Below are positions 1 to 64,000 of a stretch of 64,000 nucleotides of DNA, one piece after another. Both the position numbers and the translations under genes were made by a program. The notes below the pieces were generated by a model. It saw nothing but the letters and a program-made list of their open reading frames with translations, was not told where the DNA came from and made no database searches. The stretch is from contig CALKBO010000028.1 of NCBI GenBank assembly GCA_937989875.1, positions 1,616 to 65,615 of the forward strand. The letters run 5' to 3'. The DNA is from an uncultured Collinsella sp. Lineage in GTDB: Bacteria; Actinomycetota; Coriobacteriia; Coriobacteriales; Coriobacteriaceae. Position 1 is the first letter of the stretch, and each line of letters starts with the position of its first letter.

Positions 1-427
1 TTCCCTAGGAGATTTCTATTGGGGATCCACCTTAGGTTATTCGCTTGGATGGCTCCAGAAAAACTTGCAGTTTCCAGCCTTTTTTATGATTCCTTATTTG
101 TTGTTTGGGTTTATTTGTTGTTTGGATTCCGAAGATGAGCCCTCTTTTCTCAGCCCCATTTGTTCCATTCTGTTTATTATCGCTTTTGCTTTGGCTGCCC
201 TTGGTTCCATTGTATCTATGTGGTTGGGCTGGACGTTCAATTACGAGAATGTAATACAGGGTGTTCAAGGACGATATTTTCTTCCTGTTCTACCAGCTTT
301 GTTGTTTGGGTCGAGAACGCGCTTGTTTAAATTCAACTCATCTTCGCTTTCTGTCGTCTCTTTTGGCATGTGCGTGATGAATTGTTTATATCTTATTCGT
401 TTTATTAGTATTGCATCCTGTGTGTAG
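1..427 (+). CDS. 3' part of a polytopic membrane protein, DUF2142-like (candidate GT-C type polysaccharide glycosyltransferase). The 5' end lies outside the window.
   Basis: The frame of ORF 65..427 stays open back to nt 2. The tail is hydrophobic helices plus the motif QGVQGRYFLPVLPALLF, which I recall as typical of DUF2142 proteins in rhamnan/cell-wall polysaccharide loci. It is AT-rich like the adjacent glycosyltransferase. Confidence 0.5.
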   Translation, partial: SLGDFYWGSTLGYSLGWLQKNLQFPAFFMIPYLLFGFICCLDSEDEPSFLSPICSILFIIAFALAALGSIVSMWLGWTFNYENVIQGVQGRYFLPVLPALLFGSRTRLFKFNSSSLSVVSFGMCVMNCLYLIRFISIASCV

Positions 428-455
428 GCCTTTGCGTAATGCTCTCGGGTTTTTT

Positions 456-481
456 CTGCTATCTAACAGTTTAGATAGCAG
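456..481. repeat. Perfect 11-bp inverted repeat (ctgctatctaa / ttagatagcag) with a 4-nt loop, in a convergent intergenic region
   Basis: Read directly: ctgctatctaa-cagt-ttagatagcag. A T-run lies 5' of it on the plus strand (gggttttttc). No U-run follows the hairpin on either strand, so it is not a canonical intrinsic terminator. Confidence 0.6.
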
Positions 482-703
482 GCGATGATTCGGACGCCGC
501 AGGGTCCCCGAAAGCTATGCTTTTCCAAGCCAAGCAGAGACTTTGACCGAGCGCTGGGTTGGCATGCGAGAGGCCAACATGAGGCCGTGCCGCGGGGCGG
601 ACCGCAGGTAGCAAAACGGCACCGGAGCCCATGTCGGGCCCGGTGCCCAAGCGCGATATCGACGGCGCAGTTTCGCGATATTCAACAGCGCCCAAATGAG
701 TAA
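482..703. other. Orphan GC-rich patch (about 220 bp) between two AT-rich genes; possible structured RNA or gene remnant
   Basis: There is an abrupt switch to GC-rich sequence. It contains strong hairpins, e.g. 618-647 ggcaccgg-a-gccc-atgtc-gggc-ccggtgcc, and gttggc...gccaac near 559-580. The two overlapping ORFs (471..695 minus, 485..703 plus) have no recognisable protein motifs. Confidence 0.3.
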
Positions 704-714
704 ATACTCATTAT

Positions 715-3141
715 CTATAAATGATAATAACGATTCGCGGGTTCCCCGACGGTGAAGTTTGGATTCATATAAGGATCGCCTTTGACGTAATACTTAGCCC
801 ATCGATAATTCATGTACGCGACCTCTTTGTGGAAGCGAATCTGCTTCTCCGTATTGTTTTCAACGCCTCTAGAAATCGACTCGTAGTGATAGAGCTCGAC
901 TTCGGGTGTGTATACAATTAGGTCGTTGATCTCGCGTAGCTTTAAGCAAAAGTCAACGTCATTAAATGCAACTTGAAGCTCTTCCGTGAAACCTCCGACT
1001 TTCTCATATTCATCACGCTTGGTCATTATGCAAGCTGCGGTGACGGCGCTGAAGTCTTGTTGTGCATCGTTGAGTGCAAAGTAGCCCCAGTTATCCCTTG
1101 GCATGCTTTGGCAAAGATGTCCTGCCACGCCACCAGTGACGCATAAGCCCGCGTGCTGGATGGTGTTGTCGGGATAGTAGAGTTTTGCACCAACTGCGCC
1201 AACATCCTCACGTGCGCAGATGCCAAGCATAGTCTCAATCCAATTGGGCGTAATTACCTCAGTATCGTTATTCAACAGCAAGAGATAGTCGCCCTTGGCG
1301 TGAGCAACGCCAAAGTTCATGAGCTTGGAGAAATTGAATTCGTGCTTCCAAGTTACAAGACGAACGATGTCAGGATATTTTGCTTGCAACTTATCGTAAT
1401 AATCGAACGTCTCCTTTTCTGTGCTGTTGTTTTCGATTATGACAAGCTCGAAATTGTCGTACGTTGATTTCTCAACAATTGACTTAATGCAGTTGTCCAG
1501 AATGTTGGCGTGGTCTTTAGTTGGAATGATAATTGACACGAGTGGATGGGAATCTGGCACAGCGTAGGTTACTTTATATGTAAAGGGACGACGCGCTTGT
1601 TCGACCTTCGCATTGAGCCCAAGCCTGTCCAAATGACTCTGGACCGCTTTGATACCTGCGATAGTGGCATACGGCTTGCTATCGGCATTTGCTGCGGTGG
1701 AGGTCTCGCTTAGGCGCCAGTGATATAGAACCTTTGCAACATGATGAACTTTCCTTGCCTTTTCCACGGCGTGGAGAGTCAGATTATGATCCTGTGCTCC
1801 ATCGAACTCTTTCGTGTTCGGTTCTAGAGTGTCAAGCAGAGACTTACGGATGGTAAGCATATGGCAGATATAGTTATTGTTTCTGAGCAGATCGATATTG
1901 AAATCCGGCTTAAAGAACGGCTGCGCTAGCATTCCATCGGGCATGAGTTTATCTTCATCACAATAAAGAAGATCGACGTCATCATTGTTTTCAATTGCCT
2001 CGGCATATGAGAACAACAAGTCCGGTTCAAGAATATCGTCATGGTCAAAGAAGCTAACGAAATCACCCGAAGCGATGGCAACGCCGGCGTTTGTGTTTTC
2101 GGAAATGCCCTTATTCTCGGTAAGGTTAATTGATTTAATTCTGTTGTCGTGGGCCGTCTCCTGCTCAACGCGAGCCTTTAGTTCCTGATTGTCAGGGCTT
2201 GCATTAACTAGGAGGAGCTCCCAGTTTGCATAAGACTGGTTTTTTACGGATTCGACCATATCGTTAAAAAACGAAATGGGCGTGTTGTAAAGAGGGACAA
2301 TGATGCTGAATTTCGGAGCGCTATTGAAGACGATTTTTCTCTGCTTCTCCAGTGCACCAATGGTTGCCTTATGCTCTGTAAACCATTCGGGGTATTCAGG
2401 GTCAAACTGCGCATGGGTAAAGAGGAAGTTGGTCTCCTCAAGAAGCAAGCCTAATTTATCAGGCGTTAAGCAGTCAAATGCACTGAATGATGGGTGATTT
2501 TGATCGTCAATAATAAAATAGTAACGATCAAACGCCTTTGGCATGCGGATCGAGAGCTGCGTTTCAAGTTGCTTTTTCTCTGATGTAAATCCAACGCTCG
2601 TTACATTTGAACCGAAATTGACTATGCTCAGCCCAACCTCATTGAGGAACCGGTCGAGGCAGCGAAGTTTGATTTGCGAGTCATTGCGGTACGGTGTTCT
2701 AACCGTGCACCTCAGGATATACTCGTTTGAATCTTCGATGCACTGCCAAAAATCAATCGTCGCCATCTCAAACTCTGAAACGTCATCGTAATTTCGGAGT
2801 TTGCTGCACATGTCAGGTTTAATTTTGTAGTTAAGACGCGACTCCCATTTGATGTTCTTGCAATTGAGCGAAAGGGAGTCGCTGCTCAGGTTGCAACCGT
2901 CTTTGCCGATTTCGTTAAACTCAATTTTAATGGCTCGGGTATCGGGGTCGGGGATTACAAGAACGTATGAGTTCGATTCGCCGTTATTGTCCTTGAATTT
3001 TAGAAGAGACAAAGGTAAGCGGCGGTCGTCATCCGTTGCCGCTTGAGCTTTTATGCTGGAGCCTTCATGGATGCCTTCTATTTTAAGTTGCTGGTAGATT
3101 TTCCAGTTTCCTCTGCATACTCCGGTTGTTTCGACTCGCAT
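715..3141 (-). CDS. Large multidomain glycosyltransferase: unassigned N-terminal region of about 270 aa plus two tandem GT2 (GT-A) domains; rhamnosyltransferase-like
   Basis: 808-aa ORF. It has two GT2 N-terminal signatures, FSIIVPLYNTPISFFNDMVESVKNQSYANWELLLVN...DHDD and VSIIIPTKDHANILDNCIKSIVEKSTYDNFELVIIENNS...LLLNND. AT-rich codon usage. It is adjacent to rml genes. Confidence 0.85.
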   Translation of the reverse strand: MRVETTGVCRGNWKIYQQLKIEGIHEGSSIKAQAATDDDRRLPLSLLKFKDNNGESNSYVLVIPDPDTRAIKIEFNEIGKDGCNLSSDSLSLNCKNIKWESRLNYKIKPDMCSKLRNYDDVSEFEMATIDFWQCIEDSNEYILRCTVRTPYRNDSQIKLRCLDRFLNEVGLSIVNFGSNVTSVGFTSEKKQLETQLSIRMPKAFDRYYFIIDDQNHPSFSAFDCLTPDKLGLLLEETNFLFTHAQFDPEYPEWFTEHKATIGALEKQRKIVFNSAPKFSIIVPLYNTPISFFNDMVESVKNQSYANWELLLVNASPDNQELKARVEQETAHDNRIKSINLTENKGISENTNAGVAIASGDFVSFFDHDDILEPDLLFSYAEAIENNDDVDLLYCDEDKLMPDGMLAQPFFKPDFNIDLLRNNNYICHMLTIRKSLLDTLEPNTKEFDGAQDHNLTLHAVEKARKVHHVAKVLYHWRLSETSTAANADSKPYATIAGIKAVQSHLDRLGLNAKVEQARRPFTYKVTYAVPDSHPLVSIIIPTKDHANILDNCIKSIVEKSTYDNFELVIIENNSTEKETFDYYDKLQAKYPDIVRLVTWKHEFNFSKLMNFGVAHAKGDYLLLLNNDTEVITPNWIETMLGICAREDVGAVGAKLYYPDNTIQHAGLCVTGGVAGHLCQSMPRDNWGYFALNDAQQDFSAVTAACIMTKRDEYEKVGGFTEELQVAFNDVDFCLKLREINDLIVYTPEVELYHYESISRGVENNTEKQIRFHKEVAYMNYRWAKYYVKGDPYMNPNFTVGEPANRYYHL

Positions 3142-3355
3142 TGTTTGCCTTTCGTTTGTTGGACACTGCTCATTGTACTAATTCATTTCCTACCTCGCGA
3201 TAAATGCAGAAAGAGATGCGTGTTTCTGCTGTCCGTTTTAAAGAGAATGAGGAGGAAGCCGTTGCCGGCGCATATAATTTTAATAACTATGTTTGTCTAA
3301 TCGTTATTTGCAATTAGCAGCTTTTGCTCAACGATTGTCAACTGAGAGGAATTCT

Positions 3356-4255
3356 ATGAAAGGCATCATCCTCGCCGGCGGTTCCGGCACCCGCCTGTAC
3401 CCGCTCACGCTCGTGACCTCCAAGCAGTTGCTGCCGGTCTACGACAAGCCCATGATCTACTACCCGCTGTCCACCCTCATGCTTGCGGGCATCCGCGACA
3501 TCCTGGTCATCTCTACGCCGACGGACCTCCCCAACTTCGAGCGCCTGCTCGGGGACGGCTCGCGCTACGGCGTGAACCTCTCCTACGCCGAGCAGCCCTC
3601 GCCGGACGGCCTGGCGCAGGCGTTCACCATCGGCGAGGAGTTCATCGCCGGCGAGCCGTGCGCCCTGGTGCTGGGCGACAACATCTTCTACGGCAACGGC
3701 CTGTCGCGCCACCTGACGCGCGCCGTCCTAAACGCCGAGTCGGGCCGCGCCACGGTCTTCGGCTACCACGTCGACGACCCCGAGCGCTTCGGCGTCGTGG
3801 AGTTCGACGGGGAGGGCCGTGCCGTCTCCATCGAGGAGAAGCCAGCCGAGCCCAAGAGCTCCTACGCCGTCACCGGACTCTACTTCTACCCGGGCGACGT
3901 CGCCGCCAAGGCGCATAGGGTCGAGCCCTCCGCGCGCGGCGAGCTGGAGATCACCACGCTCAACCAGATGTACCTGGAGGAGGGGACGCTGTCCGTCGTG
4001 ACCCTGGGCCGCGGCTACGCGTGGCTGGACACCGGCACCATGGAGAGCCTGCACGAGGCCGCGGAGTTCGTCCGCGCCGTGGAGCACTCCCAGGACCTTC
4101 CCGTGTCCGTCCCCGAGGAGATAGCCTGGGAGAACGGCTGGATCACCACCGCCGAGCTGGAGGAGGCCGCGAAGGCCTACGGCAAGTCGGTCTACGGGCG
4201 GCACCTGAAGAAGGTCGCCGCCGGCGAGATCGTCAACAGCCCGCGCGAGTACTAG
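3356..4255 (+). CDS. rfbA: Glucose-1-phosphate thymidylyltransferase
   Basis: [18 protein letters not shown]...[17 protein letters not shown] is the canonical RmlA N-terminus. ATG 3356 is preceded by gagagga. The longer ORF start at 3293 is unlikely. High GC. Confidence 0.95.
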
Positions 4256-4274
4256 CGCAAGCTTGTTTTCTTTC

Positions 4275-4310
4275 AGGGGTCACCGTTTATCTGGTGGCCC
4301 CTTTCGTTAT
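4275..4310 (+). terminator. Terminator-like hairpin just downstream of rfbA, at the left edge of the AT-rich insert
   Basis: aggggtcacc-gtttatct-ggtggcccct forms a 10-bp stem with one G-U pair, followed by a T-rich stretch ttcgttat (weak U-tract). Confidence 0.4.
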
Positions 4311-4338
4311 GATTACGTTGACCATAAAGACAATATGA

Positions 4339-4788
4339 TTGGGAGTGGATGTGTTAAGCGTCTACTTTGGCGATATGCCAGAAGCGATTTACAACACAGC
4401 GACATATTTCAAAAACTCTTACCGGTCTTCTTGGATTACGGATCCCTATGCAGTCTCGATAATTAAAGATGTCGATCGATCGGTTGTTGTCTCCGAAAAC
4501 GTCATCGAAAGCCCTGTGCTTGGATCCATCTCCCCACTCCAGCTTTCTGGTGGCGTGAAAACGCTGCTGCTTATGAGATTTGATCGTAAGCATATTTTTA
4601 ACGCTTCTACCTGTGGTGACAACTGTGCCAAGTGGATTCTCGACATGGCGAAAGACCGCAAGCTCGTTGTGAATCTCTATCATGTGATGGACTTTGGTCG
4701 CGAGGATTTTAAAATTAAAGTCGTGAATAGCGGCCGAATCGTTCACAACATGGCCGATTTGATTCACGAGTCGATTCCGTATCTGTAG
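4339..4788 (+). CDS. Small protein with an ABC/SMC-type signature motif (LSGG) but no Walker A; possibly DUF4869-like. First gene of the two-gene cassette.
   Basis: 149-aa ORF. Alternative start GTG 4351 is preceded by ggag and would give MLSVYFGDMPEAIYN. The stretch LQLSGGVKTLLLMRFDRKHIFNASTCGDNCAKWILDMAKDRKLVVNLYHVMDF has the order signature / degenerate Walker B / D-loop / H-loop-like His. AT-rich. Confidence 0.6.
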   Translation: MGVDVLSVYFGDMPEAIYNTATYFKNSYRSSWITDPYAVSIIKDVDRSVVVSENVIESPVLGSISPLQLSGGVKTLLLMRFDRKHIFNASTCGDNCAKWILDMAKDRKLVVNLYHVMDFGREDFKIKVVNSGRIVHNMADLIHESIPYL

Positions 4789-5772
4789 GTGCTGCTTATG
4801 AACGGTTCGCATCTCGTTAAGATTTCCCGCCGCAGGGGAACCAAGTACACATTTACCATTAAACGGAACATTACTATTGTGCGTGGGGATAGTGGCACGG
4901 GTAAGACGACACTGTTTGACATGGTCGCAGACTACATGCGAACGGGCGAGCAGTCGGGTGTTTCCTTGCAATGCGATTGTCCCTGTGTCGCCCTGACCGA
5001 TTATGATTGGCGAAATCAGCTTTCGTCCGTTCATGACTCGATTGTATTTGTCGATGAGGGCTTAAAAGAGATCCATTCTGATGAGTTTGCCCATCATGTG
5101 CTGTATTCCTCGAATTATTTCGTGCTGATCTCAAGGGCTGATTTCCCCAATCTTCCGTATAGCGTGGATGAGATTTACAAGATTAAGACGAGCGGAAAAT
5201 ACCATTCTTTCGTCCCTGTTTATCAAGATCGCGGGAATCATCGTTATGCTATTTCCCGGTCGGCGCCAAAACAGGACTTTTCTATCCTTCTATGCGAGGA
5301 CAGTAAGTCTGGTTTCCAGTTCTTTGAACGGCATTTCGCTGACAGTGAGCTTACCTGTACTTCGGCCATGACGAACAGTGCGATTTTGGGCTGGTTGGAT
5401 CAGCATCTCGACGATCGCGTGTTTGTTGTCGCGGACGGGGCGGCATTTGGGTGCTATGCGGACCGCGTCCTTAAGCTGCAAGACATTCACCGCGATACTG
5501 TTACGGTTTGTCTTCCCGAATCATTCGAGTGGCTTCTGCTGAGCTCCGGCGTAATTTCAGGGCTAGATGTTAAGACGGTTTTGGAAACCCCAGAAGCCTT
5601 TGTAAACAGTGAGAAGTTTAAAAGCTGGGAGGATTTCTTCTATAAGTACTTACGTGAAATAACTGGGGATTCGGTTTTTCACTACGACAAAGACTGCATT
5701 TCGGAGGCGTTTTGTACAGGAGGTAATTCTGCGAAGGTTATGGCTCTTATCGCATGCCGAAATGTCCGATAG
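4789..5772 (+). CDS. Minimal P-loop ATPase fused to a Toprim/DUF4435/RloB-like C-terminal module (candidate nuclease effector). Second gene of the cassette.
   Basis: 327-aa ORF abutting the upstream stop (TAG 4786-4788, then GTG 4789 or ATG 4798). Walker A is GDSGTGKTT (nt 4885-4911). Walker B is SIVFVDEG (about nt 5038-5061). C-terminal motifs are ILLCEDSKSGFQFF, VFVVADGAAFG and LPESFEWLLL. Confidence 0.6.
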   Translation: MLLMNGSHLVKISRRRGTKYTFTIKRNITIVRGDSGTGKTTLFDMVADYMRTGEQSGVSLQCDCPCVALTDYDWRNQLSSVHDSIVFVDEGLKEIHSDEFAHHVLYSSNYFVLISRADFPNLPYSVDEIYKIKTSGKYHSFVPVYQDRGNHRYAISRSAPKQDFSILLCEDSKSGFQFFERHFADSELTCTSAMTNSAILGWLDQHLDDRVFVVADGAAFGCYADRVLKLQDIHRDTVTVCLPESFEWLLLSSGVISGLDVKTVLETPEAFVNSEKFKSWEDFFYKYLREITGDSVFHYDKDCISEAFCTGGNSAKVMALIACRNVR

Positions 5773-5781
5773 TTTTGTTGA

Positions 5782-6867
<1,086 letters not shown>

Positions 6868-6988
6868 GACCGCATCCCGGCGAACCGCACCGCGAGGCGC
6901 CCGCGCGGGGCCGCAGGGCATGGGGATGACCCTGCGTCCCCGCGCGGGCGCCCGCAACCTGAACCTCTTCGATAGGAGCTTTTCCCAT

Positions 6989-8443
6989 ATGGCAGACATC
7001 GCATTCGAGAAGGACCTCTCCGTCGCCGAGACCGGCATCGGGGGCCTGAAGGTCGTCGACCTCGCCGTCCACGGCGACTCGCGCGGCTGGTTCAAGGAGA
7101 ACTGGCAGCGCGCCAAGATGACCGCCCTGGGCATCCCGGATCTCAGGGTCGTCCAGAACAACATCTCCTACAACGACAGCCGCGGCGTCACCCGCGGCAT
7201 CCACGCCGAGCCCTGGGACAAGTTCATCTCCGTGGCCCGCGGCAGCGTATTCGGCGCATGGGTGGACCTGCGCGAGGGAAGCGCCACCTACGGGAAGGTG
7301 TTCACCTGCACGCTCGACCCGTCCAAGGCCATCTACGTCCCGCGCGGCGTGGGCAACTCCTTCCAGGCCCTGGAGGACGGCACCGCCTACACCTACCTGG
7401 TGGACGCCCACTGGTCGCTGGAGCTCAAGAGGACCTACACCTTCGTGAACCTCGCCGACCCCGAGCTCAACATTCAGTGGCCCATCCCGCTCGACCAGGC
7501 CACCGTCTCCGAGGCCGACCTCAACCACCCGATGCTCAGGGACGTCGTCCCCATGGCGCCCAAGAGGACGCTCGTCACCGGCTGCAACGGCCAGCTGGGC
7601 CACGCGGTGCGCGCGCTCGCCGAGGAGCGCGGCGTGGCCAAGGACTTCGACTTCTGCGACATCGACACCTTCGACATGTCCGACCCGGCGGCCTATTCGC
7701 AGTACGACTGGTCGCTCTACGGCACCGTGATCAACTGCGGCGCCTACACGGCCGTGGACAGGGCGGAGACCCCCGAGGGCCGCGTGACCGCCTGGAAGGC
7801 CAACGCGACCGGCCCTGCCCTTCTCGCACGCACCTGCGCCGGGCACGGCATCACGCTCGTCCACGTGTCCTCCGACTACGTCTTCGACGGCACCGCCGAG
7901 GTCCATGACGAGGACGAGCCGTTCTCCCCGCTGTCCGTATACGGCCAGACCAAGGCCGCCGGCGACATCGCCGTGGCCGGGTGCCCGCGCCACTACGTCA
8001 TGCGCAGCTCCTGGGTCATCGGCGAGGGGCACAACTTCGTCAAGACCATGAAGGGGCTGTCCGACCGCGTAGCCGACCCGGAGGACGGGCTCACGCAGGT
8101 CACGGTTGTCGACGACCAGCTGGGCCGCCTGACCTTCACGCGCGATATGGCCGAGGCCATCTTCCACGTGCTGGGGACGCACGCCCCCTACGGCACCTAT
8201 AACTGCACGGGCTCCGGCGCCGTGAAGTCCTGGGCGGACATCGCCCGCGCCGTCTTCGAGTCCGCCAACGGCAACGGGGACAAGGTCGTGCCCGTGAGCA
8301 CTGCCGACTACTACGCGAGCGCAGCCGGCCCCGTCGCCCCGCGCCCGGTCCACTCCGCTCTCGACCTTTCCAGGCTCGAGTCGGTCGGGTTCCACATGCC
8401 CGACTGGGAGGAAGAGCTGGGGGAGTACCTCAAGACGCTCTAG
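6989..8443 (+). CDS. Bifunctional dTDP-4-dehydrorhamnose 3,5-epimerase / dTDP-4-dehydrorhamnose reductase (RmlC-RmlD fusion)
   Basis: The N-terminal half has cupin motifs (DSRGWFKENW, RGIHAEPWDKF). The C-terminal half is RmlD-like (LVTGCNGQLG, SSDYVFDG, YGQTKAAGD). ATG 6989 is preceded by taggag, so the longer 6920 start is unlikely. Confidence 0.9.
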   Translation: MADIAFEKDLSVAETGIGGLKVVDLAVHGDSRGWFKENWQRAKMTALGIPDLRVVQNNISYNDSRGVTRGIHAEPWDKFISVARGSVFGAWVDLREGSATYGKVFTCTLDPSKAIYVPRGVGNSFQALEDGTAYTYLVDAHWSLELKRTYTFVNLADPELNIQWPIPLDQATVSEADLNHPMLRDVVPMAPKRTLVTGCNGQLGHAVRALAEERGVAKDFDFCDIDTFDMSDPAAYSQYDWSLYGTVINCGAYTAVDRAETPEGRVTAWKANATGPALLARTCAGHGITLVHVSSDYVFDGTAEVHDEDEPFSPLSVYGQTKAAGDIAVAGCPRHYVMRSSWVIGEGHNFVKTMKGLSDRVADPEDGLTQVTVVDDQLGRLTFTRDMAEAIFHVLGTHAPYGTYNCTGSGAVKSWADIARAVFESANGNGDKVVPVSTADYYASAAGPVAPRPVHSALDLSRLESVGFHMPDWEEELGEYLKTL

Positions 8444-8465
8444 CCGCTATTAACTTTTCGAGAGT

Positions 8466-8498
8466 AAAAGCCGCCGCTTGTTAACGGCGGCTTTTCTT
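8466..8498. terminator. Bidirectional intrinsic terminator between the convergent rmlCD and GT2 genes
   Basis: aaaagccgccg-cttgttaa-cggcggctttt: a GC-rich stem flanked by an A-run and a T-run. Confidence 0.7.
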
Positions 8499-8548
8499 GT
8501 TGGTGGCTATCTACGCAGTGGTGCCAATAGTATTTTGCGGAAGATCTT

Positions 8549-9517
8549 TCACTCGCTTGGCGTGGTGGCGGACCTGCCAGGCTGGTCGTCGTAGGCGTAT
8601 TTGCTGTACACGTTGACCTCCCACTGCTTTTTTTCGACCTTTGCCACGGAATCGAGGATGAATCCGGTTGCAAGGCTCAGGCCGCACAGGAACATAAACG
8701 ACGCGGCGAGCATGGCGGTGGGGAAGCGCGGAACGAGGCCGGTCTGGAAATACTCGACAACGATGGGCGTGCCCAGGGCGAGGCCGATCACCGCAAACAG
8801 AAGCGCAACCAGGCTGAAGAACTTCAGCGGGCGGTAGTCCTTGAACAGCGTGCCGATCATCGCAACGACTTTAATGCCGTCGCTCACGGTATTGAGCTTG
8901 GACTCGGAGCCTTCCGGACGGTCGCGGTACTCGATGGGCACATCTTTGATGCGCCAGCGGTGGTCGACAGCGTGAATCGAGAGCTCGGTTTCGATCTGAA
9001 AGCCCTCGGAAAGCACAGGGAAGGTTTTAACGAACGGGCGACTCATGGCGCGGTAGCCGGTCATGACGTCATCGAAGCTGTAGCCATAGATCCACTTGAT
9101 CATGGCACGTACCAGGTTGTTGCCAAAGCCGTGGAAGGCACGTTTGTTCTCCTCGGCATAGGTGCCGTTGGAAAGACGGTCGCCCACGGTCATGTCGGCC
9201 GTGCCGTTGAGGATGGGCTCGCAGAGGGCTTTGGCCGCCTCGGCGGGGTAGGTGTCATCACCGTCGACCATCAGGTAACAATCGGCATCGATGTCGCGAA
9301 ACATCTGACGGCACACGTTGCCCTTTCCCTGACGCGGCTCAAAACGCACCGTGGCGCCGTGCTCGGTGGCGATGCGTGAGGTATCGTCCGACGAGTTATT
9401 GTCATAGACATAGACCGTCGCCTGCGGAAGCTCGCGGTGAAAGTCGTCGATGACCTTACCAATCGTGAGCGCTTCGTTGTAGCAGGGGATGATGACGGCG
9501 ATGGATTCAGAATTCAC
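8549..9517 (-). CDS. GT2 polyprenyl-phosphate glycosyltransferase (GtrB/DPM1-like) with C-terminal transmembrane helices
   Basis: IAVIIPCYNEALTIGKVIDDF...VYDNNSSDDT...MVDGDDTY motifs, with two hydrophobic helices near the C-terminus. Confidence 0.85.
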   Translation of the reverse strand: MNSESIAVIIPCYNEALTIGKVIDDFHRELPQATVYVYDNNSSDDTSRIATEHGATVRFEPRQGKGNVCRQMFRDIDADCYLMVDGDDTYPAEAAKALCEPILNGTADMTVGDRLSNGTYAEENKRAFHGFGNNLVRAMIKWIYGYSFDDVMTGYRAMSRPFVKTFPVLSEGFQIETELSIHAVDHRWRIKDVPIEYRDRPEGSESKLNTVSDGIKVVAMIGTLFKDYRPLKFFSLVALLFAVIGLALGTPIVVEYFQTGLVPRFPTAMLAASFMFLCGLSLATGFILDSVAKVEKKQWEVNVYSKYAYDDQPGRSATTPSE

Positions 9518-9677
9518 TCAATGCTCCTTATACATTCAATCCTTGAAAGTATAGCCGTTTGCGCCTGACATCCTAAGATGTGGGATAGTTCTCCAGTTTT
9601 GCTGCGCGAATCATTTACTTTGCTGTCGGGTCTATACTGTACGTTTGTCAACGATTACGAGTAAGGGAGTTGCATCC

Positions 9678-10523
9678 GTGTCGGATCAGACAAAGCAACA
9701 AGAAACTCGCAGTCTGCCTGCGACGTTTGCTAAGAATGAATTTGAGAAGGATGCGTTTATCCTTCGCCAGCTGGTTACCAAGGATTTTAAAATCAAGTAT
9801 CGCCGCAGTGTTCTGGGCGTCGCATGGTCGGTGCTCAATCCGCTGCTGATGATGGTCGTCATGGCCATCGTGTTCTCGACGATTTTTGGCCAGGGCCGCA
9901 ATGGCTCAATGACACCCGAGATGTACCCGCTGTACTTGATCGTGGGTAACATTACCTTTGCCGTCATGTCCGAGTCTACGAACCAGGCCCTGACGTCGAT
10001 CGTGGGTGCTGCCCCTTTGCTCAAGAAAGTTAAGGTGCACCGCTGGGTCTTCCCGGTGCAGAAGGTGCTCTTCTCGCTAGTCAACTTTGCCTTCTCGCTG
10101 GTTGCCGTCGCCATCGTTATGCTGTGGTTCCGCGTTATGCCTTCTTGGCACCTGATTCTGCTGCCGGTTTGCCTGCTGCTGCTTATGTGCTTCTGCATGG
10201 GCCTGGGCATGATGCTCTCTGCCCTTACGGTCTTTTTCCGCGACGTTATGCATCTGTGGAGCGTCATCATTACGGCGTGGACTTACATTACGCCCATCTT
10301 CTGGACGACTGACTATATTGCGCAAATGCCGCATCTCGTGCGTATCTTGATGTATGCGAACCCCATGTACAACTACCTGCAGTTTATGCGCGATATCTTC
10401 CTGTTCCAGACTACGCCCTCGCTTATGACGTTTGGTATGTGCGTTGCCTGGGCGGTTCTTGCGCTTATTATTGGCTATACCGTGTTCCATAAGTCCGAGC
10501 GCAAGTTCATCCTCTACATCTAA
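9678..10523 (+). CDS. ABC-2 type polysaccharide/teichoic-acid export permease (Wzm/TagG-like)
   Basis: Six-helix ABC-2 permease pattern (FKIKYRRSVLGVAWSVLNPLLMM). GTG 9678 is preceded by aagggag. The ORF track's TTG 9645 is an alternative start. Confidence 0.85.
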   Translation: MSDQTKQQETRSLPATFAKNEFEKDAFILRQLVTKDFKIKYRRSVLGVAWSVLNPLLMMVVMAIVFSTIFGQGRNGSMTPEMYPLYLIVGNITFAVMSESTNQALTSIVGAAPLLKKVKVHRWVFPVQKVLFSLVNFAFSLVAVAIVMLWFRVMPSWHLILLPVCLLLLMCFCMGLGMMLSALTVFFRDVMHLWSVIITAWTYITPIFWTTDYIAQMPHLVRILMYANPMYNYLQFMRDIFLFQTTPSLMTFGMCVAWAVLALIIGYTVFHKSERKFILYI

Positions 10524-10531
10524 GGAGTGCT

Positions 10532-11302
10532 GTGATGACTGAATCTGTTGTTGATTACAGCGAGCAGCCTCTGGCTGTCGAGGTCGACGACGTCACCATG
10601 ATCTTTAACATGGCGTCCGAGTCGCTGACCAACCTCAAGGAGTACTTCATTAAGCTTGCCAAGCATGAGTTGTTCTTTGAGGAGTTTAGGGCGCTTAAGC
10701 ATATCTCGTTTGATATTCATCGTGGCGAGGTCGTGGGTCTGGTCGGCACCAATGGCTCCGGCAAGTCTACGATGCTCAAGATTATCGCTGGCGTGCTTGA
10801 GCCAAGCGAGGGCAGCGTTAAGGTGCACGGTAACATCGCGCCGCTGATTGAGCTTGGTGCTGGTTTTGACCCCGAGCTGACCGCCCGCGAGAACATCTAT
10901 CTGAACGGCGCCCTGCTCGGCTATACCAAGGAGTTCATCGATGCCAACTTTGACGGCATTATCGAATTCGCTGAGCTGCAGAACTTTGTCGATATGCCGC
11001 TTAAGAACTTCTCCTCGGGCATGGTGGCGCGTATCGCCTTTGCAATCGCGACGATTACCGAGCCCGATATTCTGATCGTTGACGAGACGTTGTCCGTCGG
11101 TGATGTGTTCTTCCAGCAGAAGTGCGAGGACCGTATCCAGCACTTTATCCAGAGCGGCGACGTGACGGTTCTGTTCGTTTCGCACTCTATGGAGCAGGTT
11201 GAGCGCATCTGCCAGCGTGCCGTTTGGATTGAGAAGGGTGACCTTCGCATGGACGGCCCGGTTGATGAGGTCTGCAAGGCGTATCGCGAGCAGTTCAACT
11301 AG
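10532..11302 (+). CDS. Polysaccharide export ABC transporter ATP-binding protein (Wzt/TagH-like, no C-terminal carbohydrate-binding domain)
   Basis: Walker A GTNGSGKST, signature FSSGMVARIAFA, Walker B ILIVDE, H-loop VSHS. The start is GTG 10532 or ATG 10535, after aaggag. Confidence 0.9.
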   Translation: MMTESVVDYSEQPLAVEVDDVTMIFNMASESLTNLKEYFIKLAKHELFFEEFRALKHISFDIHRGEVVGLVGTNGSGKSTMLKIIAGVLEPSEGSVKVHGNIAPLIELGAGFDPELTARENIYLNGALLGYTKEFIDANFDGIIEFAELQNFVDMPLKNFSSGMVARIAFAIATITEPDILIVDETLSVGDVFFQQKCEDRIQHFIQSGDVTVLFVSHSMEQVERICQRAVWIEKGDLRMDGPVDEVCKAYREQFN

Positions 11303-11356
11303 GTTATAATTACTTGCGCCTGACAGGCTTGCGCTTGCTTGGGCGTGCGGCTATTT

Positions 11357-11433
11357 GCTCCATTAGCTCAGTTGGATAGAGCAGGGGACTTCTAATCCCA
11401 AGGTCGACGGTTCGAATCCGCCATGGAGCACCA
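11357..11433 (+). tRNA. tRNA-Arg (anticodon TCT), CCA encoded
   Basis: Hand-folded cloverleaf: acceptor GCTCCAT/ATGGAGC, D arm GCTC-AGTTGGATA-GAGC, anticodon loop CTTCTAA, T loop TTCGAAT. It closely resembles E. coli argU in the D arm and anticodon loop. It has one mismatch each in the anticodon stem (G27-A43) and the T stem (A50-C64). Confidence 0.85.
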
Positions 11434-11443
11434 TCGTTTATTA

Positions 11444-11476
11444 AGCCCAGACCGCTTGGTGGTCTGGGCTTTTTTC
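11444..11476 (+). terminator. Intrinsic terminator after tRNA-Arg(TCT); may also serve the convergent aroQ
   Basis: agcccagacc-gcttggt-ggtctgggct followed by tttttc. Confidence 0.75.
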
Positions 11477-11537
11477 ATCTTGTGTGCTGCTGGAGCCGAG
11501 CGCGAGCAAGCCGCTGCTGTTTGTTGGGGTTGGCATT

Positions 11538-11975
11538 TTACTTTTCGAGATACTCCCTCAGCAGCTCCAGCGCGTGGGCGTAGCCCTGTAGGCCCTCGCC
11601 GGTGATGGTGGCGAAGCAGGCTAGGCGTGCATAGCTCACCTGGCGGAAGTCCTCGCGGGTCTCGACGGCGCTGATGTGGACCTCGACGGCAGGGATGGCG
11701 ACGGCCTTGAGGGCGTCGAGGATCGCGACGCTCGTATGCGTATAGGCGGCCGGGTTTATGACGATGCCGTCGACCTTGCCGTAGGCCTCCTGGATCTTGT
11801 CGACGATGCTGCCCTCGTGGTTAGACTGGAAGACCTCGACCTCGTCGAAGCCCTGTGCGGCGCCCGCTTCCTGGCAAATCTGGACCAGGCGGTCGTAGTT
11901 GTCGCTGCCGTAGATGCCCGGCTCGCGAATGCCGAGCATGTTTAGATTGGGGCCGTTGATGACGAGTGCTTTCAT
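11538..11975 (-). CDS. aroQ: 3-dehydroquinate dehydratase, type II
   Basis: MKALVINGPNLNMLGIREPGIYG...HISAVETRE. The ATG at 11975 is preceded by aaggaag. The longer ORF start at 12074 overlaps the upstream gene and is unlikely. Confidence 0.92.
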   Translation of the reverse strand: MKALVINGPNLNMLGIREPGIYGSDNYDRLVQICQEAGAAQGFDEVEVFQSNHEGSIVDKIQEAYGKVDGIVINPAAYTHTSVAILDALKAVAIPAVEVHISAVETREDFRQVSYARLACFATITGEGLQGYAHALELLREYLEK

Positions 11976-12039
11976 GGTTGCTTCCTTTGCGGTTGAAAAA
12001 CCACCACAAAGGTGCCTGTCCCCTTTGTGGTGGTTTTGG

Positions 12040-13290
12040 TTAGAGAGCGGGTGGGAGGGTGTCGAGGAGGGCATGGGCGGTGTTGGCGGCGCAGTCGCGT
12101 GAGTCGATGATGTAGTCGGCCCAGGCGCGGTAGCGCGGCATACGCTGCTCGGCCAGCTTGTCGATGCCGTCGCGCGCGGTGATGGGGCGGCCCTTGTGGG
12201 CGAGCTCGTCGAGCTTGCGGTTGAGCATCACGATCTGGCTGTTTTGGTGCAGCAGAGGGTAGTTCTCGTCGCGCGTAACCACGCCGCCGCCGGTGGAGAG
12301 CACCAAGCCGCTGCGCTTGGAGATGTCGGCCAGCGCTGCCGTCTCCTGCTCGCGGAAGGCCGCCTCGCCGCACTTGACGATAAAGTCGGCGCAGGGCATG
12401 TCCAGGCGCTTCTCGAGGGCGCGATCGAGGTCGATGTGCTCGCGGCCCGTGAGCTGAGCGATCTGCTCGCCCACGCGGGTCTTGCCCGAGCCCGGCATGC
12501 CGATCAGGGCGATGTTCTGCTCATGGCGCGACAGGCGCTCCGTTACGTCCAGGATGCGCTCGCGCGGGGTGGTTTGGCCGGTATAGCGCTCGACGGCCTG
12601 CGCCGCTTGGGCCACGAGCATCAGCAGGCCGCCGATGCAGGGGATACCGCGGCGCTCGGCCTCGAGCATCAGGCCCGTGCGGGCGGGGTTGTAGACAATG
12701 TCGATAACGCCTTCGAGCGCATCGAGCCCTTCGAGCGTGCAAGGCGCGTCGGGGCAGTGGGGGAACATGCCGGCAGGCGTGCAGTTGACGAGCAGGGCGG
12801 CGTCGGATTGCTGCGCGATGTTGCCGTAGTTGACCTCGCTCGTGCGGCCCACGGGCACAACGATGGCGCCCAGATCTCCCAGCACCACACTTGCCGTGGT
12901 GCCGGCACCACCGGTGGCACCGAGCACAAGAGCCTTCTTGCCGGCGACCTCAACCCCCAGCTCCTCGACAAGGCACTGAAAACCGAAGTAGTCAGTATTA
13001 TCGCCACGCAGGCGACCGTCAGGCAGACGTGTGATGGTGTTGACGTTGCCCATGCGCTCGGCCAACGGACTCAGCTCGTCCAGGTATTCCATGACGGTGC
13101 GCTTGTAGGGGATGGTCACGTTGGTGCCCTCCCATTCGTCGCCGGTCATAAAGACCTCAAGATCCTCGGGCTCTCGCTCAAAACGCACGTACTCGAGCCC
13201 CGCGAGCTCCTTGTAGATGGTCGGGGTGTAGCTGTGGCCCAGCACACGGCCCAGGACGCCGTAGGGGCGGGTTGCGGCGGTATCGGTCAT
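12040..13290 (-). CDS. Bifunctional shikimate dehydrogenase / shikimate kinase (AroE-AroK fusion)
   Basis: The N-terminal part is AroE-like (YGVLGRVLGHSYTPTIY, NVTIPYK, LVLGATGGAG). The C-terminal 170 aa has the shikimate kinase P-loop (IALIGMPGSGKTRVG, LSTGGGVV). Confidence 0.88.
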   Translation of the reverse strand: MTDTAATRPYGVLGRVLGHSYTPTIYKELAGLEYVRFEREPEDLEVFMTGDEWEGTNVTIPYKRTVMEYLDELSPLAERMGNVNTITRLPDGRLRGDNTDYFGFQCLVEELGVEVAGKKALVLGATGGAGTTASVVLGDLGAIVVPVGRTSEVNYGNIAQQSDAALLVNCTPAGMFPHCPDAPCTLEGLDALEGVIDIVYNPARTGLMLEAERRGIPCIGGLLMLVAQAAQAVERYTGQTTPRERILDVTERLSRHEQNIALIGMPGSGKTRVGEQIAQLTGREHIDLDRALEKRLDMPCADFIVKCGEAAFREQETAALADISKRSGLVLSTGGGVVTRDENYPLLHQNSQIVMLNRKLDELAHKGRPITARDGIDKLAEQRMPRYRAWADYIIDSRDCAANTAHALLDTLPPAL

Positions 13291-14436
13291 CTAGAGCACC
13301 TCCGTGTAGCTGCCAAAGTAGGTGAAGCTCTCGCACACGTCGTCAATCGAGTCGAGCAGGTCGTCGAGCGCCTTGCTGCCAAAGGGGCAGTCCAGGTCAA
13401 AGTAGAACATAAACTCAAAGTCGCGACCGGGGATGGGGCGGCTCTCCAGCTTGATGAGGTTGATGTTGAGCGCATAGAAGCGCTCGAGTACGCGATAAAG
13501 GGCGCCCGGTTCGTTGGCCGTGGTGATCATGAGCGAGGTACGGTTGGCGCCGGGGTAGACGCGGGGCTCGCGGCTGATGACGACAAAGCGCGTGTAGTTG
13601 TTGTCGGAGTCCTGGATGTTGGGCTCCAGTACCTCCAAGCCGTAGAGCGCCGCACAGCTGCGCGAGGCGATAGCGGCGACGTCGGTGCGCTCGGAGTTGG
13701 CGACCATCTCGGCCGACATGGCGGTGTTGGGGTATTTGGTGGCATGCAGGCCGTGGCCCTCGATAAAGCCGGCGCACTGGGCAATGGCTTGGCCGTGGCT
13801 GTAGACCTCGCGCACGTCGGCGAGTTTGGTGTCGGGCTTGACGAGCAAGTTGTGGTCGATCTTGAGGCGAAGCGAGCGCACGATGTGGAAGTCGAACTGG
13901 GCGAGCAGGTCGTAGACGGCGTTGACCGAGCCGGCGGTGGAGTTCTCGATGGGCAGCACGCCAAACTCGCAGAAGCCGTCGCGCACAGCGCGCATAACGC
14001 CTTCGAAGGTCTCGAAAAACGCGATGTCGGGCACGTCGAAGAGTTTGCACGCGGCGATCTGGCTATAGGCACCTTCCACGCCCTGGCAGGCAACTGTGGC
14101 CGTTTGAGGGAAGGGCGTGTCAAAGGCTGCAGCCGTGGCGTGGGCCTTTTGCGAGACGGTGATGCCCTTGAACTCGTTGATGTAGCGCTGCTGCTCGGCC
14201 TTGCTCATGCTCATGAGGAGACGGAACAGGGCGATGGTCTGTGCCTCGTAGCGTTCGGGCGCGCGGCTGGCGAGGTTGTTGAGCTTGGAGCGCTCGCGGG
14301 CGGGGTCGAAGACGGCCTTGCCCATCTCGATTTTTGACTTGGCGACCTCGGTGGCAATGTCCATGCGCTCGATAAAGCTGTTGAGGAGCGTGGTGTCGAT
14401 GCCATCGATGGTCTGGCGAATATCGGCAAGGTCCAT
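13291..14436 (-). CDS. pheA: Chorismate mutase / prephenate dehydratase (P-protein)
   Basis: The CM helix region (IRQTIDGIDTTLLNSFIERMDIA), the PDT domain (VACQGVEGAYSQIA) and a C-terminal ACT-like region (ESRPIPG) are present. I prefer ATG 14436; the ORF start at 14511 would overlap aroC. Confidence 0.88.
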   Translation of the reverse strand: MDLADIRQTIDGIDTTLLNSFIERMDIATEVAKSKIEMGKAVFDPARERSKLNNLASRAPERYEAQTIALFRLLMSMSKAEQQRYINEFKGITVSQKAHATAAAFDTPFPQTATVACQGVEGAYSQIAACKLFDVPDIAFFETFEGVMRAVRDGFCEFGVLPIENSTAGSVNAVYDLLAQFDFHIVRSLRLKIDHNLLVKPDTKLADVREVYSHGQAIAQCAGFIEGHGLHATKYPNTAMSAEMVANSERTDVAAIASRSCAALYGLEVLEPNIQDSDNNYTRFVVISREPRVYPGANRTSLMITTANEPGALYRVLERFYALNINLIKLESRPIPGRDFEFMFYFDLDCPFGSKALDDLLDSIDDVCESFTYFGSYTEVL

Positions 14437-14488
14437 GGAGGCCCCTTTCACGTATGGCAGAGTTGACGGGCAAATCAGGTGAGTCGGG

Positions 14489-15586
14489 TTAGAGCTGGCC
14501 TGCGTCCTCAAGGAGGGCGTCCCAAATCGCGAGGGCAGCTGCTGCTTCAGCTACGGGGACAGCTCGGGGGACGATGCAGGGATCGTGACGACCGTGGACC
14601 GAGAGCTCGGCATTTTCCATGGCGTCCATGTCTACGGTCTGCTGCTCGCGGCCAATCGAGGGCGTTGGCTTTACGGCCATGCGCCACATGACGGGCGCGC
14701 CGGTCGAAATACCGCCCAGGATGCCGCCGGCGTTGTTGGACTCAACCTCGATCTCGCCGGTCTCGGCGTCGATGCGATACGGATCGTTGTTCTCGCTGCC
14801 GCGCATGGCGGCCACGGCAAAGCCCATGCCAAACTCCACGCCCTTTACGGCGGGAATGCCAAACGCGATTTGCGCGATGCGGTTCTCGATGCCGTCGAAC
14901 ATGGGGTCGCCGATGCCCGCGGGAAGCCCGTAAATGCCGCACTCCACGATGCCGCCGATGCTGTCGAGCTCGTCGCGCGCGGCAAGAATCTCCTCGCGCA
15001 TGCGGCCGGCTGCGGCGGCGTCAATGCACGGCAGATCGTTCGTAAGGATTGCCTTGCGGTCGGCCTCGCGATAGACCATATCGTCCATCGGCAGGTCGGA
15101 GATGCCGCCGATCTGCGCGACGTGCGCCATGACCTGAATGCCGCGGGCCTCAAGTGCCTGCAGCGCGATGCCGCCGGCGATGCATAGGGGAGCCGTTAGG
15201 CGGCCGGAGAAGTGCCCACCGCCCGCGACGTCGTGCATGTTGTGGTACTTCAAGCGCGCAGGGAAGTCCGCATGTCCCGGACGGGGCTTGCGGCGCAGCT
15301 CGGAGTAATCCTTGGAGCGCGTGTTGGTGTTCTCAATAATCGCTGCGATGGGTGCGCCGGTGGTGTGTCCATCGACCACACCGGCGATGATATGCGCGGC
15401 GTCGGCCTCGCGGCGTTTGGTTGCGGTCTCGTCGCGGCCGGGGGCGCGACGGTCGAGGAAGGCCTGCAGCTTCTCCTGGTCCACGGCGATGCCCGCCGGG
15501 ATGCCATCGAGCGAGCAGCCGATAGCGGGGGAGTGCGATTGGCCGAAGATGCTTAAGTGCAAGACGTTGCCAAAGGTCGAGGACAT
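14489..15586 (-). CDS. aroC: Chorismate synthase
   Basis: FGQSHSPAIGCSLDGIPAG, RPGHADF and GGGHFSGRLTA motifs. Confidence 0.93.
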   Translation of the reverse strand: MSSTFGNVLHLSIFGQSHSPAIGCSLDGIPAGIAVDQEKLQAFLDRRAPGRDETATKRREADAAHIIAGVVDGHTTGAPIAAIIENTNTRSKDYSELRRKPRPGHADFPARLKYHNMHDVAGGGHFSGRLTAPLCIAGGIALQALEARGIQVMAHVAQIGGISDLPMDDMVYREADRKAILTNDLPCIDAAAAGRMREEILAARDELDSIGGIVECGIYGLPAGIGDPMFDGIENRIAQIAFGIPAVKGVEFGMGFAVAAMRGSENNDPYRIDAETGEIEVESNNAGGILGGISTGAPVMWRMAVKPTPSIGREQQTVDMDAMENAELSVHGRHDPCIVPRAVPVAEAAAALAIWDALLEDAGQL

Positions 15587-15587
15587 G

Positions 15588-16907
15588 CTATTCCTCCTCG
15601 AATGTGACCTTGCCGCCCAGCAGGCGGTAGTGGTCGAAAAAATCGGGATAGGACTTGTTGACGGCCTCGGCGCCGTGGATCACGACCTCGCCGGTGGCAC
15701 GGCTCGCGGCGATGGCGGCCATCATGGCGATGCGGTGGTCGTTGTGCGAATCGACCTCGCCGCCGGTAAAGGCATCGACGCCCTTGATGATGAGGTCGTC
15801 GCCGGCAATACGCACCTGCGCGCCCAGCGCGGTGAGCTCGCGGGTGGTGGTGGCCAGGCGGTCGGATTCCTTGATACGCAGGCGGGCGCAATCGCGGATA
15901 AAGGTGCGGCCCTGTGCCAGCGAGGCCACGGCCGAGATAACGGGCACCAGGTCGGGAATGTCGTGGGCGCTCATCTCAAAGCCGGCGAGCTTGTCGGACT
16001 GCACGGTGGCGGCGTTGGTGGAGCGCACGATGCGGGCGCCAAAGCGCGAAAGCGCGGCAAGCACGTTGCGGTCGCCCTGTGCGGAGCTCAGGGACACGCC
16101 CTCGACGGTGATGGGGTCGGTGCCGATAGCGCCGGCACACAGCCAAAAGGCAGCGTTGGACCAGTCGCCCTCGACGGCCACGCTGCCGGGCGTGCGGTAC
16201 GAGCCGCTGCTCACGCGGAAGTTCGTGACCTCGGGCTGGCCGTCCTTGGCCGGAATGCGCTCGACGTTGACCTCAACGCCAAAGGCCTTCATGGCCTGGA
16301 TCGTTAGGTTGATGTAGGGGCGGCTCTCAATGAGGCCAGTCACCTGCACACAGGAGGGCTGGGCGAGCAACGGGGCTGCCAGCAGCAGGCCCGAGATGTA
16401 CTGCGAGCTTACGTTGCCCGGCAGCACAAAGGTGCCCGGGCGCATGCGTCCGCTTGTCTTGAGCGGAAAACCGCCCAGACCCTGTAGGTCGCAGCCGGCG
16501 GCAATGATCTCGTCCGAGAGCGGGGACAGCGGGCGTGCGCCTAGGCGGCCCTGTCCCACAAAAGTTGCCTCTGCCCCCAGCGCGCAGGCGACGGGCAGCA
16601 TAAAGCGGAGCGTGGAGCCGCTCTCGCCGCAGTCGAGCGTGCCGCCGGCAAGGGCCTTGAGCAGGCCGAACTCAATGCTCTTCATGGTGGGGTGGACCTG
16701 GAAGCCGTCCTCGACAGTCTCGATGCGGGCGCCGAGCGCCGTGAGGCAGCGGACCGTGGCCTCAATATCGGCGCAGGTGGTGTTGCAGGTCACATGCGTC
16801 TCTCCGTTGGCAAGGGCAGCGCAGATGATGAGACGGTGCGCCATCGACTTGGACGCGATGGCGGGAACGGTGCCCTTAAGCGGGGACGGGGTGATGCGGG
16901 CTAGCAT
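15588..16907 (-). CDS. aroA: 3-phosphoshikimate 1-carboxyvinyltransferase (EPSP synthase)
   Basis: SKSMAHRLIICAAL, LDCGESGSTLRF and KESDRL motifs; 439 aa. It overlaps aroB by 7 nt. Confidence 0.93.
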   Translation of the reverse strand: MLARITPSPLKGTVPAIASKSMAHRLIICAALANGETHVTCNTTCADIEATVRCLTALGARIETVEDGFQVHPTMKSIEFGLLKALAGGTLDCGESGSTLRFMLPVACALGAEATFVGQGRLGARPLSPLSDEIIAAGCDLQGLGGFPLKTSGRMRPGTFVLPGNVSSQYISGLLLAAPLLAQPSCVQVTGLIESRPYINLTIQAMKAFGVEVNVERIPAKDGQPEVTNFRVSSGSYRTPGSVAVEGDWSNAAFWLCAGAIGTDPITVEGVSLSSAQGDRNVLAALSRFGARIVRSTNAATVQSDKLAGFEMSAHDIPDLVPVISAVASLAQGRTFIRDCARLRIKESDRLATTTRELTALGAQVRIAGDDLIIKGVDAFTGGEVDSHNDHRIAMMAAIAASRATGEVVIHGAEAVNKSYPDFFDHYRLLGGKVTFEEE

Positions 16908-18007
16908 GCGGATGCGTCTCCCTTCTGGCCGAGGCCCTCGGCAATGAGTTCGTGGAAAGTGGAAAGCGGCGTGCGGTCGATGCTGCAGCGGCCAATGCCG
17001 TGCGGAATCACCAGGTCGATGGTGTCGCCCGCGCGCTTCTTGTCGTGGAGCGCCTCGGCAAAGACGGCATCGGCATTGAGGTCGCAGCGGGTCTTGAGGC
17101 CGTGGCGGGCGCAGAGCTCCTCAATACGGCCGGGCAGTGCAGCATCGCAAACGCCGTGCAGGGCCGCGGCGCGCGTGATGATGCCCATGCCGATCGACAC
17201 GCAGTTACCGTGTCCGAGCTCAAAGTGCTCGCAGGCCTCGACGGCGTGTCCGGCGCTGTGTCCAAAGTTGAGCAGCTTGCGCTGGTTGGTTTCGTGCTCG
17301 TCGGCGACGACCACGGCGCGCTTGATGTCGATGTTGCGGGCGATGATGAGTGCTACGCGGGCCACATCGCGGTTGAGCAGCTCCAGCGTGAGCGGGGTCT
17401 TCTCCAGCTCGGCGAAAAGCTCCGGGTCGGCGATCACGGCGTGCTTGACGACCTCGCCGCAGCCGTCGGCGAACTGCTCGGGCGTGAGGGTGGCCAGGCA
17501 CCCCACGTCGGCGATAACCACGCTCGGCTGCCAAAAGGCGCCGGCCAAGTTCTTGCCGGCAGCCAGGTCGATGGCGGTCTTGCCGCCCACCGACGAATCC
17601 ACCATGGCGAGCAGGCTCGTCGGGATCTGCACAAACTTGCAGCCGCGCATGTAGGTCGCGGCCACAAAGCCCGCCACATCGCCCACGACGCCGCCCCCGA
17701 GTGCCACGATCACGTCGGAGCGCGAAAGCTCGTGCTCGGCCACAAACTCCAAAATGGCAACATAGGTTTCGGCGCGCTTATGGGCCTCGCCGGCCTCGAA
17801 GGTGCAGATGCTCACCTCGTAGCCTGATGCCTCCAGGCTCTGCTTAACGGGCATCTGGTAGAGCGGGCCTACGTTGGTGTCCGTCACGATGACGGCCTTG
17901 GTGCCGCCGGCAGTGGCGCGCACGAGCGGTCCCGCCTGCTCCAGCAAAAACGTGCCAACATGCACCTGGTAGGGGCGTGCGGTGTCGATATCGATGGTAA
18001 TCGCCAT
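16901..18007 (-). CDS. aroB: 3-dehydroquinate synthase
   Basis: LGGGVVGDVAGFVAATYMRG, the GKN region and HAVE/HG metal-ligand motifs. Confidence 0.92.
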   Translation of the reverse strand: MAITIDIDTARPYQVHVGTFLLEQAGPLVRATAGGTKAVIVTDTNVGPLYQMPVKQSLEASGYEVSICTFEAGEAHKRAETYVAILEFVAEHELSRSDVIVALGGGVVGDVAGFVAATYMRGCKFVQIPTSLLAMVDSSVGGKTAIDLAAGKNLAGAFWQPSVVIADVGCLATLTPEQFADGCGEVVKHAVIADPELFAELEKTPLTLELLNRDVARVALIIARNIDIKRAVVVADEHETNQRKLLNFGHSAGHAVEACEHFELGHGNCVSIGMGIITRAAALHGVCDAALPGRIEELCARHGLKTRCDLNADAVFAEALHDKKRAGDTIDLVIPHGIGRCSIDRTPLSTFHELIAEGLGQKGDASAC

Positions 18008-18043
18008 AAGCTTCGGTCCTTTCGACCTGGCGTGATAGGTGGT

Positions 18044-18958
18044 CTAGTGGGAGGCCTCGTCGTCGAGTGCGCACTTAATGCGGTCGCCCTCGGCAAGGAG
18101 ATTCTCCAGATAGCGCTGGTCGCGGTTCTTGAGCGCACGGCTGTAGGCGCCAAGCGACTCGATCAGATGGTCGATCTCGAAGGCGAGCGCGTCGGCGTCG
18201 TCGATCATGAGCTCGGACCACATTTGCGGGTTGAGGTGCGCCACGCGGGTGAGATCGCGGTAGCTACCGGCCGAAAAGCCGTGGTGGACCTGGGCGGTGG
18301 GGCTTTTGACGTAGGCGTTGGATACCACGTGCGCAAGCTGGCTCGTGAAGGCGATGACGCGGTCGTGCTCGGCGGCGCTGGTCACGCTGAACTTGCCAAA
18401 GCCCAAGGGGCGCACCATCTCGCGCACCTGGCCCAAAAGCTCCAGCTTGAGCGCATCGTCTACCGCGGGCGGTACGAGCACCAGCGGGGCGCCCTGGAAC
18501 AGGTCGGCACGAGAGTTAGCGTAGCCCGAGAACTGGGTGCCCGCCATGGGGTGCGCGCCCACAAAGTAAAAGCCGTGCTCGCGGGCAAGCTCAAAGGCAC
18601 GTTCGCACACGATGCCCTTGACGCCCACCGTGTCGATCACCACGGGGCCCATGATGGCGTCGGTGTCGGTGGCGTCGGCGAGCGCCTTGGCGTGCGTCTC
18701 GAGCCACTCGATGCATGCCTCGGGGTAGCAAGCCAGGACGATGATGTCGCATTCGCCGAGTGTCTTGTCGTTGAGCTCTCCGGCGACAGTGCCCATGCTG
18801 GCGGCCGTCATGACATCGTCATCGGGGTCCCAGGCCAGCACGCGGACGCCCGCCTGTGCATAGCCGCGGGCAAAGCTACCGCCGATGAGGCCAAGGCCGA
18901 CGATGCCGGCGCACTTGGGGCCGCCCTGGTTAACGCGCGCGTTTCTCACCGTACCCAT
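18044..18958 (-). CDS. tyrA: Prephenate dehydrogenase
   Basis: IVGLGLIGGSFARGY Rossmann motif and the HPMAG catalytic region. Confidence 0.88.
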   Translation of the reverse strand: MGTVRNARVNQGGPKCAGIVGLGLIGGSFARGYAQAGVRVLAWDPDDDVMTAASMGTVAGELNDKTLGECDIIVLACYPEACIEWLETHAKALADATDTDAIMGPVVIDTVGVKGIVCERAFELAREHGFYFVGAHPMAGTQFSGYANSRADLFQGAPLVLVPPAVDDALKLELLGQVREMVRPLGFGKFSVTSAAEHDRVIAFTSQLAHVVSNAYVKSPTAQVHHGFSAGSYRDLTRVAHLNPQMWSELMIDDADALAFEIDHLIESLGAYSRALKNRDQRYLENLLAEGDRIKCALDDEASH

Positions 18959-18961
18959 GGG

Positions 18962-19984
18962 CTACTCCATGGTCTCTTGGCAGACAACCTCGCGGATGGC
19001 TCGGATGCGGCGCATGGTGTCGTCGAACTGATCGGGGGTGAGGGCCTGGGCGCCGTCGGACCAGGCGCGGCTCGGCTCGTCGTGGACCTCGATCTCCAGG
19101 CCGTTGGCACCGCAGGCGGTCGCGGCGAGCGCCATGGGCTCGACGTAGCGGGTGTAGCCGGTGGCGTGGCTGGGGTCGGCGACGACGGGCAGGTGCGACA
19201 GGTGGTGCAGCACCGGCACGGCGTTAAGGTCGAAGGTGTTGCGGGTGCGGGTCTCGAAGGTGCGGATACCGCGCTCGCACAGGATGACGTTGTCGTTGCC
19301 CTCGCTCATGATGTACTCGGCTGCCATAAGCAGCTCGTCGATCGTGCCGGACATGCCGCGCTTGAGCAGAATCGGGGTCTGGGTCTTGCCGACCTCCTTG
19401 AGCAGGGGGAAGTTCTGGGCGTTGCGGGCGCCGATCTGCATGACGTCAATCTTCTTGTCAAGGAAGACCTGCACGTCGCGCGGGTCCATGATCTCGGTGA
19501 CGATCGGCATGTCGAGCTCGGCAGACGCCTCGCACAGCAGGTCGAGGCCGGCGGGGCCCATGCCCTGGTAGGCGTAGGGGGAGGTGCGGGGCTTGTAGGC
19601 ACCGCCGCGCAGCATCGTGGCACCGGCGGCCTTTACGCGGCGTGCGATGCGAATGAGGTTCTCGCCCTCGACGGAGCAGGGGCCGGCGATGACTTGGAAC
19701 TGGTCGCCGCCGATCTTGACGCCGTGGCCGCAGTCGATGACGGAGTCCTCGGGGTGGAACTTGCGGTTGGCGCGCTTGAACGGCTCCGAGACGCGCTGCA
19801 CGCGCTCGACGACATCCATGGACTCGAGCAGGAACGGGTCGATCTTGGTCGTATCGCCCACCAGGCCGATGATCGTCTCGTTCTCGCCGCGCGAGACGTC
19901 GGTCTTCAGGCCTTTTTTCTCAATCCAGCTGACGATATGGCCGACGGCCTCGTCGCTGGCGCTCTGCTTTAAAATTGCAATCAT
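18962..19984 (-). CDS. 3-deoxy-7-phosphoheptulonate (DAHP) synthase, type I-beta, with a small N-terminal regulatory-like domain
   Basis: GPCSVE, KPRTSPYAYQGMG and DPSH motifs. ATG 19984 is preceded by gaggtgagagg. The 16 extra codons of the 20032 start cover a leader hairpin. Confidence 0.9.
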   Translation of the reverse strand: MIAILKQSASDEAVGHIVSWIEKKGLKTDVSRGENETIIGLVGDTTKIDPFLLESMDVVERVQRVSEPFKRANRKFHPEDSVIDCGHGVKIGGDQFQVIAGPCSVEGENLIRIARRVKAAGATMLRGGAYKPRTSPYAYQGMGPAGLDLLCEASAELDMPIVTEIMDPRDVQVFLDKKIDVMQIGARNAQNFPLLKEVGKTQTPILLKRGMSGTIDELLMAAEYIMSEGNDNVILCERGIRTFETRTRNTFDLNAVPVLHHLSHLPVVADPSHATGYTRYVEPMALAATACGANGLEIEVHDEPSRAWSDGAQALTPDQFDDTMRRIRAIREVVCQETME

Positions 19985-20015
19985 GGTGTGCCTCTCACCT
20001 CGATGGATAACTTTT

Positions 20016-20042
20016 GCAAAAACGGCCCGCATCGCGAGCCGT
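20016..20042 (-). promoter_or_regulatory. Terminator-like hairpin plus U-run in the 5' leader of the aro operon (candidate attenuator)
   Basis: The minus strand reads acggctcg-cgatg-cgggccgt followed by ttttgc. It is an 8-bp stem including one G-U pair, about 32 nt upstream of the DAHP synthase ATG. Confidence 0.35.
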
Positions 20043-20065
20043 GTATATATGGTGCATGAGAGTTT

Positions 20066-20094
20066 ATACTATCTGACTCGCTTTTGCCTTCTAA
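20066..20094 (-). promoter_or_regulatory. Candidate sigma-70 type promoter of the aro operon
   Basis: Minus strand: TTAGAA, 17 nt, TAGTAT. This is a pattern match only. Confidence 0.3.
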
Positions 20095-20147
20095 AGTGGG
20101 CCGTTGCGCCGCGTCTTCCTCGGAATTGCAAAGCTTTTTCTTTTATT

Positions 20148-20177
20148 TTGATAGCCCGTGGTGCACTTGGGTATAAT
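20148..20177 (+). promoter_or_regulatory. Candidate promoter of tRNA-Arg(CCG)
   Basis: TTGATA, 18 nt, TATAAT. The -10 element ends 11 nt before the tRNA 5' end. Confidence 0.45.
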
Positions 20178-20188
20178 GGCAAACGTTG

Positions 20189-20265
20189 GCCCTATTAGCT
20201 CAGGGGATTAGAGCGTCTGCCTCCGGAGCAGAAGGCCGTTGGTTCGAATCCAACATGGGGCACCA
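20189..20265 (+). tRNA. tRNA-Arg (anticodon CCG), CCA encoded
   Basis: Acceptor GCCCTAT/ATGGGGC, D arm GCTC-AGGGGATTA-GAGC, anticodon arm TCTGC-CTCCGGA-GCAGA, T arm GTTGG-TTCGAAT-CCAAC. Confidence 0.92.
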
Positions 20266-20276
20266 TCGAACGTAAG

Positions 20277-20311
20277 ACCGTCCGAACCTCGCATGGTCCG
20301 GGCGGTTTTTC
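20277..20311 (+). terminator. Intrinsic terminator after tRNA-Arg(CCG)
   Basis: accgtccg ... cgggcggt stem (8 bp with one G-U) followed by ttttt. Confidence 0.55.
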
Positions 20312-20326
20312 TTATACCGACGCGAC

Positions 20327-23065
20327 GTGATGGGACGTGGTATGGCAGCAACGGATATCGAGCGCGGACTCTCGACCGCCGAGGTCGAGGAGCGCATCGC
20401 CGCCGGTAAGATCAACCGCAACATGGAGCTCAAGACCAAGTCGGTCAAAGAGCTCATCATCGAGAACCTCTGCACGCTGTTCAATTTGATCAACGTGATC
20501 TTGGCGTTCCTGGTTATTTTGACCGGTTCGTTTAAGAATCTGACGTTCCTGTTCGTGGTGTTCCTCAATACCGCCATTGGCGTCATTCAGTCCATGCGTT
20601 CCAAGAAGATGGTCGATAAGCTCACGCTGCTGACCTCCAAGAAGGCCATCGCGGTGCGCGACGGCGTCGAGGTGGAGCTCGACCTGGACCAGATCGTGCT
20701 CGACGACATCATTCGCCTGGGGCGCGGCGACCAGATTCTCGCTGACGCCGTGGTGGTTTCGGGCGAGGCGCTCGTGAACGAGAGCTTGCTGACGGGCGAG
20801 AGCGACCTTATCAAGAAACAGCCTGGTTCCGAGCTCATGAGCGGCAGCTTTATCGACTCGGGCCTGCTGCGCGCCCGCGTGATTCATGTCGGCGCCGACA
20901 ACTACGTGGCCAAAATTAATAACGAGGCCAAGTACGTCAAAAAGGTCAATTCCGAGATCATGAACGCGTTTAACGCCATCGTGCGCTTTACGAGCATCAT
21001 CATGATCCCGCTCGGTTTGGCGTTGTTTGCCTCAAGTGTGAGCGAGCTGTGGGATGCCGCGGGAACCCCGGGCGATAGCGCGCTTTCGTGGTGCTTCTCC
21101 GAGCTGTTGGCTGGTCATGTGCCTTCGTCGGCGCTGCTGTCCACGGTGGGCGCCCTGCTGGGCATGATCCCGCAAGGCCTGGTGCTGCTGACCTCGTCGG
21201 TGCTCGCCATCGCCACGGTGCGCCTGGCTCGCCGCAAGGTGCTGGCACAGCAGCTCTACTGCATCGAGACGCTCGCTCGCGTCGACGTGCTGTGCCTGGA
21301 CAAGACGGGCACCATCACGTCGGGCCGCATGGAGGTCGAGGGCACGTATCCGCTGCCGGTTGAGGGCGTGAGCCTAGGCGCCGGCTCGGACGAGGCGGCC
21401 GTTCCCGTCGATACCACGGTACTCGATTTTGCGCTGGCTAACGTGGCACGTGCGACCTCGGCCGATGCCAACGAGACATGCCAGGCGCTGCTCAACTATT
21501 ACGCCGATCGCCCGGTCGAGGTGTCCGAGCCGCTGTCGGTCATTCCATTCTCGTCGTCTAAAAAATGGAGCGGCGCTTCGTTTGCGCAGGGCTCCTATGT
21601 GATGGGCGCCGCGCAGTTTGTGCTTTCGGAGCGTGTGTTTTCGCAGGTCGAGAACCGTGTCGCCGAGCTTGCCGATACCTGCCGCGTGCTCGTGGTGGCG
21701 CGCGTGGACGGCTTTACGCCCGATGGGGATATGGTGGGCGAGGCCGAGCCCGTGGGATTTGTGACCATCCGCGACGAGATTCGTACCTCGGCGGCCGAGA
21801 CCATCGGCTACTTTAACGAGCAGGGCGTGACCCTCAACGTGATCAGCGGCGACGACCCACGTACGGTGTCGTCGATCGCGCGCGTGGTGGGCGTGCCGGG
21901 GGCGGACGCTTATGTGGACGCCACGACGCTCGATACGCCGGCCAAGCTCGATGCCGCAGTGGACCGCTACCATGTCTTTGGTCGTGTGACCCCGCAGCAG
22001 AAGCGCGAGCTCGTGCAGGCGCTCAAGCGCCGCGAGCACACCGTGGCCATGACGGGCGACGGCGTCAACGACGTGCTGGCGCTCAAGGAGGCCGACTGCT
22101 CCGTCGCCATGGCGGCTGGCTCCGATGCCGCGCGCAACGTGGCCGAGATCGTACTCGTCGACAACGATTTTGCCTCGATGCCCGCCGTGGTGGCCGAGGG
22201 CCGTCGCTCCATCAACAACCTGCAGCGTTCGGCCTCACTGTTCCTGACCAAGACGCTGTTCTCGATGGGCCTGGCGGCGCTGTGTATCGCGCTGCCGCCG
22301 TACCCCTTCGAGCCCATCCAGATGACGCTCATTAACTTCTTCTGCATCGGCGCGCCGGGCTTTGTGTTGGGCCTGGAGCCCAACAATGCTCGTGTGAAGG
22401 GTGCGTTTTTGAGCAACGTACTCAAGCGTGCACTGCCGGCGTCGATTGCGGTCATTTTGGCTGCGGCGCTCGATATCTTTGTGGCGCGCGTGTTTGGCTT
22501 TAGCCAGCTCACGCTGTCTACGATGTGCCTGCTTACGTCGTGCGCGGCGAGCGTCAGCCTAATCTGGCGCATCTCGCAGCCTCTCACGCCCTTACGTGTG
22601 GTGCTCTTTGTGTTTGTAGTCGCCGGCATCCTGGTGGGCGTTATCGGATTCCCGGAGCTGCTGTCTATTGCCAACCTGTCGATGGGCCAGATGGTTATCT
22701 TGGCTGTTATCGTGGTCTTTACCTGCTCGGTGTTCTTTAAGCTCGCCACGATGATGGATTCGCTCAAGCCGCGTCGTCGTCATGCCGCAACTGGTTTTGG
22801 CCGTGGTGTGCGCGTCCACCTGGGTCGCGGTGGCGGCAAGGTGAGCTCGACGGGTTCGACGGCCGAGCGTTTTGCCAAGCGCGTCGCCGCCGACATGGCG
22901 CAGCGCCGCGAAGATCGCACCGCTCGCGAGGCCGAGGCCCGCGCACTCGAGGGCGTGGCCCAGGTCCAGCCCAAGAAAAAGAAGAGTGCCGGAGCCAAGC
23001 GCTCTCGCGTGACCAAGTCCGCCCAAGGCATCAAGGTCTCGATGCCAAGCAAAAAGAAGAAGTAG
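20327..23065 (+). CDS. Cation-translocating P-type ATPase (HAD-IC family, Ca/Mg-type) with a basic C-terminal tail
   Basis: DKTGTITSGRM phosphorylation motif, the MTGDGVNDVLALKEADCSVAM hinge, and about 10 hydrophobic helices. The start is ambiguous (GTG 20327, ATG 20330 or ATG 20342). Confidence 0.9.
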   Translation: MMGRGMAATDIERGLSTAEVEERIAAGKINRNMELKTKSVKELIIENLCTLFNLINVILAFLVILTGSFKNLTFLFVVFLNTAIGVIQSMRSKKMVDKLTLLTSKKAIAVRDGVEVELDLDQIVLDDIIRLGRGDQILADAVVVSGEALVNESLLTGESDLIKKQPGSELMSGSFIDSGLLRARVIHVGADNYVAKINNEAKYVKKVNSEIMNAFNAIVRFTSIIMIPLGLALFASSVSELWDAAGTPGDSALSWCFSELLAGHVPSSALLSTVGALLGMIPQGLVLLTSSVLAIATVRLARRKVLAQQLYCIETLARVDVLCLDKTGTITSGRMEVEGTYPLPVEGVSLGAGSDEAAVPVDTTVLDFALANVARATSADANETCQALLNYYADRPVEVSEPLSVIPFSSSKKWSGASFAQGSYVMGAAQFVLSERVFSQVENRVAELADTCRVLVVARVDGFTPDGDMVGEAEPVGFVTIRDEIRTSAAETIGYFNEQGVTLNVISGDDPRTVSSIARVVGVPGADAYVDATTLDTPAKLDAAVDRYHVFGRVTPQQKRELVQALKRREHTVAMTGDGVNDVLALKEADCSVAMAAGSDAARNVAEIVLVDNDFASMPAVVAEGRRSINNLQRSASLFLTKTLFSMGLAALCIALPPYPFEPIQMTLINFFCIGAPGFVLGLEPNNARVKGAFLSNVLKRALPASIAVILAAALDIFVARVFGFSQLTLSTMCLLTSCAASVSLIWRISQPLTPLRVVLFVFVVAGILVGVIGFPELLSIANLSMGQMVILAVIVVFTCSVFFKLATMMDSLKPRRRHAATGFGRGVRVHLGRGGGKVSSTGSTAERFAKRVAADMAQRREDRTAREAEARALEGVAQVQPKKKKSAGAKRSRVTKSAQGIKVSMPSKKKK

Positions 23066-23168
23066 CTACGCGCCCTGGCGATGTTGAATTGGTGCCTTGT
23101 TCCTGTGGGGCCGTGGCGATGTTATGCTCTAACCTCGATTGTTTGAATTGCTTCGAAAAGAGGATGCC

Positions 23169-24311
23169 GTGATCTGCCCGCATTGCCTTAAGACTATCGA
23201 GGACGGCGCCTCGTTCTGCCCCTACTGCAACGCCTATGTGGGTCCGGGCGATGGCCCCGAGCACACCGAGTTCGTGTTCTGTGAGGGCTGCGGTGCCCGT
23301 CTTTCTCCGCATGATCGTACGTGCCCCAAATGCGGACGCCCCGCTCCGGGTATCCTCTCCGAGGACGCGGCCGCATCCGACCTGGCAGCGGGCCGCACGG
23401 CGGGCTTTCCGCGCCTAACGCAAGAGCAGATCGATACCGAGGTGCCGCATGCGCCTGCCTCGGCTGCCGCGGTTCTTTCGGACGCCGCCGATCCTAACGA
23501 GACCTGCGTGCTGCCGGCTTTCGATAAGGATTTCGGTATTCCCAAGGTCGATATTCCCACGCCCGTTTCCCTGCATGACGATGCTCAAAAACCCAAGCGC
23601 AAAGTGCATCCCGACGAGGACGCCTATCACAAGCACAAGCGTCATATCCCCAAGCCGCTCATCGTCATCGCGGTCCTTGCTGTCGTTTGTGGCGGTGCCT
23701 ATTGGTTCGTGACGACCGATCCCATGGGTGTTATGCCCGGCTTCTATGACCAGTTTGGCCAGGCCGCGCAGACGACCTTCCCTACGCGCCAAAAGGGTGA
23801 GGCGACTGAGGACGATACCAAGCAGGACGATTCTGCCGAGGTGGTCCAGGAAGAAACCGTGCTCACCGATGATCAGCTCTATACCAGGCTCGACGGTCTG
23901 TATCAGACCATCGTGTCCTACGGTGACGAGGACCAGATCGGCGAGGTCATCGATTCTTTTAACAACGGCTATCTTCGAACGCCGCTGTCCACCCGTCAGG
24001 AGCTGTCGCAGAGTGCCTACGCCCTGCGCGACCAGATCAAAAAGACGCAAGATGAGCTCAACAACCTTAAGTATCAGGACGATACGGTCTATGCGGACGA
24101 CATCGCCCACTTAAAGCAGCTTGCCGAGTGGATGTATGAGCGCGTCGACGTGATTTGCCAGAGCTGGGACATCTCGCTGGCCATTCCCGATGGCGAGTCG
24201 ATGAGTTCCCACCAAAGCGAGATCCTGGCGCCCATCGCGCAGAGTGGCAACAGCGCGCTGAACCAGTACGACGCCAATGTGGGTTCCTGGAAGCCGCAGC
24301 AGCGTTCCTAA
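23169..24311 (+). CDS. Double zinc-ribbon membrane protein of unknown function
   Basis: CPHC...CPYC and CEGC...CPKC motifs, then a Pro/Ala-rich linker, one TM helix (PLIVIAVLAVVCGGAYWFV) and a C-terminal domain of about 190 aa. GTG 23169 follows aaagagga; the ORF track start TTG 23139 is an alternative. Confidence 0.6.
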   Translation: MICPHCLKTIEDGASFCPYCNAYVGPGDGPEHTEFVFCEGCGARLSPHDRTCPKCGRPAPGILSEDAAASDLAAGRTAGFPRLTQEQIDTEVPHAPASAAAVLSDAADPNETCVLPAFDKDFGIPKVDIPTPVSLHDDAQKPKRKVHPDEDAYHKHKRHIPKPLIVIAVLAVVCGGAYWFVTTDPMGVMPGFYDQFGQAAQTTFPTRQKGEATEDDTKQDDSAEVVQEETVLTDDQLYTRLDGLYQTIVSYGDEDQIGEVIDSFNNGYLRTPLSTRQELSQSAYALRDQIKKTQDELNNLKYQDDTVYADDIAHLKQLAEWMYERVDVICQSWDISLAIPDGESMSSHQSEILAPIAQSGNSALNQYDANVGSWKPQQRS

Positions 24312-24349
24312 AATTAGTTCGCCATAGTCGGCATAACCTACGTGCGCAA

Positions 24350-24379
24350 TTGATGTAAGCGCATGCTTATTGCTACAAT
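24350..24379 (+). promoter_or_regulatory. Candidate promoter upstream of the cyclophilin gene
   Basis: TTGATG, 18 nt, TACAAT, with an extended -10 TGc. Confidence 0.4.
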
Positions 24380-24418
24380 TCGTACAAATATGCTTTAAAC
24401 GCACGAGGAAGGAACCAC

Positions 24419-24961
24419 ATGTTTGGTTTTAAGAAAGAGCTCTACACGCCCGAGTATCAGCTTGCCGGCGACGAGTGCGCCGTTATCGAGACGTCGAAGG
24501 GTACCATCAAGGTCAAGTTTGACGGCGAGGGCGCTCCCATTCATGTCGCGAACTTCTGCGAGCTTTCTACGATGGGCTTCTATGATGGCCTTAAGTTCCA
24601 TCGCTATGTGCCCGGCTTTGTCATTCAGGGCGGCGACCCCAATACCCGCGATATGTCCGGCGCCGACGTCGCTGCCGGTCTTGAGGGCCCCGACGGCATG
24701 CCCGGTACCGGTGGTCCCGGCTACTGCATCAAGGGCGAGTTTGCCACCAATCCGCGCAACAGCCATGTCGATGGTGCCCTTGCCATGGCACGCTCCATGG
24801 ACCCCGATTCCGCGGGTTCGCAGTTCTACTTCTGCCTGGGTGCCCAGCATAACCTCGATTCCGGTTACACCGTCTTTGGTACCACGGTCGAGGGTCTCGA
24901 TGTGATTTCGCAGCTGCGTGCCGGCGACGAGATCGTCCATGTCGAGATCGTTCACGAGTAA
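24419..24961 (+). CDS. ppiB: Peptidyl-prolyl cis-trans isomerase, cyclophilin type
   Basis: HVANFCEL, FHRYVPGFVIQGGDP and GSQFYFC motifs. Confidence 0.92.
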   Translation: MFGFKKELYTPEYQLAGDECAVIETSKGTIKVKFDGEGAPIHVANFCELSTMGFYDGLKFHRYVPGFVIQGGDPNTRDMSGADVAAGLEGPDGMPGTGGPGYCIKGEFATNPRNSHVDGALAMARSMDPDSAGSQFYFCLGAQHNLDSGYTVFGTTVEGLDVISQLRAGDEIVHVEIVHE

Positions 24962-24972
24962 AGGGGACTTCC

Positions 24973-26277
24973 TTGAATAGCCAGCTGATCCAACAGGGCC
25001 GCGCCGCTTACCGCGCGGGTGATTTTTCCGCTGCAGCCCAGATGCTTGGGGCGGCAAAGACTCCCGATGAGATTATGGGCGAGGCCGATCACCTCCGTGG
25101 CAACGCCTTGATGCACCTGGGCATGTATGCCGAGGCCGCCGAGGCCTATGCCGCCGCCCTCAACGACGGTACCTACGGCAAGCGCGGCGCGCTGCTCACC
25201 AACCGCGGCAAGGCGCTCGCCGCCGTGGGCGACTACACGACGGCCGCTCAGGCGTTCTCTGCCGCTACGCAGGATGCTTCCTATGCCACGCCGTTCAAGG
25301 CCTATCTGGGCCTGGGTAACGCGCTGTTCCAGTCAGGCGACTATGCCAACGCGGGTACTGCCTTCCGTCAGGCTGCCATCGACGGCGCCAATCCGGCTCC
25401 TGCCGCCGCACTTGGCGAGCTCGGTCGTTGCTTCATTAAGCTTGGCCGTCCGGCGGATGCCGTGGAGACCTACCGCACGGCTATCGACTTTGCCGGCCCC
25501 CGCGACGACACGCGTGCGCTCAACGCCGGCATGGGTCAGGCACTTTCTGCCGCCGGCCGCCCCTCCGACGCACTCGACGCCTTTAACGCCGCTACTGCCG
25601 ATGGCATCTACCAGCTCACCTCCGAGCAGGCCGATGAGCTTGCCCGCGTGCATGATTCGCTTGCCGCACTGTCTGCCCAGACGGCTATGGCCACGGCTCC
25701 GGCGCCCGCGATGGACGCTCCTGCCGTCGATCCGCTCGATCCTACGGGCGCGACCGGTCAGTTTATGCCCGATCCCTCGGACACCGGCTTCTTTACGCTG
25801 TCCGAGTCCGAGATGGTCCAGCAGGACCGTCAGGATCGTAAGCAGGCCAAGGTCCGTCGTCGCCATCGCCACACGGGTCTCAAGGTCTTCATCGTGCTGC
25901 TTCTGCTCATTTTGATTGCTGCGGGCGGTCTGGGCTTTGCCTACACGCGCGGCTTTGGCTTCCCCTCGCAGGAGTCGGTTATCACCGATCTGTTCCAGGC
26001 TGCCGGCGACGGTGACACCGCAAAGGCCGAGTCTTGCCTGGCCTCGAGCCTGTCCGAGGACGCCAAGTCGATGATCATCTCCTCGATTCCGCAGGGCGCC
26101 ACCGTGTCCGTCGAGGGCATGGATCAGTCCATGACCGAGACGACCGCTAAGGTGAAGGCATCGCTGTCCAAGGGCGGCGAGCAGGAGCACACCGTCAAAT
26201 TCGTGCGCTCCGACAACCATATCGGCTGGGCCGTTTCCTCGCTCGATATGGATTTCTCGGCTGCTGACAACCAGTAG
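24973..26277 (+). CDS. TPR-repeat protein with one transmembrane helix and a small C-terminal extracytoplasmic domain
   Basis: Repeated A-x-x-Y/F-x-x-A helical TPR-like units and the TM helix GLKVFIVLLLLILIAAGGLGFAY. TTG start after aaagggga. Confidence 0.6.
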   Translation: MNSQLIQQGRAAYRAGDFSAAAQMLGAAKTPDEIMGEADHLRGNALMHLGMYAEAAEAYAAALNDGTYGKRGALLTNRGKALAAVGDYTTAAQAFSAATQDASYATPFKAYLGLGNALFQSGDYANAGTAFRQAAIDGANPAPAAALGELGRCFIKLGRPADAVETYRTAIDFAGPRDDTRALNAGMGQALSAAGRPSDALDAFNAATADGIYQLTSEQADELARVHDSLAALSAQTAMATAPAPAMDAPAVDPLDPTGATGQFMPDPSDTGFFTLSESEMVQQDRQDRKQAKVRRRHRHTGLKVFIVLLLLILIAAGGLGFAYTRGFGFPSQESVITDLFQAAGDGDTAKAESCLASSLSEDAKSMIISSIPQGATVSVEGMDQSMTETTAKVKASLSKGGEQEHTVKFVRSDNHIGWAVSSLDMDFSAADNQ

Positions 26278-26299
26278 TGACCTTATGGGATTTAGCTTT

Positions 26300-26332
26300 G
26301 CCCGGCGCTTCACCGCAAGTGAGGTGCCGGGC
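26300..26332 (+). terminator. Hairpin downstream of the TPR gene (weak terminator candidate)
   Basis: gcccggcgcttcac-cgcaa-gtgaggtgccgggc; only a poor T-tract follows. Confidence 0.3.
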
Positions 26333-26392
26333 TTGCGCTAGTATCATGAGCTAGTAGTTTTCCAGCAATCATCCAACACATCAGGAGTTGCG

Positions 26393-27436
26393 TTGTTTTC
26401 TTTGATGGATATGTTCTTCGGTAGCTATGCGGGCGATCTTGCCATCGACCTCGGCACCGCAAATACGCTTGTCTCCGTGCGCGGCAAGGGCATCGTCATT
26501 CGCGAGCCTTCCGTCGTCGCCATCGACAAGAACGACGAGCGCATCCTGGCGGTCGGTATCGAGGCAAAGCGCATGCTTGGCCGTACGCCCGGCAACATCG
26601 TGGCCGTTCGTCCCCTGAAGGACGGCGTCATCGCCGACTTCGATGTTACCGAGGCCATGCTTCGCTACTTTATCGACAAGGCGTCCGAGAAGCGCTATCC
26701 GTGGACCCCGCGTCCGCGCGTTGTCGTCTGCGTTCCCTCCGGCGTCACGTCGGTCGAGAAGCGTGCCGTATTTGAGGCCACGATCCAGGCTGGCGCTCGC
26801 CAGGCCTACCTGATCGAAGAGCCCATGGCTGCCGCTATCGGCGCCGATCTGCCCGTCGAGGAACCCACCGGCTCCATGGTCATCGACATCGGCGGCGGTA
26901 CCACCGAGGTTGCCGTTATTGCTATGGGCGGCATCGTCGTCTCGCAGTCCATCCGTATTGCCGGCGACGAGTTCGATCAGGCTATCCTCACGCACGTTCG
27001 AGATGCCTACAACCTGGCCATCGGCGAGCGTACGGCAGAGGACATCAAGATCAAGGTCGGTTCCGCCGTGCCGCTCAAGGACGAGCTCGACGTCGAGGTC
27101 AACGGCCGCGACGTGATCACCGGTCTGCCCAAGACCGTACGCATCGAGAGCGAGGAGATTCGTCGCGCGCTCAACAAGCCGCTCGACGAGATGGCCAAGG
27201 CCGTCAAGGACGCACTCGACGCTACGCCTCCCGATCTTGCCTCGGACCTTATGTACTACGGCATTTTGCTGACTGGTGGCGGCGCGCTGCTGCGCGGTCT
27301 CGACGTGCGCCTGCGCGATGAGACCGGCGTTTCGGTCAACGTCAGCCCCACGGCGCTCGATAATGTCGTTAACGGCTGTGCCCGCGTGCTCGAGGCCAAT
27401 GCGTTTGATGGCGGCTTCGTCCAGACCAATGCTTAA
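26393..27436 (+). CDS. mreB: Rod shape-determining protein MreB
   Basis: DLAIDLGTANTLV and DIGGGTTEVAVI actin-fold motifs. Confidence 0.95.
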   Translation: MFSLMDMFFGSYAGDLAIDLGTANTLVSVRGKGIVIREPSVVAIDKNDERILAVGIEAKRMLGRTPGNIVAVRPLKDGVIADFDVTEAMLRYFIDKASEKRYPWTPRPRVVVCVPSGVTSVEKRAVFEATIQAGARQAYLIEEPMAAAIGADLPVEEPTGSMVIDIGGGTTEVAVIAMGGIVVSQSIRIAGDEFDQAILTHVRDAYNLAIGERTAEDIKIKVGSAVPLKDELDVEVNGRDVITGLPKTVRIESEEIRRALNKPLDEMAKAVKDALDATPPDLASDLMYYGILLTGGGALLRGLDVRLRDETGVSVNVSPTALDNVVNGCARVLEANAFDGGFVQTNA

Positions 27437-27457
27437 TTTCCAAAAGGTGGATTCCAT

Positions 27458-28456
27458 TTGGTACGATCTTCGGGTTTCTCCACAAATCTGAATACCAAGC
27501 GACAATCAACGGGTATGCGCCCGTTGATTGTTTTCAGCCTGATTTCGGTGTTGCTGCTCACGTTTTACATCCGCGAGGGCGAGGCAGGACCGATTCATGC
27601 CGTGCGTTCGGGCGTAACGACGATTACCTCGCCGGTGCGCTTTGTGGGCTCGGCTGTGGCGGCTCCCTTCAATGCGATCGGCAACGTGTTCTCTAACCTT
27701 ACGGCGTCGCAGGACACGCTTGACGAGCTTAAGAAGCAAAACGAGGAACTGACCTCTAAGGTCGCCGAGCTTTCTGAGGCTCAAAAGACTGCCGAGCGCC
27801 TGGAGGGCCTGGTCGGGCTGCAATCGACCTACAACCTCAAATCGACTGCAGCTCGTATCGTTGGTGCCTCCGGCGATGCCTGGACCTCGACCGTTGCCAT
27901 CGACAAGGGCTCTGCCGACGGCCTTACCATCAACATGCCCGTGACGAGTTCTGCCGGTGTTATCGGCCAGATTATCGAGGTATCGGCCAAGACCTCTACC
28001 GTGCGCCTGATTGGCGACGAGAACTCGGGCGTGTCCGCCATGGTGCAGGACACGCGCGCCCAGGGCATGCTGCAGGGTCAGGCTGACGGCACGCTGCGTC
28101 TTGAGTACGTGAGCGTCGACTCCGATGTTAAGGTTGGCGACATCATCGTGACCTCGGGCATCGGTGGCGTGTTCCCCAAGGGTCTACCGCTCGGCACCGT
28201 CTCGTCGGTTGAGAAATCGGCAAACGATGTGTACTACACCATTGTGGTGCGCGCCCAGACCACGGCCGAGAACAACGAGGAAGTGCTGGTCATTACCTCG
28301 CTGACCGACGAACAGTCGGCCTCGGATGAGGACGTGAGCACGGCCAACAGCACGCCGCAGGGAACGTCGCGCGATGCTGCGACCAAGATGAAGGACGAGA
28401 GCTCGGATGACAGTTCCGACACGTCCGAGACGACCGATTCCGGCTCGAACGAATAG
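27458..28456 (+). CDS. mreC: Rod shape-determining protein MreC (Ser/Asp/Thr-rich C-terminal tail)
   Basis: N-terminal TM helix, a coiled-coil (LKKQNEELTSKVAEL), a beta-barrel region (VTSGIGGVFPKGLPLG), and its position after mreB. Confidence 0.88.
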   Translation: MVRSSGFSTNLNTKRQSTGMRPLIVFSLISVLLLTFYIREGEAGPIHAVRSGVTTITSPVRFVGSAVAAPFNAIGNVFSNLTASQDTLDELKKQNEELTSKVAELSEAQKTAERLEGLVGLQSTYNLKSTAARIVGASGDAWTSTVAIDKGSADGLTINMPVTSSAGVIGQIIEVSAKTSTVRLIGDENSGVSAMVQDTRAQGMLQGQADGTLRLEYVSVDSDVKVGDIIVTSGIGGVFPKGLPLGTVSSVEKSANDVYYTIVVRAQTTAENNEEVLVITSLTDEQSASDEDVSTANSTPQGTSRDAATKMKDESSDDSSDTSETTDSGSNE

Positions 28457-28461
28457 GGGGC

Positions 28462-29034
28462 ATGTCCATGGATCTACACGAGCAGGGGATGAGCTCCCGC
28501 ACGTTTGTGATCGCCGCCATCGTGTGCGTGCTGCTGCAGGCAGGCCTGGCACCGCAGATCTCCATTGCGGGCGGTCGCGTCAACTTCATGATTATCCTGG
28601 TGTGCCTAAGCGTGTTCTCGGGCGACCCGACCCGTGCCGTCGTGTGCGGTTTTTGCAGCGGCTTGTTTTATGACCTGTCCGCTGCCGTGCCGGTGGGCGT
28701 TATGTCGCTCCTGCTGACCGTGGGTTCTTTTGCCCTGGTGCACAGCGCCGTCGGTCAGACGGGCGGTACCCCGAGTGCGCGCGGCGTCACCGTGGGCGCC
28801 TTTGCGCTCGTCATTAATGTGATCTACAGCATCATCTTGCTGTTTATGGGTTTGGAGACGAGCTTTGTCGTGGCGATCTTCGGCCATGCGCTGCCGTCCT
28901 CGATCCTGACGGGTCTGGTTGCCATTCCGTTTTTGATGTCCGGCGTCGTGCCGCAGTCCGGCTATGGATTCTCCGCACGTGGCGGACGCCAGACGGGTAT
29001 GCGCTTTAAGCCCAAGACCCGCAAGCTCAAATAG
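28462..29034 (+). CDS. mreD: Rod shape-determining protein MreD
   Basis: Small polytopic membrane protein directly after mreC. Confidence 0.75.
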   Translation: MSMDLHEQGMSSRTFVIAAIVCVLLQAGLAPQISIAGGRVNFMIILVCLSVFSGDPTRAVVCGFCSGLFYDLSAAVPVGVMSLLLTVGSFALVHSAVGQTGGTPSARGVTVGAFALVINVIYSIILLFMGLETSFVVAIFGHALPSSILTGLVAIPFLMSGVVPQSGYGFSARGGRQTGMRFKPKTRKLK

Positions 29035-29047
29035 GGGAGGCCCGTAG

Positions 29048-31117
29048 ATGTCTTCCCAGATGACGGTTATTATCGCCGGTATCGTGCTGGTTGTGGCCAT
29101 CGTGGTCGCGCTGGTCATCATGCGTCGTGGCGATTCCCGTTTTACCTACGATACGCAGCATGGAACGGCCCCGCGCGCCACCGAGGGCGAGGGCAATACC
29201 GCGGCGACCGCCTTTAAGGGCCGCTTTTCCATCCTCACCACGGGTGTGGGCGCGATGTTTGCGGCACTTGCCGTCAAGCTGTGGGGCATGCAGATGGTCT
29301 CGTCGGACTATTACGAGAAGCAGGCCAATAGTAATCAGACTCGCACCGTTACCACACCCGCTGTGCGCGGCCGCATCCTCGACCGCAATGGCGTGGCGCT
29401 TGTCCAGAACCGTCCCTCACTTGCTGTCGTGGCCTACCGCGACCTTGCCGAGGATGAGGTTCTGGTTCGCCATCTTGCCAACGTGCTTGGAATGCCTTAT
29501 GTGGCGGTCCTTCGCAATATTCAGGACAATACAGAGGGCGCTCAGAGCCTGCATACCATCGCGACGGACGTCCGTCGCTCCACGGTTGCCTATATCAAGG
29601 AACACGCCGGCGAGTTCCCGGGCGTCAAGATTGCCGAGCGTACCGAACGCCAGTATCCATACGGCGAGACGGCATGCCATATCTTGGGCTATACCGGCAC
29701 CATTACCTCCGAGCAGCTCGAGGCCCAGAATAAGAAAACCTCTGGCGATGATGATGCTTCTGCTGGCAAGATTACGTACCAGTCGGGCGATATCGTGGGC
29801 CAGGCGGGCGTTGAGAGCTACTACGAAAACCTGCTGCAGGGTATTCGTGGCGAGCAGACCGTCAAGGTCGATGCCTCGGGCAATGTGACCGGTCAGGCCG
29901 GCGCCGTGCCCGCGAAGGCCGGCTCCGACATTAAGCTCACGCTCGACCTTAAAATCCAACAGGCCTGTGAGACGGCACTGGCGAGCGCTATCGAACTTGC
30001 CAAGACCACTGGCTACAGCAATGCCGGCAACGGTGCTGTGGTGTGCCTCGATCCCAACAATGGCGAGATCCTGGGCATGGCGAGCCAGCCCAAGTTCGAT
30101 CCGTCCGTCTTTATCGGCGGCGTCTCAAATGACGTGTGGACCGAGCTCAATGATGACAAGGGTTCCCACCCGCTGCTCAACCGCGCCATTAGCGGACAGT
30201 ACATGTCGGCCTCGACCATCAAGCCGCTCTCGGCGCTGGCCGGTCTTGAGTTTGGAACCTACACGTCGGGGCAGACGACCAACTGCACGGGTTATTGGAC
30301 GGGTCTGGGCAAGTCGTGGGGCAAGTACTGCTGGCTGCATTCCGGCCACGGCACCATGACGCTGCAGTCGGGAATCGCCAACTCGTGCGACCCTGTCTTC
30401 TACGACATGGGCAAGGCGTTCTTTTATGACGAGCAACATCCCGAGGGTCTGCAGGAGGTCTTTCGTCGCTGGGGTCTAGGCAAGACCTGCGGTATCGATC
30501 TGCCGAGTGAGGGCGCGGGCCGTATTCCCGATGCCGAGTGGAAAGAGTCGTACTTCACCGACGCCTCTGCCGAGGACCGCAAGTGGAATGCCGGCGATAT
30601 GACCAACATTGCCATCGGTCAGGGCGACATCCTGGTGACGCCCCTGCAGATGGCGTGCGCCTATATGGGTCTTGCCAACGGTGGCAAACAGTACGTGCCT
30701 CATGTGTTTTTGTCTGCCGTGTCGCGCGATGGCGACGGCGATGCCTATAAGTACAACGGCAAGGGCAAGAAGAAGCGTCTGGATGCCAAGATCAACAGCG
30801 ATTCGGATTTGGCTCTAGTTCGCAACGGCATGCACGACGTGATTTACACGGCATCGACGTCCCTGGCGGCTCACTTTGGCACCCTGACGCCGCAGGTATA
30901 CGGCAAGTCGGGCACGGGCGAGAAAAGTGGCGAGGACGAATACGCGTGGTTCTGCGCCTATGCACCGGCCGATGACCCCAAGTATGTCATCGCTACTGTC
31001 CTGGAGCAGGGCGGCGGCGGCTCAGATACCGCGATGCATGTCGTGCGCGACGTGCTCGGCGTGATTTATGGCGAGCCCGATACCTCTTCGGCTTCGGGCG
31101 ATTCTTCGGTTCGATAG
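29048..31117 (+). CDS. mrdA: Penicillin-binding protein 2 (elongation transpeptidase)
   Basis: N-terminal anchor helix and the STIKP (SxxK), SGH (SxN-like) and KSGTGE (KTG-like) motifs. It sits between mreD and rodA. Confidence 0.9.
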   Translation: MSSQMTVIIAGIVLVVAIVVALVIMRRGDSRFTYDTQHGTAPRATEGEGNTAATAFKGRFSILTTGVGAMFAALAVKLWGMQMVSSDYYEKQANSNQTRTVTTPAVRGRILDRNGVALVQNRPSLAVVAYRDLAEDEVLVRHLANVLGMPYVAVLRNIQDNTEGAQSLHTIATDVRRSTVAYIKEHAGEFPGVKIAERTERQYPYGETACHILGYTGTITSEQLEAQNKKTSGDDDASAGKITYQSGDIVGQAGVESYYENLLQGIRGEQTVKVDASGNVTGQAGAVPAKAGSDIKLTLDLKIQQACETALASAIELAKTTGYSNAGNGAVVCLDPNNGEILGMASQPKFDPSVFIGGVSNDVWTELNDDKGSHPLLNRAISGQYMSASTIKPLSALAGLEFGTYTSGQTTNCTGYWTGLGKSWGKYCWLHSGHGTMTLQSGIANSCDPVFYDMGKAFFYDEQHPEGLQEVFRRWGLGKTCGIDLPSEGAGRIPDAEWKESYFTDASAEDRKWNAGDMTNIAIGQGDILVTPLQMACAYMGLANGGKQYVPHVFLSAVSRDGDGDAYKYNGKGKKKRLDAKINSDSDLALVRNGMHDVIYTASTSLAAHFGTLTPQVYGKSGTGEKSGEDEYAWFCAYAPADDPKYVIATVLEQGGGGSDTAMHVVRDVLGVIYGEPDTSSASGDSSVR

Positions 31118-31126
31118 GAGGTTGCG

Positions 31127-32353
31127 ATGGATTTTTCTCCGGCGGATCTGTTCCGTTCAACCAAGACCGGCTCTCGCAGCAGCCTGGACCGTGTCAACAA
31201 GCAACTTTCGGCCTCGCGCGGCACGTTTCGCCAAAAGGTGCATATCGGTGTGCTCGTGGCTACTGTGGCGCTCGTCGCCTACGGTGCCATCATTATCTGG
31301 TCGGCTTCGCAGTTTAAGGCCGATGCTTCGTTCTCACGCCATCTGCTGGGAATTGGCATCGGCACGGTGCTGGCGGTGCTGGTCTGGCGCTCCGACCTGC
31401 GCGGTATTTCCAATTTCTCGACGGCGTTGCTCGTCATCGACCTGATCGTGATCCTCTCGCCCAAGATTCCGGGTCTGTCCTATACGGGCGGTCTGGGCAT
31501 GACGGGCTGGATCAAGATTCCCGGTATCGGCTTGACATTCCAGCCGGTTGAGCTTGCCAAGCTCATCACCATCTTCTTTATTGCTACGCTTGGCTCGCAG
31601 TATAACGGTCGCATCGATACCGTTCGCGACTACGTCAAGCTCTGCGGCATGCTGTCCATTCCGTTTTTGGCCGTCGTTGCCATGGGCGACCTGGGCTCGG
31701 GCCTGGTCGTGCTTGTTTCGGGCGCCATCGTCATTTGTATGAGCGGTGCACGCCGCGAATGGGTGCTGTCGACCCTGGCCCTGCTCGTGGGCTTGGTGGC
31801 CCTCGTCCTGGCGCTCGATTCGGTCTTTGATTCGTTGCTCGGCCACGATGTGCTCATCAAGCAGTATCAGATGAACCGTCTGACGGTCTTTATCGACCCC
31901 GATAATGCCGATTCGGACGATGCCTACAACCTTCAGCAGTCGCTTATCGCCGTTGGCTCGGGCGGCTTCTTTGGTAAGGGTTTGGGCCATGCGACGCAGT
32001 CGGCCGGCGGCTTTCTGCCTGAGTTCCACACCGACTTCGTCTTTGCCTTTCTGTCCGAGACCTTTGGCTTTTGCGGTTCCTTTTTGCTCCTGTGCCTCTA
32101 CGTGCTGCTGATCTTTTCGACGATTCGCGTCGCCTTTAAGTGCGAGTCGCTGTTTTTGCGTCTTTCGTGTGTGGGCATCGTTGGCATGTGGGCGTTCCAG
32201 ACCTTCGAAAACATCGGCATGTGCATCGGCATGATGCCGATTACCGGTATTCCGCTACCGTTTATTAGCTTCGGTTCGTCTTCGATGATGATCCAGCTGC
32301 TGACGGTGGGTATCGTACAATCCATATGGCGGCATCGTTCGGGCGCCGCGTAA
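31127..32353 (+). CDS. rodA: SEDS-family peptidoglycan polymerase RodA
   Basis: FtsW/RodA/SpoVE pattern (QPVELAKL, TDFVFAFLSE, MPITGIPLPFISFGSS). Confidence 0.92.
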   Translation: MDFSPADLFRSTKTGSRSSLDRVNKQLSASRGTFRQKVHIGVLVATVALVAYGAIIIWSASQFKADASFSRHLLGIGIGTVLAVLVWRSDLRGISNFSTALLVIDLIVILSPKIPGLSYTGGLGMTGWIKIPGIGLTFQPVELAKLITIFFIATLGSQYNGRIDTVRDYVKLCGMLSIPFLAVVAMGDLGSGLVVLVSGAIVICMSGARREWVLSTLALLVGLVALVLALDSVFDSLLGHDVLIKQYQMNRLTVFIDPDNADSDDAYNLQQSLIAVGSGGFFGKGLGHATQSAGGFLPEFHTDFVFAFLSETFGFCGSFLLLCLYVLLIFSTIRVAFKCESLFLRLSCVGIVGMWAFQTFENIGMCIGMMPITGIPLPFISFGSSSMMIQLLTVGIVQSIWRHRSGAA

Positions 32354-32371
32354 CCGCTGGAGGGGTTTGCT

Positions 32372-33301
32372 ATGAAAATTCCCGTAGATAAGCTGACCCG
32401 CGCTTTTAAGATGGGCGCGTCCGTTAAGAAGGATTCCGATACGCCGGTGCGCGTCTCGGTCTATCTGGATTCATCCGCCTCGCGTTTTCTGGCCGAGACG
32501 GTGCGCGACGCCTTTGTGCCGCAGACGACCTCGGGCATTGTGCGCGTCGAGCGTCTGGGGGAGGAGCGAATTGCTCCAAAGACCGATACCGATGTGGTAC
32601 TGGTGCTCTCGTGTGGTTCCGACCGCTTGGAGAGTGCCGTGCAGGAGCTCGTGATCGCCGGCGCGCCCGTGTGCGTGCTTGCCGAGTCTGCTGTGGAGGT
32701 GCCGTTTATCGAGGAGTCCACGCCCATGCTTGGCGTGGTAGCGGCAACCGATAAGACGTATCTGCTCGAGACGCTTGCCCGCTGGATTCTCGATCGCACC
32801 GACAAGGAAACGGCTTTTGCGGCGAACTTTGCCTTCATGCGCATCGCGGCCGCCAATCGTATCATCACCTCGTGCGCGCTCACCAATATGGCGACCGGTG
32901 CGCTGGTGTTTTTGCCGGGCGCCGATTATCCCGTTATGGCGCTGGCGCAGGTGGGCATGCTCTTTGAGCTCGCTGCCGTCTTTGGACGCGGCATTAAGCC
33001 TGAGCGCGGCTACGAGGTCGCGGGCGTGCTTGCCGGCGGTCTTGTGATCCGCGCTGTCACCCGCGCGCTCGTCAAGCAGACGCCGCATATTGGGTTTGCC
33101 GTCAAGGCGCTCACTGCTGCCGCGGGCACCTACGGCATGGGCCGTGCGCTTGTTTCGCTCTACGAGCGCGATGTCGACTACAGCCGTGCCAACGAGGCGG
33201 TCACTGCCACGTTCTCCCGCGTTCGCGATCTGGTGACCACGGTCGCGGGCGCTACCCGTCCTATGGCGTCCTACCAAGACGCATCCGATCTCGCTGCTTA
33301 G
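32372..33301 (+). CDS. Hypothetical protein; the C-terminal half is DUF697-like
   Basis: 309-aa ORF with a good RBS (ggagggg). The C-terminal pattern ALVFLPGADYPVMALAQVGMLFELAAVFG resembles the DUF697/YcjF-type helical region. The N-terminal half is unassigned. Confidence 0.45.
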   Translation: MKIPVDKLTRAFKMGASVKKDSDTPVRVSVYLDSSASRFLAETVRDAFVPQTTSGIVRVERLGEERIAPKTDTDVVLVLSCGSDRLESAVQELVIAGAPVCVLAESAVEVPFIEESTPMLGVVAATDKTYLLETLARWILDRTDKETAFAANFAFMRIAAANRIITSCALTNMATGALVFLPGADYPVMALAQVGMLFELAAVFGRGIKPERGYEVAGVLAGGLVIRAVTRALVKQTPHIGFAVKALTAAAGTYGMGRALVSLYERDVDYSRANEAVTATFSRVRDLVTTVAGATRPMASYQDASDLAA

Positions 33302-33311
33302 GGGTTTTCCG

Positions 33312-35189
33312 TTGCGCGTTGCATACCAAGACTGTTTTCATTTAATTGAGCCGCTGCTCGCCAAGGTCGAGAAGCCGAGCCGCTATATCGATCACGAGTG
33401 GGGCACGCTTTCCAAGGCCGATGCCGACTACCGTTGCTGCCTGATCTACCCGGATGTGTACGAGGTTGGTCTGCCCAACCAGGGTATCGCCATCCTCTAC
33501 AACATCCTTAACCAGGCCGAGGGCATCTCCTGTGAGCGTGGCTATGTGCCGTGGCCCGATATGGGTGACGCCATGCGCGAGGCGGGTATTCCGCTGCTCT
33601 CGCTCGAGGGTGCCGCGCCGGTCGCTTCGTTCGATATCGTCGGTCTGCATGTGCCGCACGAGATGGCGGTGACGAACTTCCTCGAGGCTCTCGACCTCGC
33701 TGGCATTCCGCTGTTGGCGGCCGACCGAGGTGAAGGCGACCCCATCATCATCGCCGGCGGCCCCTCGGTGTACAACCCCGAGCCGTACGCGGCCTTCTTC
33801 GATGCCATCCTCATCGGTGAGGGCGAGGAATCGCTGCTCGAGACCTGCCAGCTGCATCGCCGCCTGCGTGACGAAGGGGTCCCGCGCGCGCAGATTGTCG
33901 AGCAGCTTGCATCCATTGCCGGCAACTACGTGCCGTCGCTCTATGAGGTTCGTCACGACGAGCCCTGCTCGCCGCATGGCTACACCGTGCCGCGTGAGGG
34001 CAAGGATGCGCCGACTGTGGTCTACAAGCGCGTCGTCGAGGATTTCGGCGCCACGAATCCGCTGTCGCAGTCGTGCGTACCCTATGCGCAGCTGGTCCAC
34101 GACCGCCTGTCTATCGAGATTCTTCGCGGCTGCGCCCGCGGCTGTCGTTTTTGCCAGGCCGGCATGACGTATCGCCCGGTGCGCGAGCGCTCGGCCGACC
34201 AGATCGTCTCGTCGGTGATTCAGGGTCTGGAAAAGACCGGCTATGACGAGGTGTCGCTGACCTCGCTCTCCACGACCGACCACTCCTGCATTCGCGACGT
34301 GCTCGGCAGGCTCAACCGTCGCCTGGAGGATACGGGTATTCGCGTGTCTATTCCGTCGCAGCGCCTGGATTCGTTTGGCGTGGATATGGCCGAGTCGGTC
34401 GCCGGCGAAAAGAAGGGCGGCCTGACGTTCGCGCCCGAGGCCGGCAGCCAGCGCATGCGCGACATCATTAACAAGAACGTGACCGAGGAGGATCTGGACC
34501 GTGCGGCCAAGGCGGCCTTCGAGGCCGGCTGGAACCGCATGAAGCTCTACTTTATGATGGGTCTTCCCGGCGAGCGCGACGAGGATATCGTGGCCATCGC
34601 CAATCTGGCCGATCACGTGCTGGAGCTCGGTCGTTCCGTGGTGCCCAAGGCTCGTCGCGGCTCGATCTCGGTGTCCATCTCGGTTTCGGTCTTTATCCCC
34701 AAGGCTGCCACGCCGTTCCAGTGGTGCCCGCAGCTCGACTACGACGACGTCAAGCGTCGCCAGAAGCTGCTTGTCACGAGCGTTCGCAACCGTGCCGTCC
34801 GCGTGCATTACCACGATGCCGAGACCTCGCTCATCGAGGCCGCGCTGTCCCGCGCCGGTCGTGACATGACGCCCGTCATCATCGATGCTTGGCGCGCGGG
34901 CTCTCGCTTTGACGCTTGGGTAGAGCATTTCTCGCTCGAGAACTGGAAGGAGGCTGCTGCCAAAAACGGCATCGACCTCAATGAGCTCGTGCACCTGCCC
35001 TACGAGTTGGATTGGCGCCTGCCGTGGGAGCATGTGAGTCCCGGCTGCACGCGCGGCTTCCTCGAGCGCGAGTACCGTCGCTCGCTCGAGGGTGTCACGA
35101 CTCCCGACTGCACCCGCACGTCGTGCACCGGCTGCGGGATCTGCCCCACGCTCCACGCCAAGAATGTATTGATGGGTGATCGCGCATGA
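33312..35189 (+). CDS. Radical SAM protein, TIGR03960 family (B12-binding-like N-terminal domain)
   Basis: The CARGCRFCQAG cluster motif, 625 aa, and the partner gene immediately downstream. Confidence 0.85.
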   Translation: MRVAYQDCFHLIEPLLAKVEKPSRYIDHEWGTLSKADADYRCCLIYPDVYEVGLPNQGIAILYNILNQAEGISCERGYVPWPDMGDAMREAGIPLLSLEGAAPVASFDIVGLHVPHEMAVTNFLEALDLAGIPLLAADRGEGDPIIIAGGPSVYNPEPYAAFFDAILIGEGEESLLETCQLHRRLRDEGVPRAQIVEQLASIAGNYVPSLYEVRHDEPCSPHGYTVPREGKDAPTVVYKRVVEDFGATNPLSQSCVPYAQLVHDRLSIEILRGCARGCRFCQAGMTYRPVRERSADQIVSSVIQGLEKTGYDEVSLTSLSTTDHSCIRDVLGRLNRRLEDTGIRVSIPSQRLDSFGVDMAESVAGEKKGGLTFAPEAGSQRMRDIINKNVTEEDLDRAAKAAFEAGWNRMKLYFMMGLPGERDEDIVAIANLADHVLELGRSVVPKARRGSISVSISVSVFIPKAATPFQWCPQLDYDDVKRRQKLLVTSVRNRAVRVHYHDAETSLIEAALSRAGRDMTPVIIDAWRAGSRFDAWVEHFSLENWKEAAAKNGIDLNELVHLPYELDWRLPWEHVSPGCTRGFLEREYRRSLEGVTTPDCTRTSCTGCGICPTLHAKNVLMGDRA

Positions 35190-35998
35190 GTGAGCGCCTG
35201 ACCGACAACCCCTCGCTCTTTAGGCTTCGTGTTCGCTATGGCAAGCGCGATCGCCTTAAGTACCTGGGCCATCTCGAAGTAATCCATACCATTGAGCGCA
35301 TCGTGCGCCGTGCGGGACTTCCCTATGCCGTCACGCAGGGCTTCTCCCCGCACATGCGCGTGGGCTTCTCTTCGGCGCTACCGGTGGGTACGTCGTCGAC
35401 CTGCGAGTGGTATGACCTGTTTATGACCGAGTTCGTGACGCTCGACGAGGCGTTTGGGCGCTTGGCTGCTGCGTCTCCGGCCGATCTGGCACCCATCGAG
35501 GCGGCGTACATCGACGTGCGCACGCCGGCATTGACGGCGCAGCTCACGCGCCTGTCGTATCGCATCGACCTTCACTTGGATCCCGAGGCGCCCGTAAGCG
35601 CCGACGAGGTGCGTCGTGCGATCGACACGCTGCGCGCGGACCATGGCATCGACTACGCGCGCGGCAAAAAGAGCAAGCGCTTGGATTTGGATCACACGCT
35701 CGTGGATTATGAGCTCACGGCGGGGGAGCGCCCGGACCATTTGGTGCTCATGCTCGACACCCATGCCGACAACGAGGGCTCCATGCGTCCGGAAATTTTG
35801 CTTTCCGCTGCTGATGTTTTGTTGCAGGGCTTGACCCCGGGCGTGGATGCACCTATTGTTTCCACCGGTATGCAAGACCTCGTGACCATCTGCTCCTACG
35901 ATGTCGAGCGTCAGAATCAAGCATGCGAGGACGACGAGGGCCGACTCGTCAGCCCCATACCTGTGCGAACTTGTGGATTTGCTCCACATACTCGTTGA
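35186..35998 (+). CDS. Radical SAM-associated protein, TIGR03936/DUF2344 family
   Basis: RVRYGKRDRLKYLGHLEVIHTIERIVRRAGLPYAVTQGFSPHMRVGF is the typical family N-terminus. It has a 4-nt overlap with the upstream radical SAM gene. Confidence 0.8.
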   Translation: MSERLTDNPSLFRLRVRYGKRDRLKYLGHLEVIHTIERIVRRAGLPYAVTQGFSPHMRVGFSSALPVGTSSTCEWYDLFMTEFVTLDEAFGRLAAASPADLAPIEAAYIDVRTPALTAQLTRLSYRIDLHLDPEAPVSADEVRRAIDTLRADHGIDYARGKKSKRLDLDHTLVDYELTAGERPDHLVLMLDTHADNEGSMRPEILLSAADVLLQGLTPGVDAPIVSTGMQDLVTICSYDVERQNQACEDDEGRLVSPIPVRTCGFAPHTR

Positions 35999-36023
35999 CG
36001 GGGGTATTTTCGCCTGCTACTAT
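35995..36023 (+). promoter_or_regulatory. Candidate promoter of rplU-rpmA
   Basis: TTGACG, 17 nt, TACTAT, about 40 nt upstream of the rplU ATG. Confidence 0.4.
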
Positions 36024-36065
36024 ATTCGGCTGTTGCACTAACTGATGCATGAAGGGCAAGTAAAC

Positions 36066-36440
36066 ATGTACGCAATCGTTAACACGGGCGGCAAGCAGTA
36101 CAAGGTCGCCACCGACGATGTCATCACCGTCGAGAAGATCGAGGGCAATGAGGGCGACAAGGTCACCCTGCCGGTTATCTTCCTCAACGATGGTAAGAAG
36201 ATCGTCACCGATCCCGACAAGCTGGCCAAGGCCAAGGTTACCGCTCAGATCGTTGAGCAGTTCAAGGGTGAGAAGCAGCTGGTCTTCAAGTTCCACAAGC
36301 GTAAGCGCTATCGTCGTCTGAAGGGTCACCGTCAGCAGCTGACCAAGCTGAAGATCGTGAAGGTTCAGGCTACCTCCCGCGCCAAGAAGGCTGTCAAGGC
36401 AGAGGCTGAGGCTGTTGCCGAGGCTCCCGTCGCCGAGTAG
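36066..36440 (+). CDS. rplU: 50S ribosomal protein L21 (Lys/Ala-rich C-terminal extension)
   Basis: MYAIVNTGGKQYKV is the canonical N-terminus. Confidence 0.95.
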   Translation: MYAIVNTGGKQYKVATDDVITVEKIEGNEGDKVTLPVIFLNDGKKIVTDPDKLAKAKVTAQIVEQFKGEKQLVFKFHKRKRYRRLKGHRQQLTKLKIVKVQATSRAKKAVKAEAEAVAEAPVAE

Positions 36441-36473
36441 ATTACACTCGTAACGAAAGAGTAGGTATACACA

Positions 36474-36731
36474 ATGGCACACAAAAAAGGACTCGGTTCC
36501 TCCCGTAATGGCCGTGACTCCCGCGGTCAGCGCCTTGGCACGAAGCGCTATGCCGGCCAGACGGTAACCACGGGCACGATTCTCGTCCGTCAGCACGGCA
36601 CGCACATCCACCCGGGTGAGAACGTTGGTCGTGGCAAGGACGACACGCTGTTCGCGCTGGTCGACGGTACCGTTGAGTTCCACAAGGGTATCAAGCACAG
36701 GGTCAGCGTACGCCCGCTCGCGAACGCGTAA
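36474..36731 (+). CDS. rpmA: 50S ribosomal protein L27
   Basis: [16 protein letters not shown]... with no N-terminal propeptide. Confidence 0.96.
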
Positions 36732-36804
36732 TTCACCCTTCATAGAGCACATATGTGGGAGGCACTTGAGTTTTAGGATTCAAGGGTCTCCCTCTTTTTT
36801 GTAG

Positions 36805-38283
<1,479 letters not shown>

Positions 38284-38286
38284 GCC

Positions 38287-38964
38287 ATGTCGCTGCGCGG
38301 TGGAATCGGTTTGCCCGAGCTTCCTCTAGAGGACGGGCAGGAGTTTAGGCTCGGCATTATGGGTGGCACCTTTGATCCCATCCATTACGGGCACCTGGTG
38401 ACCGCCGAGCAAGCGCGCGAGTCGCTCGACTTGGACGCTGTGCTCTTTATGCCGGCGGGCTCTCCTGCCTTTAAGCTTGATAAGCCGGTGACGCCTGCCG
38501 AGGACCGTTATGCCATGACGGTCCTCGCCACCGCCGCGAACCCGGCCTTTTTGGCGAGCCGGTTCGAGATCGACCGCCCGGGCGTAACCTATACGGCCGA
38601 TACGCTTCATGCCCTTCGCGACTTTTACCCGCCGCAGGTAAAGCTCTACTTTATTACGGGCGCCGACGCGATTATCGATATCGTGACCTGGCATGATGCC
38701 GAACGAATCGCTGAGCTTGCTACCTTTATTGCGGCGACACGACCGGGCTTTGATATCGATACGGCGCGTGCCCGAATCAAAGAGTCGGGGCTGCCGTTCG
38801 ACGTGCGCTATATTCAGATTCCAGCGTTGGCGATCAGCTCGACGAACATTCGTAAGCGAGTTGCCCGCGGTATGAGCGTGCGCTATCTTACGAGCGAGTC
38901 CGTGCTCGGCTACATTCGCAAACGCAGGCTATATGCCGATTTGGGCCAAGAAGATTTTGAGTGA
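38287..38964 (+). CDS. nadD: Nicotinate-nucleotide adenylyltransferase
   Basis: GIMGGTFDPIHYGH and ISSTNIR motifs. Confidence 0.92.
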   Translation: MSLRGGIGLPELPLEDGQEFRLGIMGGTFDPIHYGHLVTAEQARESLDLDAVLFMPAGSPAFKLDKPVTPAEDRYAMTVLATAANPAFLASRFEIDRPGVTYTADTLHALRDFYPPQVKLYFITGADAIIDIVTWHDAERIAELATFIAATRPGFDIDTARARIKESGLPFDVRYIQIPALAISSTNIRKRVARGMSVRYLTSESVLGYIRKRRLYADLGQEDFE

Positions 38965-38976
38965 TGGGGGTCTACG

Positions 38977-39585
38977 TTGTCGGTAGAGGATCAGTTTGAG
39001 GGCGATGAGCGCGCGCTGCTCAAGCGCATTCAAGAGCTGCTCGATGTTCGCATGAAGGATAAGCGCAAGCGCTATGTGCATTCGCTGGGTGTTGCCGAGA
39101 CCGCACTTCATCTGGCCGAGGTCTACGGCGTTGACCGCTTTGATGCCGCTGCCGCCGGACTGATCCATGACTGGGACAAAGTGCTCTCCGACGACGAGCT
39201 GGTCACGCGCGCTCTGCATTACGGCATTAAGATTGCCGGCTCTCCTTCCGCCGCGACGCCGCTTTTGCATGGCCCTGTTGCCGCCTATGAGCTTCCGCAG
39301 CTTTTCCCCGAGTTGTCGCCGGCCGTTTTCCAGGCTGTCGACCGTCACACCGTGGGCGCCTGCGACATGACGCCGCTCGATATGGTGGTCTTTGTGGCCG
39401 ATGCCATCGAGCCCAACCGCCACGGCGACTATGCCCATGCGCTGCGCAAGATGGTGGGGGAGTCGACGCTCGACGAGTTGTTCTTCTCCTGTTTTGCGCA
39501 GGGTCTGGTCTACGTGATCCAGTCCGGGCGCTATCTTTATCCCACGGCTATTTCGATTTACAACCATTACGCCCAGCTACGCTAG
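38977..39585 (+). CDS. yqeK: HD-domain protein YqeK (bis(5'-nucleosyl)-tetraphosphatase type)
   Basis: The RYVHSLGV...LIHDWDK HD motif and the conserved nadD-yqeK-rsfS order. Confidence 0.85.
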   Translation: MSVEDQFEGDERALLKRIQELLDVRMKDKRKRYVHSLGVAETALHLAEVYGVDRFDAAAAGLIHDWDKVLSDDELVTRALHYGIKIAGSPSAATPLLHGPVAAYELPQLFPELSPAVFQAVDRHTVGACDMTPLDMVVFVADAIEPNRHGDYAHALRKMVGESTLDELFFSCFAQGLVYVIQSGRYLYPTAISIYNHYAQLR

Positions 39586-39612
39586 TTCGGGCTGTCTAGA
39601 AAGAGGTATTCC

Positions 39613-40068
39613 ATGGCCGACGAGACCATGACCGACGAGCAGATTCTTGAACGTGTGGAGCACAAGAGCTTCGTTGCCACGTCCGACCGCACCGCTGCCT
39701 CGCTGTCCGCGAGCGGTGTCGCCGCCGAGGATGTCGCCCGCGCCGCCGCGCAGGCTGCCTACGACAAGAAGGGCGAGGACGTTCAGGTGCTCGACCTGAC
39801 CGAGCTTTCCGACGTATGCGACTACTTTGTGCTTGCCACCGGTACCAACAACCGCCAGGTCGATTCTATCGTCGACGAGATCGAGGAGAAGGTCGCCGAG
39901 GCTTGCGGCGAGCATCCATTCTCCATCGAGGGCCGCGAGCAGAAGACCTGGATGCTCATGGACTACGGTTCGGTTGTCGTCCACGTCTTCACTCCCGAAG
40001 CCCGCGACTTCTACCGCCTCGAGAAACTCTGGGGAGACGCCCCCCAGCTCCCCCTCAACCTCCTCTAG
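39613..40068 (+). CDS. rsfS: Ribosome silencing factor RsfS
   Basis: DKKGEDVQVLDL...DYFVLATG...WMLMDYGSVVVHVF...Y.LE.LW pattern. Confidence 0.9.
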   Translation: MADETMTDEQILERVEHKSFVATSDRTAASLSASGVAAEDVARAAAQAAYDKKGEDVQVLDLTELSDVCDYFVLATGTNNRQVDSIVDEIEEKVAEACGEHPFSIEGREQKTWMLMDYGSVVVHVFTPEARDFYRLEKLWGDAPQLPLNLL

Positions 40069-40101
40069 TAGCTCATTTGAGACGGGGTTAGCTACCCTCA
40101 C

Positions 40102-40141
40102 GCATATCGCCGGGCAGTTGCGGTTTTCCGCACCTGCCCCG
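40102..40141 (+). terminator. Terminator after rsfS (convergent with dinB)
   Basis: gggcagttgcgg-tttt-ccgcacctgccc is an interrupted stem, followed by gctttcttttt. Confidence 0.5.
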
Positions 40142-40163
40142 CTTTCTTTTTGCCCAAAGGCGG

Positions 40164-41417
40164 TTAATCGTTGAAACGGGATTGGCGGCCGAAGGAAAGG
40201 GCGGTGTCGCCGAATTTGTCTCGGACGGCGTCGATAGCGACGGAGAGGTCGCGGCGGTCGCTGGATTGGGCTCCGCGGTCATCGATCTCACAGAACAGGT
40301 CGGTCTGGATGCCGCCTTGGTGATCGAAGTCGCTCATGCCGATGCCCGCTAAGCGAACATGCATGCCTTCCTGCCAGATGTTGTCGAGCAGCTCGAGCGC
40401 TACGGCAACAAAGATATTCTCGTCATCGGTGGGGTGTGGAAGCCGCCGCTGCGCCGAGCGTCCGCTGCCATACGAGTATTTGAGCTTGAGCGTCACCGTG
40501 GCGCCCGTCAGTCCCTGACGGCGCAGGCGGCGTCCAACCGACTCGCCCAACAGCGCAATCGCCGCTTTGATGTCCCCGCGCTCAGTCAAATCTTTAGCAA
40601 AGGTGCGTTCATTGCTGACCGACTTGACCTCGCGCTCTTCATCGAGACTCGTGACTTCGGAGATTTCGAGTCCCAGCGCACGCTGACGCATGCGCTCGCC
40701 GTTGACGCCAAAAATAGAGGCCAAGGTGGATTCCGGTGCACGTGATAGCTCGCCGAGGGTGTAGATGCGCATGCGGCGCAGTCGCTCCTCGGCCGAGCGC
40801 CCGATGCCGCTCATGGCAGATACCGGCAGCGCGGCCAAAAAGCGCTGCTCGGTTCCGGGGCGCACAATCGTCAATCCAAACGGCTTGTCACGCTCGCTTG
40901 CGATCTTTGCGACCGTCTTGTTGCAGCCCACGCCAATGGAACAGGTCACTCCCAGCCCTGCCACGCGGTCGCTTATACGCCGCGCAACCAGCAACGGGTC
41001 TTCGGGCGCAAAGCGACCCGGTGTGATATCGATAAAGGCTTCGTCGATGGATACGCGCTCCACGCGCGGGGTCTCGTCGGCGAGAATCGCCATGACTTCC
41101 GCGCTCACCTCGCGGTAGCGATCAAAGTGCCCGTGCGTCCAAATGGCTTGCGGGCTCAAGCGCCGTGCCTCGGCCGAGGGCATGGCGGAGTGCACGCCAA
41201 AGCGACGTGCCTCATATGAACACGTGGACACGACGCCACGCGAATCGGCGTCTCCGCCCACGATGAGCGGTTTTCCGCGCCATTCGGGATGGTCGAGCAT
41301 CTCCACGCTCGCAAAAAACGCATCGAGGTCCATGAGGCCCACCGCCGGACCCGTCCAGGGAGGCGGCGTGACGCCTATGGCATCCTCATAACCGTATGTA
41401 TGTTCGCGTCTTTCCAT
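40164..41417 (-). CDS. dinB: DNA polymerase IV (Y-family)
   Basis: GLMDLDAFFASVE, SIDEAFIDIT and the little-finger region; 417 aa. Confidence 0.92.
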   Translation of the reverse strand: MERREHTYGYEDAIGVTPPPWTGPAVGLMDLDAFFASVEMLDHPEWRGKPLIVGGDADSRGVVSTCSYEARRFGVHSAMPSAEARRLSPQAIWTHGHFDRYREVSAEVMAILADETPRVERVSIDEAFIDITPGRFAPEDPLLVARRISDRVAGLGVTCSIGVGCNKTVAKIASERDKPFGLTIVRPGTEQRFLAALPVSAMSGIGRSAEERLRRMRIYTLGELSRAPESTLASIFGVNGERMRQRALGLEISEVTSLDEEREVKSVSNERTFAKDLTERGDIKAAIALLGESVGRRLRRQGLTGATVTLKLKYSYGSGRSAQRRLPHPTDDENIFVAVALELLDNIWQEGMHVRLAGIGMSDFDHQGGIQTDLFCEIDDRGAQSSDRRDLSVAIDAVRDKFGDTALSFGRQSRFND

Positions 41418-41618
41418 GTCATGAGTATACCGCGCAGCTCATGTGGGGTGCGTGTATGTGCTTGCAAATCCCGAATTCTTGTCTAAGATATGGATTTGCC
41501 CTCGACTACACCGAAGAAGTTGGTCTCACGGACTTCACCTGCCCGCGTCGATGGCGTATTATGTTCAACTGTTTGTTTGTAGTTGCAGCCTAAAGCTGCT
41601 TGGTTGGAGGAGTTTCCT

Positions 41619-41960
41619 TTGGCAGTCAAGATTCGCCTTGCTCGTCACGGCGCTAAGAAGCGTCCGTACTACCGTGTCGTCGTCGCCGATTCCCGCGCCC
41701 CGCGTGACGGTCGTATCATCGAGGAGGTTGGCCGCTACAACCCGATGACCGCCCCCAAGACCATCAACCTCGACCTCGAGAAGATCGCCGACTGGCAGTC
41801 CAAGGGCGCTCAGCTCACCGACGCCGTCGCCGCTCTGGTCAAGGCCGCCAACGAGGGCGAGAAGACCGAGACCGTCGTCAAGAAGTCCAAGAAGCAGCTC
41901 GCCAAAGAGGCCGAGGCCGCTAAGGCTGCCGCTGAGGCCGCTGAGGGCGCCGAGGAGTAA
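41619..41960 (+). CDS. rpsP: 30S ribosomal protein S16 (with C-terminal extension)
   Basis: [26 protein letters not shown] 41619 is preceded by ggagg. The longer 41583 start is unlikely. Confidence 0.92.
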
Positions 41961-42002
41961 ATCGTGCCTGAGGTTGACGCTGCACAGCTCGAGGGTGAGG
42001 CA

Positions 42003-42248
42003 ATGCTCTCAGATCGCATCGCCGATCTCGTCGAATATCTCGTTGTTCAGATCGTCGACGACCCGGATTCCGTGAGCCTTGAGGTCATCGATGGTGACGA
42101 CGCCTCTACGATTGAGGTTTCGGTCGCCGAGGATGACGTCGCTAAGGTCATCGGCCGTCGTGGCCGTACCATCAAGGCCATTCGCACGCTCGCCCGTGCA
42201 CTGGCCGCTCGCCTCGACACTGCTGTCGAGGTAGAGGTTCTGGGCTAG
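42003..42248 (+). CDS. KH-domain RNA-binding protein (YlqC family)
   Basis: VIGRRGRTIKAIRTLAR is a GxxG KH motif. ATG 42003 is preceded by gagggtgagg. The ORF track start GTG 41964 is an alternative. Confidence 0.85.
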   Translation: MLSDRIADLVEYLVVQIVDDPDSVSLEVIDGDDASTIEVSVAEDDVAKVIGRRGRTIKAIRTLARALAARLDTAVEVEVLG

Positions 42249-42252
42249 GACC

Positions 42253-42774
42253 TTGAGGTCCCAGTACAAAAACATCGCCCGTGTGGTCAAGCCGCACGGA
42301 AGGAAGGGGGAGGTCCTCGCGCAGCCGCTGCGGGGGCTTCCTTCTGTATTAGAGCCGGGCATGCACGTAGCCCTGACGCCGCCGGCGCTCAAGCGCGACC
42401 GCTTTTGCACGGTCGTGTCCGTCACCGATACGGGCGATGGCGATCTGGTCTCGTTTGAGGGTATTGACGACTTGACGGCCGCCGAGGGCATCACGGGATG
42501 CTATGTGCTGGCAAATCGCGACGACTTTGAGCTCGATTCGCTCGACGCTGCCTATACCGACCTGATGGGTCGCGAGGTGGTCGACGAGCGCTTCGGTTCG
42601 CTCGGCACGATCGTCGAGATCATGTCGACGCCCGCTAACGATGTTTGGGTTGTCGAGGGCGATCGGTACGGCGAGGTACTGATTCCCGTGATCGAGCAGG
42701 TTGTGCTCGATCTTCCCGACACAGGAACAATTTCCGTCCACGTTATGGACGGCCTGATCGATATGGACAAGTAG
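42253..42774 (+). CDS. rimM: 16S rRNA processing protein RimM
   Basis: ARVVKPHGRKGEV and a PRC-barrel C-terminus, located between the KH gene and trmD. Confidence 0.88.
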   Translation: MRSQYKNIARVVKPHGRKGEVLAQPLRGLPSVLEPGMHVALTPPALKRDRFCTVVSVTDTGDGDLVSFEGIDDLTAAEGITGCYVLANRDDFELDSLDAAYTDLMGREVVDERFGSLGTIVEIMSTPANDVWVVEGDRYGEVLIPVIEQVVLDLPDTGTISVHVMDGLIDMDK

Positions 42775-42784
42775 GGAGGACAAC

Positions 42785-43543
42785 ATGCTGATCGAGACCC
42801 TTTCGGTCTTTCCCGAGATGTTTGAGCCCGTCATGTCCACATCGATCTTGGGCCGCGCCCGCAAGGCCGGCCTTTTTGATTTTAAGGCGTATAACCTGCG
42901 CGACTGGACGCACGACCGCCATCGTACCGTCGATGACGAGCCGTACGGCGGCGGGCAGGGCATGCTCATGAAGGTCGAGCCTATCGCAGAGGCCATCGAG
43001 GCCATTAGCGCAGAGGGTCCCAGGCCTACTGTGGTGTTCTTTACCCCCTGTGGCGAGCCCTTTACGCAGCATGTGGCCGAGCGCCTGCTCAAAAGTGAGC
43101 GCCTGCTGTTTGTGTGCAGCCGCTACGAGGGCGTCGACGAGCGTGCGTATGCGTATGCCGATGAGCGTCTGTCGATCGGCGACTACGTGCTTACGGGTGG
43201 CGAACTTCCCGCTATGGTCGTTGCCGATGCCGTCGTACGCCTGATTCCCGGCGCCCTGGGCGACGAGATGAGCAATGTGGACGAGTCATTCTCGACCGCC
43301 GAGGACGGAGGCCTGCTCGAGTACGCGCAGTACACCCGTCCCGCCGAGTTCAACGGCGAGGGCGTGCCGCCGGTGCTTGTGAGCGGCGATCACGCCAAGG
43401 TCGATGCCTGGCGCCGTAAGAATGCCATCGAGCGCACCTGCCGCTGGCGTCCCGACCTGATCGAGACGGCGCGCCTTACGCCACAGGAGCGTGCGTACGC
43501 GCAGGAGATTCTGGACGCTTCGTATTCGCAGAGCGAGGAGTGA
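42785..43543 (+). CDS. trmD: tRNA (guanine37-N1)-methyltransferase
   Basis: DDEPYGGGQGMLM, CSRYEGVDER and GDYVLTGGELPAMV motifs. Confidence 0.95.
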   Translation: MLIETLSVFPEMFEPVMSTSILGRARKAGLFDFKAYNLRDWTHDRHRTVDDEPYGGGQGMLMKVEPIAEAIEAISAEGPRPTVVFFTPCGEPFTQHVAERLLKSERLLFVCSRYEGVDERAYAYADERLSIGDYVLTGGELPAMVVADAVVRLIPGALGDEMSNVDESFSTAEDGGLLEYAQYTRPAEFNGEGVPPVLVSGDHAKVDAWRRKNAIERTCRWRPDLIETARLTPQERAYAQEILDASYSQSEE

Positions 43544-43545
43544 GA

Positions 43546-44109
43546 ATGGTTCCATCGCAGCATTCCGCGTTGAGGGGCGCTTTTGAGTGGATCGCGGTCA
43601 TCGCGATCGCACTGGTCGCCACCTTCTTGATTCGCTCGTTTGTGGTCGAGCCCTTTGTGGTGCCCACCGGCTCCATGGAGTCCACGATTGAGATTGGCGA
43701 CCAGATCCTGGCACAAAAGGTGAGCCTCGAGCTCGGTCAGCCCGTCAAGCAGGGCGATATCGTGGTGTTTCACAACCCCGATGGCACCTCCGAGCATGAT
43801 GTTCTTGTCAAGCGTGTTATTGCCACGGCCGGCCAGACGGTTGACCTGCAGGATGGCAAGGTGGTTGTTGACGGCCAAGCGCTCGACGAGGACTATACGA
43901 CGGGCATGAGCTGGCCACTTTCGGTCCAAGCGCCCGGCGCTCAGGTAAGCTATCCCTACACCGTTCCCGACGGGTGCGTGTGGGTGATGGGCGACAACCG
44001 CGAAAACTCTGCCGACTCACGCTACTTTGGTCCCGTCGATCGCTCTGATTTGATCGCTGTGGCACTCGTTCGCTACTGGCCGCTCAACCGCATCGGCGCT
44101 ATCGACTAA
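43546..44109 (+). CDS. lepB: Signal peptidase I
   Basis: PTGSMESTI (catalytic Ser box), VKRVIA (Lys box) and VMGDNRENSADSRYFG. ATG 43546 follows gaggag; GTG 43540 is an alternative start. Confidence 0.92.
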   Translation: MVPSQHSALRGAFEWIAVIAIALVATFLIRSFVVEPFVVPTGSMESTIEIGDQILAQKVSLELGQPVKQGDIVVFHNPDGTSEHDVLVKRVIATAGQTVDLQDGKVVVDGQALDEDYTTGMSWPLSVQAPGAQVSYPYTVPDGCVWVMGDNRENSADSRYFGPVDRSDLIAVALVRYWPLNRIGAID

Positions 44110-44168
44110 AAACCGCTATAGTACAGTACCTAACCGTGTAATCGTTTCGACGAGGGGATATTAGAGGC

Positions 44169-45080
44169 ATGAACGCTTCATCGCTTTCCTTCCAAGACAT
44201 CATCCTGCGCCTCCAGCAGTACTGGGGCGAGCAGGGCTGCGTCATTATGCAGCCCTATGACTCCGAGGTCGGTGCCGGTACCTTCCATACCGCGACCACG
44301 CTGCGCTCGCTCGGTCCCGCCGAGTGGCGCACCTGCTATGCGCAGCCCTGCCGCCGTCCCGCTGACGGCCGCTACGGCGAGAACCCCAACCGCATGCAGC
44401 ACTACTATCAGTTCCAGGTGCTCATCAAGCCCTCGCCGGTCAACGCCCAGGAGCTCTACCTGGGTTCGCTGGCCGCCATTGGCTTGGACCCCAACGACCA
44501 TGACGTCCGTTTTGTCGAGGACGACTGGGAGAGCCCGACGCTCGGCGCCTGGGGCCTTGGCTGGGAGGTCTGGCTCAACGGCATGGAGGTCACGCAGTTT
44601 ACGTACTTCCAGCAGGTGGGCGGCATCGAGGTTGACCCCGTGCCCGTCGAGATCACCTACGGCCTGGAGCGTATCGCCATGTACGCCCAGGGCGTCAACT
44701 CGGTCTACGACCTGGTGTGGAGCTACCTGCCCGACGGCACGCCCATGACCTATGGCGACGTGTTCCTCGAGAACGAGCGCGAGTTCAGTGCCTATAACTT
44801 TGAGGTCGCCAACGTCGAGATGATGCGTCAGAAGTTTGACGACTACGAGGCCGAGTGCCACTCCTGCCTGGAGCGCAAGCTTCCGCTGCCGGCGTACGAC
44901 TGCGTCATGAAGTGCAGCCATGCCTTCAACCTGCTCGATGCCCGCGGCGCGTTGTCCGCGGTCGAGCGTGCCAACTACATCCTGCGCGTCCGCGCCGTCG
45001 CCAAGGCGTGCTGCGAGGCCTACATGGCCGAGGTCGCCGGAGTCAACGAGAATGCCGACCAGGAAGGCGAGGTGGCGTAA
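44169..45080 (+). CDS. glyQ: Glycine--tRNA ligase alpha subunit
   Basis: [24 protein letters not shown]... is highly conserved GlyQ sequence. Confidence 0.96.
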
Positions 45081-45083
45081 GCC

Positions 45084-47180
45084 ATGGCAGACGCTAAGGA
45101 TTTCCTGTTTGAGATCGGTACGGAGGAAATGCCCTCCGCGCCGCTGAACAATGCCGTCAAGCAGCTTGGCACCATGATCGCCAAGGGTCTCGATGAGGCC
45201 GGTCTGGCCCACGGCGAGGTCCGCGTGATCTCGAGCCCGCGTCGTCTGGCTGCACTCGTTGCCAACGTCGCCACCGCGACCGATGAGGTTCACGAGGTCA
45301 AGCGTGGCCCCGCGGCCAACATTGCCTTCGACGCTGACGGTAACGCCACCAAGGCCGCCCAGGGCTTTGCCCGCAAGTGCGGTGTGGCTGCCGAGGACCT
45401 GGTCCGTCGCGAGGACACCGACGGTCGCGAGTATGTGTTCGCCGAGAAGAACATTCCCTCCGCACCGGCTACGCCGATTCTGACCGCCCTGTGCGAGAAG
45501 ACTATCGCCGGCCTGCAGTGGCCCAACTACCGCAGCCAGCGCTGGGGCCACGAGCACGCTACGTTTGTTCGTCCGGTCCGTTGGATCTGCTGCCTTCTGG
45601 GCGAGGATGTTGTGCCCGTGTCGTTTGCCGACGTGACGAGCGGCAACACCACGCGTGGTCATCGCGTGCTTGGCCCCGGTGACCATGTGGTTGCCAGCCC
45701 CGCCGTCTACGAGCAGGTGCTTGAGGACGCCGGCGTGCTTTCTGCCGAGCGTCGTCGCGAGGCCATCCTTGCCGGTATCGCCGAGGTCGAGGCCGCTCGC
45801 CCCGGCTGTCATGTCGACACGCCCAAGAAGGTCTTCGAGGAGGTCATTAACCTCTGCGAGTGGCCGACGGTGCTCGTCGGTACCTTCGATGAGGAGTTCC
45901 TCAAGGTCCCGCACGAGATCATCTGCGAGTCCATGCTCACCAACCAGCGCTACTTCCCGATCTATGACGGCGAGGGCAAGCTCACGCGTGAGTTCGTGGT
46001 CGTCTCCAACAGCAAGCCTGAGAACGCCGAGCGCGTGATCGACGGCAACGAGCGCGTCGTGCGCGCCCGTCTGGACGACGCAAAGTTCTTCTACGAGGAG
46101 GACCTGAAGATCTCCCTCGACGAGTTCCGTGATCGTTTGGCCAAGGTTGCCTTCCAGGAGAAGCTCGGTAGCGTGCTCGCCAAGTCCGAGCGCATCGAGC
46201 AGCTCGCACTCGCTATTGCCCGTGAGGCTCATCTGGGCGCCCACCTGGCCGCCGATGCCGCTCGCGCCGCGCACCTGTGCAAGGCCGACCTGGTGTCTAA
46301 CGCCGTCGTTGAGTTCACGAGCCAGCAGGGCGTGATGGGCTGTTATTACGCGACCGCGATGGGGGAGAATGACGAGGTCGCCCATGCCATCCGCGATCAC
46401 TATCGTCCCCGCTTTGCCGGTGACGAGTTGCCCGAGGGCACCGCTGGCTGCATCGTGGCCTGCGCCGACAAGCTCGATACCATCGCCGGTATCTTTGCCA
46501 TCGGCGAGCCCCCGACCGGCTCCTCCGACCCCTACGCGCTGCGTCGTGCCGCTATCGGCATCATCAACATCCTGCGCGACCGCCTGCCGATCGACCCCAC
46601 GTCGCTCATCGACTTCGCCCTCGAGCTCTACAGTGAGCAGGGCATTGAGTTCGACGCCGCCGAGGTCGCCCAGCAGGTTCGTGACTTCTTCCATGGCCGC
46701 CTGGTGAGCATGGCCCGCGACGAAAAGATCCCGGCTGATACCGTTGCCGCCGTCTCCGCGGTGCACATCATCGCCCCGTCCGTCTTCTTCGCCCGCTGCG
46801 CCGCCCTCGACGAGGCCCGCAAGAACGATGCCGAGACCTTTGACAACCTGGCTACGGCCTATGCCCGTGCCGCGCATATCTCCAAGCCCGAGCTGGGCGC
46901 GGAGTACGACCGCAGCCTGATGGGCGAGGCCGAGCTCGCGCTTGCCGATGCTTCCGAGGCTGCTCAGACTGCTGTCGATGCTGCCCTTGCTGCCGAGGAC
47001 TACCCGGCCGCATTTGCCGCCCTCGCCGCCCTGCGCGCGCCCATCGACCGTTTCTTCGATGAGGTTATGGTCATGGACAAGGACGAGCAGCTCCGCGATA
47101 ATCGCCTTAAGCTGCTCAACCGCTTCGAGGCCGTTTTCTCCGGCATCGCCAACATCGGTGAGCTTGCCCGCAAAAAGTAA
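45084..47180 (+). CDS. glyS: Glycine--tRNA ligase beta subunit
   Basis: LLFEIGTEEMP-type N-terminus and 698 aa, immediately after glyQ. Confidence 0.95.
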   Translation: MADAKDFLFEIGTEEMPSAPLNNAVKQLGTMIAKGLDEAGLAHGEVRVISSPRRLAALVANVATATDEVHEVKRGPAANIAFDADGNATKAAQGFARKCGVAAEDLVRREDTDGREYVFAEKNIPSAPATPILTALCEKTIAGLQWPNYRSQRWGHEHATFVRPVRWICCLLGEDVVPVSFADVTSGNTTRGHRVLGPGDHVVASPAVYEQVLEDAGVLSAERRREAILAGIAEVEAARPGCHVDTPKKVFEEVINLCEWPTVLVGTFDEEFLKVPHEIICESMLTNQRYFPIYDGEGKLTREFVVVSNSKPENAERVIDGNERVVRARLDDAKFFYEEDLKISLDEFRDRLAKVAFQEKLGSVLAKSERIEQLALAIAREAHLGAHLAADAARAAHLCKADLVSNAVVEFTSQQGVMGCYYATAMGENDEVAHAIRDHYRPRFAGDELPEGTAGCIVACADKLDTIAGIFAIGEPPTGSSDPYALRRAAIGIINILRDRLPIDPTSLIDFALELYSEQGIEFDAAEVAQQVRDFFHGRLVSMARDEKIPADTVAAVSAVHIIAPSVFFARCAALDEARKNDAETFDNLATAYARAAHISKPELGAEYDRSLMGEAELALADASEAAQTAVDAALAAEDYPAAFAALAALRAPIDRFFDEVMVMDKDEQLRDNRLKLLNRFEAVFSGIANIGELARKK

Positions 47181-47214
47181 GCCAGCCTGCGCATAAGCGC
47201 AAAAGGAGCCCCGC

Positions 47215-48081
47215 ATGGATTGCCCGGTCACCGCTCGTCCCACCGTTATCGTTATCTCCGACTCGCTCGGTGATACCGCTTGTGAGGTGGTGCTTGCGGC
47301 GTCCGGGCAATTTGATGAAGGGGTTTTTCGCGTTTTGCGCCTGCCTAAGGTGACCTCCGTGGAGCAGGTCAAGTCATTTGTGGGGCCGCGCGTCGATGCC
47401 GACCATCGCGATATCGCCGTGTTCCACACCATTGTCGACCCGGCCCTTCGTGCTCGTGTGCTCGACTACTTGGGTATGTTGCATATTCGCTCGGTCGACC
47501 TGATCGGCCCGACGCTTGCCGTGCTGTCGTCGCTCATCGGTGTGCCGCCCAAGGGCGTTGCGGGCGTGATTCACAGGACCGATGACCGCTATTTCCATCG
47601 TATCGAGGCCATGGAGTATTTCGTTGAGCACGATGATGGACGCGGCTGCGACGATCTGTCGGGTGCCGATATCGTGCTGTTGCGCGTATCGCGCACGTCC
47701 AAGACGCCGCTGTCGATGTATTTGGCCTATCAAGGTTACAAGGTTGCTAATGTCCCTCTGGCGCACGGCATGGAGCCGCCGAAGTCGATTTACGAGGTTG
47801 ACCCGATGCGCCTGTTCGGCCTAATTTCGACCGTCGACGTTATTTCTGAGATTCGCGATAGCCGCTTGGGCGATGATTACGCCCGTGCCGTTGCCGGCTC
47901 CTATGCCGAGCCCGAGAGTGTGCGCAGCGAGCTCGAGGAAGCCCGTGCCCTCATGAAGCGCCTAGGCTGCTTTGTGGTGCGTACCGATGGCAAGGCGATC
48001 GAGGAGAGCGCATCCGAGATCATTAGCCACTTGGAGGAAATCCAAGAAGCCCGTGCCCGCCGCGCCGCCCGTCGAGCCTAA
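47215..48081 (+). CDS. Pyruvate, phosphate dikinase regulatory protein (bifunctional kinase/pyrophosphorylase, DUF299)
   Basis: IVISDSLGDTA and the VSRTSKTPLSMYLAYQGYKVANVPL P-loop region; adjacent to ppdK. Confidence 0.88.
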   Translation: MDCPVTARPTVIVISDSLGDTACEVVLAASGQFDEGVFRVLRLPKVTSVEQVKSFVGPRVDADHRDIAVFHTIVDPALRARVLDYLGMLHIRSVDLIGPTLAVLSSLIGVPPKGVAGVIHRTDDRYFHRIEAMEYFVEHDDGRGCDDLSGADIVLLRVSRTSKTPLSMYLAYQGYKVANVPLAHGMEPPKSIYEVDPMRLFGLISTVDVISEIRDSRLGDDYARAVAGSYAEPESVRSELEEARALMKRLGCFVVRTDGKAIEESASEIISHLEEIQEARARRAARRA

Positions 48082-48160
48082 TAGTAGCAGCATTTTGATA
48101 AAGCGATTTAGCAAAAATATCGCATCTGACCTGCACTTTCTTACAGTGGTATCTTCATAA

Positions 48161-48208
48161 GGTAACCACCTTTACCTACCGTTTACCGCCAGTTTTAGCA
48201 CGTTTACC
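48161..48208 (+). repeat. Array of (C/G)TTTACC repeats in the ppdK upstream region (candidate operator)
   Basis: ctttacc at 48170, gtttacc at 48181 and gtttacc at 48202, giving spacings of 11 and 21 nt. An inverted ggtaa lies at 48161-48165, and a further gttacc at 48288-48293. Confidence 0.4.
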
Positions 48209-48330
48209 AAACCGCGCATCCTCTGCTTAAGCCCGCTCAAAACCCGCCGTATAGTTCCCTCACGGCCCGCATTTGGCGGGTCGATTCGTTACCACGGTCG
48301 TGCGCGTAAGTGCATGAAAGGGGAAGTATC

Positions 48331-51081
<2,751 letters not shown>

Positions 51082-51119
51082 CGTTTTGGGTTCAGACGCC
51101 TAACGTAGCCCCCCTCATG

Positions 51120-51147
51120 CCGTCCGTCTCATTCGTGAGGCGGACGG
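51120..51147 (+). terminator. Strong hairpin downstream of ppdK
   Basis: ccgtccgtctca-ttcg-tgaggcggacgg is a 12-bp stem with a tetraloop. The U-tract is poor (ttatcatg), so terminator function is uncertain. Confidence 0.45.
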
Positions 51148-51193
51148 TTATCATGTGCGGGTTTTGTCTTTTTGTCTGCGTAAAAAATTGTTC

Positions 51194-51221
51194 TTGCAGC
51201 AGAAACCCGCGCGTGTATACT
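51194..51221 (+). promoter_or_regulatory. Candidate promoter of rplS
   Basis: TTGCAG, 16 nt, TATACT, about 70 nt upstream of the rplS ATG. Confidence 0.35.
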
Positions 51222-51290
51222 CGAATACGTTTGTTCAACTACGTGCCGGCCAGAGTGGTACGGCACCTCTAGAAGAGTAAGGAATTGCAC

Positions 51291-51632
51291 ATGGATTACA
51301 TCCGCGCAATCGAGCGTCAGCAGATCCGCGAGGACATTCCTCAGGTTCGCGTCGCCGACAACGTCAAGGTTCACTACCGCATTAAGGAAGGCGACCGCGA
51401 GCGCATCCAGGTCTTCCAGGGCGACGTCATCCGCATGGCCGGCGCCGGTGCCCGCGAGACCTTCACCGTCCGCAAGATGTCCTTCGGTGTCGGTGTTGAG
51501 CGTACCTTCCCGCTTCACAGCCCCAAGATCGCCAAGCTCGAGGTCGTTCGTCATGGTCGCGTCCGTCGCGCCAAGCTGTACTACCTCCGCGACAAGGTGG
51601 GCAAGGCTGCTCGCATCCCCGAGAAGCGCTAA
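51291..51632 (+). CDS. rplS: 50S ribosomal protein L19
   Basis: [33 protein letters not shown] is the conserved L19 core. ATG 51291 follows gtaaggaa. Confidence 0.95.
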
Positions 51633-51667
51633 GAAGATCGCAGCGTCTGTCCACTCGTTTGGACACA

Positions 51668-51696
51668 AGGGTCACCTTCGGGTGGCCCTTCTTTTT
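51668..51696 (+). terminator. Intrinsic terminator after rplS
   Basis: agggtcacc-ttcg-ggtggccct followed by tcttttt. Confidence 0.75.
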
Positions 51697-51725
51697 ATCT
51701 GATTTGCATGCAAGGAGGGCCTGGT

Positions 51726-52514
51726 ATGGCCAATATGACGAGCTCGGTTTCGGCATCGCAGGTTGCCGGAGAGCTAGCGAGCGCAACGTTTGAGGAGATC
51801 CCCGCCCTCGTGGAGCATTATCGCGAGGACCCGCGCCAGCAGGTGATCAAGGCTTGTGAACGCGCCCTCAAACGCCATGCTAAGGAACTTGCCGAGCGCG
51901 AGCGCGTCAATGACATGTACGAGCTTATGCATGAGCTTGGCGGCGATGGGGTGGTCGTTGGTGTCGACGAGGTGGGCCGCGGCTCGGTAGCGGGTCCCTT
52001 AACCGTGTGTGCCGTGTGCCTTCCCATGGAGCCGCGCGTCTGGGGCATCAACGATTCCAAAAAGCTCACGCCGGCGCGCCGCGAGTTGCTCTCAGTGAAG
52101 ATTGCCGAGGTGGCGACGGCGATCGGTTTTTGCCATATCGCGCCTAAGGATATCGATGAGATGGGTATGGCCCGTGCCATCCGCGCTGCCGTTGCGGGTG
52201 CCGTGGCCGATACGGGGCTTGAACCCGACTGCGTCCTCATGGACGGTAACCCTCTGGGTGCCGTTCCCAACGAGCGCGACGTGGTCAAGGGCGATGCCAA
52301 AATCGCCTGCATTGCCGCGGCGTCCATCATGGCCAAGGTCACGCGTGACGAGATGATGGTCGAGTACGACGCCGAGTACCCCGAGTACCATCTGGCCGAG
52401 TCGAAGGGCTATGCAAGCCCCGAGCATATCGAGGCCATTCGCAAACATGGACTTTGTCCGCTGCACCGCGTGAGCTTTTGCGGAAACTTTCTGCAGACTG
52501 AGCGCCTTTTCTAG
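51726..52514 (+). CDS. rnhB: Ribonuclease HII (with an N-terminal extension of about 65 aa)
   Basis: VGVDEVGRGSVAGPL, DSKKLT and the SIMAKVTRD region. ATG 51726 follows aaggaggg; ATG 51708 is an alternative start. Confidence 0.9.
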   Translation: MANMTSSVSASQVAGELASATFEEIPALVEHYREDPRQQVIKACERALKRHAKELAERERVNDMYELMHELGGDGVVVGVDEVGRGSVAGPLTVCAVCLPMEPRVWGINDSKKLTPARRELLSVKIAEVATAIGFCHIAPKDIDEMGMARAIRAAVAGAVADTGLEPDCVLMDGNPLGAVPNERDVVKGDAKIACIAAASIMAKVTRDEMMVEYDAEYPEYHLAESKGYASPEHIEAIRKHGLCPLHRVSFCGNFLQTERLF

Positions 52515-52703
52515 GTCAATTGTGGAGATAGGGACCCCTGGGGTTTTATAAACCTGCTGGTAGCGGGCCGTATGCAACACCATTGCTGCGTACGGCCCGT
52601 TTTTTGTCGGCATTTGGTCAGCTTTTGGTTTGCTTCCGGTACTTACCCGCATGAAAGGTGCCCTCATCATCGGGGCAATGCAGTGTGCGGGAAAGGAGAC
52701 CCC

Positions 52704-53189
52704 ATGAGTGCCGCAAGCAAAAAGAGCAAGACACAGCAGCTCAAGGAGCGTTGGGAAAACGGCGAGCTCGACTGCGGGGCGATGACGCCCGAGTTTATCA
52801 AGGGACTCAGTCCCCGCGAGCTGGGTATGCTGGGCGAGCTGATCACCATCGACTACTTTAACGAGCGCGGCTACACCTTGCTGGAGCAGGGTTATCGTTG
52901 CACCGAGGGCGAGGCTGATCTGGTGCTGCTCGATGAGCTCGACGATGTCGTTGTGATGGCCGAGGTCAAGACGAGACGCGTCGCCCTGGATTGCACCACG
53001 CGGGTCTTTCCCGAGGAGGCCGTGGACGCCCAAAAGCAACGTCGCTACCGCCGCATCGCAAGCTGCTATCTCATGGAGCACTATCCGCTCAAGGCGATCC
53101 GCTTCGATGCCGTGGGCGTCACCATCCGCGGCGGGCATATCGCCGAGATCGAGCACCAGTACAACGCGTTCGATTGGCAGGTGTCGTGA
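52704..53189 (+). CDS. yraN: YraN-family endonuclease (UPF0102)
   Basis: GELITIDYFNERGYTLLEQGYRCTEGEADLVL...VMAEVKTR...IRFDAV pattern. ATG 52704 follows ggaaaggag. Confidence 0.85.
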   Translation: MSAASKKSKTQQLKERWENGELDCGAMTPEFIKGLSPRELGMLGELITIDYFNERGYTLLEQGYRCTEGEADLVLLDELDDVVVMAEVKTRRVALDCTTRVFPEEAVDAQKQRRYRRIASCYLMEHYPLKAIRFDAVGVTIRGGHIAEIEHQYNAFDWQVS

Positions 53190-54712
53190 TGGCGTTCGAG
53201 ACGTTTGCTGTTCACGCTGCCTGCATCCGCGGCGTCGAGGCGATTCCCGTCACGGTCGAGGTATCGCTTGCCGGCGGCGTTCCGGGCATCCAGATGCTCG
53301 GCATCCCGAGTATGGAGGTGATGGAGTCACGCGGTCGTATTCGCTGTGCGATGCGCTCCGCCGGGTTCGAGATCCCACGCTCGGGCATTACGGTCAATCT
53401 GGCACCAGGCGATATTCGCAAGACCGGTAGTGGCTTTGATCTTCCCATCGCCATCGCGGTATTGGCGGCCGATGGTCAGATTCCCCGCGACAACCTCGAT
53501 CGCTGCCTTATCGCTGGCGAGCTTGGCTTGGACGGTGCGGTGCTTCCTGTCAAGGGCGAGGTGGCGTTTCAGCTATTGGCTCGCGACATGGGGCTGTCCT
53601 TTATCGCCGGCAGGTCCGACCAACATGTGCCGCTCGCGGGCGTGGATTGCGGCTTTATCGATCATTTGTCTCAGCTTGCCCATGGCATGGGCGATGCCGC
53701 GCGGCACTACTTGGATTCCGAGGGCGTCGAGGCGACCTTTGAGCCCGAGCTCGACTATGCCGACGTGCTGGGGCAGGAGGTCGCCAAACGTGGCATGGCG
53801 CTTGCGGCAGCCGGCGAGCTCGGCCTGCTCATGATCGGCTCGCCCGGTTCGGGCAAGACCATGCTTGCGCGGCGCATGACGGGCATTTTGCCCGAGCTTT
53901 CTCTCGAGGATCAACAAGAGGCGCTGTGCATCCATTCGGTTTTGGGTGAGAACATTGATGGCTTATTGGCAGGTCATCGGCCGTTTCGAAGCCCCCATCA
54001 CAGTATTTCAACGGCTGGCCTCATTGGCGGCGGGCGCCCGGTGCACCCGGGTGAGATCAGCCTTGCTCATGGCGGCGTGCTCTTTTTGGACGAGCTTGCC
54101 GAGTTTCCCACGGGTGTGCTGCAGACGCTCAGACAGCCTATCGAGCGCGGCTATGTGAGGCTCGTACGCGTCGACGGGGCCTTTACCTTCCCGTCGCGCT
54201 TTCAGCTGCTGGCTGCGAGCAATCCCTGCCCCTGCGGCTTTTTGGGCGATCGCGAGGTACCGTGTCGCTGCTCGGCGGCGATGGTCGAGCGCTATCGGTC
54301 TAAACTGCGCGGTCCCTTGGCCGACCGTATCGACATGATGATCGATGTGACCCGTCCCGACCCTCAAGTGATTATCGAGGGTGCGGAGGGTATGTCGTCG
54401 GCCGAGTTACGTGACTACGTTGTGCGCGGTCGTGCCTTTCGCGCCTGGCGCGAGTCCCGTATGGACGATGCGGATGCCGAGGCCGAGGATGACGAGACGC
54501 GGTCCATTGACGGCGTCGTTTCGACCTTCGAGCTCGATGATGCTGCCGAGAAATGCGTACTCGGCCTATCCAAACGCACGCATCTCACGGGCCGCGGCAT
54601 CGTACGCCTGGTGCGTATCGCGCGTACAATCGCTGACGTCGCCGAGAGCGAGCAAGTGACGCAGGACCACGTGCTCGAGGCGGCGATGTACCAGGGAAGG
54701 AGGGACCAATGA
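53189..54712 (+). CDS. comM: YifB/ComM family Mg-chelatase-like AAA+ ATPase
   Basis: Lon-like N-terminal domain (DIRKTGSGFDLPIAIAVL), Walker A GSPGSGKTMLA, and GVLFLDELAEF. The ATG overlaps the yraN stop (TGATG). Confidence 0.92.
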   Translation: MAFETFAVHAACIRGVEAIPVTVEVSLAGGVPGIQMLGIPSMEVMESRGRIRCAMRSAGFEIPRSGITVNLAPGDIRKTGSGFDLPIAIAVLAADGQIPRDNLDRCLIAGELGLDGAVLPVKGEVAFQLLARDMGLSFIAGRSDQHVPLAGVDCGFIDHLSQLAHGMGDAARHYLDSEGVEATFEPELDYADVLGQEVAKRGMALAAAGELGLLMIGSPGSGKTMLARRMTGILPELSLEDQQEALCIHSVLGENIDGLLAGHRPFRSPHHSISTAGLIGGGRPVHPGEISLAHGGVLFLDELAEFPTGVLQTLRQPIERGYVRLVRVDGAFTFPSRFQLLAASNPCPCGFLGDREVPCRCSAAMVERYRSKLRGPLADRIDMMIDVTRPDPQVIIEGAEGMSSAELRDYVVRGRAFRAWRESRMDDADAEAEDDETRSIDGVVSTFELDDAAEKCVLGLSKRTHLTGRGIVRLVRIARTIADVAESEQVTQDHVLEAAMYQGRRDQ

Positions 54713-55644
54713 TAGCTGAGGGGACCTTCGAGCTGCATCCAGGTGATGCGTTGTATCCCGAGAGCGTTTTGGAGCTATCTGATGTACCCCAGACGCTCTA
54801 TGTGCGCGGCAACCCCGAGGTGCTTTCGACGCCCGCGCTCTCCATCATCGGCGCGCGCAAGGCCTCGCCGTATGGCCTTGCCGTGGCAGAGCTTACGGCG
54901 AAGGTGGCGGTTGATGCGGGAGTGACGGTAGTTTCGGGCGGCGCGGTCGGTTGTGACCAGGCCTCGGGTTGGGCTGCGGTCAACGCCGGCGGCAAACACG
55001 TCGTGGTGCTGGGGACGGGCGCCGACGTGGTCTACCCGCGTTCGAGCGCGGGGCTTATTACTCGCACGCTCGATACGGGTGGCGCGGTCGTGTCGATCTC
55101 TCCGTGGGGCATGGGTCCGCGCAAGTTCGCCTTCCCGCGCCGCAATCGCGTGATCGCGGCCCTGTCGCAAGCCCTCTTTGTATCCGAGGCGTGTATGCCT
55201 TCTGGGACGTTTTCTACAGCCGAGGCTGCTATGGATTTGGGGCGCGAACTTCTTGCCGTGCCGGGGTCGATCCTATCGCCCGAGTCGCGTGGCACGAATT
55301 ACCTCATTGCGAACGGTGCCTGCTGCATTGTCGACGAGGAGTCCATCGAGATGGCTATCTCTCGCATATACGGCACCCTGCGCTACTCGCGCCCCGATGC
55401 TCCCGGCATTGCCGACCTGAATCCAACACAGCAGACCGTGATGCATGCGCTCATCGCCTCTCCGCTCAAGGTCGACGACATCGCGGCGCTCGTCTCACTC
55501 GATGCTGTCGGCGTACTCAAACTCTTGGGTTCGCTTGAACTCGAGGGCCTTATCGAGCGCATGATGGATGGAAGGTATGCGCCCTCCAAGTTTGCCCTTC
55601 ACGCCCAGACACCCTTCGGTCACAATGGAAAACGTGTCAATTAG
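54709..55644 (+). CDS. dprA: DNA processing protein DprA (Smf)
   Basis: LSIIGARKASPYG, VVSGGAVGCDQA and FPRRNRVIAALS motifs. Confidence 0.92.
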   Translation: MIAEGTFELHPGDALYPESVLELSDVPQTLYVRGNPEVLSTPALSIIGARKASPYGLAVAELTAKVAVDAGVTVVSGGAVGCDQASGWAAVNAGGKHVVVLGTGADVVYPRSSAGLITRTLDTGGAVVSISPWGMGPRKFAFPRRNRVIAALSQALFVSEACMPSGTFSTAEAAMDLGRELLAVPGSILSPESRGTNYLIANGACCIVDEESIEMAISRIYGTLRYSRPDAPGIADLNPTQQTVMHALIASPLKVDDIAALVSLDAVGVLKLLGSLELEGLIERMMDGRYAPSKFALHAQTPFGHNGKRVN

Positions 55645-55658
55645 AAAGGTGTTTGCAG

Positions 55659-56996
55659 ATGCAGTTCGATCAGGTGACAGTTATCGGTGGCGGTCTGGCG
55701 GGTTCGGAGTGCGCGATCCAGCTGGCAGATCGCGGGTTTGCCGTAAAGCTGTGCGAGATGCGCCCCCAGGTGAGCTCCCCGGCCCACCATACCGATCACC
55801 TGGCAGAGCTCGTCTGCTCCAATTCGTTTAAGTCGACCCGTCCGGATTCCGCGGCTGGTTTGCTGAAAGCCGAGCTTGAGCGCATGGGTTCAGTCCTGCT
55901 CGATTGCGCCCATCGCGCGGCTGTTCCCGCCGGTGGCGCCTTGGCGGTCGACCGCGTCAAGTTTTCCGAGCTTGTCGAGGCCGAGGTTGCCGCCCGTCCC
56001 AATATCGAGGTCGTGCACGGCGAGGTCACGCAGATTCCCGAGGGTCACGTGGTCATAGCCGCGGGCCCGCTGTGTTCACCGGCGCTGAGCGAAGAGGTTA
56101 TGAAGCTCGTCGGTGGCGATGCCCTTGCGTTCTTCGATGCCGCGGCGCCGATCGTCGATGCCTCCACGCTCGATATGGACGTGCTGTTCTCGCAGTCGCG
56201 CTATGAGGAGCAGGGGAGCGGCGACTATCTCAACGCTCCGCTCAATAAGGAGGAGTACGAGGCCTTTATCGAGGCGCTTACCACGGCCGACCGCGTGGTG
56301 CTCAAAGACTTTGAGGGCGGCGATTTGTTCCAGGCCTGCCAGCCTGCCGAGGAAGTTGCGCGCTCCGGCAAGGACGCCATTCGCTTTGGCGCCATGAAGC
56401 CCGTTGGCCTCACCGACCCGCGTACCGGACGTCGCCCCTGGGCGGCGATACAGCTGCGTGCCGAGAACAAGGAGAAGACCGCCTATAACCTGGTGGGCTT
56501 CCAGACCAACTTGACCTTTGGCGAGCAGAAGCGCGTCTTCCATATGGTGCCGGGCCTGGAGAACGCTGAGTTCTTCCGCTACGGTGTCATGCATCGCAAT
56601 ACCTTTGTCGACGCTCCGCACGTGCTCGATGGCACCTTTGCCGTGCCCGGTACCGGCGTGCGCCTGGCCGGTCAGATCACCGGCACCGAGGGGTACATGG
56701 AAGCCGTGGCGACAGGTCTGCTCGCGGCGCTCAACACCTATGCCGAGGCTATCGGTGCCGCGGGCGTCGAGTTGCCGCGTGTGGGTGCCCTGGGTGCGCT
56801 CGTGGGCTATGCGACCGATCCTGCCACCGTGGGCTATCAGCCTATGCATGTCAACTTTGGCCTGGTGCCGCCACTCGAGGATGGTAAGCGCCGCAGCAAG
56901 CGCGACCGCTATCAGGCCTATGCGGACCGTGCGCTCGAGGCCCTCGATGCCTACTTGGCCACGCGTTCCGACTTGTTTGGAGGCGACCGGTCATAG
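55659..56996 (+). CDS. trmFO: Methylenetetrahydrofolate--tRNA-(uracil54-C5)-methyltransferase TrmFO (Gid)
   Basis: VTVIGGGLAGSECA, VCSNSFKS and GQITGTEGY motifs. TTG 55653 is an alternative start. Confidence 0.93.
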   Translation: MQFDQVTVIGGGLAGSECAIQLADRGFAVKLCEMRPQVSSPAHHTDHLAELVCSNSFKSTRPDSAAGLLKAELERMGSVLLDCAHRAAVPAGGALAVDRVKFSELVEAEVAARPNIEVVHGEVTQIPEGHVVIAAGPLCSPALSEEVMKLVGGDALAFFDAAAPIVDASTLDMDVLFSQSRYEEQGSGDYLNAPLNKEEYEAFIEALTTADRVVLKDFEGGDLFQACQPAEEVARSGKDAIRFGAMKPVGLTDPRTGRRPWAAIQLRAENKEKTAYNLVGFQTNLTFGEQKRVFHMVPGLENAEFFRYGVMHRNTFVDAPHVLDGTFAVPGTGVRLAGQITGTEGYMEAVATGLLAALNTYAEAIGAAGVELPRVGALGALVGYATDPATVGYQPMHVNFGLVPPLEDGKRRSKRDRYQAYADRALEALDAYLATRSDLFGGDRS

Positions 56997-57070
56997 CCTT
57001 TGACCTGTACGACACCGTCGACTCTTTTATCGCCTATATCGCACGCGTTGAGGGGCTTTCTCCCAACACG

Positions 57071-57913
57071 GTGACGGCCTATGGCTCGAGACTGGAGCGC
57101 TTTGCTGCCTGGTGCGAGCGCGAGGATATTGATGCTTTCGCTGCCGACGTGCGCACCATTCGTCGCTATCTTGCTGAGCTTTCGCGTGAGCAGGTGGCTC
57201 CCCGAACGCTTGCGGCGCACCTGTCGGCTATCCGATCTCTCTATCGCTGGATGGCTGCCGAGGGGATTGTCGAGGGCGATGCGGTCTCGGCGATCGCGTC
57301 GCCCAAGCTGCCGCGTGACCTGCCGGGCGTCCTTACGACCCAGCAGGTCGAGGCGCTGCTCAAGACGCCTGATACCTCAACACCCGCGGGACTGCGCGAT
57401 GCGGCGATGCTCGAGTTGCTCTATGCCTCGGGTGCCCGCATCTCAGAGCTTGCGGCGCTCAATGTGGAATCCATCTCATGGTCCGAGCGCACGCTGCGCC
57501 TGTGGGGCAAGGGGAGCAAGGAGCGTATCGTCCCTCTGTATCGTCGTGCGCTCGATGTGACGCGTCTCTATATTGAAGAGGGGAGGCCGGAGTTGCTCGC
57601 TCGGGAAAAGCGCCGCGACCTCGCTACCGGGCCGCATCCGCTGCTTATATCGGCGCGCGGCAATCGCATGAGCGCCGCGATGCTCCGGCGGCGGTTCCAT
57701 ACGCTGGCGACGCTCGCCGGCATTCCGGCTGACATCGCCCCGCATGCGATGCGCCATACCTTTGCGACCGACTTGCTCGAGGGCGGTGCGGACCTGCGCT
57801 CGGTTCAAGAGCTGCTAGGTCATGCGAGCCTGTCCACGACGCAGATCTACACGCATCTCACACCCGATCGGCTCAAACGTGCCGTGGCTCAAGCCCATCC
57901 CCGCGGCGAATAG
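57071..57913 (+). CDS. xerC: Tyrosine recombinase XerC/XerD family. The true start is probably upstream (see findings).
   Basis: Catalytic motifs ARISEL (Arg I), HAMRHTFAT (H-x-x-R) and LGHASLSTTQIYTH (His/Tyr). A conserved core-binding N-terminus continues in frame upstream to about 56999 without an ATG, GTG or TTG. Confidence 0.88.
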   Translation: MTAYGSRLERFAAWCEREDIDAFAADVRTIRRYLAELSREQVAPRTLAAHLSAIRSLYRWMAAEGIVEGDAVSAIASPKLPRDLPGVLTTQQVEALLKTPDTSTPAGLRDAAMLELLYASGARISELAALNVESISWSERTLRLWGKGSKERIVPLYRRALDVTRLYIEEGRPELLAREKRRDLATGPHPLLISARGNRMSAAMLRRRFHTLATLAGIPADIAPHAMRHTFATDLLEGGADLRSVQELLGHASLSTTQIYTHLTPDRLKRAVAQAHPRGE

Positions 57914-58132
57914 TGGCTGGGACGTCCCGCGCCGCACTCAGGTGTGTGGTTTTGATTGCGGGTTGGCAGGAAGAGGCATTCCTGCTATCATTCATCGGGT
58001 TGCTTCACGGCAACATGTTTTTATCACGCACGCGCGGCTACTTCATACCGTGGTGCCCGGGCTTTGGTAGCACATGTCCGGGTTGGTTTTGGAGGATGAC
58101 CCCGCGCGGAGGCAAACCACAGGAGGTTTAAC

Positions 58133-58861
58133 ATGGCTACCAAGATTAATATCCGCACCCTGCTCGAGGCCGGCTGCCACTTCGGTCACCAGACCCGTCG
58201 CTGGAACCCCAAGATGAAGCCGTTCATCTTCGGTGAGCGCAACGGCATCTACATCCTCGACCTCAAGCAGACCATCCTCGACGCCGACCAGGCCTACACC
58301 TTCGTCAAGAACGTCGCCAAGGGTGGCAACGTGCTGTTCGTCGGCACCAAGAAGCAGGCTCAGGAGGCCGTCAAGAACGCTGCTGAGCGCGCCAACATGC
58401 CTTACATCAACCAGCGTTGGCTCGGCGGTATGCTGACCAACTTCGTCACCATCCGCTCCCGCATCAACCGCATGGAGGAGCTCGAGGCCATGGTCGAGGA
58501 CGGCCGCATGGCTGTTCTGCCCAAGAAGGAGCAGGCTGTTCTCGGCAAGGAGCTCACCAAGCTCCAGACCAACCTCGGTGGCGCCCGCGACATGAAGGGT
58601 CTGCCCCAGGCTCTCTTCGTCATCGACACCAAGCGCGAGGAGAACGCCATCAAGGAGGCTCAGCGCCTGAACATCCCCGTCGTCGCCCTGATCGACACCA
58701 ACTCCGATCCCGACGAGGTCGAGTACGGCATCCCCTGCAACGATGACGCTATCTCCGCTGTCACCCTTATGTGCGAGCTCATGGCTGACGCCTGCCTCGC
58801 TGGCTCTGGTAAGGAGCAGGTCTCCGAGGCCGAGATGGCCGCTGAGCCCAAGGCCGAGTAA
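58133..58861 (+). CDS. rpsB: 30S ribosomal protein S2
   Basis: [19 protein letters not shown] and [10 protein letters not shown] motifs. Confidence 0.96.
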
Positions 58862-58906
58862 ATCAGTCTTAGTTAATTCTTTTTCATCTCTTTGAAAGGA
58901 ACCACA

Positions 58907-59776
58907 ATGGCCCAGATTACCGCCGCTATGGTCAAGCAGCTCCGCGAGATGACCGACTCCCCGATGATGGAGTGCAAGAAGGCTCTCGTCGAGGCTGACG
59001 GCGACATGGACGCCGCTGTCGACGTTCTGCGTAAGAACGGCCTTGCCAAGGCTGCCAAGAAGGCTGGCCGTGAGACCAACGAGGGCGCTGTCGCCGCGTT
59101 CGTCTCCGAGGATGGCAAGACCGGCGCTCTGCTCGAGCTCTCCTGCGAGACCGACTTCGTTGGCTCTAACGCCAAGTTCACCGGCTTTGCTTCCAAGGTC
59201 GCTGAGGTTGTCGCTACCACCGAGCCTGCTGACGTCGACGCTCTGCTCGAGAAGCCGATGGGCGAGGAGACCGTTTCCTCCGAGCTCACCGAGATGATTC
59301 ACATCATGGGCGAGAACATGAAGATCTCCCGCTTCGCTGCCCGCAAGGCTGAGAACGGCGCGCTCGCTTCTTACATCCACATGGGTGGTAAGATCGGCGT
59401 CCTCGTCGAGTTCGCCTTCGAGAAGACTGAGACCGCTCAGGCTGAATCCTTCAAGACCTTCGCTCACGACGTTGCCCTTCAGGTTGCCGCCGTCGCCCCG
59501 ATCTGCGCTACCCGCGATCAGGTTCCGGCCGAGACCGTCGAGCACGAGAAGCAGATCTACATGGCTCAGGCTGCCGAGTCCGGTAAGCCCGAGGCTATCC
59601 AGGAGAAGATGGCTGTCGGCCGTCTGGAGAAGTTCTACAAGCAGTCCGTGCTCACCGAGCAGGAGTTCATCAAGGACAGCTCCCTCACCATCAAGAAGTA
59701 CGCTGAGCAGGTCTCCAAGGAGCTCGGCGACACCATTACCGTCGTTGCCTTTGACCGTCTGGTCCGTGGCGAGTAA
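58907..59776 (+). CDS. tsf: Elongation factor Ts
   Basis: MAQITAAMVKQLREMTDSPMMECKKALVEADGDMDAAVDVLRKNG. Confidence 0.96.
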   Translation: MAQITAAMVKQLREMTDSPMMECKKALVEADGDMDAAVDVLRKNGLAKAAKKAGRETNEGAVAAFVSEDGKTGALLELSCETDFVGSNAKFTGFASKVAEVVATTEPADVDALLEKPMGEETVSSELTEMIHIMGENMKISRFAARKAENGALASYIHMGGKIGVLVEFAFEKTETAQAESFKTFAHDVALQVAAVAPICATRDQVPAETVEHEKQIYMAQAAESGKPEAIQEKMAVGRLEKFYKQSVLTEQEFIKDSSLTIKKYAEQVSKELGDTITVVAFDRLVRGE

Positions 59777-59799
59777 ATAAGCTCTTGTAGCTGGTAATG

Positions 59800-59835
59800 A
59801 GCAGGCTGTGGGTTTTACTCACAGCCTGCTTTTTC
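59800..59835 (+). terminator. Intrinsic terminator after tsf
   Basis: agcaggctgtg-ggttttact-cacagcctgct (11-bp stem) followed by tttt. Confidence 0.8.
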
Positions 59836-59894
59836 ATGGCTCTTCTTAGAGCCTTTGATAGAATGTTGAGAGTTCAATCTAAAGGAGGATCGCT

Positions 59895-60617
59895 TTGTCC
59901 GACATCCGATATAAACGCGTGCTTCTTAAGCTTTCCGGCGAAGCGCTGATGGGCGACGGCCAATATGGCATCGACCCCAAGGTTACCGACCATCTTGCTA
60001 AGCAGGTCAAGGAGCTGCTCGCCGTTGGCCATGAGGTCGGCGTCGTTGTCGGCGGCGGCAATATTTTCCGCGGCATGGCAGGCGCTGCCGGTGGCATGGA
60101 GCGTGCTCAGGCCGACTACATGGGCATGCTGGCAACCGTTATGAACGCGCTCGCCCTGCAGGATGCCTTCGAGCATAACGATGTTCCCTGCCGCGTGATG
60201 AGCGCTATCCAGATGAACGAGATCTGCGAGCCCTATATTCGCCGTCGCGCCATCAACCACCTTTCCAAGGGCAACGTCGTTATTTTTGCCGCCGGTTCGG
60301 GCAATCCGTACTTTACGACCGACACCGCCGCGGCTCTTCGTGCGTGCGAGATCGGCGCCGAGATTCTGATTAAAGCCACCAAGGTTGACGGCATCTACGA
60401 TAAGGATCCCGTCAAGTGCGCTGATGCCGTCCGTTTTGACAAGATTACCTATCACGAGGTTCTCGTCCGCGGTCTGCAGGTTATGGATTCCACGGCTACG
60501 GCCCTGTGCCAGGATAACCGTATGCCGATTTTGGTCCTCAACATCGATGGCGAGGACACCGTCAAGCGCGCGCTTTCGGGTGAGCCCGTCGGCACGCTCG
60601 TCTATCAGGAGGATTAA
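59895..60617 (+). CDS. pyrH: UMP kinase
   Basis: [23 protein letters not shown] and [11 protein letters not shown] motifs; TTG start. Confidence 0.95.
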
Positions 60618-60619
60618 GC

Positions 60620-61156
60620 ATGGCAGAGAACATCACCGCCCACATGGACAAGTCGCTCGAGTCCCTCAAGCATAACTTCTCCAAGGTTCGTACCGGCCGC
60701 GCCAATGCCAACATTCTGTCCGACATCACCGTCGATTATTACGGTGTTCCCACGCCGGTCACGCAGGTTGCCGCCGTCAAGACCCCCGAGGCCCACATGC
60801 TGCTCATCGAGCCGTGGGACAAGGCACTCATCAACGCTATCGTCAAGGCCATCGGCGCTTCCGATCTGGGTATTACCCCCAACTCCGATGGCACCGTCGT
60901 TCGTCTGCCGTTCCCGGCTCCCACCGAGGAGCGCCGTCGCGAGCTCGTCAAGGAGTGCCGCGAGTACGCTGAGCAGGCCAAGGTGTCTATCCGTAACATC
61001 CGTCGCGACTTCAACAACAAGCTCGAGCGCGATGAGGAGCTCACCGAGGACGATGTCCGTCGCGAGCAGGCCAAGGTCCAGAAGCACACCGATGAGTATG
61101 TCGCCAAGGTCGAGGAGCTTCTGAAGGAAAAAGAAGCCGAGGTCATGGAGATCTAA
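60620..61156 (+). CDS. frr: Ribosome recycling factor
   Basis: FSKVRTGRANANILSDITVDYYG and IRNIRRD motifs. Confidence 0.96.
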   Translation: MAENITAHMDKSLESLKHNFSKVRTGRANANILSDITVDYYGVPTPVTQVAAVKTPEAHMLLIEPWDKALINAIVKAIGASDLGITPNSDGTVVRLPFPAPTEERRRELVKECREYAEQAKVSIRNIRRDFNNKLERDEELTEDDVRREQAKVQKHTDEYVAKVEELLKEKEAEVMEI

Positions 61157-61157
61157 G

Positions 61158-61952
61158 GTGCAATACGACGAGCATAAACTGGTCGAGTACTTTGCCGACG
61201 CCCCTGCGGGCGTCGGTTTTTCCGACCTTGACCTCAATAACATTCCGCACCATATCTCGTGCATCATGGACGGCAACGGTCGTTGGGCCACGTCGCGCGG
61301 TCTTGCACGCACCGAGGGCCACAAGGCGGGTATCGTCTCGCTGCGCGAGATCATTACCGCCTGCGTGCGCCTGGGCGTCGACGTGCTTTCGGCCTATGCG
61401 TTTTCTACCGAAAACTGGAACCGCCCGCAGCATGAGGTCAACGTCTTGATGCACCTGTTTGCCAAGACGTTTATCGACGAGTTGCCGCTTCTGAAGCGCG
61501 AAAACGTGCGCGTTGTCTTTTTGGGTGATATTTCCGCGCTGCCCAAGAAGACCCGCGACGTTTTTGAACGCGGTCTTGCCGAGTGCGCCGATCACACCGG
61601 TATGACGCTGGCGCTTGCTGTCAACTACGGCGCGCGTGCCGAGATTACCCGCGCTGTCCGTCAGATCGCGCTCGACGTTGCCGCCGGTAAGATTGATCCT
61701 GCCGCAATTGATGACGACACGGTGGCTTCTCACCTTTATACCGCCGGTCTTCCCGATCCTGAGCTTGTGATTCGCACCTCTGGTGAGCTGCGCCTTTCGA
61801 ACTATCTGCTGTGGCAGGTGGCTTATTCCGAGTTCTACGTCACCGATACCTATTGGCCCGACTTTGATCGTTGGGGCCTTGTCGACGCCATTTTGGCCTA
61901 TCAGGGCCGTGACCGTAGGTTTGGTGGTCTGAGCAAGACCGAGGAGGCTTAA
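61158..61952 (+). CDS. uppS: Isoprenyl transferase (undecaprenyl diphosphate synthase)
   Basis: HISCIMDGNGRWA, AFSTENWNRP and IRTSGELRLSNYLLWQ motifs; GTG start. Confidence 0.95.
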   Translation: MQYDEHKLVEYFADAPAGVGFSDLDLNNIPHHISCIMDGNGRWATSRGLARTEGHKAGIVSLREIITACVRLGVDVLSAYAFSTENWNRPQHEVNVLMHLFAKTFIDELPLLKRENVRVVFLGDISALPKKTRDVFERGLAECADHTGMTLALAVNYGARAEITRAVRQIALDVAAGKIDPAAIDDDTVASHLYTAGLPDPELVIRTSGELRLSNYLLWQVAYSEFYVTDTYWPDFDRWGLVDAILAYQGRDRRFGGLSKTEEA

Positions 61953-61954
61953 TC

Positions 61955-62854
61955 GTGTCCGATCGTCCCAAGGCAATTGCTCCCAAGACATCTGAGCGCA
62001 AGGCTGTCGCTGCGGGAGCGCCCGCAGCGAAGAATGGCACCGGTTCGTGGCTTGCCGGCTTTATCACCCGTGCCGCCGCCGGTATCGTCTATGCCGTTGT
62101 CTTTATCCTGTGCCTGGTTTTGGGTATTGTGCCCACGGCCATCTTTGTTTCTGTCATGAGCGGCCTGTGCTGCTATGAGTTTTTCCGTATGACGAGGCTC
62201 GATGGCAAGATGGCTAACGAGCGCATGGGTATCGCTGCCGCCGTACTCTTTCCGCTGTCGGCGTTGGGCGATTCGATGTTGCTGAATGCCCTGCTTTTTG
62301 CCCTGATGCTCGCTGTGGGCATTTGGTATGTTTGGTCGCCGCGTACCCGCATCTCTGATGTGGCCGTGACGCTCATGGGTCCCATCTACACTGGCTTTAT
62401 GCTGTCGGCTATCGTGCTGCTGCGCGATGCCGTGCCCGGTTTTGCCGGCGCCCTGCTTTCGGTGGGCGTTTGCGCGTCCCTTTGGGTCTCCGATTCGTTT
62501 GCCTACATCGTGGGTAGCCGTATCGGCAAGCACAAGATGGTTCCCAAGATCTCTCCCAAAAAGAGCTGGGAGGGGTTTGTCGGCGGCATCCTGGGCTCGG
62601 TTTTGATTTGGCTCATCCTGTGGGCGACGCACTTCTACAAGCTCAGCCTGCCCTATGCGCTGCTGTGCGGCGTGGTCGTGTCCGTCCTGGGCGTTATCGG
62701 AGACCTCATCGAGTCGCGCATCAAGCGCGGTGTGGGCGTTAAGGATTCCGGTAACCTTATCCCGGGCCACGGCGGCATGCTCGATCGTAGCGATTCGCTT
62801 ATCTTTGGCTGCATTACCGGGCAGCTGCTTTTGATGATCGGAGGCGTGCTGTAA
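61955..62854 (+). CDS. cdsA: Phosphatidate cytidylyltransferase
   Basis: Polytopic membrane protein with the C-terminal signature SRIKRGVGVKDSGNLIPGHGGMLDRSDS. Confidence 0.93.
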   Translation: MSDRPKAIAPKTSERKAVAAGAPAAKNGTGSWLAGFITRAAAGIVYAVVFILCLVLGIVPTAIFVSVMSGLCCYEFFRMTRLDGKMANERMGIAAAVLFPLSALGDSMLLNALLFALMLAVGIWYVWSPRTRISDVAVTLMGPIYTGFMLSAIVLLRDAVPGFAGALLSVGVCASLWVSDSFAYIVGSRIGKHKMVPKISPKKSWEGFVGGILGSVLIWLILWATHFYKLSLPYALLCGVVVSVLGVIGDLIESRIKRGVGVKDSGNLIPGHGGMLDRSDSLIFGCITGQLLLMIGGVL

Positions 62855-64000
62855 TGTCCTTCCAGACGACGTATGGCCCCGATGGACGTCTCCGTGTTGC
62901 CATCCTGGGTTGTACGGGCTCTATCGGCACCCAGGCGCTCGATGTGTGCCGCCAGCATGCCGATCGCCTGCAGGTGACGGCGCTGTCCGTTAACTCCAGT
63001 ACCTCCGAGCTCGTTGCCGCTGCCCGCGAGTTCTCGGTTCCGGCGGTTGCCGTGGCCGATGTCGCTCATGGCGATGACGCCGTGCTGCAGGAGTTGCCCG
63101 AGGGAACGAAGCTCGGCGTTGGCGCGCAGGCGGTTTGCGAGCTCGCGCGTCGCGACGATGTCGACTGCGTGCTCGTCGCTATTGTGGGCGCCGCCGGTCT
63201 CGAGGCGAGCCATGCGGCCTTGACCTCGAATAAGCGTCTTGCCCTTGCCAACAAGGAGTCCCTCGTCGTCGGCGGCGACTTGCTTATGCCGTTGGCGCAA
63301 CCGGGCCAGCTTATTCCAGTCGACTCTGAGCACTCCGCCATCTACCAGTGCTATCTGGGGGAGAACCCACGCGAGGCTCATTGTATTTGGCTCACCTGCT
63401 CGGGCGGTCCGTTCTTTGGCCGCACCCGCGACGAGCTCGACCGCGTGACGCGTGCCGATGCCCTCGCACATCCCACGTGGGCCATGGGTGCCAAGATCAC
63501 CATCGACTCCGCCACCCTCATGAACAAGGGCCTGGAGCGCATTGAGGCCATGCATCTGTTTAACTGCGACCTCGATTTCATTAACGTGGTCGTGCAGCGT
63601 CAGTCCAAGATTCACTCTATGGTCGAGTTCGCCGACGGCTCCGTGATGGCGCATCTCGGTGCTTCCGACATGCGTATTCCCATCCAGTTCGCGTTCTCGT
63701 ATCCCGAGCGTTGGGATACCCCGGCGCCTCGTATCGATTTCCGCGAGCTGGGGCAGCTCACGTTTGATGCTGCCGACATGGATACCTTCCGCTGTCTGGC
63801 ACTGGCCGAACGTGCCGGCAAGACGGGTGGCACCATGCCGTGCGTGCTCAATGCCGCCAACGAGGTCGCCGTCGATGCCTTCCTGAACGATGGCTGCAGC
63901 TTTACCGATATCGATCGCATTGTGGAATCCTGCATGGATTCCCACGATATGCAGGCGGTCGATTCGTTTGAGCAGCTTCGCGACATCGATGCATGGGCGC
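62854..64000 (+). CDS. dxr: 1-deoxy-D-xylulose 5-phosphate reductoisomerase; the 3' end runs off the window
   Basis: This ORF is not in the ORF track because no stop codon lies inside the window. My own translation from ATG 62854 (overlapping the cdsA stop, TAATG) gives MSFQTTYGPDGRLRVAILGCTGSIGTQALDV...LANKESLV...DSEHSAI...HPTWAMG. The frame is open to nt 64000. Confidence 0.9.
   Translation, partial: MSFQTTYGPDGRLRVAILGCTGSIGTQALDVCRQHADRLQVTALSVNSSTSELVAAAREFSVPAVAVADVAHGDDAVLQELPEGTKLGVGAQAVCELARRDDVDCVLVAIVGAAGLEASHAALTSNKRLALANKESLVVGGDLLMPLAQPGQLIPVDSEHSAIYQCYLGENPREAHCIWLTCSGGPFFGRTRDELDRVTRADALAHPTWAMGAKITIDSATLMNKGLERIEAMHLFNCDLDFINVVVQRQSKIHSMVEFADGSVMAHLGASDMRIPIQFAFSYPERWDTPAPRIDFRELGQLTFDAADMDTFRCLALAERAGKTGGTMPCVLNAANEVAVDAFLNDGCSFTDIDRIVESCMDSHDMQAVDSFEQLRDIDAWA

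Follow-up and report, generated by a model that had tools for sequence, protein, structure and literature searches.

The DNA between rmlA and rmlB in the window (the whole 64,000-nt stretch of uncultured Collinsella sp. DNA that was analysed), nt 4256–5847, is best explained as a horizontally acquired and self-contained two-gene conflict module, which sits in a recombination slot and most likely serves in anti-phage or anti-mobile-element defence through an ATPase-controlled effector. We place the probability of this reading at about one half. The defence or conflict reading is favoured because the two genes, ORF-A and ORF-B, represent a large and unstudied family that often adjoins known anti-phage genes, and we infer the defence function solely through this genomic context. 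Literature searches returned no publication on DUF4869 (PF16163), the Pfam family of ORF-A, or on the RefSeq accessions.

The layout of the locus is given in Table 1. Two maximal open reading frames, 4339–4788 and 4789–5772 before start correction, were confirmed on the + strand. Thus, the two co-directional ORFs of the preliminary description exist, and its lengths of 149 and 327 aa were revised, given homologues of 145 and 324 aa. The TAG stop of ORF-A (4786–4788) is followed by GTG 4789 and ATG 4798. The start of ORF-A was assigned to GTG 4351, preceded by GGGAG, because nearly all ORF-A homologues are 145 aa long, and that of ORF-B to ATG 4798, because nearly all ORF-B homologues are 324 aa long. 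Residues K39 and E170, which had been named for ORF-B, are correct in the earlier 327-aa numbering and equal K36 and E167 in the 324-aa numbering used here. All motifs quoted earlier were found at their places, namely, GDSGTGKTT, SIVFVDEG, ILLCEDSKSGFQFF, VFVVADGAAFG and LPESFEWLLL in ORF-B and LSGG in ORF-A. A long antisense ORF is also present at 4354–5034.

Table 1. Coordinates of the cassette and its flanking genes in the window
Feature	Position (nt)	Strand	Remark	Evidence
rmlA (glucose-1-phosphate thymidylyltransferase)	3293–4255	+	left flank; likely start ATG 3356	ORF and translation
Left end of inserted DNA	4256–4350	+	hairpin and ribosome-binding site GGGAG before ORF-A	missing from empty sites
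ORF-A, DUF4869, 145 aa	4351–4788	+		Pfam, AF2 model, Foldseek, alignment
ORF-B N-terminal domain (aa 1–141), minimal ABC-class P-loop ATPase	4798–5220	+		partial Pfam matches, Foldseek, hhalign
ORF-B C-terminal domain (aa 155–324), α/β, presumed metal-dependent effector	5260–5772	+		AF2 model, conserved acids
Right end of inserted DNA	5773–5847	+	ORF-B stop to rmlB start	missing from empty sites
rmlB (dTDP-glucose 4,6-dehydratase)	5848–6867	+	right flank	

The two genes are translationally coupled and nearly always occur together. ORF-A was located directly upstream in 119 of 122 ORF-B copies, thereby supporting the co-conservation that the proposed pairing called for; of the remaining three copies, two are at the edge of a contig and the third is interrupted by IS21. 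The ORF-A stop codon overlaps the ORF-B ribosome-binding site in many lineages. Stop-codon read-through from ORF-A into ORF-B, which share a frame in the window, was rejected because the A/B frame relation is not conserved (it differs in locus L001). The DUF4869 match of ORF-A, the 3,431 relatives of ORF-B at 90% clustering and purifying selection on ORF-B (dN/dS 0.09) indicate that this is no chance pair. At 50% identity, the ORF-A/ORF-B family falls into approximately 2,000 clusters; a single 90% cluster contains more than 10,000 sequences. Among the matches listed, those of ORF-A are 70–97% identical to the window protein, and most of those of ORF-B are 56–66% identical. Few copies of the pair were found in collections of phages and plasmids.

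By its composition, the cassette is foreign to the operon and apparently horizontally acquired. A recount gave a G+C content of 24/60 in nt 4381–4440 versus 44/60 in nt 3601–3660, as described previously for the AT-rich cassette. In a 300-nt profile, the G+C content fell from 0.69–0.70 in rmlA to 0.45–0.49 in the cassette and rose again to 0.64–0.70 in rmlB; overall, it was approximately 47% in the cassette versus 66–70% in the flanks. The G+C and GC3 values were 0.45–0.48 and 0.52 for the cassette versus 0.66–0.68 and 0.96 for rmlA and rmlB (G+C of 0.68 for rmlA). These values bear out the compact, compositionally foreign two-gene unit of the preliminary description. The first 40 nt or so of rmlB are AT-richer than the remainder of the gene. 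Rfam, tRNA and tandem-repeat scans detected nothing within the cassette, and inverted repeats, target duplications and conserved cassette ends were sought at the insert and not found. A terminator-like hairpin with an 11-bp stem followed by TTTCGTT is located 3′ of rmlA (4275–4302), and the insertion may alter rmlB expression because it brings this hairpin just after rmlA.

The cassette is a presence/absence polymorphism at the rmlA/rmlB junction, where other small cargo can replace it. An initial genome scan seeded with ORF-B yielded 80 Collinsella genome loci, a sample selected for ORF-B, each with the pair at the rmlA/rmlB junction, and the pair appeared to be fixed in Collinsella; this view was overturned by an RmlB-seeded metagenome scan, in which about 9 junctions were filled, at least 9 were empty and 3 held other cargo. 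In the empty junctions, the gap from the rmlA stop codon to the rmlB ATG was 13–27 nt, rmlA was 92–99% identical and rmlB was 95–97% identical; rmlA identity was 92–99% among Collinsella loci whether the cassette was present or absent. The rmlB N-terminus reads MSEIFEPK in filled alleles and MSEELFEPK in most empty alleles. The other cargo includes an FRG-domain protein with a PADLOC PDC-S15 match at 1.5e-10, which is a defence candidate.

These junctions bear directly on a role of the pair in the biosynthesis or regulation of rhamnose or cell-wall polysaccharide. Such a role would accord with the 80 ORF-B-retrieved loci and with related pairs that recur in Coriobacteriia at the borders of glycan loci. 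However, the RmlB-seeded sample contains empty and otherwise filled sites in equally close relatives, and the pair also occurs in contexts without glycan genes, carries no sugar-related domain and is foreign in composition. The empty sites have already largely refuted this explanation, which we consider barely credible. Once loci were sampled without bias, the pair was not a constant part of rml operons, and the earlier statement that nothing in either protein suggests sugar chemistry is supported: the slot is empty in close relatives and occupied by different cargo in some.

Relatives of the pair occupy many unrelated contexts, several of which adjoin known defence genes. Pairs were found near HsdR and GmrSD (L094), Cas3 (L197), AIPR and IS3 (L185), YafQ (L188), and Fic and XRE-GNAT (L194), and at prophage ends with endolysin and integrase (L092 and L093). 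The PADLOC matches among 143 flanking ORFs from 17 contexts, namely, Cas3e, Cas8e, AbiU, REase_I, Orf5, PDC-M10A/B, SoFic, HEC-06 and mad3/mad8, are instances rather than rates against a matched control. Housekeeping contexts were also represented, including the asp23/nusB (L100) and azlC/glycerate kinase (L090) junctions.

Some of these observations would suit a toxin–antitoxin-like addiction module with no dedicated anti-phage role, in which an ATPase/nuclease activity of ORF-B would arrest growth, the cognate ORF-A, encoded upstream, would neutralise it and loss of the pair would be costly. The small upstream gene, the tight coupling, the strict pairing, the minimal two-gene insertion in housekeeping operons without mobility genes and the YafQ, Fic and GNAT/XRE modules among the neighbours point in this direction, and PARIS itself behaves as a type II toxin–antitoxin pair (PMC13064643). 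However, close relatives often have a precisely empty site, which indicates that loss of the pair is tolerated, and ORF-B varies more across lineages than ORF-A, whereas a labile antitoxin would not usually be the better conserved partner. We regard this explanation as unlikely, and it is compatible with the defence reading, as the two are not mutually exclusive.

Synonymous divergence was much lower in the cassette than in its flanks (dS of 0.035 for ORF-A and 0.052 for ORF-B versus 0.158 for rmlA and 0.209 for rmlB), a 3–4-fold difference, and cassette dS was below that of rmlB in 99% of locus pairs. Recent horizontal sweeps predict such a difference, as would be expected of a selfish homing-like element in which ORF-B would be a nuclease that cleaves alleles lacking the cassette, whose repair would then install a copy between the conserved genes. 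The intergenic insertion between very conserved genes (rmlA/rmlB and asp23/nusB) without integrase, repeats or target duplication, and the presence of three different subtypes beside rml genes at three different junctions, are in keeping with homing. Nevertheless, unrelated cargo in the same rmlA/rmlB slot suggests a general recombination hot spot rather than cassette-driven homing, no shared target sequence was found across the very diverse pair contexts, ORF-B has no nuclease family match, and a two-protein ATP-dependent machine is atypical among homing endonucleases. Homing is therefore a highly improbable account of the cassette.

ORF-A looks like an ABC-type nucleotide-binding domain without a P-loop, as judged from its predicted structure and conserved motifs. 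The protein matched DUF4869 (E = 9.4e-57, 190.8 bits versus a cut-off of 28.9, model positions 1–126 of 128), PF16163 was carried by all ORF-A homologues listed, and this family was the sole match in Pfam, NCBIfam, PHROGs and PADLOC scans, with 0 families matched in PADLOC-DB v2. The best 50 PDB matches listed by Foldseek for the AF2 model (pLDDT 92.3) were all ABC-class ATPase domains, although weak (E 0.01–0.09, TMq 0.25–0.46), and included the NBDs of ABC transporters and ABCE1, PtuA, an SMC head and AriA. No ABC similarity was detected for ORF-A by hhalign against an ABC NBD and against ORF-B or by a PDB HMM search.

The motif order in ORF-A follows that of ABC domains, that is, LSGG at the N-terminus of a helix approximately 20 residues ahead of the Walker-B strand, then a D-loop and a switch His. 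The LSGG (nt 4543–4554, residues 65–68) opens a helix at 67–77 in the AF2 model and is followed by a strand at 82–84, a D-loop-like CGDN at 88–91 and His111; the window's own ABC ATPase shows a parallel order (FSSGM...ILIVDE...SVGD...SH). Neither a GxxxxGK[ST] P-loop nor an acidic Walker B is present in the ORF-A sequence, and the Walker-B position reads IFNAS, a degenerate form that is invariant as FN.S. Residues L65, S66, G68, K70, F83, N84, S86, C88, G89 and N91 are invariant and H111 is nearly so among members 44–75% identical to the window protein. The earlier reading of ORF-A as a protein with LSGG and no P-loop was thereby borne out, with the motif conserved, a predicted fold that may be ABC-like and a Pfam family assigned.

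The N-terminal domain of ORF-B has the features of the ABC class, including a β-hairpin and Walker A (nt 4885–4911), a Walker B with the catalytic D-E (nt 5038–5061) and an ABC-like predicted fold. Foldseek searches of PDB and BFVD matched MutS ATPase domains (probability 0.96–0.97) and a viral ABC protein (0.99), and hhalign matched the ABC NBD of the window's own ABC ATPase at E = 5.5e-5. The AAA_29, AAA_23, ABC_tran and SMC_N models matched 14–79 of 98 ORF-B members partially and below threshold, over the strand and P-loop. Pfam, NCBIfam, PHROGs and PADLOC scans of ORF-B returned P-loop noise only, PADLOC-DB v2 gave P-loop-length matches only (best LmuB, 6.7e-5, residues 12–46), and searches of PDB sequences, both by single sequence and by four profiles, yielded nothing beyond P-loops. 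Residues S32, G35, K36, E87 and R113 are invariant among 98 sequences of 29–60% identity. The alignment contains no LSGG-like motif. The AF2 model has no helical subdomain either, with only approximately 25 residues and a single short helix between Walker B and the strands that follow the P-loop. The description of ORF-B as a minimal P-loop ATPase fused to a C-terminal module was upheld, with an ABC-like, signature-free ATPase followed by an α/β domain with conserved acids.

The MutS ATPase domains, which were the best ORF-B Foldseek matches, would also agree with a housekeeping DNA-transaction factor that has no conflict role, for example, an ATPase akin to RecF/RecR or MutS whose α/β domain binds DNA. 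Weak DprA matches in 1–2 ORF-B C-terminal domains and the housekeeping genes that adjoin the pair in some genomes could be read in the same way. However, these matches are all weak, and the pair is patchy, polymorphic, compositionally foreign and missing from close relatives; moreover, a locus can hold more than one pair, and tandem A-B-A arrays occur. This explanation is very unlikely.

The ORF-B C-terminal domain is presumed, on topology and conserved acids only, to be a metal-dependent nuclease-like effector. In the AF2 model (pLDDT 93.6), four β-α units with strands at 163–166, 186–189, 208–211 and 235–238 precede a helical bundle. The ends of the strands carry acidic residues, with E167/D168 (nt 5296–5301) after strand 1, D213 (nt 5434–5436) after strand 3 and E241/E244 (nt 5518–5529) after strand 4, and E278 is a further one; the spacing is E/D, then D approximately 46 residues on and E approximately 28 further. 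Among the 98 sequences, D168, D213, E244 and E278 are invariant, and E167 and E241 are nearly invariant. Compared with the four-stranded Toprim core, in which a conserved Glu follows strand 1 and one or more Asp follow strand 3, the pattern has a single Asp where DxD is expected.

The preliminary description had matched the motif order of this domain to the Toprim-like DUF4435/DUF4276/RloB class, an assignment that the profile searches did not support. Thirty-three diverse C-terminal domains showed no match to any nuclease or Toprim family or to DUF4435, DUF4276, RloB or Toprim_OLD in Pfam, NCBIfam and PADLOC at E up to 10, and family scans of each of 98 full-length ORF-B sequences found no nuclease or Toprim family. 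Foldseek against PDB and BFVD returned no Toprim match for ORF-B, only ATPase-domain matches and low-TM noise; the best small α/β matches were PTS EIIA-Man domains. Searches of Pfam, NCBIfam, PADLOC and PDB thus assigned the domain to no family, and membership in DUF4435, DUF4276, RloB or OLD found no profile, Foldseek or hhalign support. The Toprim idea remains only as a resemblance in predicted topology and acidic residues. Separately, B-like proteins of 489–509 aa (P0358 and P0368) were considered as alternative effector fusions and judged to be disrupted genes because their first 195 aa are identical and the two sequences differ thereafter.

Apart from P-loop noise, neither protein of the pair matched PADLOC-DB v2, consistent with the earlier remark that it could not be assigned to any named defence system, and comparisons with individual systems gave partial likenesses. 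PARIS shares two adjacent genes, an ABC-class ATPase together with an α/β domain bearing acids at strand ends, and hot-spot cargo, and AriA was among the ORF-A fold matches. The ORF-B acids E167/D168, D213 and E241/E244 parallel in order and spacing the TOPRIM acids of AriB, E26/D30, D88/E90 and E122 (PMC11464382). However, AriA of PARIS is a complete ABC ATPase of approximately 55 kDa and AriB is a separate nuclease, whereas in the cassette a single 324-aa protein carries the P-loop together with the putative effector, and the signature half is a separate 145-aa protein without a P-loop. ORF-B matched PADLOC AriA at the P-loop only (E = 0.0081, residues 21–53), and the 33 C-terminal domains gave no AriB/DUF4435 match at E up to 10, which argues against membership in PARIS.

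As in OLD and GajA, the ATPase precedes a putative metal-binding α/β domain within a single chain, and the local order E ... G-K ... D of ORF-B resembles LLVEG ... GK ... DxD of P2 Old, TsOLD and GajA. OLD proteins differ in their length of 520–680 aa and in the signature region and dimerisation insert within the ATPase, both of which ORF-B lacks. An hhalign comparison of ORF-B with P2 Old gave 30% probability in an ambiguous register (0.7% for the C-terminal domain alone), and this match was not reproduced against a mini-profile of Old, TsOLD and GajA (0.8%). No Toprim_OLD match was obtained, AAA_15 matches were confined to the P-loop and to 14 of 98 members, and no OLD or GajA structure was among the best 50 PDB matches listed by Foldseek for ORF-B. 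Two giant-virus 'ATP-dependent endonuclease' proteins in BFVD matched ORF-B with TM-scores of 0.14–0.16 and rmsd of 18–23 Å.

AbiL/RloAB, whose type of logic has been grouped with PARIS (PMC13064643), is similar in its two-gene ATPase plus Toprim-like logic and differs in how the domains are shared out between the two proteins. No Pfam RloB or DUF4276 match and no PADLOC AbiL match was found among the 33 C-terminal domains at E up to 10. As a lead only, TEDS.SGY.FF and PESFEWLLL of ORF-B resemble what we take to be RloB motifs, EG..TE..YF and FE.W.LLH. For Septu and other AAA_15/AAA_21 defence ATPases, PtuA chains were among the best ORF-A fold matches (probability up to 0.84), and PtuA models matched ORF-B at the P-loop level; PtuA is, however, a complete ABC ATPase partnered by an HNH nuclease, whereas the cassette has no HNH and its ATPase is split.

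Asymmetric ABC dimers, such as TM287/288 and CFTR NBD1/NBD2, have one composite site formed by Walker A/B and the partner's LSGG, and their second site is non-functional. Both subunits of these dimers keep the P-loop. In the cassette, by contrast, the degenerate subunit has no P-loop and the catalytic one has no signature-bearing helical subdomain, and the dimer itself is a prediction.

On the conflict-module reading, ORF-B would bind and hydrolyse ATP through its own Walker A K36 and Walker B E87, with no signature of its own. ORF-A would be an ABC-like domain that has lost the P-loop and Walker B acids and kept LSGG, the D-loop-like motif and the switch His, and would dock head-to-tail on ORF-B, thereby forming one composite ATP site from the Walker A/B of ORF-B and the signature of ORF-A. 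An infection cue could then alter the nucleotide state and free or activate the C-terminal α/β domain of ORF-B, in which E167/D168, D213, E241/E244 and E278 would coordinate metal ions for the cleavage of nucleic acid, so that the infected cell would be arrested or the invader destroyed. Spread would occur by homologous recombination through the conserved flanking genes, without an integrase. A broader and more tentative proposal, which we consider possible but doubtful, is that the pair is the founding example of a widespread, hitherto unrecognised conflict family with a split ABC ATPase, in which a subunit without a P-loop supplies the signature in trans to a minimal catalytic one, a single composite site gates an unclassified metal-dependent nuclease-like domain, and the cassette spreads between gut species with extremely conserved genes such as rmlA and rmlB as homology arms. 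This mode of spread may also link the family to the phage-receptor polysaccharide loci where the pair recurs.

If this interpretation is true, a gene pair that is very common in Actinobacteria and Firmicutes of the human gut would acquire a function, and the Pfam domain of unknown function DUF4869 would be explained. It would also reveal an ABC-type molecular switch of a new construction, assembled from two halves that are each incomplete, and such a split switch would bear on the evolution and mechanism of OLD, Gabija, PARIS, AbiL and Septu. The rmlA/rmlB slot, together with a neighbouring tRNA-Arg slot, offers a practical handle on cargo effects. Natural Collinsella strains that differ only in slot cargo would make it possible to compare phage sensitivity directly for each cargo.

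The junction between the dTDP-rhamnose genes rmlA and rmlB is a slot whose content is swapped in and out, because close relatives show the ORF-A and ORF-B pair, empty sites or other cargo. An unbiased scan seeded with RmlB, in which the closest relatives were examined, recovered about nine loci with the pair at this junction, at least nine empty loci (rmlA–rmlB gap of 13–27 nt from stop codon to ATG; rmlA 92–99% and rmlB 95–97% identical) and three loci with different cargo. The pair also lay between rmlA and rmlB in 80/80 Collinsella loci found via ORF-B, a sample selected for the pair. The uncharacterised DUF6718 recurred as cargo in two loci, and the two unnamed ORFs of L113 had zero Pfam or PADLOC matches. 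Inverted repeats, target duplications, an integrase and conserved cassette ends were not found at the slot, and the simplest mechanism of exchange is homologous recombination through the flanks. The features of the window and of the loci fetched from other genomes and metagenomes (L numbers) are listed in the table.

Table. Features of the window and of fetched loci carrying the pair or alternative cargo
Locus	Feature	Positions	Strand	Remarks
Window	808-aa ORF	715–3141	−	upstream of rmlA
Window	rmlA	to 4255	+	left of the two cassette ORFs
Window	terminator-like hairpin	4275–4302		directly after rmlA
Window	ORF-A	4351–4788	+	145 aa
Window	ORF-B	4798–5772	+	324 aa
Window	rmlB	5848–6867	+	right of the two cassette ORFs
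Window	rmlC–rmlD fusion	6920–8443	+	single 507-aa ORF
Window	second insertion slot	11303–11537		empty
Window	tRNA-Arg (TCT)	11357–11433		beside second slot
L122	slot cargo	1033–2019		328-aa FRG-domain protein; PADLOC candidate PDC-S15, E = 1.5e-10
L113	slot cargo	4810–5980		DUF6718 gene, 61-aa and 198-aa ORFs
L133	slot cargo	5473–5988		82-aa ORF and DUF6718
L104	partial ORF-B match	5318–5803
L010	A-B pair in second slot	16640–18540	−
L001	362-aa ATPase gene	8312–9400		just upstream of pair
L193	A-B-A tandem	115–2013		contig end
L089 (NC_014825.1)	ORF-B homologue	12121–12996		Ruminococcus albus
L094	pair			directly after type I restriction R subunit and GmrSD enzyme
L197 (MT835722, 'Bacteriophage sp.')	pair			2.5 kb from Cas3; further gene beside it matches PADLOC Cas8e models
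L185–L187	pair			after AIPR gene and IS3 remnants, directly upstream of rmlA
L188	pair			between glycan genes and YafQ toxin
L194	pair			between XRE-GNAT pair and Fic protein
L092, L093	pair			at prophage endolysin/integrase ends
L007	pair			near TraG gene
L100	pair			between asp23 and nusB (plain housekeeping)
L090 (Agathobacter rectalis)	pair			between azlC and glycerate kinase (plain housekeeping)

The composition of the cassette differed from that of its flanks. The sliding G+C profile fell from 0.69–0.70 to 0.45–0.49 over the cassette and rose again (bulk G+C of the window ~0.61), and GC3 was 0.52 in both ORFs versus 0.96 in rmlA and rmlB. The local G+C counts of the preliminary description (24/60 versus 44/60) were reproduced, together with its ORF-B motifs (Walker A at residue 33, Walker B at 84 and three C-terminal motifs), the LSGG of ORF-A, and the residues that it numbered K39 and E170 in ORF-B (K36 and E167 here). 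The TAG stop of ORF-A (4786–4788) is followed by GTG 4789 and ATG 4798. ORF-A was assigned to start at GTG 4351, preceded by GGGAG, and ORF-B at ATG 4798, because nearly all relatives are 145 aa and 324 aa long, respectively. The two ORFs share a reading frame, with the TAG and three codons between them; read-through of the TAG is unlikely because other lineages do not keep the two genes in this frame relation. The hairpin comes with the cassette and has an 11-bp G+C-rich stem followed by TTTCGTT. The rmlC–rmlD fusion is kept in Collinsella loci. The 808-aa ORF (G+C ~0.45) looks like a double glycosyltransferase from its sequence, and some Collinsella loci have variants only 30–54% identical in its place, so strains differ in the glycan genes that accompany the rml genes.

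Across 46 Collinsella loci, dS was 0.035 for ORF-A and 0.052 for ORF-B versus 0.158 for rmlA and 0.209 for rmlB, and that of the cassette was below that of rmlB in 99% of locus pairs, values consistent with recent spread. The dN/dS of ORF-B (0.09) indicates a functional gene. In L104, a cassette-bearing metagenome locus, the tblastn match spanned only half of ORF-B, which may be a decaying copy.

ORF-A belongs to Pfam DUF4869 (E = 9e-57); it had zero NCBIfam or PADLOC matches, and PHROGs returned only two families of unknown function at chance level (E 0.04 and 0.26). The AlphaFold model was confident (pLDDT 92.3), and the best 50 PDB matches listed by Foldseek were all ABC-class ATPase domains, including ABC-transporter and ABCE1 nucleotide-binding domains, Septu PtuA, an SMC head and PARIS AriA, all at weak scores (E 0.01–0.09, TM 0.25–0.46); sequence profiles did not detect this likeness. 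The motifs follow one another in the order and at the spacing of an ABC domain's C-terminal half: a helix starts with LSGG (65–68), the following β-strand at the Walker B place reads IFNAS, and CGDN occupies the D-loop position ahead of His111 at the switch position. A P-loop is absent. Among members 44–75% identical to the window protein, L65, S66, G68, K70, F83, N84, S86, C88, G89 and N91 were invariant and H111 nearly so.

ORF-B was modelled as two domains (pLDDT 93.6). Residues 1–141 form a small ABC-like P-loop domain, whose β-hairpin and Walker A gave partial AAA_29, AAA_23, ABC_tran and SMC_N matches in most of 98 diverse members. Foldseek matched MutS ATPase domains (probability 0.96–0.97) and a viral ABC protein (0.99), and hhalign matched the window's own ABC transporter ATPase (E = 5.5e-5). 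S32, G35, K36 and E87 were invariant, and neither a signature motif nor a helical subdomain was present. Residues 155–324 comprise four β-α units followed by a helical bundle. Invariant positions here were D168, D213, E244 and E278, nearly invariant ones E167, G192 and E241, and strands 1, 2, 3 and 4 carry these conserved residues at their C-terminal ends.

The C-terminal domain had previously been matched to the Toprim-like DUF4435/DUF4276/RloB class, and at the sensitivity available this membership was not recovered by profile, Foldseek or hhalign comparisons. Thirty-three diverse C-terminal domains scanned singly at E up to 10 gave only scattered chance matches in Pfam, PADLOC and NCBIfam; the PDB profile search returned nothing relevant and Foldseek no structural neighbour, the nearest small α/β matches being PTS EIIA-Man domains. 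OLD/GajA structures were absent among the best 50 PDB matches listed for ORF-B, and two BFVD 'ATP-dependent endonuclease' entries were matched at TM-scores of only 0.14–0.16. The hhalign comparison with P2 Old reached 30% probability, driven by Walker B and with doubtful register in the Toprim part; the C-terminal domain alone gave 0.7%, and the Old/TsOLD/GajA profile 0.8%. The acids of ORF-B (E/D, ~46 residues to D, ~28 residues to E) nevertheless parallel in order and spacing those of the PARIS AriB TOPRIM (E26/D30, D88/E90 and E122; PMC11464382). As the family tests fail and this pattern remains, we describe the domain as putatively metal-dependent and nuclease-like, its family being unassigned.

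These features suggest a division of labour within one ATPase. ORF-B would bind and hydrolyse ATP without a signature motif of its own. In ABC-class ATPases, the signature motif from a partner subunit completes the ATP site. ORF-A, which is without P-loop and catalytic acids, would supply the missing signature motif, D-loop and switch His, and a head-to-tail A:B heterodimer would thus form a single composite ATP site. The nucleotide state would then control the acidic C-terminal domain, similar to the control of effectors by the ATPases of OLD, Gabija, PARIS and Septu (PMC10568477, PMC11464382, PMC13064643).

ORF-A was located directly upstream in 119 of the 122 ORF-B copies in all loci fetched; two of the others lie at contig edges and one, on a Ruminococcus albus megaplasmid, has IS21 between a truncated ORF-A and ORF-B. 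The R. albus homologue of ORF-B carries the RefSeq name 'translation initiation factor 2', which looks like a misannotation. In many lineages the ORF-A stop overlaps the ORF-B ribosome-binding site (TAGGAG or TAGGGG, 5–9 nt before ATG), and in some the genes overlap. In L193, DUF4869, the ATPase and a second DUF4869 stand in tandem, which suggests arrays of pairs. The exhaustive HMMER search placed the ORF-B family in 2,045 clusters at 50% identity, of which 1,151 were matched at E up to 1e-10; full-length members are nearly all 305–350 aa, and 10,884 sequences fall into a single 90% cluster. A pattern scan covering a single genome for each species yielded 413 stretches encoding a relative, and the best 80 were all Collinsella, including C. 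aerofaciens ATCC 25986 (protein identity 98–100%). This identifies the window as Collinsella DNA, in keeping with its bulk G+C. The pair was rare in phages (5/50,697 records; three IMG/VR loci) and plasmids (3/72,556), and its G+C was below that of the surroundings in most loci. Within the library searched, no paper mentioned DUF4869, PF16163 or the RefSeq accessions.

The pair recurs at the edges of rml and cell-wall glycan loci in Coriobacteriia. Three subtypes occupy three junctions: rmlA|rmlB in the window, after rmlB in L128 (71/57% identity) and before rmlA in L185 (74/60%). Two more glycan-edge contexts occur besides these junctions and the tRNA-Arg slot. The latter, between a glycan ABC-transporter ATPase gene with tRNA-Arg and aroQ, is filled in some Collinsella loci (L010–L013, L040, L045 and L085) by a second, divergent pair on the minus strand with no integrase (51% and 39% identity). 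ORF-B shows 40% divergence against 8–10% for RmlB, although it evolves slower than RmlB within Collinsella; the acquisitions are therefore independent. Our working explanation is that highly conserved genes are good homology arms for between-species transfer.

Elsewhere, 17 contexts supplied 143 ORFs no more than 6 kb from the pair, and scanning these with PADLOC yielded matches to Cas3e, Cas8e, AbiU, REase_I, Orf5, PDC-M10A/B, SoFic, HEC-06, mad3/mad8 and PDC-M03A; these neighbours are suggestive of defence, the matches being a pointer and not a measured enrichment. The Cas3 of L197 matched a solved Cas3 structure (E = 1.8e-104), with the adjoining Cas8e presumed, and this deposited phage record probably represents chromosomal DNA of a bacterium. 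In L001–L006 and L095–L097, the pair is closely preceded by a 362-aa AAA_22/AAA_16 ATPase gene that L182–L184 lack at this position, another small presence/absence polymorphism.

Overall, the earlier observation was confirmed and its interpretation partly supported: the pair is a foreign, co-conserved, non-sugar ATPase cassette with defence-like ecology, and the named Toprim family failed every available test. We give roughly even odds that the pair is a defence module of the ATPase and nuclease-like conflict type. In cassette-bearing strains, the hairpin could detach rmlB from control by the rmlA promoter, and the pair may be functionally tied to phage-receptor polysaccharide.
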